Shown here: positions 1 to 64,000 of the stretch, piece by piece
How positions within the stretch are numbered: the stretch's first letter is position 1
How the letters are laid out: every line of letters begins with the position of its first letter
Assembly (NCBI RefSeq): GCF_006345805.1
Contig: NC_043019.1
Coordinates: forward strand, 5,579,360-5,643,359
Direction of reading: 5' to 3'
DNA length: 64,000 nucleotides
From: Octopus sinensis
Lineage: Eukaryota
Notes under the pieces: generated by a model
Databases searched by the model: none
Told to the model about the DNA's origin: nothing
Seen by the model: the letters and a program-made list of their open reading frames with translations, nothing else
Made by a program: the position numbers and the translations under genes

Positions 1-113
1 GTCGGCCCGAGGCTATAGTAGAAAACACTTACCTAAGGTGCCATGCAGTGGGACTGAACCCCAAACCATGTGGTTCATAAGCAAGCTCCTTACCACACAG
101 CCACTCCTACGCC
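1..113 (-). mobile_element. tRNA-derived SINE family A, 5' part
   Basis: Reverse complement of the GGCGCAGGAGTGGCTGTGTGGTAAG head. Confidence 0.85.
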
Positions 114-1834
114 TATGCTTAACATTTCTAGAAAAATTTTTGATGTAAAAGAAATATAAAGAAATTAGTTTTATGGAATCTCTGACATTTCTCAAATTCC
201 TGGAATTTCAGTTCCTTGTCTCTTCACCACCACCTCTGACTATATATTTTTAGATCTCAATATTGGTTCTGTTGATGGATTGATTGTTCAGATGGGAATC
301 ATGAAGTGTAATTTGAATATGGGGACCACATGTGGGCTGAGGGTTACATGGCAGTGAGATTGGTAATTACCATGAATCTACTTCTCTGGGAACTTCACTA
401 TGTGTCCACTACTATATAACCACTACCACTCAATCACCAATATGTATGGGATCAGCTGACCATGTGGCATCACCATTCATGTGGGAGGTCACAAAGTGTT
501 AGTTAGGTCATGAAGGGCTCATGGAGGACATGTAGGTAGTGGTTATATTTCTCCTATGTAAGTTGTGTTGGTAACCCTTCTTACCTGTCCACACATCTTA
601 TGTCATAGAATTCTTATATTATAAGAGAGAAGCTGATCTCCTTCAACCTGTCTGTATCAACATCTGTGTAAAGAGAGGAAAGAAGGTAAGGAGAAAAGTT
701 GTTGTTGAGAGAGGGAAAAGAAAAAAGTGAGAGAGAGAGAAAAGAAAGAAAGCGAGAGTGAGAGAGAAAAGAAAGAAAGCGTGAGAGAGAGAGAAAGAGA
801 GAGTGAAAGATAGATAAGTAAGTAGAGTTGTCACTTAAACAACTAACAAGTTTTGATAAAAAACACAAGAATTTTAAGTGCAAGGCTGTCAACACAATGC
901 AACACAGACTTCAAAAAATGACCATATGTATATATATATACTACTTATTTTTTGTTTGGTTGTGTGTGTATGAAAGGCAAAGTCAACTTAATGGGATTTT
1001 AATTCAGAACATGTAGACAGACGAAATGCCACTAAGTATTTTGCCCAGTATGCTAATGATTCTGCCAGCTGACCACATTAAACAGAGCTACAAATAATAG
1101 TATGCAAATATTGGGTTAAAAACCTTTCAAACATAAAAAAGAGTTTTTAGTTTTTAACCCATGCTATTACTTATAGCCTTATTTGTTTTGAGGTCCATTT
1201 TTCCCGAAAGGAATTAATATATACACCAGCTTAAAAGCTACACTCCATGTGGACTTTTAGTCTAGCTCTTGTGGAGGGATAATTGGGCCTGTGACACAAA
1301 ACTTGAGAGAGCTAAATAACATGACTATAATAAGCCTATAATGACTATGTGCCCTGGTGGTGTTTGATCAGAGGTCAAGGACGGAAGAGAATTAATTCTG
1401 TAATGCAATCATTCTGTTTAGGAAAATGTAATCATCAAAAAAAAAAAAAAAAAAAATTGCGCTCTTCTGTTCTTAGCAATACTAAATTCAATTCAAATTG
1501 AATTCAATCTGTTGGCCAATTTGTTCCAATGTTCTTATCTTGGTGTAAAATTATCGAAGCGGATGTCATTTATCTTCCTCTTGATCTCTGACATCATCTG
1601 ACAAATGCCAACCAAAATGGTGTGTATCAACCAACCTTTAAATGCCAGAAATAGCAACCCAAATGCTTTTAAATCAGATCCCAATGCTGGATGTTCAAGA
1701 ACCAAATGAAGGGCAGATTTTCAATCCCAGGATCGTCCTGATTCCATAAAGGTATAACATGTCCATGTAGAGCAAATGAAGACTGAGATATAGAGGTTCC
1801 AGACAGACAGAATTTCACTTTTATTATATATATA

Positions 1835-1920
1835 CAGTAGTCCCCCGGTATTCGTAGGGGTTACATTCCTAGAACACCCGTGAATAATGAAAGGCCGCAA
1901 ATATTGGACGTGGTCCATAA
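1835..1920 (+). mobile_element. Tigger/pogo-type terminal fragment
   Basis: TA|CAGTAGTCCCCCGGTATTCG terminus typical of the Tigger family; partner end not seen. Confidence 0.55.
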
Positions 1921-1949
1921 AAATGTTTATAATATCAAAATATAATGTT

Positions 1950-1987
<38 letters not shown>

Positions 1988-1988
1988 T

Positions 1989-2027
<39 letters not shown>

Positions 2028-2540
2028 TTATAGTGATGGTAGTAGCTGTAGTATCTGGTGGTAGTGATGATAGCAGTGGTTGTTGTGGTGGTGGTGATAG
2101 AAGTAGAGATGGTAGTGGTTGTAGTACTAGTGGTAGCCATATCAACTGTGGTCCTTAATTAAATCCAACATTAAGCCTTTCAACCCCTGGCTTAAAACCA
2201 CCTCAACCTTCTCCTCCCAAATATTTCTTCCTAGTTGTGAGAGCTTCTTCCCTTTCCTTTTCCCCTCTTCTGTCTTCCGGGTTATTATCAACCTCCCTAG
2301 TGCCAGTGGCATGAAACAAAGCACCCAGGACACTCTGTAAAGGGATTGGCATTAAGAAGGGCATCAAACTGTTGAAACCCTACCAAAGAAGGCATTGGAG
2401 CTGACGTTGCTTTGCAGCTTGTCAATTCCCATCAAAATGTCCAGCCCATACCAGCATGGTGTGTGTGTGTATCCCTGGAGATTACATCAGGCTAGGAGAG
2501 TGTGCGCCCTCTGGTATCGCGAGTAGATGGCTTCTCCTCT

Positions 2541-2714
2541 GGAAGCCATCTACTCATGATACCAGAGGGCGCACACTCTCCTACCCTGATGTAATCTCCA
2601 GGGATACAGGCATCCAGCAACAGGACCTCCGTAATGCTATGATGGACCATGAAGTCTGGCGTAACATAGTAAGTTCCATTGTCTCGACCACGGTCGAACA
2701 ATGATGATGATGAT
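2541..2714 (+). mobile_element. 3' fragment of an RTE-like LINE with (TGA)n tail, preceded by a fold-back duplication
   Basis: WKPSTHDTRGRTLSYPDVISRDTG...AMMDHEVWRNIV...EQ* followed by TGA repeats. Confidence 0.75.
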
Positions 2715-3029
2715 GTGTGTGTGTGTGTGTGTGTTTATGACCATAGGAGAAATTGAACTCAGCACTATGAGTTTTAACTTGTCAGCCAGCCAGTCTTTAT
2801 ATGTTGTTAGAAAGGAAACTTCCAAATAAGGTAATCTAGTACCAAAGATTCCGTCAGCTACGAACAGTGTCGGAGAGAGACAGCAGCTTCACATCGGTTC
2901 TCATCAGATGTGGAATTAAGTCATAGCCTAAACAACAATACTTGACTCACTTTTGACAAGTTTTCTCCTTGGAAGACAACCACTTGACCTCTTAATGTAT
3001 ATGCATGTGAATGTATGTATGCATGTATG

Positions 3030-3128
<99 letters not shown>

Positions 3129-3272
3129 AGAAATTAAATATAAATTATAAATTACAAAGTGGGACAAGAACGCAAAAACACACAAAGAGACACTCGAAGC
3201 CTCTAATCTTCAGTTGGGAACCGGATCATCTTAGCAATTTCGGCTGTTTAATCTCGATATCGCTCCGATCCG

Positions 3273-3453
<181 letters not shown>

Positions 3454-4016
3454 TATATGTATATATATATTGGCCTGCTTGCTTAGCCAGTGGGGTGGCA
3501 TCATTTGAAGGCTAAAACAATGCAAAGTGCATGTGACTAGCGATCTGATAGCCTGGTCGGTCACGGTGATATATGTATATATATATATTTAACATCCACT
3601 TTCCATGCTGGCATGGGTTGGACAGTTTGACAAGTGTTGGTTAGGCAGAAGACAGCACCAGGCTTCAGTGTTGGGCTTTGGCATGGCTTTTACAGCTGGA
3701 TACCCTTCCTAACACCAACCACCCGACAAAGTGGACTATATATACATATATATACTAGCAAATCCTTTGGGCGGTTTAAGTTGTGAGAAGGTTTATGAGG
3801 TGCATGGCAATCTATGGTTCTGATTGATATAGGCTGACCCAGTTTTGGTCAATTTTTACAAGTACACCCCACAAAAAAAAGCCACGATTATTCACATGGA
3901 ATTAACTCCCTTGGCTTCCTACTTTCCTATAGATCCCTTATTTTGGTGGTTTGGTAAGGGAGGTAGAATGAATTATGGTGAGCTCCTAATATGCCACAAA
4001 ATCCATTTTTGTTTTT

Positions 4017-4390
4017 TAACCAACCACATGGTTCTGGGTTCAGTCCCACTGCGTGACATCTTGGGCAAGTGTCTTCTGCTATAGCCCTGGACCGACCAAT
4101 GCCTTGTGAGTGGATTTGGTAGACAGAAACTGAAAGAAGCCTGTTGTATATATGTATATATATATATGTATGTGTGTGTATGTTTGTGTGTCTGTGTTTG
4201 TCCCCCCCTAACATCGCTTGACAACCGATACTGGTGTGTTTGCGTCCCCGTCACTTAGTGGTTCGGCAAAAGAGACCGATAGAATAAGTACTGGGCTTAC
4301 AAAGAATAAGTCCTGGGGTCGATTTGCTCGACTGAAGGCGGTGATCCAGCATGGCCGCAGTCAAATGACTGAAACAAGTAAAAGAGTAAG
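4017..4390 (+). mobile_element. SINE family A, 5'-truncated
   Basis: GGTTCAGTCCC B-box, internal (TA)(TG)n, GACTGAAACAAGTAAAAGAG end. Confidence 0.88.
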
Positions 4391-4795
4391 ACGGTGGGGG
4401 AACCCTTGGAAATTTCACACACACCCCAATTTTCACAGGGAAAATTTCTTGGCAAATTTTTACACAAGGGTCAATACTTGTTGGCAAAGGAACCTTGCAT
4501 TTACAAACATAGATTCACTTGTGTAAGCTGTATGCTGAAGAACAGTTACATTAATGAGTCCCTCACACTTATTATATTAATGCAATGCTAATTACTACTT
4601 CCTAATTCTGATGATAACAGTGTAGTGTTAATTAGAGCCCTCAAACCATTTCCATTAATTCTGACACTGACATGGGAGTTTTGTAACAATCAGTCATTAG
4701 ACTGTGGCCATGCTGGGGCACTGCCTTGAAGAATTTTGTAGTCAAAATAAATTGACCCCCGTCCCTATTTTTTGTTAAGTCTGGTGCTTGTTCTG

Positions 4796-4819
4796 TTAGG
4801 GTTAGGGTTAGGGTTAGGG
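4796..4819 (+). repeat. Interstitial telomeric repeat (TTAGGG)4
   Basis: Four exact hexamers inside a SINE. Confidence 0.85.
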
Positions 4820-5776
4820 TTTGTCAAATTGCTTAACTATGGGGCTGTAAATACACCAATACTTGTTGTCAAATGGTGGTGGTGGGGGGGACAAATATGG
4901 ACACAAAGACACACACACACACACACACGCACACACACGCACACATACACACACATACACATACACATACACACATATGTGATGGGCTTCTTTCAGTTTC
5001 TGTCTACTAAATCCACTCACAAGGCTTTAGTAGAAGACACGTGCCCTAGGCGTCACACAATGGGACTGAACCCAGAACCACATGGTTGGGAAGCAAGCTT
5101 CTTACCACACAGCCACAGCCTACCATATTTTTGTATGTGTTCCTTGCAGTTTTTAATTTATCATAGTAGTAGTAGTAGTAGTAGTAGTAGTGTTATAGTG
5201 ATGGTAGTAGCTGTAGTAGTTGGTGGTAGTGATGATAGCAGTGGTTGTAGTGGTCGTGGTGATAGGAGTAGAGATGGTAGTGGTTGTGGTACTAGTGGTA
5301 GCCATATCAACTGTGGTCCTTAATTAAATCCAATTAATGTCCATATTTATAGCATCTAACGGAGATTTCAGGAGTTATAGGTTGGCCCCATTAATGCTAA
5401 TTAGAGAAGCAGCCTGTGTAAATTCACAGCAGAATGAATATATGACTAATTAGCTAATGTCTAGGTTACCTTATTGTGTTTCACCTGAGTTCTAGAGAGG
5501 TGAGAGAGGGATGAAGTGAGATGGAATGGGTGTATATCGTGAATATTTAACAACCAACTCATCGAGCTATATATAATATACATCCGTCGTGCCACCCCCA
5601 CCCCCCACTGCCATTTACCGGTTCACTCACAATTAGGTATTCAAAATAGCTTATTCAATGGTTAATATATAAATCCACAAATAATTCTTATTAGATAAGA
5701 ATTCAGTGATATATTCCGTTGGATTATTCTAAATATATCACTTTTAACCATTTAGGTTTTATGGAGTATTTAATAT

Positions 5777-5810
<34 letters not shown>

Positions 5811-5987
5811 TTAGCGTCCATTCTCCATGCTAGCATGGGTTGGACGGTTCAACTGGGATCTGTGAAGCTGGAAGGCTTCATCAGGCCCAGTCGGATCTGG
5901 CAGTGTTTCTACGGCTGGATGCCCTTCCTAATGCCAACCACTCCGTGAGTGTAGTGGGTGCTTTTTACGTGCCACCCGCACAGGTGC

Positions 5988-6541
5988 CAGACAGAGCTGG
6001 CAAACGGCCACGAACGGATGGTGCTTTTACGTGTCACCGGCACGGGGCCAGGCGAGGCTGGCAACGGACACGAATGGATGGTGCTTTTACGTGCCACCAA
6101 CACGGGGCCAGACAGAGCTGGCAAATGGCCACGAAACAGATGGTGCTTTTACGTGTCAGCGGCACGGGGGCCAGGTGAGGCTGGCAATGGACACGAATGG
6201 ATGGTGCTTTTACGTGCCACCAACACTGGGGCCAGACAGAGCTGGCAAACGGCCATGAAACGGATGGTGCTTTTACGTGTCACTGGCACAGGGGCCAGGT
6301 GAGGCTGGCATTGGACACGAACGGATGGTGCTTTTATGTGCCACCAACACGAGGGCCAGACAGAGCTGGCAAATGGCCACGAAACAGATGGTGCTTTTAT
6401 GTGTCACCGGCACGGGGGCCAGGCGAAGCTGGCAACGGACACGAACTGATGGTGTTTTTACGTCACCGGCATGGGGGCCAGACAGAGCTGGCAAACGGCC
6501 ACGAACGGATGGTGCTTTTACATGTCACCTGCACGGGGGCC
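5988..6541. repeat. Tandem array of about 9 monomers of about 61 bp, alternating A/B, inside the RTE 3'UTR
   Basis: CAGACAGAGCTGGCAAA... alternates with CAGGCGAGGCTGGCAAC..., sharing GATGGTGCTTTTACGTG. Confidence 0.9.
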
Positions 6542-6619
6542 CTGATGTTGATCGACCTCAATTTGGTTCTGCTTTCTGATATATGTATTGATTTGGTTTG
6601 ATTTTGATTTTGACTGTTC

Positions 6620-9205
6620 TCACTGGTCTTGCCGGGTTTTCTCACGCACAGCATACTTCCAAAGGTCTCGGTCTCTGGTCATTTCCTTGGTGAGACCTAA
6701 AGTTCGAAGGTCGTGCTTCACCACCTCGACCCAGGTTTTCCTGGGTCTACCTTTTCCACAGGTCCCCTCAACTGCCAGGGTGTGGCACTTTCGCACACAA
6801 CTATCTTCAGCCATTCTCATCACATGACCATACCAGCGCAAACGTCTCTCTTGCACACAACAACTGATGCTTCTTAGGTTCAACTTTTCTCTCAAGGTAC
6901 TTACACTCTGTCGATTATGAACACTGACGTTACACATCCATCGGAGCATACTAGCTTCATTTCTTGCGAGCTTATGCAAATCCTCAGCAGTCACAGCCCA
7001 AGTTTCACTACCATGTAGCATGGCTGTACGTACACATGCATCATACAGTCTGCCTTTTACTTTGAGCGAGAGGCCTTTTGTCACCAGCAGGGGTAAGAGC
7101 TCTCTAAACTTTGCCCAGGCTATTCTTACTCTAGCAGTTATACTTTCAGCACACCCGCCCCCGCTACTGACTTGGTCACCTAGGTAACGGAAACTATCAA
7201 CTACTTCTAGTTTTTCTCCCTGGAAAGTGACGGAAGTTGGTCTCAGAGCATTTTCAGTGTTTATTGTTCCTGAACATCTGCCACATACAAAAACCATCTT
7301 CCTAGTTAGCCTTCCTTTGACATTGCTGCACCTCTTATGTGTCCATAGCTTACACTTGGTGCATCTTATAGAGTTTCTACCTACCCCTTTTCTACAGATC
7401 GAGCAGGGCCATCTACCTGAAGGCGTTTGTGATTGGTCTACCTTCCTACTTATTAGGACTTTGGTTTTGGCTAGGTTGATTCTAAGGCCCTTCGATTCTA
7501 AACCTTGCTTCCATACCTGAAACTTCTCCTCTAGTTCTGATAGAGACTCAGCAATTAGAGCAAGGTCATCAGCATAGAGGAGCTCCCAGGGGCATCCTGT
7601 CTTGAATTCCTCCGTTATTGCCTGGAGGACTATGATAAATAGGAGGAGACTGAGGACTGAACCTTGGTGGACCCCAACCTCTACCCTGAATTCTTCACTG
7701 TACTCGATGCCAACCCTCACCTTACTAGCAGCGTCTCTGTACATGGCTTGTACAGCTTTCACTAACCATTCATCTATCCCTAGTTTCCTCATTGACCACC
7801 AGATGAGGGATCGGGGGACCCTGTCGAAGGCTTTCTCCATATCAACAAAGGCCAGGTATAGGGGCTTGTCTTTGGCTAGGTATTTCTCCTGCAGCTGTCT
7901 TACCATGAAAATAGCATCAGTAGTACTTTTCCCTGGCACGAACCCAAACTGCATCTGATCTAGGCTAACTCTCTCTCTAATTAGTTGGGCTATAACCCTC
8001 TCCGTAACCTTCATTACCTGATCCAGCAGCTTGATACCCCGTAGTTATTTGTATCTAGGGCGTCACCTTTACCTTTGTAGCAGCTGACTATTATGCTGCT
8101 ACACCAGTCATTGGGAATGACTCCTTTGTGTATCACCTTGTTAACTATACGGGTGACTAGGCTATAGCCGGCACTACCAGATATTTTGAGCATCTCTGCA
8201 GTAATTCCTGATGGGCCTGGGGCTTTTCCTGTTTTCATGCTTTTAATTGCCTTAACTACTAAGGAACTTTCAACCCGGATTGCTGGTCCCTCTGTTGGGT
8301 CAACATTCGGCAGACTCTCTTTATCCCATTCATTTTCCTCATTCAGCAACCTTTCATAGTGGCTTCTCCAAACCTCTCTCTTTGCATCCTCATTTAGCGC
8401 AAGTGAGCCGTCATCCGTGCGAACACATTTTTCTCCTACCACGTCACGATTCTCTCTCACACACTGTCTTGCTATACGAAATACCTCAAGTCTTTCATCC
8501 TCACGGAGCAGGACATTGGCAAATTTTTTCTTATCTGCTTCCCCTCTGGCTAAATAAACCTGCCTCCTAGCTTCCCTTCTTTCAGTCTGATACACTTCCC
8601 TGCTACCACCGTTCTTCCAGTCCTTCCAAGCCTGTTTCTTTTGTCTAATAGCCCTGTCAACAGTATTGTTCCACCACCACGTTATTTTGGGTCTTGTGGG
8701 GACTTTGCACCAGCCACAGATCTGGTCAGTGGCTTTTAGTAGGTTGTCCCTTAGAAGCGCCCAGTTATCTTCTACCCATGTGTAGCTATACCCCCTTCTA
8801 TTTCATCGAAGGCTTCAAGTAACATGTCTCTAAATCTCTGTCCATTTGCAGGGTCTTTAAGCTTCTAGATCCTTCTTCTCCATGTTGGTCGTCTTCTAGT
8901 CGTCCTCTTAGTCCTGATCCTAAAGTCACTGACTACCATTCTATGTTGTGGGGTACATTCTTTGCCTGGGAAGGTTTTGGCATTTATAAGCAGCCATTTT
9001 TCCCTTTTTCTGGCAAGGATGTAGTCGATTTGGCTAGTATGCTGGCCCGAACGGTAGGTGACCAAGTGGCTTGTTGGCTTCCTGAAGTTAGTGTTGCAAA
9101 CCATAAGACTATTCGCATCACAGAACTCCAGCAGCCTGGTTCCCTCCTCATTGCGAGAACCATAGCCTCCATGAACGCCATAGAAGCCCTCAGCATATCG
9201 TCCAA
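6620..9205 (-). pseudogene. RTE ORF broken by a nonsense codon (8865-8867) and two apparent 1-bp deletions (about 8775 and 8041)
   Basis: RRI-TAG-KLKD where Trp is expected; frame changes in HG(V)EDNW and DTNNY(R)GIKLLD. Confidence 0.85.
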
Positions 9206-9478
9206 AGATACCAGGAAACCCCAAAATGGCAGAAATCCAAAAGATAGTGCTCATGGGAACTGCTCAAATCCTACGCAAAATACTTTCTATGTAATCTCAG
9301 GGTTTAAAACAAATATTTTGGTTTTTTTTTTTTGGACATTCACTAGTACAACACCAAAAAAACCCCCAAATATATGGCACACTAGGCATAACAACAACAT
9401 GAACTTCCAACCTGTGGTCTCTTGAGGTCTCTGGGTGAGACTTAGAGCCAAAAGTCAAACATATAATAATAATAAAAA

Positions 9479-9543
<65 letters not shown>
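9205..9543 (+). mobile_element. 3' end of an RLE-type non-LTR retrotransposon (R4/Dong-like) ending in (TAA)n
   Basis: KIPGNPKMAEIQKIVLMGTAQILRKILSM* resembles RLE-clade C-termini; short 3'UTR, then (TAA)n at about 9464-9543. Confidence 0.7.
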
Positions 9544-9544
<1 letters not shown>

Positions 9545-10341
9545 CCTTTCTAAGGCACAAGGCCTGGAATTTGTGGGGAGTGGGGATAGTCGATCACATC
9601 AGCCCCAATAATTGACTGGTAGTAACTTAATTTATCGATCCTGAAAGGATGAAATCCAAAGAATTTGAACTCAGAATGTAGTAACAGGTGAAATACTACT
9701 AGGCATTTTGTCCACTGTGCTAACAATTCTGCCATCTCGCTGCCTCGATATAATAATAATAGTAATAAGGATTATGATGAAGTGGCATTAGCATTACCTT
9801 CAATTCACATTTATATATAAATACAGCCTCAAATAGGCCTACACATGTATCGACTGTTAGTAACCATAGCAATTGCAAATTTACTCTAATACCAGGACAA
9901 TTTTTTCAGAGTCTTCCCTGTAATGTCCTTTCCTCTTACCATATCTCATCTCTCTGCCTGGGGTTGTCAACTACTCTCTCTTCTGTCCCCCACCCTGCTT
10001 AGCTATACGGACCACTTTGAGCCCCTTAGGCTTGCAAGTTAGGAAGTGATCATTGTTAATGCTGGTACCATGAAATAAATACACCCCAGCACATGCTGTA
10101 AAATGGTTCATGTAAGGAATGGCAGCCAGCTGTAGAAGCCTTGGTCTAGAAGACAGAGCATGGTCGGTTTTCTAGTTGTCATGGAAACTGGACACAGACC
10201 CTTTAGCATTCAGATTACTCTGTCATATGTAATGCCTATGTATTCACATTGTTATGAATTAATCATGCATTTATCACACAGCTTTGAAATCTTATTGCCT
10301 ATTTCTAGAATGACATTGTAGAGCATGAGCGAGAGGCCAGT

Positions 10342-11036
10342 TTAAATGCTAAATGATAATAACACATTTGCAGCATTTGGATCCATATCTTTGAGCATAG
10401 CAAGACCTTTTCCAACATGCACAAATGCTTGCTGCATTTTCTTAATGGTGAAGTGGTGTGGCTCAAGTTTGACTTGCTCTTCTTCTTCTTTATTTATTAC
10501 TTGTTTTTTTCGATGATCTTCTTCAATGTCGCAGGAAATTCCACTGCTGCATGTTCCATCAGCTGATATGCTTTCACCTTGCTTCTTAATAAGGAAGTGA
10601 TAACTTCTCCAGCTTTTAAATCTCATAAACCATCCTTGACTTGCCTTGAACTCTACATCTTTCTCATCTGGATATTTTTTCTTTGGGTTCTCAAATAAAG
10701 ACAATGCTTTCTCCTGAACGATTTCTTGACTAAGAATAGCATTTGGATGATTCTTCCTATCAATCCAAATAGATAGAAGACTTTCCATTTCTTCAAAGAT
10801 TTTGCCTCTTTTCTGATGACAGTATTATTCATCCCTGGGGCTTCAGATGTGATATGTATTAAAATCTTGTCCTTATTATGCACAATCCTCAATACAGTTG
10901 TCCGACTCATTCCAAAACATTATGCAGTCACTACAACTTTTTCCCCTTCATCATGATGTTTTATCATCGCCGACTTATCCTCCAGCATCATAACATGACA
11001 CTTAGCACTTTCACCAGGACTTTTCGTAGGCGGCAT
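10342..11036 (-). mobile_element. Tigger/pogo transposase remnant (psq-HTH plus CENP-B HTH; DDE core deleted)
   Basis: MPPTKSPG...GMSRTTV; MESLLSIWI...QEKALSLFE...FKASQGWFMRFK; frameshifts and stop. Confidence 0.85.
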
Positions 11037-11736
11037 GGGGCCAAAAATTAAAGTTACAAATAAATGTAAGTGAGAGAATCTAAATGATGAACAGATGTAA
11101 ACAAATCTGAATTCAAAACAATCTCAGGAATCACGACGATGCTTAACTACCAGTGAAATATGAAAGACATAAATAAGCCAACACAGCTGATGCTTTAGTG
11201 AATTAGGCTACACTACTTTATGGTGTGTATTTTAGCATTTACTGTACTATTTTGATATGATTTTATATGCTTTTATTCTTATTTATTGTAACATCATTTT
11301 CTGTGCTTCCGATGGTTTTTAGTGTTTTTACAATTCCAATATTATTGTTGGACTGACTTGATTTTTATTTTTCCAGGTATTATTTTTGAAAACCAACATA
11401 ATTTCAAGAATGACTTCAGCCAAGGTGTCTCTCTATATATAATTATCATGTGCATTTTCTGTGATGTTTTTGAAAAGCGGTGCCAAATTTTACATTAAGC
11501 TTATAAGATATTATTATTGTCATTTACAGAATATAAAAGTATATATTTTTATCAATATTTAGCAGAAGCAAGGTCCAAGAGTTTTGTGTACTGGCATTTG
11601 GTAAGCGCCAATATACAAAACTCTTTAGTCACTTTATTGCTTCTGCTAAATATCAATAAAAATATACGTATACTCATATTTTGAGTTCTATTTTTCTATT
11701 TGCACCAACATACCTACACACACACACACACATAGT

Positions 11737-12075
11737 GAAGGCACATGGCTCAGTGGTTAAAGCATTGAGCTTACGATCATGAGGTTGTGAGTTCAAATAC
11801 CGGACCGGGTTGCGTGTTGTGTTCTTGAGCAAGACATTTTATTTTCACGTTGCTCCAGTTCACTCAGCTGCAGAGATGAGTTGCGATGTCACTGGTGCCA
11901 AGTGGTATCGGCCCCTTTGCCTTTCCCTTGGATAACACTGGTGGCATGGAGAGGGGAGGCCAGCATGCATGGGCGACTGCTGGTCTTCCGTAAACAACCT
12001 TGCCTGGACTTCTGCCTGGGAGGGTAACTTTCTAGGTGCAATCCCACAATCAGCCATGACTGAAGGAGGTCTCAA
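11737..12075 (+). mobile_element. tRNA-derived SINE family D
   Basis: GGCTCAGTGGTTA A-box, GAGTTCAAATACC B-box; relative at about 47703-47945. Confidence 0.8.
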
Positions 12076-12134
12076 TATATATATATATCTTCTGGTCATG
12101 AAGGTCATTGCCACAACCTTTCATTGTAATTTAA

Positions 12135-12735
12135 TCCTTTTAGCGTTCAGATTACTCAGTCAAATTTAATACTTATTTATTCACATTATTTTGAATTAAT
12201 CATAAATTATCTTGTAACTCAGATTTCAATAATGTGATAGATCATTATTAAAATGACATTGAATGATAGGTGTGAGAAGCCAGATCTAGCCAATTTGAAC
12301 ATGAAGCAGAAAGAATATTTTTGGACATGAAGCAGAAAGAATATTTTTGAACGTGAAGCAGAAAAAATATTTTTGAACATGAAGCAGAAAGAATATTTTT
12401 GGACATGAAGCAGAAAGAATATTTTTGAACATGGAGCACAAAGAATATTTTTGGACATGAAGCAGAAAGAATATTTTTGAACATGAAGCAGAAAGAATAT
12501 TTTTGAACATGAAGCAGAAAGAATATTTTTGAACATGAAGCAGAAAGAATATTTTTGAACATGAAGCAGAAAGAATATTTTTGAACATGAAGCAGAAAAA
12601 ATATTTTTGAACATGAAGCAGAAAGAATATTTTTGAACAAGAAGCAGAAAGAATATTTTTGAACATGAAGCAGAAAAAATATTTTTGTTGGCATGAGGCA
12701 GAAAGAATATTTTTGTTGGTATAAATGCTAAAGAG
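12135..12735. mobile_element. piggyBac-type MITE containing an expanded 26-bp minisatellite
   Basis: TTAA on both sides; body homologous to the reverse complement of 56153-56373. Confidence 0.75.
12297..12714. repeat. 26-bp minisatellite, about 16 copies (GAACATGAAGCAGAAAGAATATTTTT)
   Basis: Direct reading, period 26, no spacers. Confidence 0.97.
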
Positions 12736-12889
12736 TTAATTATCAAGAAACTCCAATGTTGGAGTGTATAAATAAAATTTCTGCTAATCATTGGCAAACG
12801 ACAACCCACAGCTATAACACCTCCCGTACACACTTACCAGTTCTATTTATGCCTTACTCTCTCTTTTCCATATTTCTTCTGACCATTAA

Positions 12890-13109
12890 CCCTTTTGATA
12901 CCAACCCGGCTGAAACTGGCTCTGGCTCTGAGTACAAATGTCCTGTTTTCATAAGTTTTGAATTCAAATCTTCCACGAAACCTTAGTCACAATTTATGTT
13001 CCTAACACTAGCTTAATGAGAACCTAGTTATTTTACTAAATTCATTGTTATATCTAAAATAATTGAAAGAAACACAGAGCATCTCAAAATAAATACAGTA
13101 ACGAAAGGG
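12890..13109. mobile_element. piggyBac-type MITE, family 2
   Basis: TTAA|CCCTTT...AAAGGG|TTAA; second copy at 33572-33793. Confidence 0.85.
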
Positions 13110-14214
13110 TTAAATATTTACAAAACACGATGGACTACTAGATTTTTATTTTTATTATTCATAAATTATGTTTCAACATAAAATTAGATCAGATTTGATA
13201 TAATTCTCTTTGTGAACACATTTTTCCAGATAGTTTCATATTTGTTACTGTAGGCTCTTCTATAAAAAAACACTCTCATAGAATTATTGAACCAAGTTTC
13301 CTTCCAGGATAAAATTAAATACAACTTTGTTACGATTTGATCACAACTTGCTGTAAAACAAAACAGCCAGGCAATTGGCTTCCCTCTCATTCATCCACTT
13401 CCACACACAACACACACACACACACACACATCTATGTACAGATACACACACACACACACACGCACGCATAGATATAGATATACACATGCATTTATACAAT
13501 ACCCACTGATAATAATGTATGTATATATACATATACAGATGTGAAGCCATTTTATAGAAAGTATTATATATACACATTCTAACATGAACATTCTGGTTTC
13601 AAATTTTGGCACAAGGCCAGTAATTTCAAGAATAGGTCAAATACATCAACACCCCAGTGCATAACTGGTACTTATTTTATCGATCCTGGAAGGATGAAAG
13701 GCAAAGTAAACCTTGGTGGAATTTGAACTCAGAACATAAAGACGGACAAAATGCCGCTAAGCATTTTGCCCAGCGTGCTAACGATTCTGCCAGCTTACTG
13801 CCTTCTGACATGAATGGATTAACATTTATTAACATTGGCTATTGAATATCACTTATATACAAATATATATATATATATACACACATACACAAATACATGT
13901 GTATGTATGTTCATAACCTTCACCAAACACACGTATATTACATATATATATGCACATACACCCATATATATACATGCATGTGAAGTAGATGTGCACATTT
14001 CAACAAACTGCAGAACAAGACAATAAAAACAAAGAACTAAAAAATATAAACACTGGAATGGTTATTGTTTTGAATCTGCTGAATTAATTTCTTCAGTTAC
14101 AGAGAAAAAATACCCAAAGACCATCATCATTGCTTCCAAATAAGTTAATTTGTGCCATTATGGAATTTTTCCTTGATTAGGTTATTATTTTATATACAGT
14201 TTTGTGTGCGTGTG

Positions 14215-14251
14215 CATATGTATACATATATATATATATAATATATATATA

Positions 14252-14300
<49 letters not shown>

Positions 14301-14408
14301 TATTATATATATACATACATATATATATATTATATAATATATATACATACATACATACATACATATATATATATATATAACATATATATATATATATATA
14401 ATATATAC

Positions 14409-14481
<73 letters not shown>

Positions 14482-14594
14482 ATATACATACATACATACA
14501 TATATATAATATATATATATATTATAATATATATATATACATATATACATACATATATATATACATACATATATATATATACATATATATATAT

Positions 14595-14625
<31 letters not shown>

Positions 14626-14700
14626 TAATACATATATATATATATATATATTATATACATATATACATACATATAATATATATATATACATATATGCATA
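14215..14700. repeat. Long compound (TA)n/(TACA)n microsatellite
   Basis: Direct reading; similar tracts at 3020-3125, 3275-3470, 44725-44995 and elsewhere. Confidence 0.95.
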
Positions 14701-15346
14701 CACCTTATGTACCCCAAAATATCAGTGTGTTAGAATCAGTTTTCAAAACAGATTCTGTTTTCTTTAAGATTTATTTTTAAAAAATATTTCTCATTTTTTC
14801 AAACAGCTTTGAAAAAAAAATATCAATGAAATTTTTTTTTTCGAGAAGATATTGTGCTTAGTGTACATTTGATGCGACTATATTTGATGCGTATATACAT
14901 AAATAAGGGGGTGTATATACATAAATATAGGGTGTAATTTCAAAGCTAGTATCAGTTTGTTAACACTGACTCAATGTTGATGGTTGTTGTGACTTTTGTT
15001 CAGCATGAAACAGGGAGAAAGAACACTATGGGTGGGTTCTATAAAAATACACCGTACAGTCTTATGGGAATGGTATCACACTTGTAATGGGTTGAAATTT
15101 TCAGCCAAGGTCTGTCGATATATAACAATTCATCTTAACATTCACTGGTTATAACTAATGAAACAACCAAAGCTATATAACTAAAAATATATAACTGTGT
15201 ATACATATATGTATGTATATTCAATGTATGTATATATTGTGCAGCAATGAATGTACCAGGTTTTTACTCATCTAAAGACAGACCCCCAAAGTCAGCAGTT
15301 GAAGTGAAAGAGTACAGCCCCTACAATATGAGTGTGTGTTTGTGCC

Positions 15347-15382
<36 letters not shown>

Positions 15383-16120
15383 ATATATATGCATGTATAT
15401 ATACATAAACACATGAATATATAATACATATGTATATACAAGTATGTATATGTGTATATACATACACACGTGGTATATATACATATATATATATACTCAC
15501 ATACACATGACTATATGCATGTATATATGTATAGGTATATACATGTATAAATACTATCATATATATATGTATATGTATATATATATATATTATATATATA
15601 TATATATAATATATACATACATGCATATATCTATTTATATATGCCTGTATATATATATGTACCTGTATACATATTTATATATATCTATGCATATGTGTGA
15701 GTGTGTGTATATAGATACATATACATGAGTATGTGCGTAAATAAATTATATTTTGTTTTATTGTAGCTATCACAGCTAAGGCCATGCGGGAGCACTTTTC
15801 ATAAACGTGTGTGTGTTTATGTGTAGCCACACTTATACACACACAAATGTATATATGTGAACCTGTATTAATGTATTTAAGGTATTGATAAAATGTCAGA
15901 AAATTTTCGGCCGGAATTAAAAAATGGACGTAGGTTCAATTCTACCCTGGGATGCTCATTTCTCTTCGATTTGTTTTTTTTTTTGCTCTTCATTTTATAT
16001 GTCTGTGTGTATGTGTGTCTCTCTATGTATATATATTGACATATACATACATATATATATATATATGCATGTATTCACATATACATACATACATACATAC
16101 ATACATACATACATACATAA

Positions 16121-16215
<95 letters not shown>

Positions 16216-16406
16216 CATGTATTCACATATATGAGTGACAACAGATCTTTTGGAGGTATATTATTGAAAATAAATTAAATTTTGGAAGTTGTGTAATGAA
16301 AGAAGAGGAAATATTTCAATGAATCAACAGGTTTGGAGTTTTTCCTCTTTCAAATGCAAGTTCAGTCCTGAACAGGGTTGACTTTTGGAATATTCCTGTC
16401 TACCAT

Positions 16407-17150
16407 TTATACAGTGGTAGCCTGTGATGTTTCCATGGCAACAACCTGCTCTGATTTCATCTTCACATAATATCTACCTTTACACCATGGACTCTGTAAA
16501 GTCATCAGCTTACAGTCACCAGGTATCAGCTTCTCCTTGTTTTCGGTGCTACAAACCACAAGGCAGAAATTGTTCAAGTGCAGTTCGTCATAAACAGGAC
16601 CATCTAAATGTTTTTTAATTACTTCCTTGTTTAATTCCTGCACCACCAAACTAACGACTTCTTCTGCTGTTGTATTGTGCGTTACACATAAGCGGACACT
16701 CGTACCTTTTGCGAGCCCTGTTTCATATGCTGCATAAACACGAATCACATCCGTTTTGGACGATGATGTTTGCTTTAACATACTATTCTCTTGATTGTTG
16801 TTGCTGTTGTTTTCTTGTGTTGGATCATAAAACTTGGCAATTTTCCTGTTGTCTTTGCCGACACTGATCAAATTGGAATCACAGAATAAAGAGTCGCTGC
16901 TCATTAAAGAACTGTGACTGGAATTCGTTAATCTTCCAATATCTCCAATTGCAAGAACCTGAGGTCCATAAGTCTGTGACAAAAGAGCTTTTACTGCTAT
17001 TCCACCATCTCGCTTTGTCTTGTCTCGAGAAAATGTTATTATATCCATAATCCAGCGGTTAGTTTTCCATATTTTCTCTGCTTCCAGTTGAAGATTGGTC
17101 AAAAGATCCACCCGTTCCTTGGCAGCAACTAATTCTGGAGAGGAAAATGC
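16407..17150 (-). CDS. ANKFN1: ANKFN1 terminal exon with Ras-association (RA) domain; ends ...ETSQATTV*
   Basis: [36 protein letters not shown]...[40 protein letters not shown]; acceptor cttcttgtag; TAA at 16407-16409. Confidence 0.95.
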   Translation of the reverse strand, partial: AFSSPELVAAKERVDLLTNLQLEAEKIWKTNRWIMDIITFSRDKTKRDGGIAVKALLSQTYGPQVLAIGDIGRLTNSSHSSLMSSDSLFCDSNLISVGKDNRKIAKFYDPTQENNSNNNQENSMLKQTSSSKTDVIRVYAAYETGLAKGTSVRLCVTHNTTAEEVVSLVVQELNKEVIKKHLDGPVYDELHLNNFCLVVCSTENKEKLIPGDCKLMTLQSPWCKGRYYVKMKSEQVVAMETSQATTV

Positions 17151-20100
17151 CTACAAGAAGAAAAAAAAGTTATGTTCATATATATTTTTTTACTGAAATC
17201 TATTTGTATTTTTTTCATTAAAGACTCAACTTTGATGCAGTTTTAATCTTTTTTTAATCTTTTTTGATGCAGTTTTAATCTTTTTTTTGTACAGATTTTT
17301 CATATTTTCTAACCAATGTCTATAAATATATTTAGAAACAGAATCTGTTAAGTGGGAACAATATATCTTAAAGTTATTGTTTTCATATTATTTTTGTGTC
17401 TAATATAAGGGGAAAATGTAACTAAAATCTGTTTTAATTGGGGTGAAGATAGGGGGGAAACAAAGAACTCACAGCTCTTCTACACTGTTGCAGTGATAAC
17501 ATAAATCCTACGATTACAGGCGAACTTAAGTTCAGTTGATGATGCTAAAAAGCTATGGGCTTGATCTACAAGTATAGCTATAGGTTGGAAAGATGAGATA
17601 TCTACCTCTCTCTGTGCTTGTTGTGCAAGTCCTAGGTCACACTCCAAAATAGAGGATAGACGAGAGTACAAAGACAATAAATCTGGTTGGTAGGTTGTCA
17701 TGTGATCTGTAAATAGGATCAGAGAAAACATTGGTTTTAAAAATTAATTTATAATTAATTTATAATCTGGCATTAAACAACAAGAGAAACAAAATCAGAA
17801 AATAAAAAGATTAAAAAAATGAATATTGTTATACTTGGGGATGGCCATATTTTGCTAATTAAACAATGCAGGTATTATATATTTGGTTTTCACTTTAGCT
17901 TTATTATTATTATTGCTTTACTTATTCCAGAACAAAAGGAGACACATGGGATAGAGAATCCCTGAATAGGTCACAGGATGTGTGATGAAAGAACTTTGAC
18001 AAAGAAACTAAAAAACAATAATAAAGCTCAAGTGAAGACCAAATATATAATGCATGTATTTAATTGGCAAAATATGACCATCCCCAAGTACCATAAATCC
18101 TTGAGTATAATCCGCATTTTTTTCCCAAAATTTAAAGGTCAAAATCCCTAGTGTGTACTATATACAAGGTTAAAAATGAAAAATATTTTCTAAGCAATGT
18201 CCGAGTCTCTATTTGCTGTCCGGCAATGTTTATTCAGACACATTTTGTGATGTCGGGCGTGAAAATACCTTAAGCTAAGCATGAAAGCAATGAAGTCATA
18301 AAAGAATCATCCATAACTTGCAGTAAGCAACATTTATTAAACGTTATTACTGTTATTTCTTTATTTTCTGCAAACAAAATGCACAAAAAAGCTACACATT
18401 TGCATCATGTTATATATACAATAATAATAAAGGACGTTACCGTATACATTTTTACAAACCAAGGACGTTATATAGACCTCCTTGACTCAAGTTAGAGAAG
18501 GGGTGTGTATAATACACAAGGTTTAGGTTTTTCAGAGGTACAGCCCCCAAAAATCCCCTGCGTATTATAGTCATGGGCGAACTAGACTCGAGGATTTACG
18601 GTATAACAATATTTGTTTCATCACACTACTCCATATCAAGAATCTTGCAAAACAAATACATAAACGTAAAAGGAAAACAAAAAAAGAATACTTTGGCAAA
18701 TTCTAGGTACTTACTCATTTCAAAGACTTGAACAGGCAAAGTCAGCAGTTCTGTGTACTGGGTGAATGGTTCAATATCCTTTCCTGGCACTATACAAACA
18801 TCTTCGGTTGGTGGAAGTAACACCAAGAATGCTACATCTTTACTCAACTCAACCACTTCAAGATCATACAGCCTATGATTATCTGCTTGGTCAGCCATTC
18901 CTGCAATCAGAGACAGACATTCAAAGGTGAGAGAGAATACAATCTATTCAGATCTTTCAGGCAACACATAATGATTCTGTAGTCAAGGGGATAAAATTGG
19001 ATGATGTGACAATCATGCCCTTTTATATTAGTAGTATTGTTTGTTCCTTCTCGAGCCACACCTGGCTCATTAGGATCCGGTTTCCTGGTTTCCCAGTTTC
19101 CTTGGCGTATAGGTTCCCCACCTGGACGGAACACCGGTCCACCACAGGTGAGATGCAAGATGCAGGAGGAAAGAGTGAGAGAAAGTTATGGTGAAAGAGT
19201 CAGCAGAAATTTCGCCATTATCTTCTGCCGGAACCACGTGGAGTTTAGGTGTTTTTGCTCAATAAACACACAGAACGCCTGGTCTGGGAATCGAAACTGC
19301 GATCCTCCGACCGAGAGTTCGCTGCCCTAACCACTGGGCCATTGTGCCCCCACAGTTTCATTATATATTGGTTTCAAACTTTGGTACAAGGCCAGTAATT
19401 TTGGGGAGGGCTAAGTCAATTACATTGACCCTAGTGTTCAACTGGTACTTATTTTATTGACCCCTGAAAGGATGAAGGGCAAAGTTGACCTCAGCAGAAT
19501 GTAAAAACAGATAAAATGCTACTAAGCATTTTGCCTGGTTTGCCATCGATTCTTATTTCTTTATTGCCCACAATTGCTCATCAAAAACAACATAGAGGGA
19601 ACAAACAAGGACAGACAAAGGGATTAAGTCGATTATATTGACCCCAGTGCGTAACTGGCACTTAATTTATCGACCCTGAAAGGATGAAAGGCAAAGTCGA
19701 CCTCGGTGGAATTTGAACCCAGAACGTAACGGCAGACAAAATACTGCTAAGCATTTCGCCTGGCGTGCTAACGATTCTGCTAATGAGCTAACGTTTGCCA
19801 ACGATTCTGCCAGCTCACTGCATTAATGCAAATCATTATATATTGTTCTTAGAACTACAATGCAATACCTGTAGCTGCAGTAAGGCTTGAACTCCTGACC
19901 ATATATGGTCAGTGGCCACTAGCTTAACCACATGGCTATCAAATTTTAACCAAGGTTCTAATAGGATTTATTTTAGATTTCAACTTACCCATCAGATCTA
20001 ATAGTTGTTGGATTGCTTTGTTTAAACTCCGATGGAAATCTTTCTGAATGGTAGATGCAGTTGGAAGGGCATCAACTCCTTTCCGAAAATGCTGTAACCA

Positions 20101-20693
20101 CAACCATTCTTCTCTGAAATGAAATACAGTAAAGGTGAGGGGAAAGGAATCATCATCATCACCATCGTCAACACTATGGACATCATCATTATAGAGATAG
20201 AAACTTCAATATTAAGGAGATCAAAATTGAACGTCTCATCTTGAACTGTGTGTGTGTGAGTGTGTGTTTGTATGTGTGGTGTGTGTGTGTGTGTGTGAAT
20301 CTTTTATCTTTTACTTGTTTCAGTCATTAGACTGCAGCCATGCTGAGGCACCACCCTGAAGAATTCTAATCAAATGGATGGCCCCGCCACCCAAGACTTG
20401 TTATTATTCTGTTAAGCCTGATACTTATTCAATCAGTCTCTTTCGCTGTACTGGTAAGTTACGGGGACGTAAACACACCAACACTGGTTATCAAGTGATG
20501 AAGGGGTACAAGCACATACACAGACACGCACACACACATATATATATACATAAATATATATCATATATATATATATACATAAATATATATCATATATATA
20601 TATATATATATAAATGTATAGAAGTAAATATATGACACAACGAAGTACCGATATTTACTGGAAAGCAATACTATTTGCATTACTATTTTATAT

Positions 20694-20757
<64 letters not shown>

Positions 20758-21640
20758 TATATATACACATACATGTATACATGTATGTAATATAATTTTT
20801 TTCTGAAACTTCAGATTTTTAAATATGCTGGACCACTGGTTTTAAATTGATATTAATCAAATTAATATTAAATTTTTCACCCTTATTCATCATCATTATC
20901 ATCATCGTTTAGCGTCTGCTTTCCATGCTAGCATGGGTTGGACGGTTCAACTGGGGTCTGGGAAGCCAGAAGGCTGCACCAAGCCCAGATATATATATAT
21001 ATATCTGTGTGTGTCTTTGTATATGTGTTTGTCCACTGTCACCACTTGACAACCAACATATATAGATTAATGTGAGACTCAAAGGATGTATTATCCGAGT
21101 AGATACTGTGGTCAATCTAAGTTATGTTCCAGGTTATGACTAACCACAATGATTAGTATTTAATGTTTATGACAACGAGAAGTAGTCACTGAAGCTGTAA
21201 ATTCCTCTGATGAGTAATTCCATGTTTGCTTCTCTGGTTGGTAATATTGTTTGGAGTGTAATATTACCAATAATTATAATGACAGAGAATATGGAGATTG
21301 GTACATCCCCAGAATTTATTTCTATTTATTTTGCGATGTCCTATGGCAGATTTTTATGGTTACGACAACGTTGTAAAATAAAAGGAAATAAATTTTGAGG
21401 ATATATCAGTCTCTATATTGTATATTGTTATAATTGTTGCATACACACACACACACACACACACATGCTGGGCTTCTTTCAGTTTCTAATCTACCAAGTT
21501 CACTCACAAGGCTTTGGTTGACCCAAGCAGTAGAAGGCACTCACCAATTATTCCATGCAATGGAACTGAACCCAGAACCATCTGGCTGGGAAGCAAACTT
21601 CTTGTCACACAACCATACACACACACACACACACGCACAC

Positions 21641-21671
<31 letters not shown>

Positions 21672-21782
21672 ACATGCACGCACGCACGCATGCACGCATG
21701 CACACACACACACACACACACGCACACACACACACACATGCATACAGAAACATAATACTCACACAGAAACACACACACACAG

Positions 21783-21821
<39 letters not shown>

Positions 21822-23153
21822 CACACACACACACGCATAATTTGGCAGGACAAAATTCTTACCTTGATACATTTGGACAGTCCCTGATTTTGACATGTGG
21901 TAAAATATTTGGCGCATTGTTTGGGGTGAAAACTTTGATGAGCTCCATGGAACTGACCAACTTCAAGTAGCCAAGGTATAAACCTCGTTGTGTTGGCACT
22001 GTACTAACGTCGTTGTAAAGAATCATATCCTGTAAGAGACAATATAAAAAAAAAAACTGTAAAATAATGTTTCACACGCACACAGACATATATGTACAAG
22101 TACATACATACATACATACATACATGTACATTGTTATTTGTTTTAAGATACAAAACACATAAAGGTACCCCATACATGTTTATATTAAAAGTATGCACAG
22201 TGTAAAGTATGTATATGTTGTAGAATGTAATGTATGTATATACTGTAAAATGTAATGTATATATATGGTCTACAATGTAAAGGGCTAACCCTTTCGTTAT
22301 TGTATATATATGCAAGGACTTTCTAAAAGTTCATGCAAAGTTATGAAGATGAAGTAATGTGGTCAATAACACATCATATCATAGGTCATAGCTCCTGGTT
22401 TATCATGTTGTGTATCATTGAGAATTTTCTTTTATTTTCATCTGTTAAACTGTTTCAACCCATTTATGAATATAACCAACCAAACAATACCGGCTGAGAA
22501 CTTGTATGGATGGCTTTGGAATTTGGCACATATAACAAGCACCTGTATTCAGGTCTCTTTCTCTCTTCACCTACCTGTTTCCATCTATCACTCTGTCTTA
22601 ACATTGTCTACCCCTATCACAACCCAACACTTCTCTCCCCCCTCTGTGACCTCTCACCTGAATCATTCTGTCTCTATCAGCAAATAAAGGAGATAGCCGT
22701 GTAGCAGTTGACCTCCATCTAATAAATACAGGATATTCCGGTATACTTTTGTATGTAAATGATGTTGTATTATTACAATAAGTGGTACATACCACTGAGA
22801 ACTGGTTTTTATTAGAATACAAGAAAACATGTTAACATGTGTTTGTGTGTGTGTATGTATGTTACTCTTTTACTCTCTTATTTGTTTCAGTCATTTGACT
22901 GCGGCCATGCTGGAGCATCACCTTTAGTCGAACAAATCAACTCCAGTACTCATTCTTTGTAAACCTAGTACTTATTCTATCAGTCTCTTTTGCCAAACCG
23001 CTAAGTTACAGGGACGTAAGCACACCAGCATTGGTTGTCAAGTGATGGTGGGGGGACAAACACAGATACACAAACATATGCACACACACACAGACACAGA
23101 AACACACACACACACATACATGCAATGAGTTTATTTCAGTTTCTGTCTTCCAA

Positions 23154-23184
<31 letters not shown>

Positions 23185-23341
23185 TTATATAGAAGGAGCT
23201 TCTACAGGACTAGAACTGTTTCATTCAAAAGAATCAGTTCTAGTCCTGTAGAAGCTCCTTCTATATAATAAATTAATTTACTCTGCTATGTATTGAGTAC
23301 CTTATTTACTGTGGTTAACGCCGACTCAACCCGGGACCTAC

Positions 23342-23409
<68 letters not shown>

Positions 23410-24100
23410 TAAGGGTATCTAAGACATACCACCATGCTAGATATAGCAGCCACAACTTGACTCTAAAACCACATTAAATGTTCATACAGCACCAGGAGAG
23501 AAGACAAAGAGCCAGAAATCCGGGATCTGGAATTATCCAATAATTTTTTTTGCTTGTTTATTTTGTCATTTTGTCTTCTCTCCTGGTGCTGTATGAACAT
23601 TTAATGTGGTTTTAGAGTCAAGTTTTGGCTGCTATATCTAGCATGGTGGTATCTTTTAGATACCCTTAATTATAATTTAATAACAATTATTACCTATGCG
23701 GTTTTTATTCCCATGCTAGCCACCTGATATGATCGGTATTTTAAATAACGATCTTATCCTTATATATATATATGGGTATAAGTAAGTATTTCATTTATTC
23801 CTTTGCCGCATTTATCACTGATGAAGAGAAGGTTCTTATGAACTAACTCTGAAATCGGGTCTGATATGATAATAACAGGATTTTTTGAAATTTCTATCGG
23901 CTTTTTTTGAGATATGTGCTTGTATTGATAAATTACATGGTTATTGACATTATGTCTATTTTCGGCATATTTTGGCATTAGAAATTTTTTTTCTTTTGCC
24001 CTTACTTATAAATTGTTTCTAAACTTAAACTATAAAGGTATTTTTTTGATATGCTGGCCATTGACAGAATTTTTTTCAAAAAATTTTATCCTGCATTAGA

Positions 24101-24150
<50 letters not shown>

Positions 24151-24837
24151 AATATATACATATCTATTTGTATGTGTGTGCGTGTGTGTGCATGCATGTG
24201 TGCATGGTTATTGCAACTTTGCTGGTTTCGATTTAAAATGTAAAAAGTATTGTTTTAAAAATATTTCGAAAAAGAAGTTGATAAAAGAAGTGGGTAGAAG
24301 AACTCATTCTACTTACCGCAGCAGAGTTCAAGAGTAGTTCATGCGCTTCACTGCTGTCTTGGTCTATAACAGTCATTCTCCGGTGAAGTTTGGCCAAGGA
24401 CACCCATTTACCAGAACCAAGAGCCAGGAATTTGGTGTCTTTGATTTCCTTGATACATACTAATACGGTGCTGCCATTGTTGTCTTTTAATGGCTGGTGG
24501 TAGAACTGTCCAAGATCACTGATGCCTAAAGCACTCTGTTAAGACAAGGAGAAATGGTAAAGTGAGAATACAGACACACAGCAATGGCATGGTGTGGGAT
24601 GCGCTGGGGTGGAACATATACTCTTTACTCTTTTACTCTTTTACTTGTTTCAGTCATTTGACTGTGGCCATGCTGGAGCGCCACCTTTAGTCGAGCAAAT
24701 CGACCCCCGAGACTTATTCTTTGTAAGCCCACTACTTATTCTATCGATCTCTTTTGCCGAACCGCTAAGTGACGGGGACGTAAACACACCAGCATCAGTT
24801 GTCAAGCAATGCTAAGGAGACAAACACACACACAAAC

Positions 24838-24877
<40 letters not shown>

Positions 24878-25388
24878 ATATATACGACAGGCTTCTTTCA
24901 GTTTCCGTCTACCAAATCCACTCACAAGGCATTGGTCCGCCCGGGGCTATAGCAGAAGACACTTGCCCAAGATGCCACGCAATGGGACTGAACCCGGAAC
25001 CATGTGGTTGGTTAGCAAGCTACTTACCACACAGCCACTCCTGCGCCTATTACATTTAAGCCATCAGCATTCAAATTGCTCTGTCAAATGCAATGGTTTT
25101 TTATTCACGTTGCTTGGAATCAGTCATGCATTGTTTTGTAGCTTTGAGATTTCTGTTATGGGATTAGTCTTTTACTTGTTTAGTTGAAGAAATCGACCCC
25201 AGGACCTATTCTTTGTAAGCCTAGTACTTATTCTTTGTGCCTCTTTTGCTAAACCACTAAGTTACAGGGATGTAAACACACCAACATTGGCTGTCAAGCG
25301 ATGGTGGTGGGGATAAACACAGACATACATATAAATATACATACATACATACATACATACATACATACATACATACATACATACATAC

Positions 25389-25461
<73 letters not shown>

Positions 25462-27483
25462 ATCCAAACATGAGCAAAGAGAAACCACAACAATGCAAGG
25501 ATGTGGAACATGTTTAGTGTTATTGGATGCTCAGGAAAGGAAAGAAAGAAGGAGGATTTAACATTTCGAGCGGAGCTCTTCATCAGAAACATAGAAAAAG
25601 GAAAGGCCCAAGGAAGGGAAGACAGAGAAAGAAAATCGGCAACAGTACACAAGAGACACACACATATATATATAAGACACACACATACACACAACAGGTT
25701 TCTTTCAGTTTCAGTTTCATAATCCTATCATGATTGTGAATCAGCCTTGAAATGTAATGAGAAAATTCCCATATTTGGTTAACATGACGTCTGACAACAC
25801 CAACAAAGGTGATTGCTACAGACAGTTGGCCGTGTTCACTTTCGGAAAGTTCTATGATTCACTTTGGAAACACCATGGCATAAAACCAGTCAGCAAACAG
25901 TAAAGTTTTCCCAAACAGTAATCCTATCAAGTCTAGTGTGTTCTACTAAAATCTATGCAGGATGTTGTTGAAATAGCAAACACCTGATGAGATGTCAGTT
26001 GCTCCATCTATGGTTTCTGACGAACATTTGATGGTGAAAGCACATTACCAACAAAAAAGGTTGTGCAGAGTCAAAATATGTCAAGTGCAGAGTCCTTCCT
26101 GATGGAATTGCAATTGTGCTGCTTGGAACACTAGGATCTCCAAGACTGCTCTACAATGAGCTGAAATATGGCAATCATCAAAAAGAGCACCCATAACTCC
26201 CTTATAAATATTTCATCAAATAATTTCTTAATGAAGGGGGTGGTTTGATTGTAACTGCTTGGGAGAAGATAGTGGCTGATTGTAAAGAATGGCAAAGAGT
26301 TACGAAGAGAAGTGTAAATGTTGCAGAATGAAACTGAGACCACAAATAGGACACAAGACTGTTGCTTTTAGTCCTGGTGCAGTGGATTCTCCTCAAACTT
26401 TTCTCTCTTCATTTTCTCTCTATTTCATTGAAGGAAACATATATCTGTGGTCATTTTTTATTTGTGAGTGATGGCTGGGCGTGCAGGTGAGTATTGAGTT
26501 TAGATCAATGAGAAGAAAGATTTCTTGAAAAAAATACTCTCCAGAAACTTACCTGTAGTAAAGCTGCTGCTTGGAGAAGTTTACCTCGGAAGTGTGTGGA
26601 ACCGGCACTTGTACTTTTGTACATGTCATGTCGCAGTGATTTCACATCTGTCCAGGTACAGGCAATCTAAAAGAAACACAATTCAACTGTATGGAGAACT
26701 TTCTAGACACACCGATAAATAAATACAATATTAAATCTATGTAGCAATTGGGAAATCATTAATAATTCTTCACATTGATAGATAGTCTTGTGTGTTGTTG
26801 TTGTTGCTTAGCCCCAGGTTGTCCTTGGTCTGTCAGACCTGTAATCAAAAGTGTTCTACCTGGGGTCACCATTAATCAATGTGTCTCTCTTTGGGGAAGA
26901 ATTGGTCACTCTTTTGAGTAGTTTGAGCAACCATATAGAGGTTACCACCTTAGGTAGAAAAGTCCCATATTTTATAGGGATGGGGGTGAATTAGGGAAAA
27001 TGTAAGTTGTAGTACGACTGCATGTCTTTGGTGAGATACCATAGAATCAACATCAATGTTGAAGTTGATATTATATATCAGATGAAAGAGAACACACTGT
27101 AGCAAACTAGATATATGAGTGAAGAAGTTATAGTATATTACACAAGATAATGAGCTAGAGGAGGAGTAATGCTATAAATAAACCAGTTGAATTTTGTTCA
27201 TCAAAGCTGAACAATATATAACTTATTTGAAAGAAAGATTTACAAGCTCAGCTCTTTCTCCTCAAATTATATAGGGGCAAGCTCAAAAGATAAAAGTATG
27301 CTCAAAAGTAAAACGTATGCTCAAGAGGTTTCTGGACAGCTTTACTTTGATTGGATCAAGTGTAATAGCTAGAAGTTTGAGGAGTGAAGTAACCAAGTGA
27401 GCAGAATAAGGTGCTTGAGGTAGCCTAGATGATGATGATGATGATGGTCGTGGTGGTGGTGATTGTTGTTGTCATCATTGTTG

Positions 27484-27514
<31 letters not shown>

Positions 27515-30500
27515 TAATATCCGTTTTCCATGCTAGCATGGATTGGATGGTTTGATCAGAGCTGGCACGCAGAAGAGCTGTTCTACGTTCCAGCCTGATT
27601 TGGCCTGGTTTTTTGCAGTGTGTGCTGGGTGCTTTTACTTGGCACCAGCATGAGTGCTTTTTATGTGGCACCGGTACAGGACTCTTGAAGGCCAATCCTC
27701 TTCACCAGAGGGAGTGACCCTAATACTTCTGCTGTGGGGGACAGGTTTTCATGAGTAAGTCCTCCACAGCAGAAGCGTTAAGGAAGAGTTAAGGCCACTC
27801 CATCTGGTGAAGCAGAATGGTCTGCAAGAGTTCTATGCTGGCGCCGGTGGCTGGAATGGATGGTAATTTATATAGTTTGCTAGTTCAGACAATTAGAAGC
27901 TGTGGTAGTTATGGTAAAAGAAATAGAGGAACAGACAAAGAATGCTGGTGAAATAGGAGCTATAGCATAATCACCAAGAAAAGTAATGAGAAAATTATGA
28001 AGTCTAGCAACTGTAAAGCTTGCATAAGTTTTATTTGTGAGTTGTTCAAAGGTCCCAGTTGACCTGATCAACAGAACAGCCTGCTTGTGAAATTAACATG
28101 CACGTGGCTGAGTACTCCACAGACCTGTAGTTCACAGGGAGATTCAGCATGAGACAGTATATGACAGGACTGACCTTTTGAAAAACAGGTGGTACTCATT
28201 TTTACCAGCTAAGTGGACTGTATTAATCATCATCATCATCATCATCATCGTTTAAACGTCTGTTTTCCATGTTAGCATGGGTTGGACGAATGACTGAGGG
28301 CTGGCAACCAGATGGCTGCACCAGGCTCCAGTCTTGATCAGGCAGAGTTTCTACAGCTGGATGCCCTTCCTAACGCCAACCACTCCGAGAGTGTAGTGGG
28401 TGCTTTTTACGTGCCACCTGCACGGGGGCCAATCAGGCGGTACTGGCAATGACCTCGCTCGAATCTTTTACACGTGCCACCGACACAGGTGCCAGTGAAG
28501 TGACGTTGGTAATGATCACACTCAAATGGTGCCCTTTTACGCGCCACAGGTACGGAAGCCAGTTTGCTGCTCTGGCAACGATCACAATGATCACGCTCGT
28601 ATTAATGTATAAGAATTTACCTAAACATGTATTGAAATATAGCAGGTCTTCATTGCTGGTCTAATAACATAATGCTGAGCCTACTCTAGGAATAAAAAGA
28701 TTTATATATACTGCAACCTATACATCTGCTTCCAATACATATCTGTTTGTGTGACTTACCTTCATAAGCCAATAAAAATCTGTGTGTATTGAGGTGCTTG
28801 AATAATTCTCATCAACTTCCACAACTGGCAACTGATCTTCTGGAGTGACAAGGATTTTGTCTTTGTGATACAAGAGGCAGGATAGGTAGATCCCTCTGAA
28901 ACAATAAATCACATTTAATAAATAAGGAGCAATAAAATATATCAGGGAACCACTCATATCTTAAGGGCTACACTAATGTCTACTTGTTGAGAAGGACTTG
29001 GGTTTGTTTTATATATATATATATATATATAAATAGGTGAATGAATTATCCTATGTTTATCGTTAGCATGGAAAATTCGTTTAACCGAAACCTGGGTAGC
29101 AAATTCACGTCAGAAAAACGGTTGAAGTGACCTGTCAGGGGTAGAAATTCTGGGTTCATGTGCAGAAATTTGTGTGTCGTATATGAATAAATGAAAGAAT
29201 GGAGTCGAACGAAGATGTTAACAAAATTCCTTTACTCTCGACACATGTTTCGAAGACAGCATGTTTTCATTCCAAAGGAATAAAGGGTGCATTATGCAAG
29301 CTTCTCATCAGGAAAGAAAGGGAGCCTCTCTCGACAACAAGACAAACAAAAATTTCGAGGATTTTTGTTTGTCTTGTTGTCGATAGAGGCTCCCTTTCTT
29401 TCCTGACGAGAAGATTGCATAATGCACCCTTTATTCCTTTGGAATGAAACCATGTTGTCTTCGAAACATATGTCGAGAGTAAAGGAATTTGTTAACATCT
29501 TTGTTCAACTCCATTCTTTCATTTATATATATATATATATATATATTAGTTAATGTAGAAATATGGTGATTAAGTTAATATTTGAAATAAGTTAATATAT
29601 AACAACTAACCCGTACTTGCATGGAGGATGGTATGTGTTAGATGTTATCATTTCTTGACCACTAACTGACCAATATACTTGTAGTCTAGCAAGCTATAGT
29701 TCAGCTACCAGCCCAGATTCTGTTGGTTGTCAGACTAAGAAAAGCAAACTTTCAAGGTATTGTTTACCTTTCACAGGTAAACTATGGTTGAGCCTGTGAC
29801 AGAGGAGACCCCCAGTGTTCTCAGCCCCCCAAACCATATCTCTGCACACTGCTATTGAGGTGGAGATGGCTATCCGCAAGTGTGAGTCCCGTGGGTTAGA
29901 GTGGCTGCTCCAGCACCTCTCCCTCATCATCCTCTGGGTCAATCCTTTTTCCATTTTGTCTGCTGAGATCATGAAAAAGTTTGAATTATAGGAAATTCTA
30001 CTTCCACTCCTCAACGTGAAGTTACTCCACACATATTGCTCAGTGCCTGTCTGTAGGACACACAGCATTCAGTTTTTTAAGCACTTCTTAGTTATTATCC
30101 AGCATGTCAACCCCATAATCCATCTGATGAGTGTATATATCTGTTGTGTATCTCTAGTTTCAGGAACACTGTGTTTTAACTAATGACCAAAATTTCCGCT
30201 ATAAAAGACCAACAAATAAGCAGTCATTGAGCTAAACAAACCTGTTTTAATTAGCTTATCACCCTCCATCACTTACTTTAGATTTTCTTCAATATAATGA
30301 AGTAAATTATTAAAATCTTACCTTTGAAGGGATTTCTGAAATTTTGGTGATAATGAGAAAAGATTCTTTAAACTTTTTCTTTTCCTCTGGACTGGTGAGT
30401 CTCCCGATGGCTCTGTAAATAAATAAATAAAAAATAAATTTGAACTCAGAACATAAAAGACGAATGAAATGCCACCAAGCATTTTGTCCAGAGTGCTAAC

Positions 30501-31572
30501 GATTCTGTCAGCTTGCTACCTTAGAAACAATGACTAAATAGTGACAAAGAATTACTTAAGAATTTGGTAATTATAGGTGAGAAGAAAGTTTGTAGACTAA
30601 CCTTTGATAGCAGGTGCATCTGTGGGTCTTGACTGCCTAACTTGAGAGAATAAGTCTTCAAGAGTGTTTACTTTCCATTGAGAGCGAGGGACTATGTTGT
30701 CAACATCATGCCAACCTTGTAGAGAAAGAAGAATCAATTTCCAATTATTCTTTGTGACAAATCTCTCATTCTAGATTCTTTGATACAATATTTATGGGAC
30801 TGACTGATGGACAAACTTATAGACCAGTGGTTCTCAACCATTTTTTGCCTATGGACTGTTTTTATTACTATTCTATTCTTTGTGGGCTCCCAAAGCCATA
30901 TGATGTTTAAAAACTGGTTTTATAGATGCTTCTTTCAAAATTCCTATTTTATTTTTCACTCTTGTGTAAACTGAACTATGTAAACCATTTGAGAAATAAA
31001 CTGAGCTGCTTTTTAAATACCTCTTAAATACATCTTTTAAATACATCTTAAGTAGCATTTTTTCATGGACCCTGAAAATACTACTGTGGATCCCTAGTTT
31101 ACTATTTTGCTTGCTTGGACTCCCAAAAGTCTTACATAGTCCCCTGCTGAGGACCACTGTTATACACAATTTGATCAGACAGTATACCACTTCCATACAA
31201 GAGATGCAGATTATACATACAACTTCCATAAAAACCAGTCTAATGTATCCCCTCTGCCAATCATCATTCTTATATGTCTTACCTTAACCCTTTTCATAGC
31301 AATCCACCTAGGACCATCTCTATTTATTTGATAGGAAAGTGCCAGTTTTAAAATATTTGCACTTAAATGTTAACTTCCATAATTTTTTAGTCCACATCTA
31401 TAGGCGCAGGAGTGTTTTAACTAATGACCAAAATTTACCAACCACATGGTTCTGGGTTCAGTCCCACTGTGTGGCATCTTGGGCAAGTGTCTTCTGCTAT
31501 AGCCCCGGGCCGACCAATGCCTTGTGAGTGGATTTGGTAGACGGAAACTGAAAGAAGCCTGTCGTATATATG

Positions 31573-31609
<37 letters not shown>

Positions 31610-32315
31610 TTGTGTGTCTGTGTTTGTCCCCCTAGCATTGCTTGACAACCGATGCTGGTGTGTTTACGTCCGCGTCACTTAGCGGTTCGGCAAAAGAGAC
31701 CGATAGAATAAGTACTGGGCTTACAAAGAATAAGTCTCGGGGTCGATTTGCTCGACTAAAGGCGGTGCTCCAGCATGGCCACAGTCAAATGACTGAAACA
31801 AGTAAAAGAGTAAAGAGTATCGTTCTGTTATGTTTCATTCTAAATAACAATTCACCCTCTACCCTACTGTCCTTCACCCCTACATTGGGGTCACTCACCA
31901 CTGCCCTAGTATCACTCACCACGGCCCTAGTATCACTCACCTGTGCTTTTTAAACAATTATATAACCAATAACCAATAATTTATACAGTCATTAACTGAT
32001 TAATAATTACTTACACAATCAGCTGATTTTTTAAAATATAACAATTGGTTGATTGAGAAATTAATTACAAAATCATTCACTGATTCATAATTACAATATT
32101 TGTTAAGTAATTAATAATGATTTTTATAACCATTCGTTGATTTTTCTTTTAATTATTTTTATGGCAATTTACTGATCCTTAATTATTCATAAAGCCATTA
32201 GTGTTAAATATTTATATAGTCATACACAATTACTTTTATAGGTCATTAGCCGATTCCTACTTACTTGTACAGATCTCTTTCAATAGGTCAACAACACTGA
32301 TACAATCTAATATAC

Positions 32316-32363
<48 letters not shown>

Positions 32364-32710
32364 TTGATGATGATAATGATGATGATGATGATGATGATAT
32401 AAAGGGTGGGGAACAAGGAAAGAAGTACTCACTAGATGGCTGGACGGAGGAAGGTGTGGCTAAAGTAGCCGGTCCATATCCTTTCATGTTAAATGCTGAC
32501 ACTTGTACAAAATAATAACTGTTTTTGTCTAAACCAATAATCTCATATTGTAGATTATCGAGACTTCGGACAATGGCCTCACCTTCAAGGATGACAAAAT
32601 CACTGGATTTACTCCATTCAACTAAACAGAATAGAAAATAACAAGATTTCATAAATGACTGTTATTGAACAAAAAAAAGACAGAGGTGGAAATCTATGTG
32701 TGTGTTTGTG

Positions 32711-32755
<45 letters not shown>

Positions 32756-32959
32756 TATATATATAGTGAGAATTTACAAAATAACATAAGATGAAGATGG
32801 GTGTATAAACAACAAACAGATGTATTAGTTTAATTCCTGTGAAGTGAGAAAGTCTTTTATATTTTGAGCCTGTGCTCTTCGACAGAAAGGAACACAGAAA
32901 TAAGCAGAGAGAGAGAGAAAATAGAAAAAGGTTTAGTGGCTAGCAACCTATCATGGCGA

Positions 32960-32995
<36 letters not shown>

Positions 32996-33886
32996 TCTTT
33001 TATTCTTTTACTTGTTTCAGTCATTTGACTGCAGCCATGCTGGAGCACTGCCTTCAAGTGTTTTAGCTGAAAACATTGACCCCAGAACATTTTTTGTATG
33101 CCTAGTACTTATTCTATTGGTCTCTTTTGCTGAACTGGAACTTACTGGAACTGCTCATTCTTAGAGCTTAAACTGTAGAACAACCAGCTCCATCCATGCA
33201 CTCTTGGATAATCTGAAGTAACCACATGTATTTCTTCATTCATGCTTCAACCTCCCTTCATAAAGTAGCACAAAGCCATTTCCCTATCTACTGTAGCCCC
33301 ACTCAAAAAAAGGGAATCTTTAATCTCAGGAGTTACACAGCAACCTCATTAGTACTACTAGTGTCATGAAAAAAAAGGCACCCAGAACATGCTGTAAATT
33401 GTTTAGTATTAGAAAGAATATGTAGACGTATGAACCATGCGAAGATGATAATGAAGCATGATGCAGTCCTGCAGTTTGTTGGATGCTGTTGGACTATTCA
33501 ATCAGTGCCAACGTGGAAGACGAATGGAAGACTGATGGTAAAGTCTATTTGCTAAAACATTAAATCTTTAACCCTTTCATTACCAACCCGGCTGAAACCG
33601 GCTCTGGCTCTGTAGTACAAATGTCCTGTTTTCATAAGATTTGAATTAAAATCTTCCACCAAACCTTAGTCACAATTTATGTTCCTAACAATAGCTTGAC
33701 GGTAACTAAGTTAATTTACTAAATTATTTGCTATATTTAAAACTAATTGAAAGAAACACAGAGCATCTCACCAGAAATACAGTAACGAAAGGGTTAATAT
33801 AAAACTATTCACACTTCAATTCCGCTGGACTTTTATAAAGTCCTCTTTGGATTTATGACCACATTGATCTTGGATTCAAGACTTTT

Positions 33887-33929
<43 letters not shown>

Positions 33930-34416
33930 ATTAGATAAAGATAGTTAAGGCTGGTCTGTGACTTTACCCTGGGTTTCACGTCCATAAAGTGCTTAGCTTT
34001 ACAGTGGTTTCTATGGACCCTAATAGCTGGCTGTTAGCGTCCTTTGAAATGCTGTAAAGCTAGGTGCTTTATGGATGTGAAACCCAGGGTAACCCCATAG
34101 ACCAGCCTTAACTATCTTTATCTAATTACTCTACTGCTCTATAACTTTGAGTGGGCTTCTCTTCTGGATTTATTACTTACTGATGATATATATATATATA
34201 TATATATATACCGGAGTAAACACATAAATGTGAAACAAGGTGGAAAAAAGAGTACTCAAATACCAGTGGTAGAGTAATATGCTTTATTTAAAGTAGCAGA
34301 AAATTCAACAAAACCTGTTACTCTGAGTTTCCTGTTGCCGTAAAAACTGTCCGATGAACGGCAACGGGAAACTCAGAGTAACAGGTTTTGTTGAAATTTC
34401 CGCTGCTTTAAATAAA

Positions 34417-34457
<41 letters not shown>

Positions 34458-35009
34458 CATCATTGCTACTTAACATCCGTTAAATATGTTGGCAGGTCTT
34501 GGATGGTTTGACCAGAACTAATGACCAGAGGACTGTATATATATACATATATATAATCTGATAATGTATATATATACATATATATAATCTGAACAAATTA
34601 ACATAAGGAACTAGGAATTTTTTGTTAGTGCATTAGAGATGGCACCCAGCCTAAAAGACAACAGTAACATCGACAAAGAAACTGAAAAATGTTTAAGTTA
34701 GTGGAGAGATACTACTCTTACCTTTGTAGCTGGTAACAACTGCTCCGTTATGGTTGAGTGGTTCTGAAAAGTTAACCAGGAGAGAAGAACTGCTGGCCAC
34801 ACTTACTGATGCATTGGTTGGCGCATCAGGGGGTCCTATGGAATCAAAGATGGTTTTGAATTTAGTTCCAATGCAAGGATGCAGTAAATTCAGTGTAACA
34901 TTCTCCAGGTATTTTTTGTTCATCGTTACAAGTTGAATGTATTTCAGATAGGTGTATAAAGAAGCAATGGTAGGTATAAATGTGTATAATTGTCTGGTGT
35001 GTGTGTGTA

Positions 35010-35040
<31 letters not shown>

Positions 35041-35079
35041 TGTGTGTATGTGTGTGTATGTATATATTATATATACATG

Positions 35080-35122
<43 letters not shown>

Positions 35123-35131
35123 ATGTATATA

Positions 35132-35174
<43 letters not shown>

Positions 35175-35475
35175 TCACAGGATGTTGCTGTCTAGAACAA
35201 TATACTCTGTATCAACTGTGTAAAATCTGAATGGCAGCCACCTTTCAGTAGAAGCACTCAAAGTTTGAACGTGATGTAACACGGTGGCGTTAGGTAGTGA
35301 TGTAGTTGGGAGGAAAGAAGTACCACAAGGTATGTGTGTGTATATGTATGTGTCTGCATGTGTGTATGTGTGCGTGAGTGTGTGTGTGTGTGTGTGTGAG
35401 AGAGAGAATGAGATTGCAAGAGAGAGAATATATACGTGCGTGTGTGTGTGTATGTGAGAGAGAGAGAGAGAGAGA

Positions 35476-35520
<45 letters not shown>

Positions 35521-38402
35521 GTAAAATCAACATTTTTTTGTCAGAATTGTTATGAAAACAATGTCATATCAATACAACATCACTAACGACAGAGGTTACA
35601 AAAGCCTTTTGTTGTTAACCATAAAATGAAGAACATCTGTAACAATTGATATAAGGTTTCAAATTTTGGCACAAGGCCAGCAATTTCAGGAGAGGTGATA
35701 GGATGATTGCATTGACTCCAGTACTTAACTGGTACTTATTTTATCACCCTCAAGAGGATGAAAGGCAAAGTCGACCTTGGTGGAATTTGAACTCAAAATG
35801 CAAAGACTGACGAAATACCACTAAGCATTTTGGCCCAGACTGCAAATGATTCTGTCAGCTTGCCGCTTTATGGTGACTGATATATGGACACGCTAGCATA
35901 CATATTCACACCTCTCTCTCTAGATATAAGCACACATTCATACATACAAAAATATGCTTTTACACACACAAGCACCCATTACAATCTCAGAGTGGTTGGT
36001 GTTAGGAAGGGCATCCAGCTGTAGAAACACTGCCTGGTCAGACTAGAGCCTGGTGCAGCCTCCTGGCTTGTCAGCAGTCCTCAGTCAAACCGTCCAACCC
36101 ATGCCAGCATGGAAAGCAGACAGTAAATCCTTATATATAAAAGTGAAGTTGTGTGTCTGTCTCCTACAATTTAGATTCCTAACTACTCCCACATTTTGCG
36201 GTGCAGTTTAACCAAAACCGGGTATCTTATAGTCGTGATTCATATCGAGCCCTTCTGGGTATTAAGTGCGCATCTACGATGAGTCTACGATTAAAAAAAA
36301 AATTTACCATCATTTTTTTCCATTTTAATGCATTTTTTTCGCTATTATATAAGGGAAGTAACTCTCTAAAAATGTCTACGATGAGTCAACGATTTTTAAA
36401 AGAAGTTACCATCATTTTTTTTTCCATTTTTAATGCAATTTTTTTGCTATTTTTTGGCTATAACTCTCTAAAAATGCTTATATAGTTATTTCCCTTACAA
36501 ACCCAAGCAACGCCGCGCGATACTGCTAGTATAATATAAAATTAACCAATCTTAAAGAATACTTACGAGCTAAGTCGTAACCACTTTTCATTCGTTTCAA
36601 TAATTTATGACGGAATTCCCAGTGAGTTAACTGTTTTTCAGTCTCCTGAAAAAAAAAACAAAAAAAAACAATAATCATTTTGATGTTTATTGATGATTGT
36701 GATGATGATTATGATAATTATAATGGTGATGGTTGTGATGGTAATGGTGGTGATGGTAATGGTTGTTCATAATTTACTAAATTCACCCCCATCACCATTT
36801 TGATTCCCTTACTCTCCCCTCAAACACTGTCACAACCTCCATCCATCCCCTCTTTTTCATCTCCTCTCCCTACTGCTTTTATTCAACTTCTTGTACCTTA
36901 AGGCCATGCTTGGACACCTTTTTACCACCTTCTTCATCCTCCTTTCCAGCTCTACCTCATTTACTCTCCTGTTGCTTAAAGACCTCACAAGAAAGAGCTG
37001 GTCGCATGAAAGACCACCTGTACATGGTTGGCATTAGAAAGGGCACCAAGTCATAGAAACCATGCTATAACTGAGACATTGGTGCTAGATGTGGCCCTTC
37101 ATTATGTTGCATCCTGTTGAAACATTCAACCAATGACAGCAAGGAAAATGGACACGAAATGATGATGATAAACTTTTCTACTTTAGACACAATGCCTGAA
37201 ATTTTTGGGAGGGGGCCAGTTGATTAGATCAACCCCAGTACACAACTGGTACTTAATTTATCGACCCTTAAAGGATGAAAGACAAAGTTGACCCCAGTGG
37301 AATTTGAACTCGGAACGTAAAGATAGATGAAATACTGCTAAGCATTTCACCCGGTGTGCTAACGATTCTGCCAGCTCACTGCCTTAAATTGATGAGGATA
37401 ATGATGAGTTTGAGTGACTGTTTTGTCAGTGTGTATCATCATCATCATCAACATCGTTTAACGTCCGATTTCCTTGCTAGCATGGGTTGGACGGTTCAAC
37501 TGGGGTCTGGGAAGCCAGAAGGCTGCACCAGGCTCCAGTCTGATCTGGCAGTGTTTCTACAGCTGGATACCCTTCCTAACGCCAACCACTCCGGGAGTGT
37601 AGTGGGTGCTTTTTATGTGCCACCTACACAGGTGCCAGACGAGGCTAGCAAACGGCCATGATCGGATGGTGCTTTTTACGTGCCACCGGCATGGGGGCCA
37701 GACGAGGCTGGTAACGGCCAATGTACACAATATGCTGGCATGGGTTAGACAGTATGACTGGAACTGGTAAGCTAGAGAGCTGCACCAGGTTCCAGTCTGA
37801 TTTTGTCTTGGTTTCTACAGCTGGATGCCCTTCTTAATGCCAACCACTCCAAGAGTGTGACGGGTGTTTCTAACATGCCATCAGCATGTGCACGAGTTAC
37901 GTGACACCAGTATCAGCCACAGTTACGATCTCACTTGGCTTTATGAGTTTTCTCAAGCACAGCATATTACCAAAGATCTCAGTCACTTATCACCTTTGTG
38001 AGGCCCAACGTTTGAAGGGTGCTTTTTATGTGCCACCAGTACAGGTGCCTACACACACACACACACAAAGAGCTAATATCACTTTACCAACAACCGTTTT
38101 CCTCTCAGACTTTTCAAATTGGTATTCCATGTTTTATATTTTACTTTATCTAAAATATGTTAAATCTGCAACATTACTGCCAAAAATTGTGAAGAACGTC
38201 CATTAGAATTTAGAATATTCACAAATGCACACAAAAATTCCAAAATCAGTCAACAAAAAAAAAACTACCAAAAGCAAAGAATTTTAAAATACCAAAATAT
38301 TGGTTTTGTTCTTTCATTTCTTTTTATTTCCTAGTTAATGGTGGTGGAGTTGATGAGGCCGTAAAGGCATTTATCCAAGGCTTAATGTTTCCTTTACTGT
38401 AA

Positions 38403-38448
<46 letters not shown>

Positions 38449-38562
38449 TGCAGTAGTAGTAGCAGTAGTAGTAGTAGTTGTAGTAGTAGTAGTTGCAGTA
38501 GTAGTAGTAGTTGCAGTTGTAGAAGTAGTAGTAGTTGCAGTTGTGGTAGTAGTAGTAGTAGC

Positions 38563-38608
<46 letters not shown>

Positions 38609-38723
38609 ATAATAGTAGTATAGTAGTAATAGTAGTAGTAGTAGCAGTAGCAGTAGTAGTAGTAGTAGTAATAATAGTAGTATAGTAGTAATAGTAGTAG
38701 TAGTAGTAGTAGTAGTAGTAATG

Positions 38724-38772
<49 letters not shown>

Positions 38773-39121
38773 CAGCAGCAGTAGTAGTAGTAGTAGTAGC
38801 AGTAGTAGTAGTGGTAGTGGTTGCTGCTCACCTTCTGGTGTAGTGATGAAACATTGCTGCCGGCTGAAGATCCATTCAAAACAGCAGCTATGAGGTCAAC
38901 CATGTTCTTCTCAGCTTCTGATACAAGTTGGTCCAGGGTTCTAGCACGGCACTCTCCCTTTTCAACTGGCAGAGTAAAAAAAAACAAAATCAATATTGTA
39001 TTATATATATATATATACATATATATATTTATACAATCAAACTAGTTGTATACACGTGAAATATTAATAAAAGTGAGATACTGAGGGGTAGGATATATAT
39101 AGAGGGATGGGTTATTAGAGT

Positions 39122-39169
<48 letters not shown>

Positions 39170-40542
39170 TAATCCAAACAAGTAAGCACAAAAAAACACA
39201 ACAACGCGAGGACGTGGAACAAATATAGTATTATTGGACGCTCAGGAAAGAAGGAGGGTTTAACGTTTCGAGCGGAGCTCTTCGTTGGAAACATAGGAAA
39301 AGGAAAGATCCAGAGAAGGGAAGACAGAGGAAAAAAATCGCCAACGGTCCACACGAGGTCACAAGCAGGCATGACTGTATGGTAAGAAGCTTGATTCCTC
39401 ACCACATGGTGCTGCGTTCAGTCCCACTGTATGGTACCTTGGGCAAGTGCCTTCTACAACAGCCTTGGGCTAACCAAAGCTTTGTGAGTGGATTTGGGAG
39501 ACAGAAACTGAAAAAGGCTTGTTGTATATGCATATATATATATATATCAATGTGTTTCTCTCTGCGTGTGTATTAGTTCCCACCACCATCACCACCACCT
39601 CTTAACAACCACTGTGTTTACATCGCTGTAGCTTAGCAGTTTGGCAAAAAAAAAAAAAGTTCTAATCTTTAAAAGAAAGTATTGGGGTGAATTCATTTAA
39701 CTAAAAATTCTTCACAGCGGTTCCCCAGCATGGCTGCGTCTAATGACTGAAACAAGTAAAATGACATAGCTATTATATAAAATCCATTCTGTCTGTCTGT
39801 GTCTGTGTCTTCTAGGATCTCGGGCATCCTCCATCCGATTGCGCTCAAATTTGATGTGTAGATACTGACAGTATCAGGACGTGTATAAGTCTTCAAAAAA
39901 ATTACAAAAATCGATTCCAGGTGAGAATGCGATCGATAAAGTTGTGGGAGCGTGCATTTGTACACGCAAGTACACCAGCTGTTGTGATTGATACTACGCG
40001 TACATGAGAAAAATGCACGTGCAGTTTGTGCAAAAAAAGCCGGCTGGCTTGAAATAATGCCACAAAATGCAGTATATTTAAGAGACCAAAAGAGTAAGAT
40101 GCAAAAGAGATATTTTCTTCAAACTTGGCATGAAGGAAGGAAAGACTATTTGGTTTCTCAAGAAGTTTTTTTTTGCCTTAACTTCATTTAACAAAACCAA
40201 AAATTTTATTGAAATAAAGGCTTGCTTAATTATTTTCTAATGAAAAGAAAACACTGATTGCTTTTTATTCAGCAGATATGATTCAGCACCGTCCATTGGA
40301 CGGCGGGGCATTTTGCTCGTATATATATATATATATATATATATGTACCATTGGTGATTTTTTTCCTCTGTCTTCCCTTCTCTGGATCTTTCCTTTTCCT
40401 ATGTTTCTGACAAAGAGCGCCGCTCGAAACGTAAAACCTTCCTTCTTCCCTTCCTTCCTGAGCGTCCAATAATACTATATTTGTTCCATGTCCTCTTGTT
40501 GTTGTGTCTTCTCTTTGTGTTTTCATGTTTGGATTAACTTTA

Positions 40543-40574
<32 letters not shown>

Positions 40575-41067
40575 CATATATATATATATCAATGCCATGT
40601 ATACCATAAGGTCTACAAATTTAGTGGGGTCCTCAAAAGACATTTTAAGATCCACAAAGATCAGAACCTTAATTGCAGCTCTTGGTGGTCCAAATCACAT
40701 ATGCAATCTATGTGAGTTTCTTTCCAATACATTGTCTGGTTTAAAAGGCCACATCAGATGCGATTATGGATCAAAGGTGTAGGTACAAGAGGTGGTCAGG
40801 CTCTGTATAAGGAGTAGACAACCACCATATATATCATCATTAAACATCCATCTTTTATGCTGGCAGGGTTTAGATAGTTTATTGGGATCCAGTGAGCTGG
40901 AGGACTGCGCCAAGCTCCAGTCTTTTCTCAACACAGTCCTTGGGCTTGTTAGATCCTGTCAGATCATTTGGCCTCTATGCTAGGATGAAAGATGGACATT
41001 ACATGATGATGACGTGTGTGTATATGTGCATGTGTGTGTGTGTGTGTTTGTGTGTGTGTGTGATTGT

Positions 41068-41101
<34 letters not shown>

Positions 41102-42739
41102 ATGCTAATGCTTGTATAAATGTTTCCCAAGATGACACATGTCACATCAAGAGATGAGATTTTCAGCTAAAATTTCACAGATTCAGGCAATTACTCAGTT
41201 TGAGCTATAAATACAAAATAACCACTTCTATTGGGGTTTGAACCTAAGATCTTAGACCTTTCTGTGACTTGTGACCCATGACATGACATACAGACACTTA
41301 GGGTAAGAAATGAGATTTCCCACGGGTTGGTGAAGGAGGGTTCACTGAATATTTTATTAACTACCCCAATCTTTATTCACACCATAACTTTCTGAGAAGG
41401 GGAAAAGGGGAAAAGGGGAAAAGGGGGTTGTAACTTTGTCAATGAAACATCATTGTCCTTCACCATTCCTCCTCCCTCACCCTCTATCTCATTCTGTAAA
41501 TTATTCTTAGACAATTCAAGAAAGATGACATCATCAGCGTGCGTGTGATTATAGAAATTATACGAGCACTATACCGCGCGTGAAACACTGAAAGAAAAGA
41601 AGTAGGAGGAAGTGGGACGAAGGAGGGGGAAGAGCTTGTGGTTAAAGGGAGTGGGGGTAAGAGGAGAGATTCCATCATTCTTAGTGTATGTGTGCGCATG
41701 TGTGTGTGTGTGTGTGTATACTTACATAAAGGGTTCTCCTTGGCACCATAGCTAAGTAACAGCTTTGCCATGGGAATATTGTTGGTCATCACAGCTATAT
41801 CCAGGGCAGTCAGGTGTTCATTATTTAATCTAAATATAGAAACAAGAGAAACACTTACATATATATATGGCTTAAATACAGTTACACACACACATCATAC
41901 ACACATCACACACACACACATACACACATGCATGCATACATCCGTATTAATGTTTGTTTTGATGTTGAATTGTAATGAAGACGGTTTTATATTAATCTCT
42001 TGGATTACTCTATATTTTTGTAGAGTACAAATTTATTATTCTAAGACAAGAATATTGTTGACAGTGACTTTGAAGTTTCAGCTAGCTAAGCCATTGTCAG
42101 ACAATGGCTTAGCAGACTGACACTTCAAAGTCACTCTCAACAATATTCTTGTAAGAATAATATATATATATATATTATATATATATATAGATATAATATT
42201 TATATTGTTGTGCAAGATTTTTTATGTGAAGTCGTGTGTTGAAACAGATATTGTTATATTTAGGAATGGTCATTTTGCCAGTTTAGCCAATAAAAACACA
42301 CGCTCTATATATTTGGTGTTACTTTGCTTCAGGGTTATTTATTTTTTACATTAATCTTAATCTTATTTCGGCCAGAGTTCTTTCGTCACACTCCTGTGAC
42401 CGCATCAGTGGTCCTTTGTTTTCTTCTCACTTATTTGTGTCTCTCCTTACTAACCATCAGCCATTTTGTATTTCTATTGTATGTCTTCATTCACGCATGC
42501 GTATATCTCTATGTGCGTCTATACAAAATGGCTGACGGTTAGTAAGGAGAGACACAAATAAGAAAGAAGAAAACAAAGGACCACTGATGCGGTCACAGGA
42601 GTGTGACGAAAGAACTCTGGCCGAAATAAAATTTAGTTTAATGTAAAAAATAATAACACTGAAGCAAAGTAACACCAAATATATAGTGCGTGTGTTTTTA
42701 TTGGCTAAACTGGCAAAATGACCATTCTGAAATATAACA

Positions 42740-42784
<45 letters not shown>

Positions 42785-44128
42785 GGGTGTGATGGGGAAA
42801 TTGTCACCATTTTACATTTTGAATTTCGTGCATGCACATTGTTTGCTTTTGATTTTGTCAATTACATAGTATAGTAGGGTCAGTTGGGCACTGTCTGTGA
42901 GAAAAACAGCACCATGACGCAATTCACTCTGCCAGAGATTTGGAAACAACATACTACACAGCTTGGCATTTGCAACAGAAGCTCCATTGTAAACATTTCA
43001 GAGTGTTTGGGGATCAAACTGAGGACAGTGCAATCTGTGGACCTGTACTGAAAGTGATAAAAATCAAACATCCAGTCAACATCATGGTGTTTGGAGCGAT
43101 CACTAGTGATGGTGACATTATGTTTCCATTCATCTTTCCACATGGCCTCAGACTCAACACGGAGGCTTACATCAAGTGCCTGAAGGAGGTAGTGCTGCCC
43201 TGGGTCAAGAGGGTGGCTGCTGGAAGACCCTATATCTGGCAACAAGACTCTGCACCAAACTACACAAGCGGGGGAACCTAGTCATGGCTGTCAGACCATT
43301 TCTGCGACCACATCCCCCCTAACATCTAGCCACGTAACTCTCCAGACTGCAGCCCCCTTGATTATTATGTGTGGGGTGCAGTTGAGTAAAAGACCAACAA
43401 AACTCCTTGTAACACCAAAGATGAACTGAAGGCAAGGATTATGGCAGCATTCACCAACTTAAACAAGGAGACCGTCCAGAACCGACATCATCTGGAGGCT
43501 GTGGTTGAAGCCAATGGTGCTTTTATTGAATAAATTCACTCTTTAGTATTTCAAGATATTTTTATGTAATTTTGGTAAAAAATATGTTAAAATGAGATGC
43601 CAGTGTTATTTTCATTTTTGTGTAACTTAGATGACAATTTATTCACCACACCCTGTATAAACATGCACACACATACACACACACACGAGCATATATTTAT
43701 ATATCACCCTCATCATTAATATCCACTTATCCAAGCTAATCAAACAAATTATGCTGAGGTAGATTTCCCTGCACCAGGATGCTCTTCCTGTCATGAAACC
43801 TCACATTTTTTTTTGCCCAAATATGGTAAAGATTAAAAGCAACAAAAATATCTTAGGCTGAACACATCTCTGGTGGGATTGGTGTGCATACAAACATATA
43901 CATACATCAACAACACTATTGTCATCACTACAGCCCCAATTAAAACTCTGACCAACTGCCTGCGCCCCTTATCGACTGGTAGGGTTATCTTTATATCTAA
44001 CTTTTTATCAGGTTCCTGCACATAATTAGCAGAGATCACAGTTCATTCTGGCAAATTGTTTGATTAAATAGAAAATATATATGATAGGACGCCTTCATTT
44101 GGATAAAACATGTCTGTTTGTCTGTCCG

Positions 44129-44184
<56 letters not shown>

Positions 44185-44722
44185 TATATATGGAGGCAGC
44201 AGACTTGTGGTCGGAGGATTGCGGTTTTGATTCCCAGACTGGGCGTTGTGTGTGTTTATTGAGCGAAAACACCTAAAAGCTCCACGAGGCTCCAGCAGGG
44301 GTTGGTGGCGACCCCTGTTGTACTCTTTCACCACAACTTTCTCTCACTCTCTCTTCCTGTTTCTTGACTGGTGTCCCGTCCAGCTGGGGGGAAACACATA
44401 TGCCACAGAAACCGGTAAACCGGGCCCATGAGCCTGGCTACACTTGAAAAGGGCGATGTTTATCACATATATATATATATATATATATGTTTTAGCAATT
44501 GCTTAAGTTATAACCAAATACATAATTATTACTAGCCTGAAGAAGAAGGAGGAGGAAGAGGAGCAGCAACAGCAATAGAAGCAGGTCTTAATTTCTAGAT
44601 AAACAGAATGTGGTGATAAAGTGATAACGTGATGTTTAACACATCTCTGTATTTGTAATTAAACATGTTCTTTATTTATGGGTTAAGGTGACCATTATTA
44701 GTTTTATGTGTGTGTGTTTGTG

Positions 44723-44795
<73 letters not shown>

Positions 44796-44811
44796 CATGT
44801 ATCTATACATC

Positions 44812-44876
<65 letters not shown>

Positions 44877-44887
44877 CTATATACATC

Positions 44888-44941
<54 letters not shown>

Positions 44942-46608
44942 TATTACATGTATCTATATACATCTATACATATATATATATAATATATATAAATATAGGG
45001 AGAGTTTATGAAAAATACAAAAGACAAAGACAGGTGGTGTACAATACAAACAGATGTATTAGCATAACGCTCAGGAATAGAAAAAGTCTTTTACGTTTCG
45101 AGCCTATGCTCTTCTACAGAAAGGGACACAGAAAAAATCAAGGAGAGACACATGCACAAATGTAGTCCTTAAATTACAAATAAACTTTACCCTATACCTT
45201 GTGCATTTCATTATTCTTTCTTTATAAACTAAGATCTTTTATATTTATGTCCGTGTGAGTGTGATGTGGATAAAATGTAGAAGTAATTAAGACTCCACCA
45301 TTATAAATAATAAAACATAATATAACATACCACGTTTTAATTAGAGAAATAATTAATAAAAGAAAATTTAATATCTGTAATGACTGACCGGTTTAAGTCA
45401 AAACTGTTAGTCTTCAAGATATGTTTCACTTGATCAAATTCTTGATGCTCCACTGCTTCAAAGAGAGCTGCAAAGAGAGACAAAAACATAAACAAAAGAT
45501 AAAATAAATTTTGTTTTAAAGTTGAATATTTGAAAATGAGATTAAAAAAATTACAATTGTATTTTGGCATCGTTGTTATAAAATCACATGCACACACTGT
45601 TATACTCACACCATTGTTCATAAGAAGTAGACCCAGAAAGACGTGGGACGAAGCGGTGAGAAAGGTCTTCAAATATCGAGCCTTACTGTGGAGATGACAA
45701 GGGATCAAGACTTCTTATTTCTTTATTGCCAACAAGGGGCTAAACACAGAAGAGACAAACAAGGACAGACAAACGGATTAAGTTGATTATATCGACCCCA
45801 GTGCGTAACTGGTACTTATTTAATCAACCCCCAAAAAATAAAAGGCAAAGTCGATCTTGACGGAATTCTTTACTACCCACAAGGGGCTAAACACAGAGAG
45901 GACAAACAAGGACAGACAAACGGATTAAGTCAATTAGATCAACCCCAGTGCGTAACTGGTACTTAATTTATCAACCCTGAAAGGATGAAAGGCAAAGTCG
46001 ACCTCGGCGGAATTTGAACTCAGAATGTAGTGACAGACGAAATACTGCTAAGCATTTCACCCGGTGTGCTAACGGTTCTGCCAAGACTTCTGGTGCTTTG
46101 CTGCGCTTGAGAAGACGCATCAAGTGATGTAAAACTGTGGCCATCCATACATACAGGCATGTCCTCTACATCCCTCTTTCAGCTGAGAGATCCTAGTCTT
46201 CTGGGCTCATGACTGCTGGTGCCATGTAAAAGCACCCATACACGTGGCCATGTTAAAAGGTTCCAGTATGGTCTGTAGAATGGTTGGCATTAGGAAGGGC
46301 ATCCAACTATAAAAACCAAACAGACTAAAACAGACAAATGAAGCCTGGGCAGTTCTCCAGTGGGGTGGGTCCTGTTAAACTGTCCAACCCATGCCCGCAT
46401 GAAACATGGACGTTAAATGATGACGATGATGATGATGATAAATTATCATCTACTATAATAATACTCTTGTGTTTTTCTCTGTCACAACATATGAATGAGA
46501 AAGGAAGGGGGGATGGATGAATAAGGAAGGAAGGGGTGGAAAAAAGTCAAACAGCGTTTCAACTCTGTGTGAGTATATATGTGTGTATGTAAAAGGGAGG
46601 TATATGAA

Positions 46609-46640
<32 letters not shown>

Positions 46641-48339
46641 ATTGTGTGCACGCACGTGTGCATGCACAATGGAAGTAAGATATGAACATTCAATGCTGAA
46701 AATGGATAGTAACGATGATGACATTGTTAGTGTTAGGGGGTAATGGCTGTGAGTTGGGGGAGAGATGGTGATGATGAGAGTGGGGGGCACACCACCTCTC
46801 CCCAACCCGTCACCCTCTTTCGTTATAGCCAACCAGTGGATAACCCTCCCACATTCACAGAATGAGGGAACTACGAGTTTGGAATTTAGGATAAGATTTA
46901 CAACAAATCAACCATCCTGTCTACCTTTCTGTCTCTGTCTGTCTGTCTGTCTGTCTCTCTCACTCACTCCCTTATGTTCCCTTCCTCATCTCCCCCTCCC
47001 CCCTCCTCCTCCTCTTCCTCCTTCTCCTTCTTCTTCTTCTTCTTCTTCTCCTCCTCCTCCTCCTCCTCCTCCTCCTTCTTCTTCTTCTTCTTCTTCTTCT
47101 CCTTCTCCTTCTTCTTCTTCTTCTTCTTCTTCCTTCTTCTCCTTCTTCCTCTTCTTCTTCTTCAGTTTGTCAAAATGTTATTTGCTTAGTTTGGAATGCT
47201 GTTAACCTGGATTCTCCGGAGTGAAGTCGGTGGTGTGACATGAGGGAGGGAGGTGGGGGGGGGCAGTGATGGTGATGTTCCTGGTGTTGTTAGTGTTGTA
47301 GTCAGTGGTGGCCTGGTGTGGAGGTTCTAAGATGACTGTGTTGAAGTGTGATGATGCAGCATTTTAACCAGGACTTTCAACCACCACCACCACCACCACC
47401 ACCACCTTCATCACTTAATTGTGGTGAGGAAACATATGACCAAAGACGATCCAGCCATGATCAGCCTGTCTTAAGACACAGTGTTTGTAAACTACATCCT
47501 CTAATGTGTTGTTTTCCTGAGACAGAATTATACGATTTAAGGGAGATTTAAGGGAGATTTAGTTATCAAGCACCTAACCCCATAAGAGTTGATAGAGGGG
47601 ACTGTGGAAGAGGTGCAAGGATAAGGCGATAACTTTAGTTTAACAATTCCTCCCAGAGACATTAACAACAGAAATATTGCAAAGTAGTTCAGAATATATA
47701 GGGGAAGTATATGGCTCAGTGGTTAGGGTGTTGGACTCATGATTGTAAGATTGTGGTTTCAATTCCTGGACCGAGCAATGCGTTGTGTTCTTTAGCAAAG
47801 CATTTCATTTCATGGTGCTGCAGTCCACTCAGCGGACAAAATTGGGTAATTTTGCGATGGACCAGCAACCTGTCCAGTGAATAAATACATACATGCCATG
47901 GAAACTGGTAAACCAGCCCTTATGAGTAGTCCATAGGGCTCCAGAAGAACTCTTTATCCTTTCATTTATTATATAAATATTTAGTCATTAAAATATTACT
48001 ATTGAGGAAATTAAACCGTATGTTAAATAAAGGTGTCTAAGAAATATCTCCAGCCTTGTTTAGAAATGGTTCATTGATAGAGTCACTAGTATATGGCGGC
48101 AAAATGTTTGATATTTATTCTGGTCCTCCACATCTTAGGTTCAATTCCTGTCAAGGTCTGCATTGCATTTCATACATAATATCATCATCATCATCATCGT
48201 CATCGTCATCGTCATCATCATCATCATCGTCATCATCACCACCACCACCACCACCACCACCATCATCATCATCATTTAACATCTGTCCAACACATGCAGG
48301 CATGAGTTGGACAGTTTGACAGGATCTAATGAGTAAAAG

Positions 48340-48410
<71 letters not shown>

Positions 48411-49981
48411 TGAGTGTGTTTTGTGTGTGTGTGTGTGTTTGTATTGACATGTTTTTTCTCTCTCCCCATTTTTTTCAACCCTTTCTGTTGAAGAGACTCC
48501 CCCATTTTTCCCAAGCATTAAGCTAATACACCTGCTTGTTGCTCTCTCACCTGTCTCTGTCTTTTGTTTTCTATGCATTTGAAACACACACACACACACA
48601 CACAAGTTAAAGAAATGTATAGCAAATGCACAAATGAATGGAAAACAGGCGCACAAGGTACCCCGACTCCCTATCAGTTATTGGCCAGAGGGTTGGATGC
48701 AATTTCGTACCTTAACAATAATATTGCTTTAAGAGGTTGTTTGCTATGGCCAATCAGAGAGTGACCATTGGTTTTGCACCTGTGAAGTGCTTAGATGTAT
48801 GGGCAACTTGTTAGACTCAAATGGCTGGAGGCACGTAACCTCTCTACAATACACACACACACGTGCACAGACACACACACACATATAGTATATATATATG
48901 TATATATATTTCTTTACTGCCCACAAGGGGCTAAACACAGAGGGGACAAACAAGGACACACAAAGGGATTAAGTCGATTACATCGACCCCAGTGCGAAAC
49001 TGGTACTTTATTTATCAACCCTGAAAGGATGAAAGGTAAAGTCGACCTCGGCGGAATTTGAACTCAGAACGTAACGACAGATGAAATACCGCTAAGCATT
49101 TCACTCGGCGCGCTAACATTTCTGCCAGCTCGCCACCTTAATATATAGTATATATATAGTATATATATATAGGTGCAGGAGTGGCTGTGTGGTAAGTAGC
49201 TTGCTTACCAACCACATGGTTCCGGGTTCATTCCCACTGTGTGGCACCTTGAGCAAGTGTCTTCTACTATAGCCTCGGGCCGACCAAAGCCTTGTGAGTG
49301 GATTTGATAGACGGAAACTGAAAGAAGCCTGTCGTATATATGTATATATATATATATGTGTGTGTGTGTGTTTGTGTGGCTGTGTTTGTCCCCCTAGCAT
49401 TGCTTGACAACTGATGCTGGTGTGTTTACGCGCCCCGTAACTTAGCGGTTCAGCAAAAGAGACTGATAGAATAAGTACTAGGCCTACAAAGAATAAGTCC
49501 TGGGGTCGATTTACTCGACCAGAAGGCGGTGCTCCAGCATGGCCAGAGTCAAATGACTGAAACAAGTAAAAGAGAGCATGTACTCACTCTTATAGATAGA
49601 CATAGATTGTTCTCAGAAGTCGTGATAGATTCCAACAAGAGACAGCACTGGACACCAATATCCAAGGAAAGTCAACAAAAGAGTATATATAATGGAAACA
49701 CTTCAACTGTATGGAGTGCTGATGTGTCAGCAGTGGTGATCATGGTCGGAAACTGACGATAGTGGTCAGGATGATGTCAGTGATGATACAAATGCATATA
49801 AAGAGTTTCTATACAAAGAATTTCCATATCCTAAACAATACAAACACACACACACACACACACACATACATACATACATACACACTGTTGTATGTATCAT
49901 TCAACAATGAGTCAATTTATCAATGGGAGTGACCATCCTGTCTATATTTGGTTAGATACTCTACATTTGCTGCTGCTGCTG

Positions 49982-50045
<64 letters not shown>

Positions 50046-50225
50046 AACTACCTCTACTGCGCCACCACCACCACCATCACCACCACCACCACCACCACCA
50101 CCACCACCATCACCACCATCACCACCATAACCACCACCACCACCACCACCACCACCGTCACCACCACCACCACTACCACTACTACCATAGTAAAAATGTG
50201 GGTTTAATGATTTCATCATTTATTT

Positions 50226-50259
<34 letters not shown>

Positions 50260-50657
50260 CATCATCATCATCATCAATTTTTACAGCTGCTTTTCTCTAT
50301 TGCTTAAATAAATATAAGGGTTCATTCACTGGGACTCAAAGTCTCACTTCTCTCTCTTGAGGTTTATTCAATCTGGAAATGACAACCCCTCTTCCTCTCT
50401 CTCTCTCTTCTTTTTCATCTCTTATTCTGTTCCCAAACCCCACACCCAACCTCATAACAATAACAGTATACCCAGTTCACTCTGTAATGTTGGTGAGGTT
50501 AGGAAGGACACCAAACCAGAAGGATATGGCAAAATGTGGCCCTTGTGCCGTTTGTGCTGACTCTGGACAGTACTAACTCTGAATAAGAACAAACTTGGAC
50601 CATGGTGAACCATCCAACCAATGCCAAGATGGCAAAGTTGAATTAAAAGGCAGATAG

Positions 50658-50721
<64 letters not shown>

Positions 50722-51153
50722 AAATCGAAATCGATCAACACCAATGGAAATTGTAGCTGTGATAGCAGTGCCGATGGCACGTAAGAGAACCATCCGAATG
50801 TGGCCATTGCCAGTGCCGCCCCGACTGGCCTCCGTGCTGGTGGCACGTAAAATGCACCATCCGATTGTGGCCATTGCCAGTCTCATCAGGACCCTGTGCC
50901 AGTGGCACATGAAAAGCACCATCTGATCGTGGCCATTTGCCAGCCTTGTTTGGCACCTGTGTCGGTGGCACGTAAAAAGCATCCACTACACTCATGGAGT
51001 GGTTGGCGTTAGGAAGGGCATCCAGCCGTAGAAACACTACCAGATCAGACTGGGCCTGGTGCAGCCTCCTGGCTTCACAGACCCCAGTCGAACCGTCCAA
51101 CCCATGCTAGCATGGAAAACGGACGTTAAACGATGATGATGATGATGATGATA

Positions 51154-51184
<31 letters not shown>

Positions 51185-51483
51185 GATGGACTCTCCTGTC
51201 GTTAAACGATATATGAAGGTTCAACAATTTCTTACCGAACAACCACACAGATGATTTGTTTATAGTGATCAAATATTTGTGTACTCATAATCACTTCCTC
51301 CATCAAATTGACATTACCTGTACAGGTGCAAAAGGTCCCACATGTCAGATGATGAAATGATCGCAGAGCAACATGAAAATGGAGTGTTTTGCTCAAGAAC
51401 ACAATGCAATGCCCAGTCTAGGAATTGAACCCACGACCTTGCAATTGTGAGAGCAACACTCTAACCACTTGGCCACTTGTCTT

Positions 51484-51525
<42 letters not shown>

Positions 51526-52921
51526 TACATACATACATAAATATATATTTGTATGATGATATATACATATACATATATGTGTGTATATTTAGAAAATATA
51601 CAGGTTGGAAAATTATAGAAATCTTTCTACTAGTGCCTAGCATGTATAAAATAGTCAATAGACAACATATTTTTAATATAAAATTAATGTACATTTAAAC
51701 ACAAAAGAGGTGACCCTAACAGGACACCTTACATATTACGGTCACGTCTGTTGTGTTTAAATGTACACTAATTATATATATATATATATATCAGCACGGA
51801 ATTTTGTCAGTGGACAGGTTGTGGTCTCAAAGGGTTGAAAATATTTTGGCAAATTGAATTTAAATGTTGAAGTGAATCTAATGGTTTTTGTGTGTTTCTT
51901 AAATCTTTATATATAAAAGAGAAGTTGTGTGTCTGTCTCCTATGATTTAGATTCCTAACTACTCCCACATTTTGCGGTGCAGTTTAATCAAAACCGGGTA
52001 TCTTATAGTCGTGATTCATATCGAGCCCTTCTGGGTATTAGCGCACATCTACAATGAGTCTACAATTTAAAAAAAAATTTACCATCATTTTTTTCCATTT
52101 TAATGCATTTTTTCGCTATTATATAAGGGAAGTAACTCTCTAAAAATGTCTACGATGAGTCAACGATTTAAAAGAAAATTTACCATAATTTGTTTTCCAT
52201 TTTTAATGCATTTTTTGCTATTTTTTGGCTATAACTCTCTAAAAATGCTTTATAGTTATTTCCCTTACAAACCCGAGCAAGTACATCTCTGTAATATATA
52301 TATATATATATATGTAAATGAGATGACAAAGGAATAAACATGTTTATTCCTTTGTGATCTCATTTTCTTATTGGAGCTCTAAGAATACCATATGAGTGAG
52401 ATCGTTGCCAGAGCAACAAGCTGACCTCCGTGCTGATGGCACATTAAAAACACCATTCCAGCGTGATTGTTATCTGTGTTGCCTTACTAGCACTTGTGCT
52501 GGTGGCACGGAAAAAACATTTGAGCGAGGTCATTGCCAGTGCCGCTAGACTGGCTCCTGTGCAAGGATCACACAAAAAGCACTATTTGTGCATGGCCGTT
52601 GCCAATACCACCTGACTGACCCTCGTGCCAGTGGTAAAAGCACCCACGACACTCTTGGAGTGGTTGGCATTAGGAAGGACATCCAGCTGTAGAAACTCTG
52701 CCAGATCAGATTGAAGTCTGGTGCAGCCTTTTGGTTCACCAGTTCTCAGTCAAATTGTCCAACCCATGCCAGCATGGAAAGCGGACGTTAAGCGATGATG
52801 ATGATGTTCTGTACTGGACTAACACTTGTTCTGAAGTATAAGTATATTGAGCTCTACATCAGGTTATCAGTCTCAAAATACCTAAGCAAAGAATATGTAG
52901 AATGTGTGTGTGTGTGTGTGT

Positions 52922-52952
<31 letters not shown>

Positions 52953-52998
52953 AGTGTCTGTGTGTGTGTGTCTGTGTGTGTGTGTGCATTTGTGGTTG

Positions 52999-53033
<35 letters not shown>

Positions 53034-53062
53034 GTTTGTGTACGTGTGTGTGTGTGTGTGTA

Positions 53063-53104
<42 letters not shown>

Positions 53105-53503
53105 TGTAACATACTATAAGTGCAGAAGTAGTAAAGAAAAAAACAAACACTGAAGTCTCCATGTGCCAAACTGTTCTGACTTTAAAATTATATCAAATAT
53201 CAATTTGTGATAAAGTGGAAACAGCAGGGGATCCCATCTGGAGAGAATTGGGGAAGTGTGTTGTCATATTAGTCATCTTGATGATATAATGACGATATGA
53301 TGATGATGATGATGATGAGGAGGAGGAGGAGGAGAAGGAGGAAGAGGATGACGATACTCATGATGATGATGGTGTGCTAATAAGCTAATGACGTTGACGC
53401 TGGTGTTACTAAGTATGTATGGAGGTGCTTCCGTACACATACATAAACACTCCCACCCACACAAGTACATATATGTGCATGTGTGTGTGTGTATTTATGT
53501 ATG

Positions 53504-53555
<52 letters not shown>

Positions 53556-53557
53556 TC

Positions 53558-53619
<62 letters not shown>

Positions 53620-53939
53620 TATATTTATAAATAGACAAATAGACAAATACACACATGCACACAATCATATAATATATAAAGAGAGAGAGTATATATATAT
53701 ATATATAGAAATATAGGCAATTGATTTGTATGATGATATGCTTGTGTGTACTTTTGTGTACGTATAATTGTATGGGTTAACTGGAACAAACATGAGAAAT
53801 AGAACTCAATACATATATATAAGTATATAAGTTTTCAATCTCCAGAAAAGTTACAAGATTGACTTAAGGACTGACAGTTTCATCCATGGTGCTTATATAT
53901 GAAGATATATATATATACACACACATATATATATGTATG

Positions 53940-53988
<49 letters not shown>

Positions 53989-55218
53989 TATATGATATGT
54001 GACAATTATTCAGTAGCCATGATAAAACTCTGAGTTTCGGATGTCGGGGGCAGGAACCCACACTGCCATCTCTTCAGTTATCCAGCCGTCGTGGGTATGT
54101 GGATGTGCAGGAGTAGGTATGGACATGCGCGCTTACGCGAATACTATGAATTACTCCCTTACCTTTACTCCCTCCCCTCATAGTGGTCATTCTAATAGCG
54201 CTTTTGTCTTAATAATGGTCAATCAGAGGGCATTTTTTCGATGGCCGGATAACTGAAGAGATGGCAACGTGGGTTTCCGCCTCAACATCCGAAACTCAGA
54301 GTTTTATCATGGCTACCGAATAATTGCCACATATTACATTTACAGATAAATTCCTCTTTTACATAATATCGAGGTCTCTTTCTTTCTTTTGCTGTCTTAC
54401 CATTTCTATCAATATATATATATATATATATATACTTTTAGATTTAGTAAATGGAAATTGAAAGGAGCGCATTATATTCATATACACACACATATGTATA
54501 TACACATATATGTATATACATATACATCTGCTTCAGAGTGAAGCATTTATGTATGTACAGAGAGTAGTATTGAATTAAAGAAATGGAAAAGAACAGGAAC
54601 TCTGCAATCAGCCTCATTAACTTACAGCTTTTTCTGCTATCAGATGCAGTGAGCTCAAAATATGTATGCCATTATTCAATTTTGTTTAAAGATTTCTTGC
54701 TAATAGAGTAAGAGCTGGTTTCTTCATTGGAATTTCAACAACATCAATTGAGTATTTTTGCATGTCTGTGTGTATATGTGCAATATGTATGTGTGTGTGT
54801 ATGTGTGTGTGTGTGTGTGTATGCATGCACTTATACACACACCTAATATATTAAATGCGCTAAGTGAAATAACCCTGAGTGGTCAGTGGCATGCATTTGA
54901 GCGACATAGACAAATACAGGTATATAAAATACCATACAGCATAAATTCTTAATTTATTAAAATCCTCTCCTCTTTTAGAGAATGCATCATCAATCACCAA
55001 ATGGTAATTAAAACCAGCCTCATAGCTTATACAAACAAACACACACACACACATATAAATAGATAGATATGATATTCATGTTTGCTTTTATGTTAAGTTC
55101 TATATAAAAATGATTTTACATTAAATTGAAGAATCCCTTTTTGTAGAGTACAGTCTGATGAGAGCTTAGCAGGCCAAAACTGCAAAATCACTGTCAACAC
55201 TATTCTCCTAAAAGAATA

Positions 55219-55259
<41 letters not shown>

Positions 55260-56882
55260 CTATATATATAATTATGTGAAATAGAAGATGAATAATCTTG
55301 TAGTAGATAATCAAAAGTTTAACCGATACCTTAGTAGCAAAAATCACAGCAGTGAACAGCACGGTTGGAGGTACAACCATCTGGCGTTGCAACCGTGCGT
55401 TGGTGCGGATAATAATAATGTTATATATATATATATATATATACACTTTATATACTTTTCTACTCTAGACACAAGGCCTGAAAGTTTTGGGGAGGGGGCC
55501 AGTTGATTAGATCAACCCCAGCATGCAACTGGTACTTAATTTATCAAACCTGAAAGATTGAAAGGCAAAGTTGACCTTGGCAGAATTTGAACTCAGAATG
55601 TAAAAACAGATGAATTAATGTTAAGCATTTTACCTGTCGTGCTAACGTTTCTGCCAGCTTGCCGCCAATATATATAATATAGGTGTAGGAGTGGTTACCT
55701 GGTAAGAAGCTTACTTACCAGCCATATGGTTCCAGGTTCAGTCCCACTGCATGGCCCCTTGAGCATGTGTCTTCTTCTATAGCCTCGAGTCAACCAAAGC
55801 CTTGTGAGTGGACAGTAACTTAGCATTTCTACTTTTCTCAAAATATGGCGCTTACTCAGGTAAATACTGAACACCTGTTGACCGGCCTTGCTTGTCATAT
55901 TCAAATTAGCACTGATGATAGAGACAGTAAGAATCTCTATTGGCTTTTGAAGGAAGCTTTTGGCCCTAAAATTTCAGCATGGCGTCTTTTGTTGGACTGA
56001 ATGGGTTTCTTATTCGTAAACCATTCGACAAAGCCCTCTCATCATATCCTGAAACCCTCAGTAGATGAAATAGCAAGCAACAAGTAAACAGAACCTAGAG
56101 AAGGCTTTTAGTAATGATGATGATGAGGATATTATTGCCATCATCATATTAACCCTTTGGCATTTAAACCAGCCATATCTGGCCCAAATAATCTACCTGT
56201 TTTGTATTCAAACTGACTATATCCAGCTTCTCACACCTACCCTACAATGTCATTGTAAAATTATACAATCACATCATTGAAATCTCAGAACTATGAGATA
56301 ATGCATGATTAATTCAAAGCAACATGAATAAACGAGCGTTACCATTTAATAGAGAAAGCTGAATGCTAAAGGGTTAATATCTGCTTTGCTAGTTTTCAGG
56401 GGCTGAAGGGAGTCTCTTGAAGCAGGTTTTCTATAGCTAGATGCCCATCCTGTTACCAGCCCTCACCTGTCTGTACTAGAGTTGATTTGTTTCACTAAAC
56501 CCTGATGATGTGACCAAAATACAGCAGTTTTCACCAACCGGCCACCATCAACTTTTGTGCCTCTCCTGTGTCCTCTTGGGCCTAAATCATTCATTCTGCA
56601 GTTCTCACCTGCAACACATCGTCCTGAACATCCTCAGCCCCTTGGCTCCATATTTCACACCCATACAACTACAGGCCAGGCCAAGGGTTTTAAAAGTTTG
56701 TCAAGGGTGCACTCACAACTCATCTCCCTCAACCAAGTCTTACCTTGATTTCTTGACTACAATCCACTGTTTAATCAATAACAGAACCCAGCTATTTGAG
56801 CTTATCAACCTGGCTTAGCATCACTCCTTCACAACATAATGGTAAGCCACTGTGGTTTCTAGGTGGCTGCTATAGTTTGGGT

Positions 56883-56952
<70 letters not shown>

Positions 56953-58077
56953 CCCCTCTCTCTCTCTCTCTTTCTCTCTCCTCTCTCTCTCTGTCCATCT
57001 ATCTATCTATCATAAGTCAGGAAACTTATACCTTTGAATATCGACCCTGATGGGATCCCTGTGGCCTAATGGATAAGGCGTCGGCTTCCGAAGCCGAAGA
57101 TTGTGGGTTCATATTCCATCAGGGTCGATATTTAAAGGAATAATTTTCCTGACTTATGATATATATCTTACCCTATTCTACTCAGAGCTTTATCTATCTA
57201 TCTACATATCCATCCATCCATCTAGATCAGTGGTTTTCAACCAGGGTTCCCCGGAACCTTAGGGTTCCGCCAGTACAGTCCAGGGGTTCCGTAAGAAGTT
57301 ACAAAATTGCTAAAATCAGCAGTAATTTTTAATTCTCCTGTGCAGATATGTGTGCATAAAACTATTAAATTATTGCACAGGGGTTCCTCAAGCCAGTGGA
57401 ATGTTTCCTTGGGGTTCCGCTCCAGCAAAAAGTTTGAAAAGCACTGATCTAGATACATGTACATGTTTAAGATACCTACATTTACACACACAGAACCAAT
57501 GAAGAAGACATTATATGATCACTGACATTGCTAAAAATAGCAGCTAAATGACCATCAAATAACACCCAATTGTTTAGCAAGGCGAAGGACACATTCAACA
57601 ACGTAGGGTTAGGGTTAGGACACATTCAACAACGTTGGGTTTCATATAAAAAAAAGACAGGACTTGACCTAGGGACCAACACACACACACACAAACACAC
57701 ACATTGTGTCAATAAGCAAAACTTGGAACTCACCTGTGATGTCATGAGGTGATTTCTTCTCTCCTTTGCCACGTTTCACCACAGTCATGCTGCTGCTGCT
57801 GATGCTGCTGCTGTTACCACTACTACTGCTACCAACACTGCTAATCACACTGTTGTTGTTGTTGTTGTTGTTGCTGGTACTGCTACTGGTGCTGTTGTTG
57901 TTCTCAGGGGCTACCCCACCTTTCTTTCTCGGGGTCGCTGTAACCAAATGACAACAATCCTTTAGTTTCTTATTAAAAGAGAAGGCCTTAAGGCGAAGGG
58001 AGCTGACACCGGGGTTCACTTCACAGAAAACCTCCAGTTTTTCTAACAACATCTCAACAATTGATTCCGGACTTTGT
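16407..58077 (-). CDS. ANKFN1: Ankyrin repeat and fibronectin type-III domain-containing protein 1 (wide awake/banderuola orthologue); multi-exon gene model, 17 coding exons in window, 5' end uncertain
   Basis: 17 exons join in frame with GT-AG sites and matching phases. Exons 2-17 total 2,696 nt, plus 1 nt from exon 1 = 899 codons including TAA. Motifs [20 protein letters not shown]3 (PPDAPTN...VTSYKVEWS...[15 protein letters not shown]), [15 protein letters not shown] and [15 protein letters not shown] match the ANKFN1/wake family from recall. Confidence 0.93.
17606..17706 (-). CDS. ANKFN1: ANKFN1 exon 16
   Basis: (N)[33 protein letters not shown]; acceptor tatttacag, weak donor GAG|GTAGAT; phase 0 matches the next exon. 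Confidence 0.88.
18091..18601. mobile_element. pogo/Tc1-type MITE
   Basis: TA|CCATAAATCCTTGAG ... CTCGAGGATTTACGG|TA. Confidence 0.8.
18715..18900 (-). CDS. ANKFN1: ANKFN1 exon 15
   Basis: (G)[39 protein letters not shown]...LPVQVFEM; acceptor gattgcag, donor GTAAGT. Confidence 0.95.
19989..20113 (-). CDS. ANKFN1: ANKFN1 exon 14
   Basis: [41 protein letters not shown]; acceptor catttcag, donor GTAAGT. Confidence 0.92.
21863..22029 (-). CDS. ANKFN1: ANKFN1 exon 13
   Basis: [55 protein letters not shown](R); acceptor ctcttacag, donor GTAAGA. Confidence 0.95.
23813..23866 (+). ncRNA. Type I hammerhead ribozyme motif, canonical core
   Basis: TATCA-CTGATGA-AGAG(..)CTCT-GAAA-TCGGG-TC-TGATA; GUC site after 23861. 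Confidence 0.8.
24317..24535 (-). CDS. ANKFN1: ANKFN1 exon 12
   Basis: [26 protein letters not shown]...HELLLNSAA (73 codons); acceptor tcttaacag, donor GTAAGT. Confidence 0.93.
24619..25047 (-). mobile_element. SINE family A, full length
   Basis: Complete head, internal microsatellite, TAAAAGAG-repeat tail. Confidence 0.9.
25556..25590 (-). ncRNA. Minimal hammerhead motif, 35 nt, intact core
   Basis: GTTT-CTGATGA-A-GAGC-TCC-GCTC-GAAA-TGT-T-AAAT. Confidence 0.72.
25745..26335 (+). mobile_element. Degenerate RTE/BovB-like LINE C-terminal remnant
   Basis: [11 protein letters not shown]...[16 protein letters not shown] with stops and frameshifts. Confidence 0.6.
26553..26666 (-). CDS. ANKFN1: ANKFN1 exon 11
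   Basis: [38 protein letters not shown]; acceptor tcttttag, donor GTAAGT. Confidence 0.93.
28760..28895 (-). CDS. ANKFN1: ANKFN1 exon 10
   Basis: [45 protein letters not shown]; acceptor tgtttcag, donor GTAAGT. Confidence 0.95.
29229..29321 (-). ncRNA. Hammerhead ribozyme motif, left arm of palindrome (sense to ANKFN1)
   Basis: CCTTTCTTTC-CTGATGA-GAAG..CTTC-GAAA-CATGTG-TC-GAGAGTAAAGG. Confidence 0.82.
29393..29485 (+). ncRNA. Hammerhead ribozyme motif, right arm of palindrome
   Basis: CCTTTCTTTC-CTGACGA-GAAGA..TCTTC-GAAA-CATATG-TC-GAGAGTAAAGG; palindromic stem III ACATATGT; GUC site after 29474. Confidence 0.85.
30322..30412 (-). CDS. ANKFN1: ANKFN1 exon 9
   Basis: (E)[29 protein letters not shown](R); acceptor tatttacag, donor GTAAGA. 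Confidence 0.92.
30602..30715 (-). CDS. ANKFN1: ANKFN1 exon 8
   Basis: (S)[37 protein letters not shown]; acceptor ctctacaag, donor GTTAGT. Confidence 0.9.
30825..31159. mobile_element. hAT (Charlie-like) MITE
   Basis: CAGTGGTTCTC...GGACCACTG with 8-bp TSD TTATAGAC/TTATACAC. Confidence 0.8.
31403..31819 (+). mobile_element. SINE family A with A-box region replaced
   Basis: GGCGCAGGAGTG, then a foreign 20-mer, then the normal body. Confidence 0.9.
32433..32621 (-). CDS. ANKFN1: ANKFN1 exon 7 (FN3 C-half)
   Basis: (V)EWSKSSDF...[27 protein letters not shown]; acceptor ctgtttag, donor GTGAGT. Confidence 0.95.
32854..32889 (-). ncRNA. Degenerate copy of the CUGU-core minimal hammerhead
   Basis: CTTT-CTGTCGA-A-GAGC-ACAG-GCTC-AAAA-TAT-A-AAAG. 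Confidence 0.5.
33572..33793. mobile_element. piggyBac-type MITE, family 2
   Basis: TTAA|CCCTTT...AAAGGG|TTAA; highly similar to 12890-13109. Confidence 0.85.
34343..34389 (+). ncRNA. Hammerhead-like motif with U4C core variant
   Basis: AAAACTGT-CCGATGA-A-CGGCAACGG-GAAA-CTCAGAG-TA-ACAGGTTTT. Confidence 0.62.
34722..34835 (-). CDS. ANKFN1: ANKFN1 exon 6 (FN3 N-half)
   Basis: [37 protein letters not shown]; acceptor ttccatag, donor GTAAGA. Confidence 0.95.
36128..36529 (+). mobile_element. Non-autonomous Helitron
   Basis: A|TC...CTAG|T, with GC-rich subterminal segment before CTAG. Confidence 0.85.
36567..36645 (-). CDS. ANKFN1: ANKFN1 exon 5 (below ORF-track threshold)
   Basis: [26 protein letters not shown](R), resembling human EKEKQLKAWEWRYRLYRRMKTGFEHAR; acceptor ttttttcag, donor GTAAGT. 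Confidence 0.93.
38402..38820. repeat. (TAG)n/(CAG)n triplet tract abutting the exon 4 donor
   Basis: Direct reading. Confidence 0.95.
38832..38965 (-). CDS. ANKFN1: ANKFN1 exon 4
   Basis: (F)[44 protein letters not shown]; acceptor ctctgccag, donor GTGAGC. Confidence 0.9.
39258..39292 (-). ncRNA. Minimal hammerhead motif, core mutated (CCAACGA)
   Basis: GTTT-CCAACGA-A-GAGC-TCC-GCTC-GAAA-CGT-T-AAAC. Confidence 0.6.
39364..39760 (+). mobile_element. SINE family A, diverged
   Basis: Same head, body and tail motifs. Confidence 0.8.
39769..40319 (+). mobile_element. Helitron/Helentron-like non-autonomous element
   Basis: TATTATATAAAAT start, (CTGT)n near the 5' end, subterminal hairpin CCGTCC-ATT-GGACGG, end CTCG|T. 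Confidence 0.7.
40403..40437 (+). ncRNA. Minimal hammerhead motif, G8A mutated
   Basis: GTTT-CTGACAA-A-GAGC-GCC-GCTC-GAAA-CGT-A-AAAC. Confidence 0.65.
41726..41829 (-). CDS. ANKFN1: ANKFN1 exon 3 (ankyrin repeat 2)
   Basis: [34 protein letters not shown]; acceptor tatttag, donor GTAAGT. Confidence 0.95.
42370..42414 (-). ncRNA. Hammerhead-like variant (CUGAUGCG), left arm
   Basis: GGACCA-CTGATGCG-GTCAC..GTGAC-GAAA-GAAC-TC-TGGCC. Confidence 0.62.
42578..42622 (+). ncRNA. Hammerhead-like variant (CUGAUGCG), right arm
   Basis: Identical motif on the opposite strand; CUC site after 42617. Confidence 0.62.
42783..43655 (+). mobile_element. Internally deleted Tc1/mariner DD37D (maT-type) transposon
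   Basis: About 28-bp imperfect TIRs ((C)AGGGTG...AAATTGTCA), TA on the right. [16 protein letters not shown]...WQQDSAP...[14 protein letters not shown] with 37 residues between the last two Asp; internal stops. Confidence 0.88.
45088..45123 (-). ncRNA. Minimal hammerhead-like motif with CUGUAGA core
   Basis: CTTT-CTGTAGA-A-GAGC-ATAG-GCTC-GAAA-CGT-A-AAAG. Confidence 0.65.
45389..45467 (-). CDS. ANKFN1: ANKFN1 exon 2 (ankyrin repeat 1)
   Basis: (A)[25 protein letters not shown](R); acceptor tctctttgcag, donor GTCAGT. Confidence 0.92.
47000..47165. repeat. (TCT)n/(TCC)n polypyrimidine tract
   Basis: Direct reading. Confidence 0.95.
48907..49137 (-). mobile_element. tRNA-derived SINE family B, full length
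   Basis: Reverse complement of GGTGGCGAGCTGGCAGAA...GAGTTCAAATTCC...AATAAAGAAATA-like end. Confidence 0.88.
49172..49575 (+). mobile_element. SINE family A, full length
   Basis: GGTGCAGGAGTGGCTGTGTGGTAAG...ACAAGTAAAAGAG. Confidence 0.9.
49972..50190. repeat. (GCT)n-(CTA)n-(CCA)n compound triplet repeat
   Basis: Direct reading. Confidence 0.95.
50720..51151 (+). mobile_element. 5'-truncated copy of the RTE 3'UTR with (GAT)n tail
   Basis: Matches the reverse complement of 5781-6600, including the ATCGATCAACA segment. Similar stubs near 20886, 27480, 28230, 37435, 52400. Confidence 0.82.
51904..52280 (+). mobile_element. Non-autonomous Helitron, same family, 3'-truncated
   Basis: Near-identical to 36128-36510; stops at ACCCGAGCAA. 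Confidence 0.85.
52900..53107. repeat. (TG)n tract
   Basis: Direct reading. Confidence 0.95.
54021..54082 (-). ncRNA. Hammerhead ribozyme motif, left arm
   Basis: GATAA-CTGAAGA-GATG..CATC-C-GAAA-CTCAGAG-TT-TTATC. Confidence 0.75.
54248..54308 (+). ncRNA. Hammerhead ribozyme motif, right arm
   Basis: GATAA-CTGAAGA-GATG..CATC-C-GAAA-CTCAGAG-TT-TTATC; GUU site after 54303. Confidence 0.77.
55455..55666 (-). mobile_element. SINE family B
   Basis: Same head, alternative 3' tail. Confidence 0.85.
55682..55812 (+). mobile_element. SINE family A, 5' half
   Basis: Head through CCTTGTGAGTGGA. Confidence 0.8.
56153..56373. mobile_element. piggyBac-type MITE, family 1 (unexpanded)
   Basis: TTAA|CCCTTTGGC...GCTAAAGGG|TTAA. 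Confidence 0.85.
57055..57127 (+). pseudogene. tRNA-Arg(CCG) pseudogene
   Basis: Cloverleaf: CCCTG/CAGGG acceptor, GCCT/AGGC D-stem, TCGGC-TTCCGAA-GCCGA anticodon arm (CCG at 57088-57090), GTGGG/TCCAT T-stem. The first two bases do not pair, and the T-loop reads TTCATAT instead of TTCGAAT. Confidence 0.85.
57228..57446. mobile_element. hAT (Charlie-like) MITE
   Basis: CAGTGGTTTTCAA...TTGAAAAGCACTG with perfect 8-bp TSD ATCTAGAT. Confidence 0.9.
57734..58077 (-). CDS. ANKFN1: ANKFN1 exon 1 in window (N-terminal, Asn/Ser-rich low complexity); possible start ATG at 58052
   Basis: Acceptor tgtttcttttcag, donor CAG|GTGAGT. Open frame [17 protein letters not shown]...KKSPHDIT. Phase-1 end joins the next exon as A-LFEAVE. 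Little recognisable homology, so lower confidence. Confidence 0.7.
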
Positions 58078-58566
58078 CTGAAAAGAAACATTGTGTCTTG
58101 TCTAGTTGTTGTTGTTGTCGTTGTCGTTGTTGTTGTTGTTTGGGGGTAGTCCAGTACAATGTTGGTTCCTTCTGTAATTAAACTAATTAATATCAGCAGA
58201 ATGGGGAAGGATGGTCAGTGTTGTTGTTTTAAAATGTCCCTGAGTAAAAGTTGTAATTAATATTGTTGTTGTTGTTGTTGTTGTGAAAGTCACCCCCCTC
58301 TCATGATGGCGATGGTAGGGGGTGATATGTAGTTATTTTAAAAGCTCCTTGCTTTCTCTGATTTATCATTATTGTAGTTTTAAAGGTCTGTATTCCTCTT
58401 GTTATTGCTATTGTCGTTGTTGCTGCCTCTGCCTTTTATTATTTTTCCTTCACTAATTATTTCTCTAATTGGTTTTTCCCTGCCAATTAATCCCTGACAC
58501 TGAATTATGCAAGTTATATCAGAGTAAGTATACAACAGTCTGTATCTGTGTGAATATACTGGTGAT

Positions 58567-58600
<34 letters not shown>

Positions 58601-58952
58601 ATGTCTATATAATATCTATACACATGTGTATATATTTTAGTGTGTGCATGTATGCTTATTTATGTAAAAGTGTATGCTTGTCCATTGTTATATATATCTG
58701 TATGTGGCGATGTAATAACTGTATGTACAATCATATGTACGCCCTTGTTATGTCAGTTTGTGTTATAACTGTACACTCAATGATAAGTATATAGATGTGT
58801 ATATATATGTGTGTGTATATATCTATAAATTCTTGTAGTAAAGTTTCCACATGAAATACTTTTCTTTCTGTTGGAATTTACTCCAATTCAATTCTGCTTC
58901 TTTGCCTCTTTCTTCAATTTCTTTTTGGTGGTTTATAATTATTATTATTATG

Positions 58953-58997
<45 letters not shown>

Positions 58998-59225
58998 GTT
59001 GTTTTTGCTGTTGTTGTTATTTGTTATTATTGTCTTATCTATATACATTTAACTTAGATCTTCTCTTTGTGCTGGAATATAAGAAATAATTCTTCTCTCT
59101 TTCCAAATTAACCATTCAGCAGGCATGACTTGTGTGAGTGAGTGTGTGTGCGTATGTGTATGTGTGTGTGTGTGTGTCAACACGTGTTTTTTTTTTTTGT
59201 ATGCGTCACTCTGGGTGAATGTGAC

Positions 59226-59264
<39 letters not shown>

Positions 59265-59608
59265 GTATGTCTTTGTGTGTGTGTGAGAGAGAGAGAGAAT
59301 GAAGAATGTTGCTCTCTCAGTACTACAAAGTGGTAAGATGGTTCCGGTGAATTTTAAACTCTGCCACACCACTTAACAATGGCAACTGTTTTGTTTTTTT
59401 TATATTTTTAATCTCCTTCATTGTGGCTATTTCACGTCCATTAAACATCCTTGTGGAAATGCATAAACTCCACCACACCACACCACTTTCTTTTAACTCC
59501 TTATTCACCCGAGCGGTACTCATTCATTTCACTGTACTCCACATTAGTTGTACTCCTTCGCAATGTTAGAATCCCTAGGGAGAGGCATGAAGGCCTCCAA
59601 CTTGCTTC

Positions 59609-59708
59609 NNNNNNNNNNNNNNNNNNNNNNNNNNNNNNNNNNNNNNNNNNNNNNNNNNNNNNNNNNNNNNNNNNNNNNNNNNNNNNNNNNNNNNNNNNNN
59701 NNNNNNNN
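59609..59708. other. Assembly gap (100 N)
   Basis: Run of exactly 100 N, a placeholder length. Confidence 0.99.
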
Positions 59709-60127
59709 ATTATGGACGAGAACAATTATATATAGTGTTGTTTGCTTAATGTGGCGGGAGCTTATGGAAGAGGAAGACCCAAGAGGATGAAGTGGTGGAG
59801 GCTGAACCTCAGGATCCCATACCTGATGGATGAGATAACAGAGGACGGGGCCCCTGGTGATATGAGGCTCTTGATAAGATTTGCTGTTCCCAGTGAAACT
59901 GAGTGCTGGAAATGCTGTTTTGGATTCTCCATCCATCACAAGTGATTCCCTTCTACCTCATGCATTATACCTGCCTCTTCTCCTTCCTCCTGGCTTCTAC
60001 AGGCTACTCAACCATGTCATCTCTCTACCCTGACAGCTGTATCATCTTTACAACTCCTGCTTCTGCCCCACCCCATATCTCTTCTGCGTCCCTGCCTTCC
60101 CCAGCTCATAGTTATTGTTTCGTCTGT

Positions 60128-60510
60128 GGAGGTGCAATGGCCCAGTGGTTAGGGCAGCGCACTCGCAGTCGTAAGATCGCGGTTTCTATTCCCAGACCGG
60201 GCGTTGTGAGTGTTTATTGAGCGAAAACACCTAAAAAGCTCCACGAGGCTCCGGCAGGGGGTGGTGGTGATCCCTGCTGTACTCTTTCACCACAACTTTC
60301 TCTCACTCTTACTTCCTGTTTCTGTTGTACCTGTATTTCAAAGGGCCGGCCTTGTCACTCTCTGTGTCATGCTGAATATCCCGAGAACTACGTTAAGGGT
60401 ACACATGTCTGTGGAGTGCTCAGCCACTTACACGTTAATTTCACGAGCAGGCTGTTCCATTGATTGGATCAACCGGAACCCTCGTCGTGGTAACAGATGG
60501 AGTGCTTCCA
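60128..60510 (+). mobile_element. tRNA-derived SINE family C
   Basis: GGAGGTGCAATGGCCCAGTGGTTAGGG head; relatives at 44192-44435 (+) and about 19075-19351 (-). Confidence 0.82.
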
Positions 60511-60912
60511 TTCCATTGTTTCGTCTACCTTCAGTGCTACCTATATTGGCAGTCTGCCTCACAACCTCCTCATTCTCCTTCCCATACGATCTTACAAACC
60601 CCCCACCCGTCCACATCTACTCAGCTTCTGCCTCGTGGGGCCCACCTATTATCTATTTCTTGCAGTTCTAACCAATAATTTTTCTTTCTCTCCCACTTTC
60701 CCCAACAAGATGTGAGTAACCATGCAGATATCTCTACAGGAACCTGCACTTCCTCCTCCCCCAAATAGTAATTCCCCTGTTCCTTAGCATGAAGCTGGCC
60801 CCTTGCTACCTCCCCTACGGTTCATAGTCCTATATGCTTCATGGTAGCCTCAATAGTGCTGGTGACATGAAAAAACACCCAATCCACACTGTAAAGTGGT
60901 TGGTATTAGAAA

Positions 60913-61138
60913 GGTGGTGAGCTGGCAGAAACGTTAGCACGCCGGGCGAAATGCGTAGCTGTATTTCGTCTGTCGTTACATTGTGAGTTCAAATTCCGCC
61001 GAGGTTGTCTTTGCCTTTCATCCTTTCGGGGTCGATTAGTTAAGTACCAATTACGCACTGGGGTCGATGTAATCGACTTAATACCTATGTCTGTCTTTGT
61101 CCCTTCTATGTTTAGCCCTTGTGGGCAATAAAGAAATA
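60913..61138 (+). mobile_element. SINE family B, full length
   Basis: GGTGGTGAGCTGGCAGAAACGTTAGC...GCAATAAAGAAATA. Other copies near 985-1075, 9545-9745, 13600-13805, 19365-19820, 30440-30520, 35655-35868, 37175-37383, 45712-46084. Confidence 0.88.
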
Positions 61139-61403
61139 GGTATTAGAAAGGGCAACCAACTGTAAAAGAACCCTGCCAAAGCAGACGTTGGAGCTTGATG
61201 CAGTGCCTGGACAAATCAGATATGGTCATACTGTCCAAGCCACACCAGCAAGGAACACAGAGGTTAAATGATGATGATGATGATGATGATATCTCATATA
61301 GCATGTTCATTAGTTTAGTATACAACATGGTACAATATTAATTATTTGGTTTAGTACTTAATATATCAAACATTTAAAAATTATATTTAGTGAAAATATA
61401 ATA

Positions 61404-61572
61404 GGCATAGGAATGGCTGTGTGGTAAGCAGCATGGTTCTGGGTTCAGTCCCACTGCATGGCACCTTGGGCAAGTGTCTTCTGCTATAACCTTGGGCCGA
61501 CCAAAGCGTTGTGAGTGAATTTGGTTGACGGAAACTGAAAGAAGCCCTTCATATATTATATATATATATATA

Positions 61573-61615
<43 letters not shown>

Positions 61616-61830
61616 ATGTGTCTGTATCTGTGTTTGTCCCCCGGCCACCAACATCTCTTAACAACCGATGCTGGTGTGTTTATGTCTCAGTAACTTAGTA
61701 GTTGGGCAAAAGAGACCGATAGAACAAATACTAGGCTTACAAAGAATAAGTCTTGGGGGTCGATTTGCTCGACTAAAGGCGGTGCTTCAGCATGGCCACC
61801 GTCAAATGACTGAAACAAGTAAAAGAATAA
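61404..61830 (+). mobile_element. SINE family A
   Basis: Same motifs; followed by (AG)n. Further partial copies near 4690-5117, 20305-20540, 21440-21615, 22865-23150, 25170-25330, 32995-33135. Confidence 0.85.
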
Positions 61831-61841
61831 AGAGAGAAAGA

Positions 61842-61910
<69 letters not shown>

Positions 61911-62184
61911 AACTCCAGCAAGCTGTTTGTTTGAAATATGAAAAGACGTTAATTTTCGACATGAAACTTTCTTGTTTGTTATAGAATGGATAAAGTTGGT
62001 CCCCACCGCCATCATCATCATCATCATCATCCTCACCAGCATTGCCAATACTATCACCACCACCACTACCACCACAACAACAACAAAATCATCGTCGTCA
62101 TCACCACTACCAGTTGTCATATAATTAGTCTGGTGACTCAGTTAAGTCGCTTTCCCCTCCTACTCAATTGCTTGCATTAAATAA

Positions 62185-62218
<34 letters not shown>

Positions 62219-63518
62219 ACACACACACACGCACGCACACACACACACACACACACACACAACCAAGAATCTTTAATTCCTATTAGCTCTGGTCGGTCCT
62301 CAATTTAATGTGTGTCTCTACTGATAACGTCCCTACATATACAAGTACTTATACATACATTCATTCATGCACATGTATGTATATGTGTATGTGTACACGC
62401 AAACACACACACACATACATACACACACAGATTATATATATATATATATATATATACATATATAACCCCCCCATATATATATATATATATATAGATCGTT
62501 TGAGTACGTCAACGTTTCAAGATTAGCCAAATAAAATCAGCATATATATATATATATATATATAAACACACATACACATAATACACACACACATACACAT
62601 ACACACATATATATACAAACACATACACATAATACACACATACACACACACACATATATATATATATACACACATATAATTGTAATATATATATATTATA
62701 TATATATATAATAATATATATATATATCACACACATTCACATAATACACACCACACATATATACACCATATAATATAATATATATATATTATATATATAT
62801 ATATATATAAAATGAGCTCAGAGAAATAACCTAGAGTGGCCAGTAGTGTGTAGTTAAACCAGAGAGATGAATGAGGTTATATTGACTCACAAGATAAACT
62901 GTTGTTGTAATGAAATAATTTCCTCCTCTTCCAGAGAAGGGGAGGACAATCACTTAATGGCAGTTGGTACCAACACTAAATGCGAAGAAGAGATAAGATT
63001 TCTCCAAAATTGACCTGCCATTATGGAAAAGGCAGTCTAATTGTCCGAAAATGAGAGGAAAGTTTTTGCACGTGTTTCTGCCTCAACAGGCCTCATCAGC
63101 ACAGTGATTGTCCAACCTTGGCGTCAGCAGAGGACACAGACATACAAAATGAGAAGACATCTATGGCATGGGTAATTTGCATAAATGAGGTGAAAATGTC
63201 TTTTTCATAATGTGCTCTACTCTTGTACGTGTGTGGGTGTGTGCATAATATATATAAATATATATATATATATATAAGATATATATATATATATATCTAT
63301 ATATATATATATATAATATAATATATAGATAAATTATCACAAAAAACAAAAACAAAAACAAAAAAAACAACGCAAGGACGTGGAACAAATAAAGTATTAT
63401 TGGACGCTCAGGAAAGAAGTGATATATGTATATATCTATATATATATCTATATATATATTATATATGTATGTATGTAGTGTGTGTAAATATATATATATA
63501 CACGCATACATACACATA

Positions 63519-63648
63519 CATGTTGGGGCAAAATTCACGCACCAAAATTAAAACAACATATATTGCACATTTCTAAAATTGAATAATAATAATGTCAATG
63601 TAATGTTGAATGTCAAATGCTTTGGTGCGTGAGTTTAGGCCCACCCTG
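63519..63648. mobile_element. Tc1/mariner-type MITE
   Basis: TA-flanked imperfect TIRs ...GGGGCAAAATTCACGCACCA / TGGTGCGTGAGTTTAGGCCCACCCTG. Confidence 0.7.
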
Positions 63649-64000
63649 TATACCTTTACTTGTTTCACTCATTAGACTGTGGCCATACTGGGGCACTGCT
63701 TTGAAGAATTTTTAGAGGAAAGACAGATAGATTGTAAATGAATCAATGAATCTCTGCACTGAGATTAATCAGTATCCAGCTGTTTGATTAACTCAGGTGT
63801 TCTCTACCAGGGATAAGTGTACCCCTAGGTACACTTATGCAAAAGAAATTGTAGGGATGCAACTTGTGCTTTTACTAAGTGTGTGGAGAACTTTTTGCAG
63901 TTCCCATCTACTTCTAGGAGTTGATTCTATGCAAATACTGGGAAAAGAAGCAATGTAAAGTTGAACATGACACAGGTGTGGCTGTGTGGTAAGTAGCTTG

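Follow-up and report, generated by a model that had tools for sequence, protein, structure and literature searches.

The 64-kb window, the whole stretch of DNA that was analysed, contains parts of a gene on its minus strand, with an ankyrin domain encoded at 41484-41891, an FN3 domain spread over two exons (at ~35 kb and 32.4 kb) and an RA domain encoded at 16407-17111. Judged by this domain order, the host is an ANK-FN3-RA (ANKFN1-like) gene. A neighbouring coding exon was tentatively placed at 28724-28890 on the same strand, on the basis of an open frame, a cag/AGGG acceptor at 28890 and a GAT/GTATAG donor. Composition and repeats point to an invertebrate. Searches with the RA-domain exon returned exon-like proteins only, the best of them in 1-kb Logan contigs (SRR11869385-94), with 91% identity at the protein level and 87.5% at the nucleotide level. 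The contigs of this relative break at (TA)n tracts, contig L001 ending inside the tract at ~16202. Since they end at such tracts, a contig carrying the exon at 28724-28890 would stop at 29010-29033, before reaching the element described below.

The intron next to this exon harbours a 354-bp palindrome. It is made of a left arm (29180-29353, minus strand, in the same sense as the host gene), a right arm (29361-29533, plus strand) and a 7-nt spacer, TTCGAGG (29354-29360), at its centre. MAFFT alignment of the arms as inverted copies indicated 94% identity, and a separate alignment gave 10 mismatches and 1 indel over 173 aligned positions (K2P 0.060). An inverted-repeat search resolved the palindrome into two blocks separated by a single 1-nt indel, 29224-29353/29361-29490 (130 nt, 95%) and 29180-29232/29481-29533 (53 nt, 87%). 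The first-pass annotation of this DNA had described arms of ~165 bp with a 7-nt loop; these are real, and the arm ends it gave (29187 and 29526) lie within 7 nt of those measured here.

The unit is flanked on both sides by (TA)n microsatellites, as had been noted, at about 29008-29033 on the left and about 29524-29547 on the right (29010-29031 and 29524-29545 by pattern search). The right tract abuts the 3' end of the right arm, which enters it directly at 29524. On the left, an extension of 146 nt (29034-29179, minus strand) prolongs the left copy past the point where the right arm ends. This extension, previously described as ~150 nt long, is matched by nothing on the right side and is not repeated elsewhere in the window; a short degenerate (TG)3..(TA)3 forms its inner end (29170-29186). 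It may represent the 3' part of the longer copy, or else DNA of unrelated origin. Tracts of (TA)n thus enclose the whole unit, at 29033 and at 29524. This is weaker evidence than it may seem, because (TA)n tracts of at least 12 nt occur 113 times in the window and cover 3.8% of it. A target-site duplication is unreadable within such flanks; a candidate based on the repeat 29012-29043/29524-29555 was rejected, with only 8 of 12 bases matching outside the TA run.

Each arm carries one complete motif of a type I hammerhead ribozyme (HHR), at 29397-29480 on the plus strand and at 29234-29317 on the minus strand. Both were recognised by descriptor and by the Rfam model RF00163, which was matched end to end (model positions 1-45) with 20.0 bits (E = 0.0088) for the plus motif and 18.1 bits (E = 0.037) for the minus motif. 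These E-values refer to a 117-nt search against all Rfam families; rescaled to RF00163 alone over 64 kb, E was ~0.001. The matches appeared only when each arm was searched alone against Rfam, and a whole-window scan at the gathering threshold returned only a tRNA and neither HHR. Neither motif reaches the gathering score of 34; the deficit stems from 49 nt inserted in helix II and not from mismatches in the core.

The conserved catalytic core (C3 U4 G5 A6 N7 G8 A9, G12 A13 A14, A15.1-U16.1, H17) is complete in both arms, with CUGACGA at 29403-29409 and GAAA at 29463-29466 in the plus motif, and CUGAUGA at 29311-29305 and GAAA at 29251-29248 in the minus motif. The G10.1-C11.1 pair, read from the sequence, is also kept. 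Both arms display the three-helix type I layout, helix I being open and helices II and III closed. In the plus motif, helix I is formed by 29393-29402 pairing with 29475-29485 (10 bp, U29480 bulged). Helix II has 4-6 bp, with GAAG/CUUC in the plus motif, plus the 49-nt branched insert. Helix III, ACAUAUGU at 29466-29473 in the plus motif and ACAUGUGU in the minus motif, is an 8-nt self-complementary stretch that folds as a stem of 2 bp closed by a palindromic loop of 4 nt. The GUC triplet predicts cleavage after C17 at 29474 on the plus strand and between 29240 and 29239 on the minus strand. The motif regions have a G+C content of 0.39-0.40.

These results bear out most of what the first-pass annotation had read at the locus. 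Its two complete, outward-reading hammerheads, one per strand, correspond to the end-to-end RF00163 matches; its cleavage positions agree with the sequence; and the singly bulged 10-bp helix I, the self-complementary helix III and the GUC triplet all read as it had described them. Its placement of the minus copy in the sense of an ANKFN1-type gene agrees with the domain order and strand of the host, and the exon that it expected ~330 nt further on has its putative acceptor (28890) 350 nt downstream, in the sense of the gene, of the minus-strand cleavage site.

Chance occurrence of the motif was estimated with descriptors of different stringency. A loose type I descriptor is expected to match 0.025 times per random 64-kb window, and a strict one, composed post hoc from all observed features when the motif was already known, gave 0 matches when both strands of 40 Mb of simulated sequence were scanned. 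The loose descriptor returned a third HHR-like match at 23818-23866, which Rfam does not recognise and which lacks the G10.1-C11.1 pair; it was treated as unverified.

The weight placed earlier on the presence of two intact hammerheads has to be reduced, as they are one motif duplicated and 6% diverged, and do not count as independent observations. Three of the 8 internal substitutions between the arms are CpG transitions. Among them is the U-versus-C difference at N7, which had been pointed out before and which is present in the sequence as a CpG-to-TpG change. The ribozyme region contains 5 differences in 84 nt, compared with 3 plus 1 indel in ~82 nt elsewhere in the arm. With 6% divergence and ~14 invariant positions, ~0.8 core changes are expected and the probability of observing none is ~0.4, so that the intact cores are uninformative on selection. 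The CpG transitions and the lack of any deficit of changes in the ribozyme region make the decay of the arms look neutral.

A pair of inverted HHRs on opposite strands is an arrangement already reported in animal genomes: dual min-HHRs lying ~100-700 bp apart on opposite strands are probably related to truncated Penelope-like elements (PLEs) (PMC4209133). PLE insertions are highly 5'-truncated, are often accompanied by an inverted 5'-truncated copy that results in inverted repeats, carry HHRs near their 3' ends and show a bias for insertion into microsatellites (PMC8557442). The locus described here is organised in the same way. Its arms are head-to-head with their 3' ends outward and meet at a 7-nt junction; the right arm has its cleavage site 49 nt inside its outer end, close to the 3' end as in PLE terminal repeats; the two HHRs are on opposite strands, separated by a few hundred bp; the right arm enters a microsatellite; and the palindromic helix III and the G10.1-C11.1 pair are retained. 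We therefore consider it reasonably probable that the locus is a decaying relic of an HHR-bearing PLE or retrozyme-type retroelement, inserted head-to-head into (TA)n in an intron of the ANKFN1-like gene, the family of the element being assigned from its architecture only.

According to this interpretation, the element would be a PLE, or a non-autonomous "retrozyme"-type repeat mobilised by a PLE, and its target would have been a (TA)n microsatellite within the intron, of which the left tract is presumably one half. The arms would correspond to two severely 5'-truncated 3' terminal regions whose 5' ends meet at the spacer, the presumed junction of the two copies, and whose 3' ends face outward to (TA)n, with the type I ribozyme ~50 nt inside the outer end of each arm. 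Two routes may account for this structure. The endonuclease may nick both target strands, both nicks then priming reverse transcription, or the reverse transcriptase may switch template onto the nascent cDNA; either route would lead to an inverted duplication. In vitro, cleavage and extension of both DNA strands by a purified PLE protein have been demonstrated (PMC11167929). Following insertion, neutral decay, in part by deamination at CpG sites, would have brought the arms to their 6% divergence.

Several features fit this interpretation less well. The documented preference for (TA)n is strongest in Naiad PLEs, which are devoid of canonical HHRs, and this counts against a PLE relic; (TA)n targets are documented for Naiads, and for Neptune elements a bias is only hypothesised (PMC8557442). 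The one-sided excess of ~146 nt at the left end is longer than the PLE "tail", which measures 30-40 bp and is found at one end only (PMC8557442, PMC11167929). The motif is also not the "minimal" PLE variant, and its helix II has an unusual 49-nt branched insert. Lastly, there is no PLE frame nearby, and the likeness is one of architecture. No reading frame for a PLE-type reverse transcriptase or GIY-YIG endonuclease was found at the locus or elsewhere in the window, where the sole reverse transcriptase (6620-8014, minus strand) is accompanied by an Exo_endo_phos (APE-type) endonuclease and is that of a LINE. Truncated PLE copies are expected to have no reading frame, so this absence does not exclude PLE ancestry.

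Searches for relatives of the arm were negative. In the 64-kb window, blastn with word size 7 gave (TA)n matches only, and comparison of the window with itself gave no further copy and no direct repeat of the arm unit. Metagenome scans, using a gapped ribozyme pattern and a 21-mer of the helix II insert, and a viral scan returned no match to the arm. Two reading frames of 82 and 68 aa cross the centre of the palindrome; exact protein look-up gave no record for either, and searching called proteins for homologues of the 82-aa frame yielded no candidate. No second copy having been found in the window, the metagenome and viral scans or the called proteins, the arm is not proven to belong to a repeat family.

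The retrozyme variant of the relic interpretation was compared with metazoan non-LTR retrozymes (PMC7229834), which resemble the locus in their canonical-looking type I HHR, short palindromic helix III and animal host. Metazoan retrozymes are recognised by a G+C content below 45-50%, a unit of 170-400 nt, tandem direct repeats of 150-450 bp that each carry a type I HHR, and expression as linear and circular RNAs of unit length. The G+C content here is low (~40%), and the arm alone (174 nt) or with the extension (320 nt) is within the range of unit lengths. Retrozymes have been proposed to be PLE-derived non-autonomous elements (PMC7229834; Li et al. 2026, preprint 10.64898/2026.07.22.740005). 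They are defined by tandem direct repeats that give unit-length circular RNAs after two cleavages (PMC7229834), whereas only two copies are found here, in inverted orientation, and the defining tandem arrangement is missing. With one same-sense cleavage site per transcript, we infer that the locus could not release a unit-length RNA.

The palindrome may alternatively have been made at the DNA level, either as a foldback or MITE-type transposon that carries by chance, or has captured, an HHR repeat, or by inverted duplication of a solo HHR repeat next to (TA)n; we regard this as possible, though clearly the less probable origin. A solo repeat could be duplicated by replication template switching or hairpin repair, and the ribozyme would still be retroelement-derived. 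What makes such an origin plausible is the presence in the window of at least 12 other MITE-like self-palindromes of 90-500 bp (for example 23399-23679, 17832-18090 and 42249-42742), several of which end in TA or abut (TA)n, together with remnants of Tc5/pogo-type transposases. (TA)n tracts form hairpins and are fragile, and the arms are symmetric to within the 7-nt spacer, as a fold-back duplication predicts. The inverted repeat that marks such transposons is trivially present. However, the termini of the 29180-29533 palindrome have nothing in common with those of the other palindromes, and the 64 kb contain it only once, while several copies of other repeat families occur there. The outward 3' ends at a microsatellite, each with a ribozyme nearby, also reproduce the published pattern of PLE insertions and argue for the retroelement relic.

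Folding predictions indicated how transcripts of the element would behave. The RNA of the palindrome folded at -273.8 kcal/mol, as opposed to -76.6 +/- 5.1 kcal/mol for shuffled sequences (z = -39). In transcripts of either strand, the 174-bp hairpin was favoured over the ribozyme-constrained ensemble by 122-129 kcal/mol, and in the host-sense transcript its advantage over any fold containing the ribozyme was 129 kcal/mol. The isolated plus arm (105 nt) folded into helices I and II; isolated arms showed no unusual stability (z = -0.5 to -1.2), and within a 147-nt context the minimum-energy structure differed from the ribozyme fold. Whichever strand is transcribed, the sense ribozyme belongs to the downstream arm and is made after its own complement. 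It would therefore be expected to zip into the hairpin, host pre-mRNA included, which makes self-cleavage unlikely. On these thermodynamic grounds, self-cleavage in transcripts crossing the element should be negligible, and apart from adding a long dsRNA hairpin to the intron, the element most likely does nothing for its host.

Could this hairpin be the functional unit? The 174-bp intronic dsRNA may give rise to small RNAs (hairpin-RNA or endo-siRNA), or be a substrate for RNA editing or dsRNA sensing with an effect on the host transcript, and the stability of the hairpin and its position within a transcribed intron are consistent with such a role. The palindrome also gave matches to mir-4782, MIR6024 and other microRNAs, but these are far below gathering and expected of any perfect hairpin; likewise, the sub-threshold microRNA and snoRNA matches of a 801-nt Rfam search were regarded as generic hairpin artefacts. 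Many comparable palindromes are present in the window and nothing sets this one apart, so we find a dedicated dsRNA function unlikely.

Cleavage of nascent ANKFN1 RNA, implied in the first-pass annotation, is less likely still. In this reading, the minus-strand HHR would be an active intronic ribozyme that cuts the ANKFN1 pre-mRNA and modulates its splicing or expression. The minus copy does have the sense of the host gene, a complete core and all three helices, and there are precedents in the conserved, retroelement-derived type I HHRs located in introns of RECK, CTCL and DTNB (PMC6155905). Those amniote ribozymes share with the locus their type, their ancestry and their position in introns of protein-coding genes, in the sense of the gene; they are nevertheless single motifs conserved across vertebrate classes, whereas the motif described here is paired with its own complement and is decaying neutrally, with no sign of constraint in the distribution of changes inside and outside the ribozyme. 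Its complement is transcribed first, and the predicted energies given above disfavour the active fold in the host-sense transcript and even in isolated arms or their 147-nt context. Helix III argues in the same direction. Canonical metazoan type I HHRs that function in dimeric form, in tandem copies, typically have a self-complementary helix III (PMC4209133); dimeric activity would thus require a second sense copy, which an inverted pair cannot supply within one transcript. Finally, Li et al. 2026 (10.64898/2026.07.22.740005) report that vertebrate introns are depleted of retrozyme copies, which fits insertions that are tolerated or harmful and not adaptive. An active intronic ribozyme is accordingly very improbable.

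We give slightly less credit to two proposals in which the inverted pair is not inert, both suggested by its geometry only. In the first, transcription starts inside the element and proceeds outward. PLE terminal repeats can contain promoters, and arms made in this way, without their complement, may be able to cleave, possibly as dimers formed in trans through helix III. In the second, the palindrome may be the DNA copy of an ambisense, viroid-like circular RNA with an HHR in both polarities. Hammerheads in both polarities are a property of Avsunviroidae and retroviroid-like circular RNAs, and the locus similarly has one hammerhead per strand of a highly self-complementary unit of ~350 nt. In contrast to those RNAs, both ribozymes here derive from a single sequence in chromosomal DNA, one being the reverse complement of the other, with no second same-sense site for unit-length release and no sign of an RNA replicon.

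The least credible explanation is that assembly produced the palindrome, through a chimeric fold-back read or an overlooked adapter for instance, and that the genome has one arm: library and assembly artefacts can yield palindromes, and a 100-N scaffold gap at 59609-59708 indicates that the assembly is unfinished, but the gap is 30 kb distant, unique sequence flanks the internal element on either side, and the arms differ at 10 positions and 1 indel with a pattern of CpG transitions, whereas those of a fold-back artefact would be identical.

Read as the relic of a PLE or retrozyme-type element, the locus would indicate that HHR-bearing retroelements were once active in this invertebrate lineage, targeted (TA)n and left head-to-head truncated pairs, which is useful for repeat annotation. 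It also calls for caution, as an "intact" ribozyme in an intron does not equal function when it is a young duplicate, neutrally decaying and locked in a hairpin with its complement. The geometry is general: outward-facing ribozymes in a palindrome are always transcribed after their antisense copy, a rule that can be used for the triage of similar findings. The minority readings, if true, would mean that mobile ribozymes can influence host genes by a new route; outward transcription, in particular, would make the element a bidirectional, ribozyme-terminated transcription unit inside the ANKFN1 intron.

A second inverted pair, unrelated to the palindrome described above, was observed at 53986-54091/54239-54343 and also speaks for the relic interpretation. 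It has CUGAAGA...GAAA cores and a self-complementary helix III, ACUCAGAGU, and the pair (53986-54343) also begins exactly at a (TA)n tract.

The inverted repeat at 29180-29533, in which a first-pass annotation had recognised a palindrome carrying two intact hammerheads, is a genuine, slightly decayed palindrome. Repeat searches identified an inner portion (29224-29353/29361-29490), where 130 nt in each arm are 95% complementary with 7 nt between them, and an outer portion (29180-29232/29481-29533) of 53 nt, 87% complementary and shifted by a 1-base offset. MAFFT alignment indicated that the arms are 94% identical; in a global alignment of 173 positions they differed by 10 mismatches and one 1-nt indel (K2P 0.060). 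Folded as RNA, the whole palindrome formed a single hairpin of -273.8 kcal/mol (shuffles, -76.6 +/- 5.1; z = -39). The TA microsatellite, (TA)n, flanks and the left extension described previously were also found: the tracts lie at 29010-29031 and 29524-29545, and an extra 146 nt of unique sequence (29034-29179) are present between the left tract and the left arm.

Searching each arm alone returned full-model matches to the type I hammerhead ribozyme (HHR; Rfam Hammerhead_1, RF00163) at 29397-29480 on the plus strand (20.0 bits, E = 0.0088) and at 29317-29234 on the minus strand (18.1 bits, E = 0.037). These E-values correspond to a 117-nt search with all 4227 families; rescaling to one family and the full 64 kb brings E to ~1e-3. 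Both arms score lower than the gathering threshold of the family (34 bits) because helix II holds a 49-nt insertion, yet every core position fits. The Rfam scan of the whole window at gathering threshold reported tRNA only, and no hammerhead. Inspection of the sequence revealed the cores CUGACGA (29403-29409, plus strand) and CUGAUGA (29311-29305, minus strand), a helix II (GAAG/CUUC) closed by G10.1-C11.1, GAAA followed by helix III (ACAUAUGU on the plus strand, ACAUGUGU on the minus strand), a helix I of 10 bp in which one U is bulged, and a GUC triplet with predicted cleavage after 29474 (plus) and between 29240 and 29239 (minus). Helix III is made of a 2-bp stem and a palindromic tetraloop, equivalently an 8-nt self-complementary stretch. 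All these elements agree with the first-pass annotation, including the N7 difference between the arms (GACGA versus GAUGA). A loose type I descriptor gave 0.025 matches per random 64-kb window, and a strict descriptor with all observed features, composed after the motif had been seen, had no match across 40 Mb of simulated sequence. The hammerhead motif is no chance match.

Both motifs are copies of one sequence, and the differences accumulated between the arms do not spare the ribozyme: 5 are found in the 84-nt ribozyme motif against 3 and the indel in the other ~82 nt. With 6% divergence and ~14 invariant core positions, ~0.8 core substitutions are expected; none was seen, which has a probability near 0.4. 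Of the eight internal substitutions, three are CpG transitions: the N7 difference and two in the outer arm part (TTCGT/TTTGT and TCGAC/TCAAC). The substitution pattern is that of unconstrained, probably methylated DNA.

The minimum-energy structure of the plus-strand arm alone (105 nt) contained helices I and II, and isolated arms were of ordinary stability (z = -1.2 and -0.5); in a 147-nt context, the ribozyme fold was not the optimum. Both ribozymes read outward, so that in the transcript of either strand the antisense arm comes first and the sense ribozyme second. For transcripts of both strands, each reaching from the beginning of the upstream arm to where the downstream ribozyme ends, the hairpin was the minimum-energy structure (-223.7 and -223.8 kcal/mol). 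Imposing helices I-III with the core left unpaired raised the ensemble free energy by 128.6 kcal/mol in the host-sense (minus) transcript and by 121.8 kcal/mol in the plus transcript. The kinetic route would favour the hairpin too, since the 7-nt loop nucleates before the ribozyme strand emerges. Metazoan type I hammerheads with such a helix III are described as cleaving efficiently only as dimers of tandem copies (PMC4209133; PMC7229834); the inverted pair has only one sense copy per transcript.

The palindrome lies in an intron of a minus-strand gene with the domain order ANK-FN3-RA, which fits the ANKFN1 host proposed earlier. On this strand we found an ankyrin exon (41484-41891), an FN3 domain shared by two exons, one near 35 kb (profile positions 1-33), the other near 32.4 kb (profile positions 50-80), and an RA-domain exon (16407-17111). 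In the gene sense, the next exon downstream is at ~28724-28890 (minus strand; acceptor cag/AGGG, donor GAT/GTATAG), and 350 nt separate its acceptor from the cleavage site on the minus strand. In view of the energetic preference for the hairpin and the lack of sparing of the ribozyme, the idea of a functional ribozyme pair acting on ANKFN1 is not supported; most likely, the palindrome has no host function beyond that of a long intronic hairpin.

Point by point, the anatomy of the palindrome matches what has been published on how Penelope-like elements (PLEs) behave. PLE hammerheads are found in terminal repeats near the 3' end; PLE insertions are highly 5'-truncated, often joined to an inverted 5'-truncated copy to give inverted repeats, and are biased towards microsatellites (PMC8557442). 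'Dual' hammerheads on opposite strands, 100-700 bp apart, were interpreted as truncated PLEs (PMC4209133); the arrangement is already known in kind, and this locus is a further member. Both target strands were nicked and extended in vitro by a purified PLE protein (PMC11167929). Animal retrozymes, HHR-bearing repeats with canonical type I hammerheads like those found here, are proposed to be non-autonomous PLE derivatives (10.64898/2026.07.22.740005). In our reading, the 3' end of a PLE-type or retrozyme-type element is present here in two 5'-truncated copies, which would have been fused head-to-head within a (TA)n tract and would have decayed since insertion; nicking and extension of both strands by the PLE protein could provide a direct route to head-to-head copies. 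The 6% arm divergence is about half of the 12.5% divergence from the nearest available relative (87.5% identity at the RA exon, 1-kb Logan contigs), so the insertion is probably younger than the split from this relative, provided that rates have been neutral and that gene conversion has not acted between the arms. Among PLEs, a preference for (TA)n has its best documentation in Naiads, which are devoid of canonical hammerheads (PMC8557442), and documented PLE tails are 30-40 bp long, whereas the one-sided extension here is ~146 nt. No Penelope-type reading frame was found in the window, and no other family member in the window, metagenome and viral scans, exact look-ups or a protein homology search.

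An inverted duplication arising at the DNA level, which we consider unlikely, would be in keeping with the many MITE-like palindromes of the window. At least 12 others of 90-500 bp were found (2468-2608, 11542-11666, 17832-18090, 23181-23272, 23399-23679, 27667-27845, 33928-34128, 34277-34422, 42031-42165, 42249-42742, 51667-51789 and 57004-57165); they are MITE or foldback-like, since many are TA-ended or adjoin (TA)n. Those at 17832-18090 and 42249-42742 have termini in common (GGCCATATTTTGC / GGTCATTTTGCC-like). The divergence between the arms speaks against an assembly artefact, which would have left them identical.

The window contains a second, independent inverted pair (arms 53986-54091 and 54239-54343, 87% complementary, 147-nt spacer), the left arm of which begins exactly where a (TA)n tract (53944-53985) ends. 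Each arm contains an outward-reading CUGAAGA...GAAA and a self-complementary ACUCAGAGU in the position that helix III would take. Rfam recognised no hammerhead in 53986-54343, helix II would require a bulged C beside G12, and the pair appears hammerhead-like only. It has nothing in common in sequence with the palindrome at 29 kb beyond the core. The second pair suggests that insertion has recurrently produced ribozyme repeats of this arrangement in this genome, inverted, outward-facing and associated with (TA)n. At 23818-23866 (plus strand), beside a short (TA)n, CUGAUGA..GAAA..UA forms a compact hammerhead-like motif in which helix I has 6 bp and helix II has 4 bp; without the G10.1-C11.1 pair and unrecognised by Rfam, it could be either a decayed copy or a match by chance.

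The window (37% G+C) is very repeat-rich; (TA)n tracts no shorter than 12 nt number 113 and make up 3.8% of it. A dispersed SINE-like repeat of ~380 bp is present in many copies in both orientations with 75-95% identity (among others 4016-4389, 22862-23155, 24626-25012, 31434-31819, 49205-49574 and 61432-61834). The minus-strand element at 6620-9254 was rejected as a PLE; it is a LINE remnant with RT and APE-type endonuclease, made of a 464-aa frame (RVT_1, E = 1.7e-26; weak PHD/C1-like cysteine-rich match) and preceding frames that match Exo_endo_phos_2 weakly. A remnant of a Tc5/pogo-type transposase DNA-binding domain is located at 10342-10788 (minus strand; HTH_Tnp_Tc5, E = 1.2e-8), and a 113-aa frame at 42940-43281 (plus strand) without Pfam match is transposase-like by eye. 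Tandem arrays at 5957-6541 and 12294-12715 (self-matches offset by ~60-125 and ~52-104 nt, respectively) are the source of long spurious reading frames, and a 100-N run at 59609-59708 marks a scaffold gap. A tRNA-Arg with anticodon CCG (57055-57127, plus strand; Rfam tRNA, 49.9 bits) lies in an intron of the host gene, embedded in the weak 162-bp palindrome at 57004-57165.
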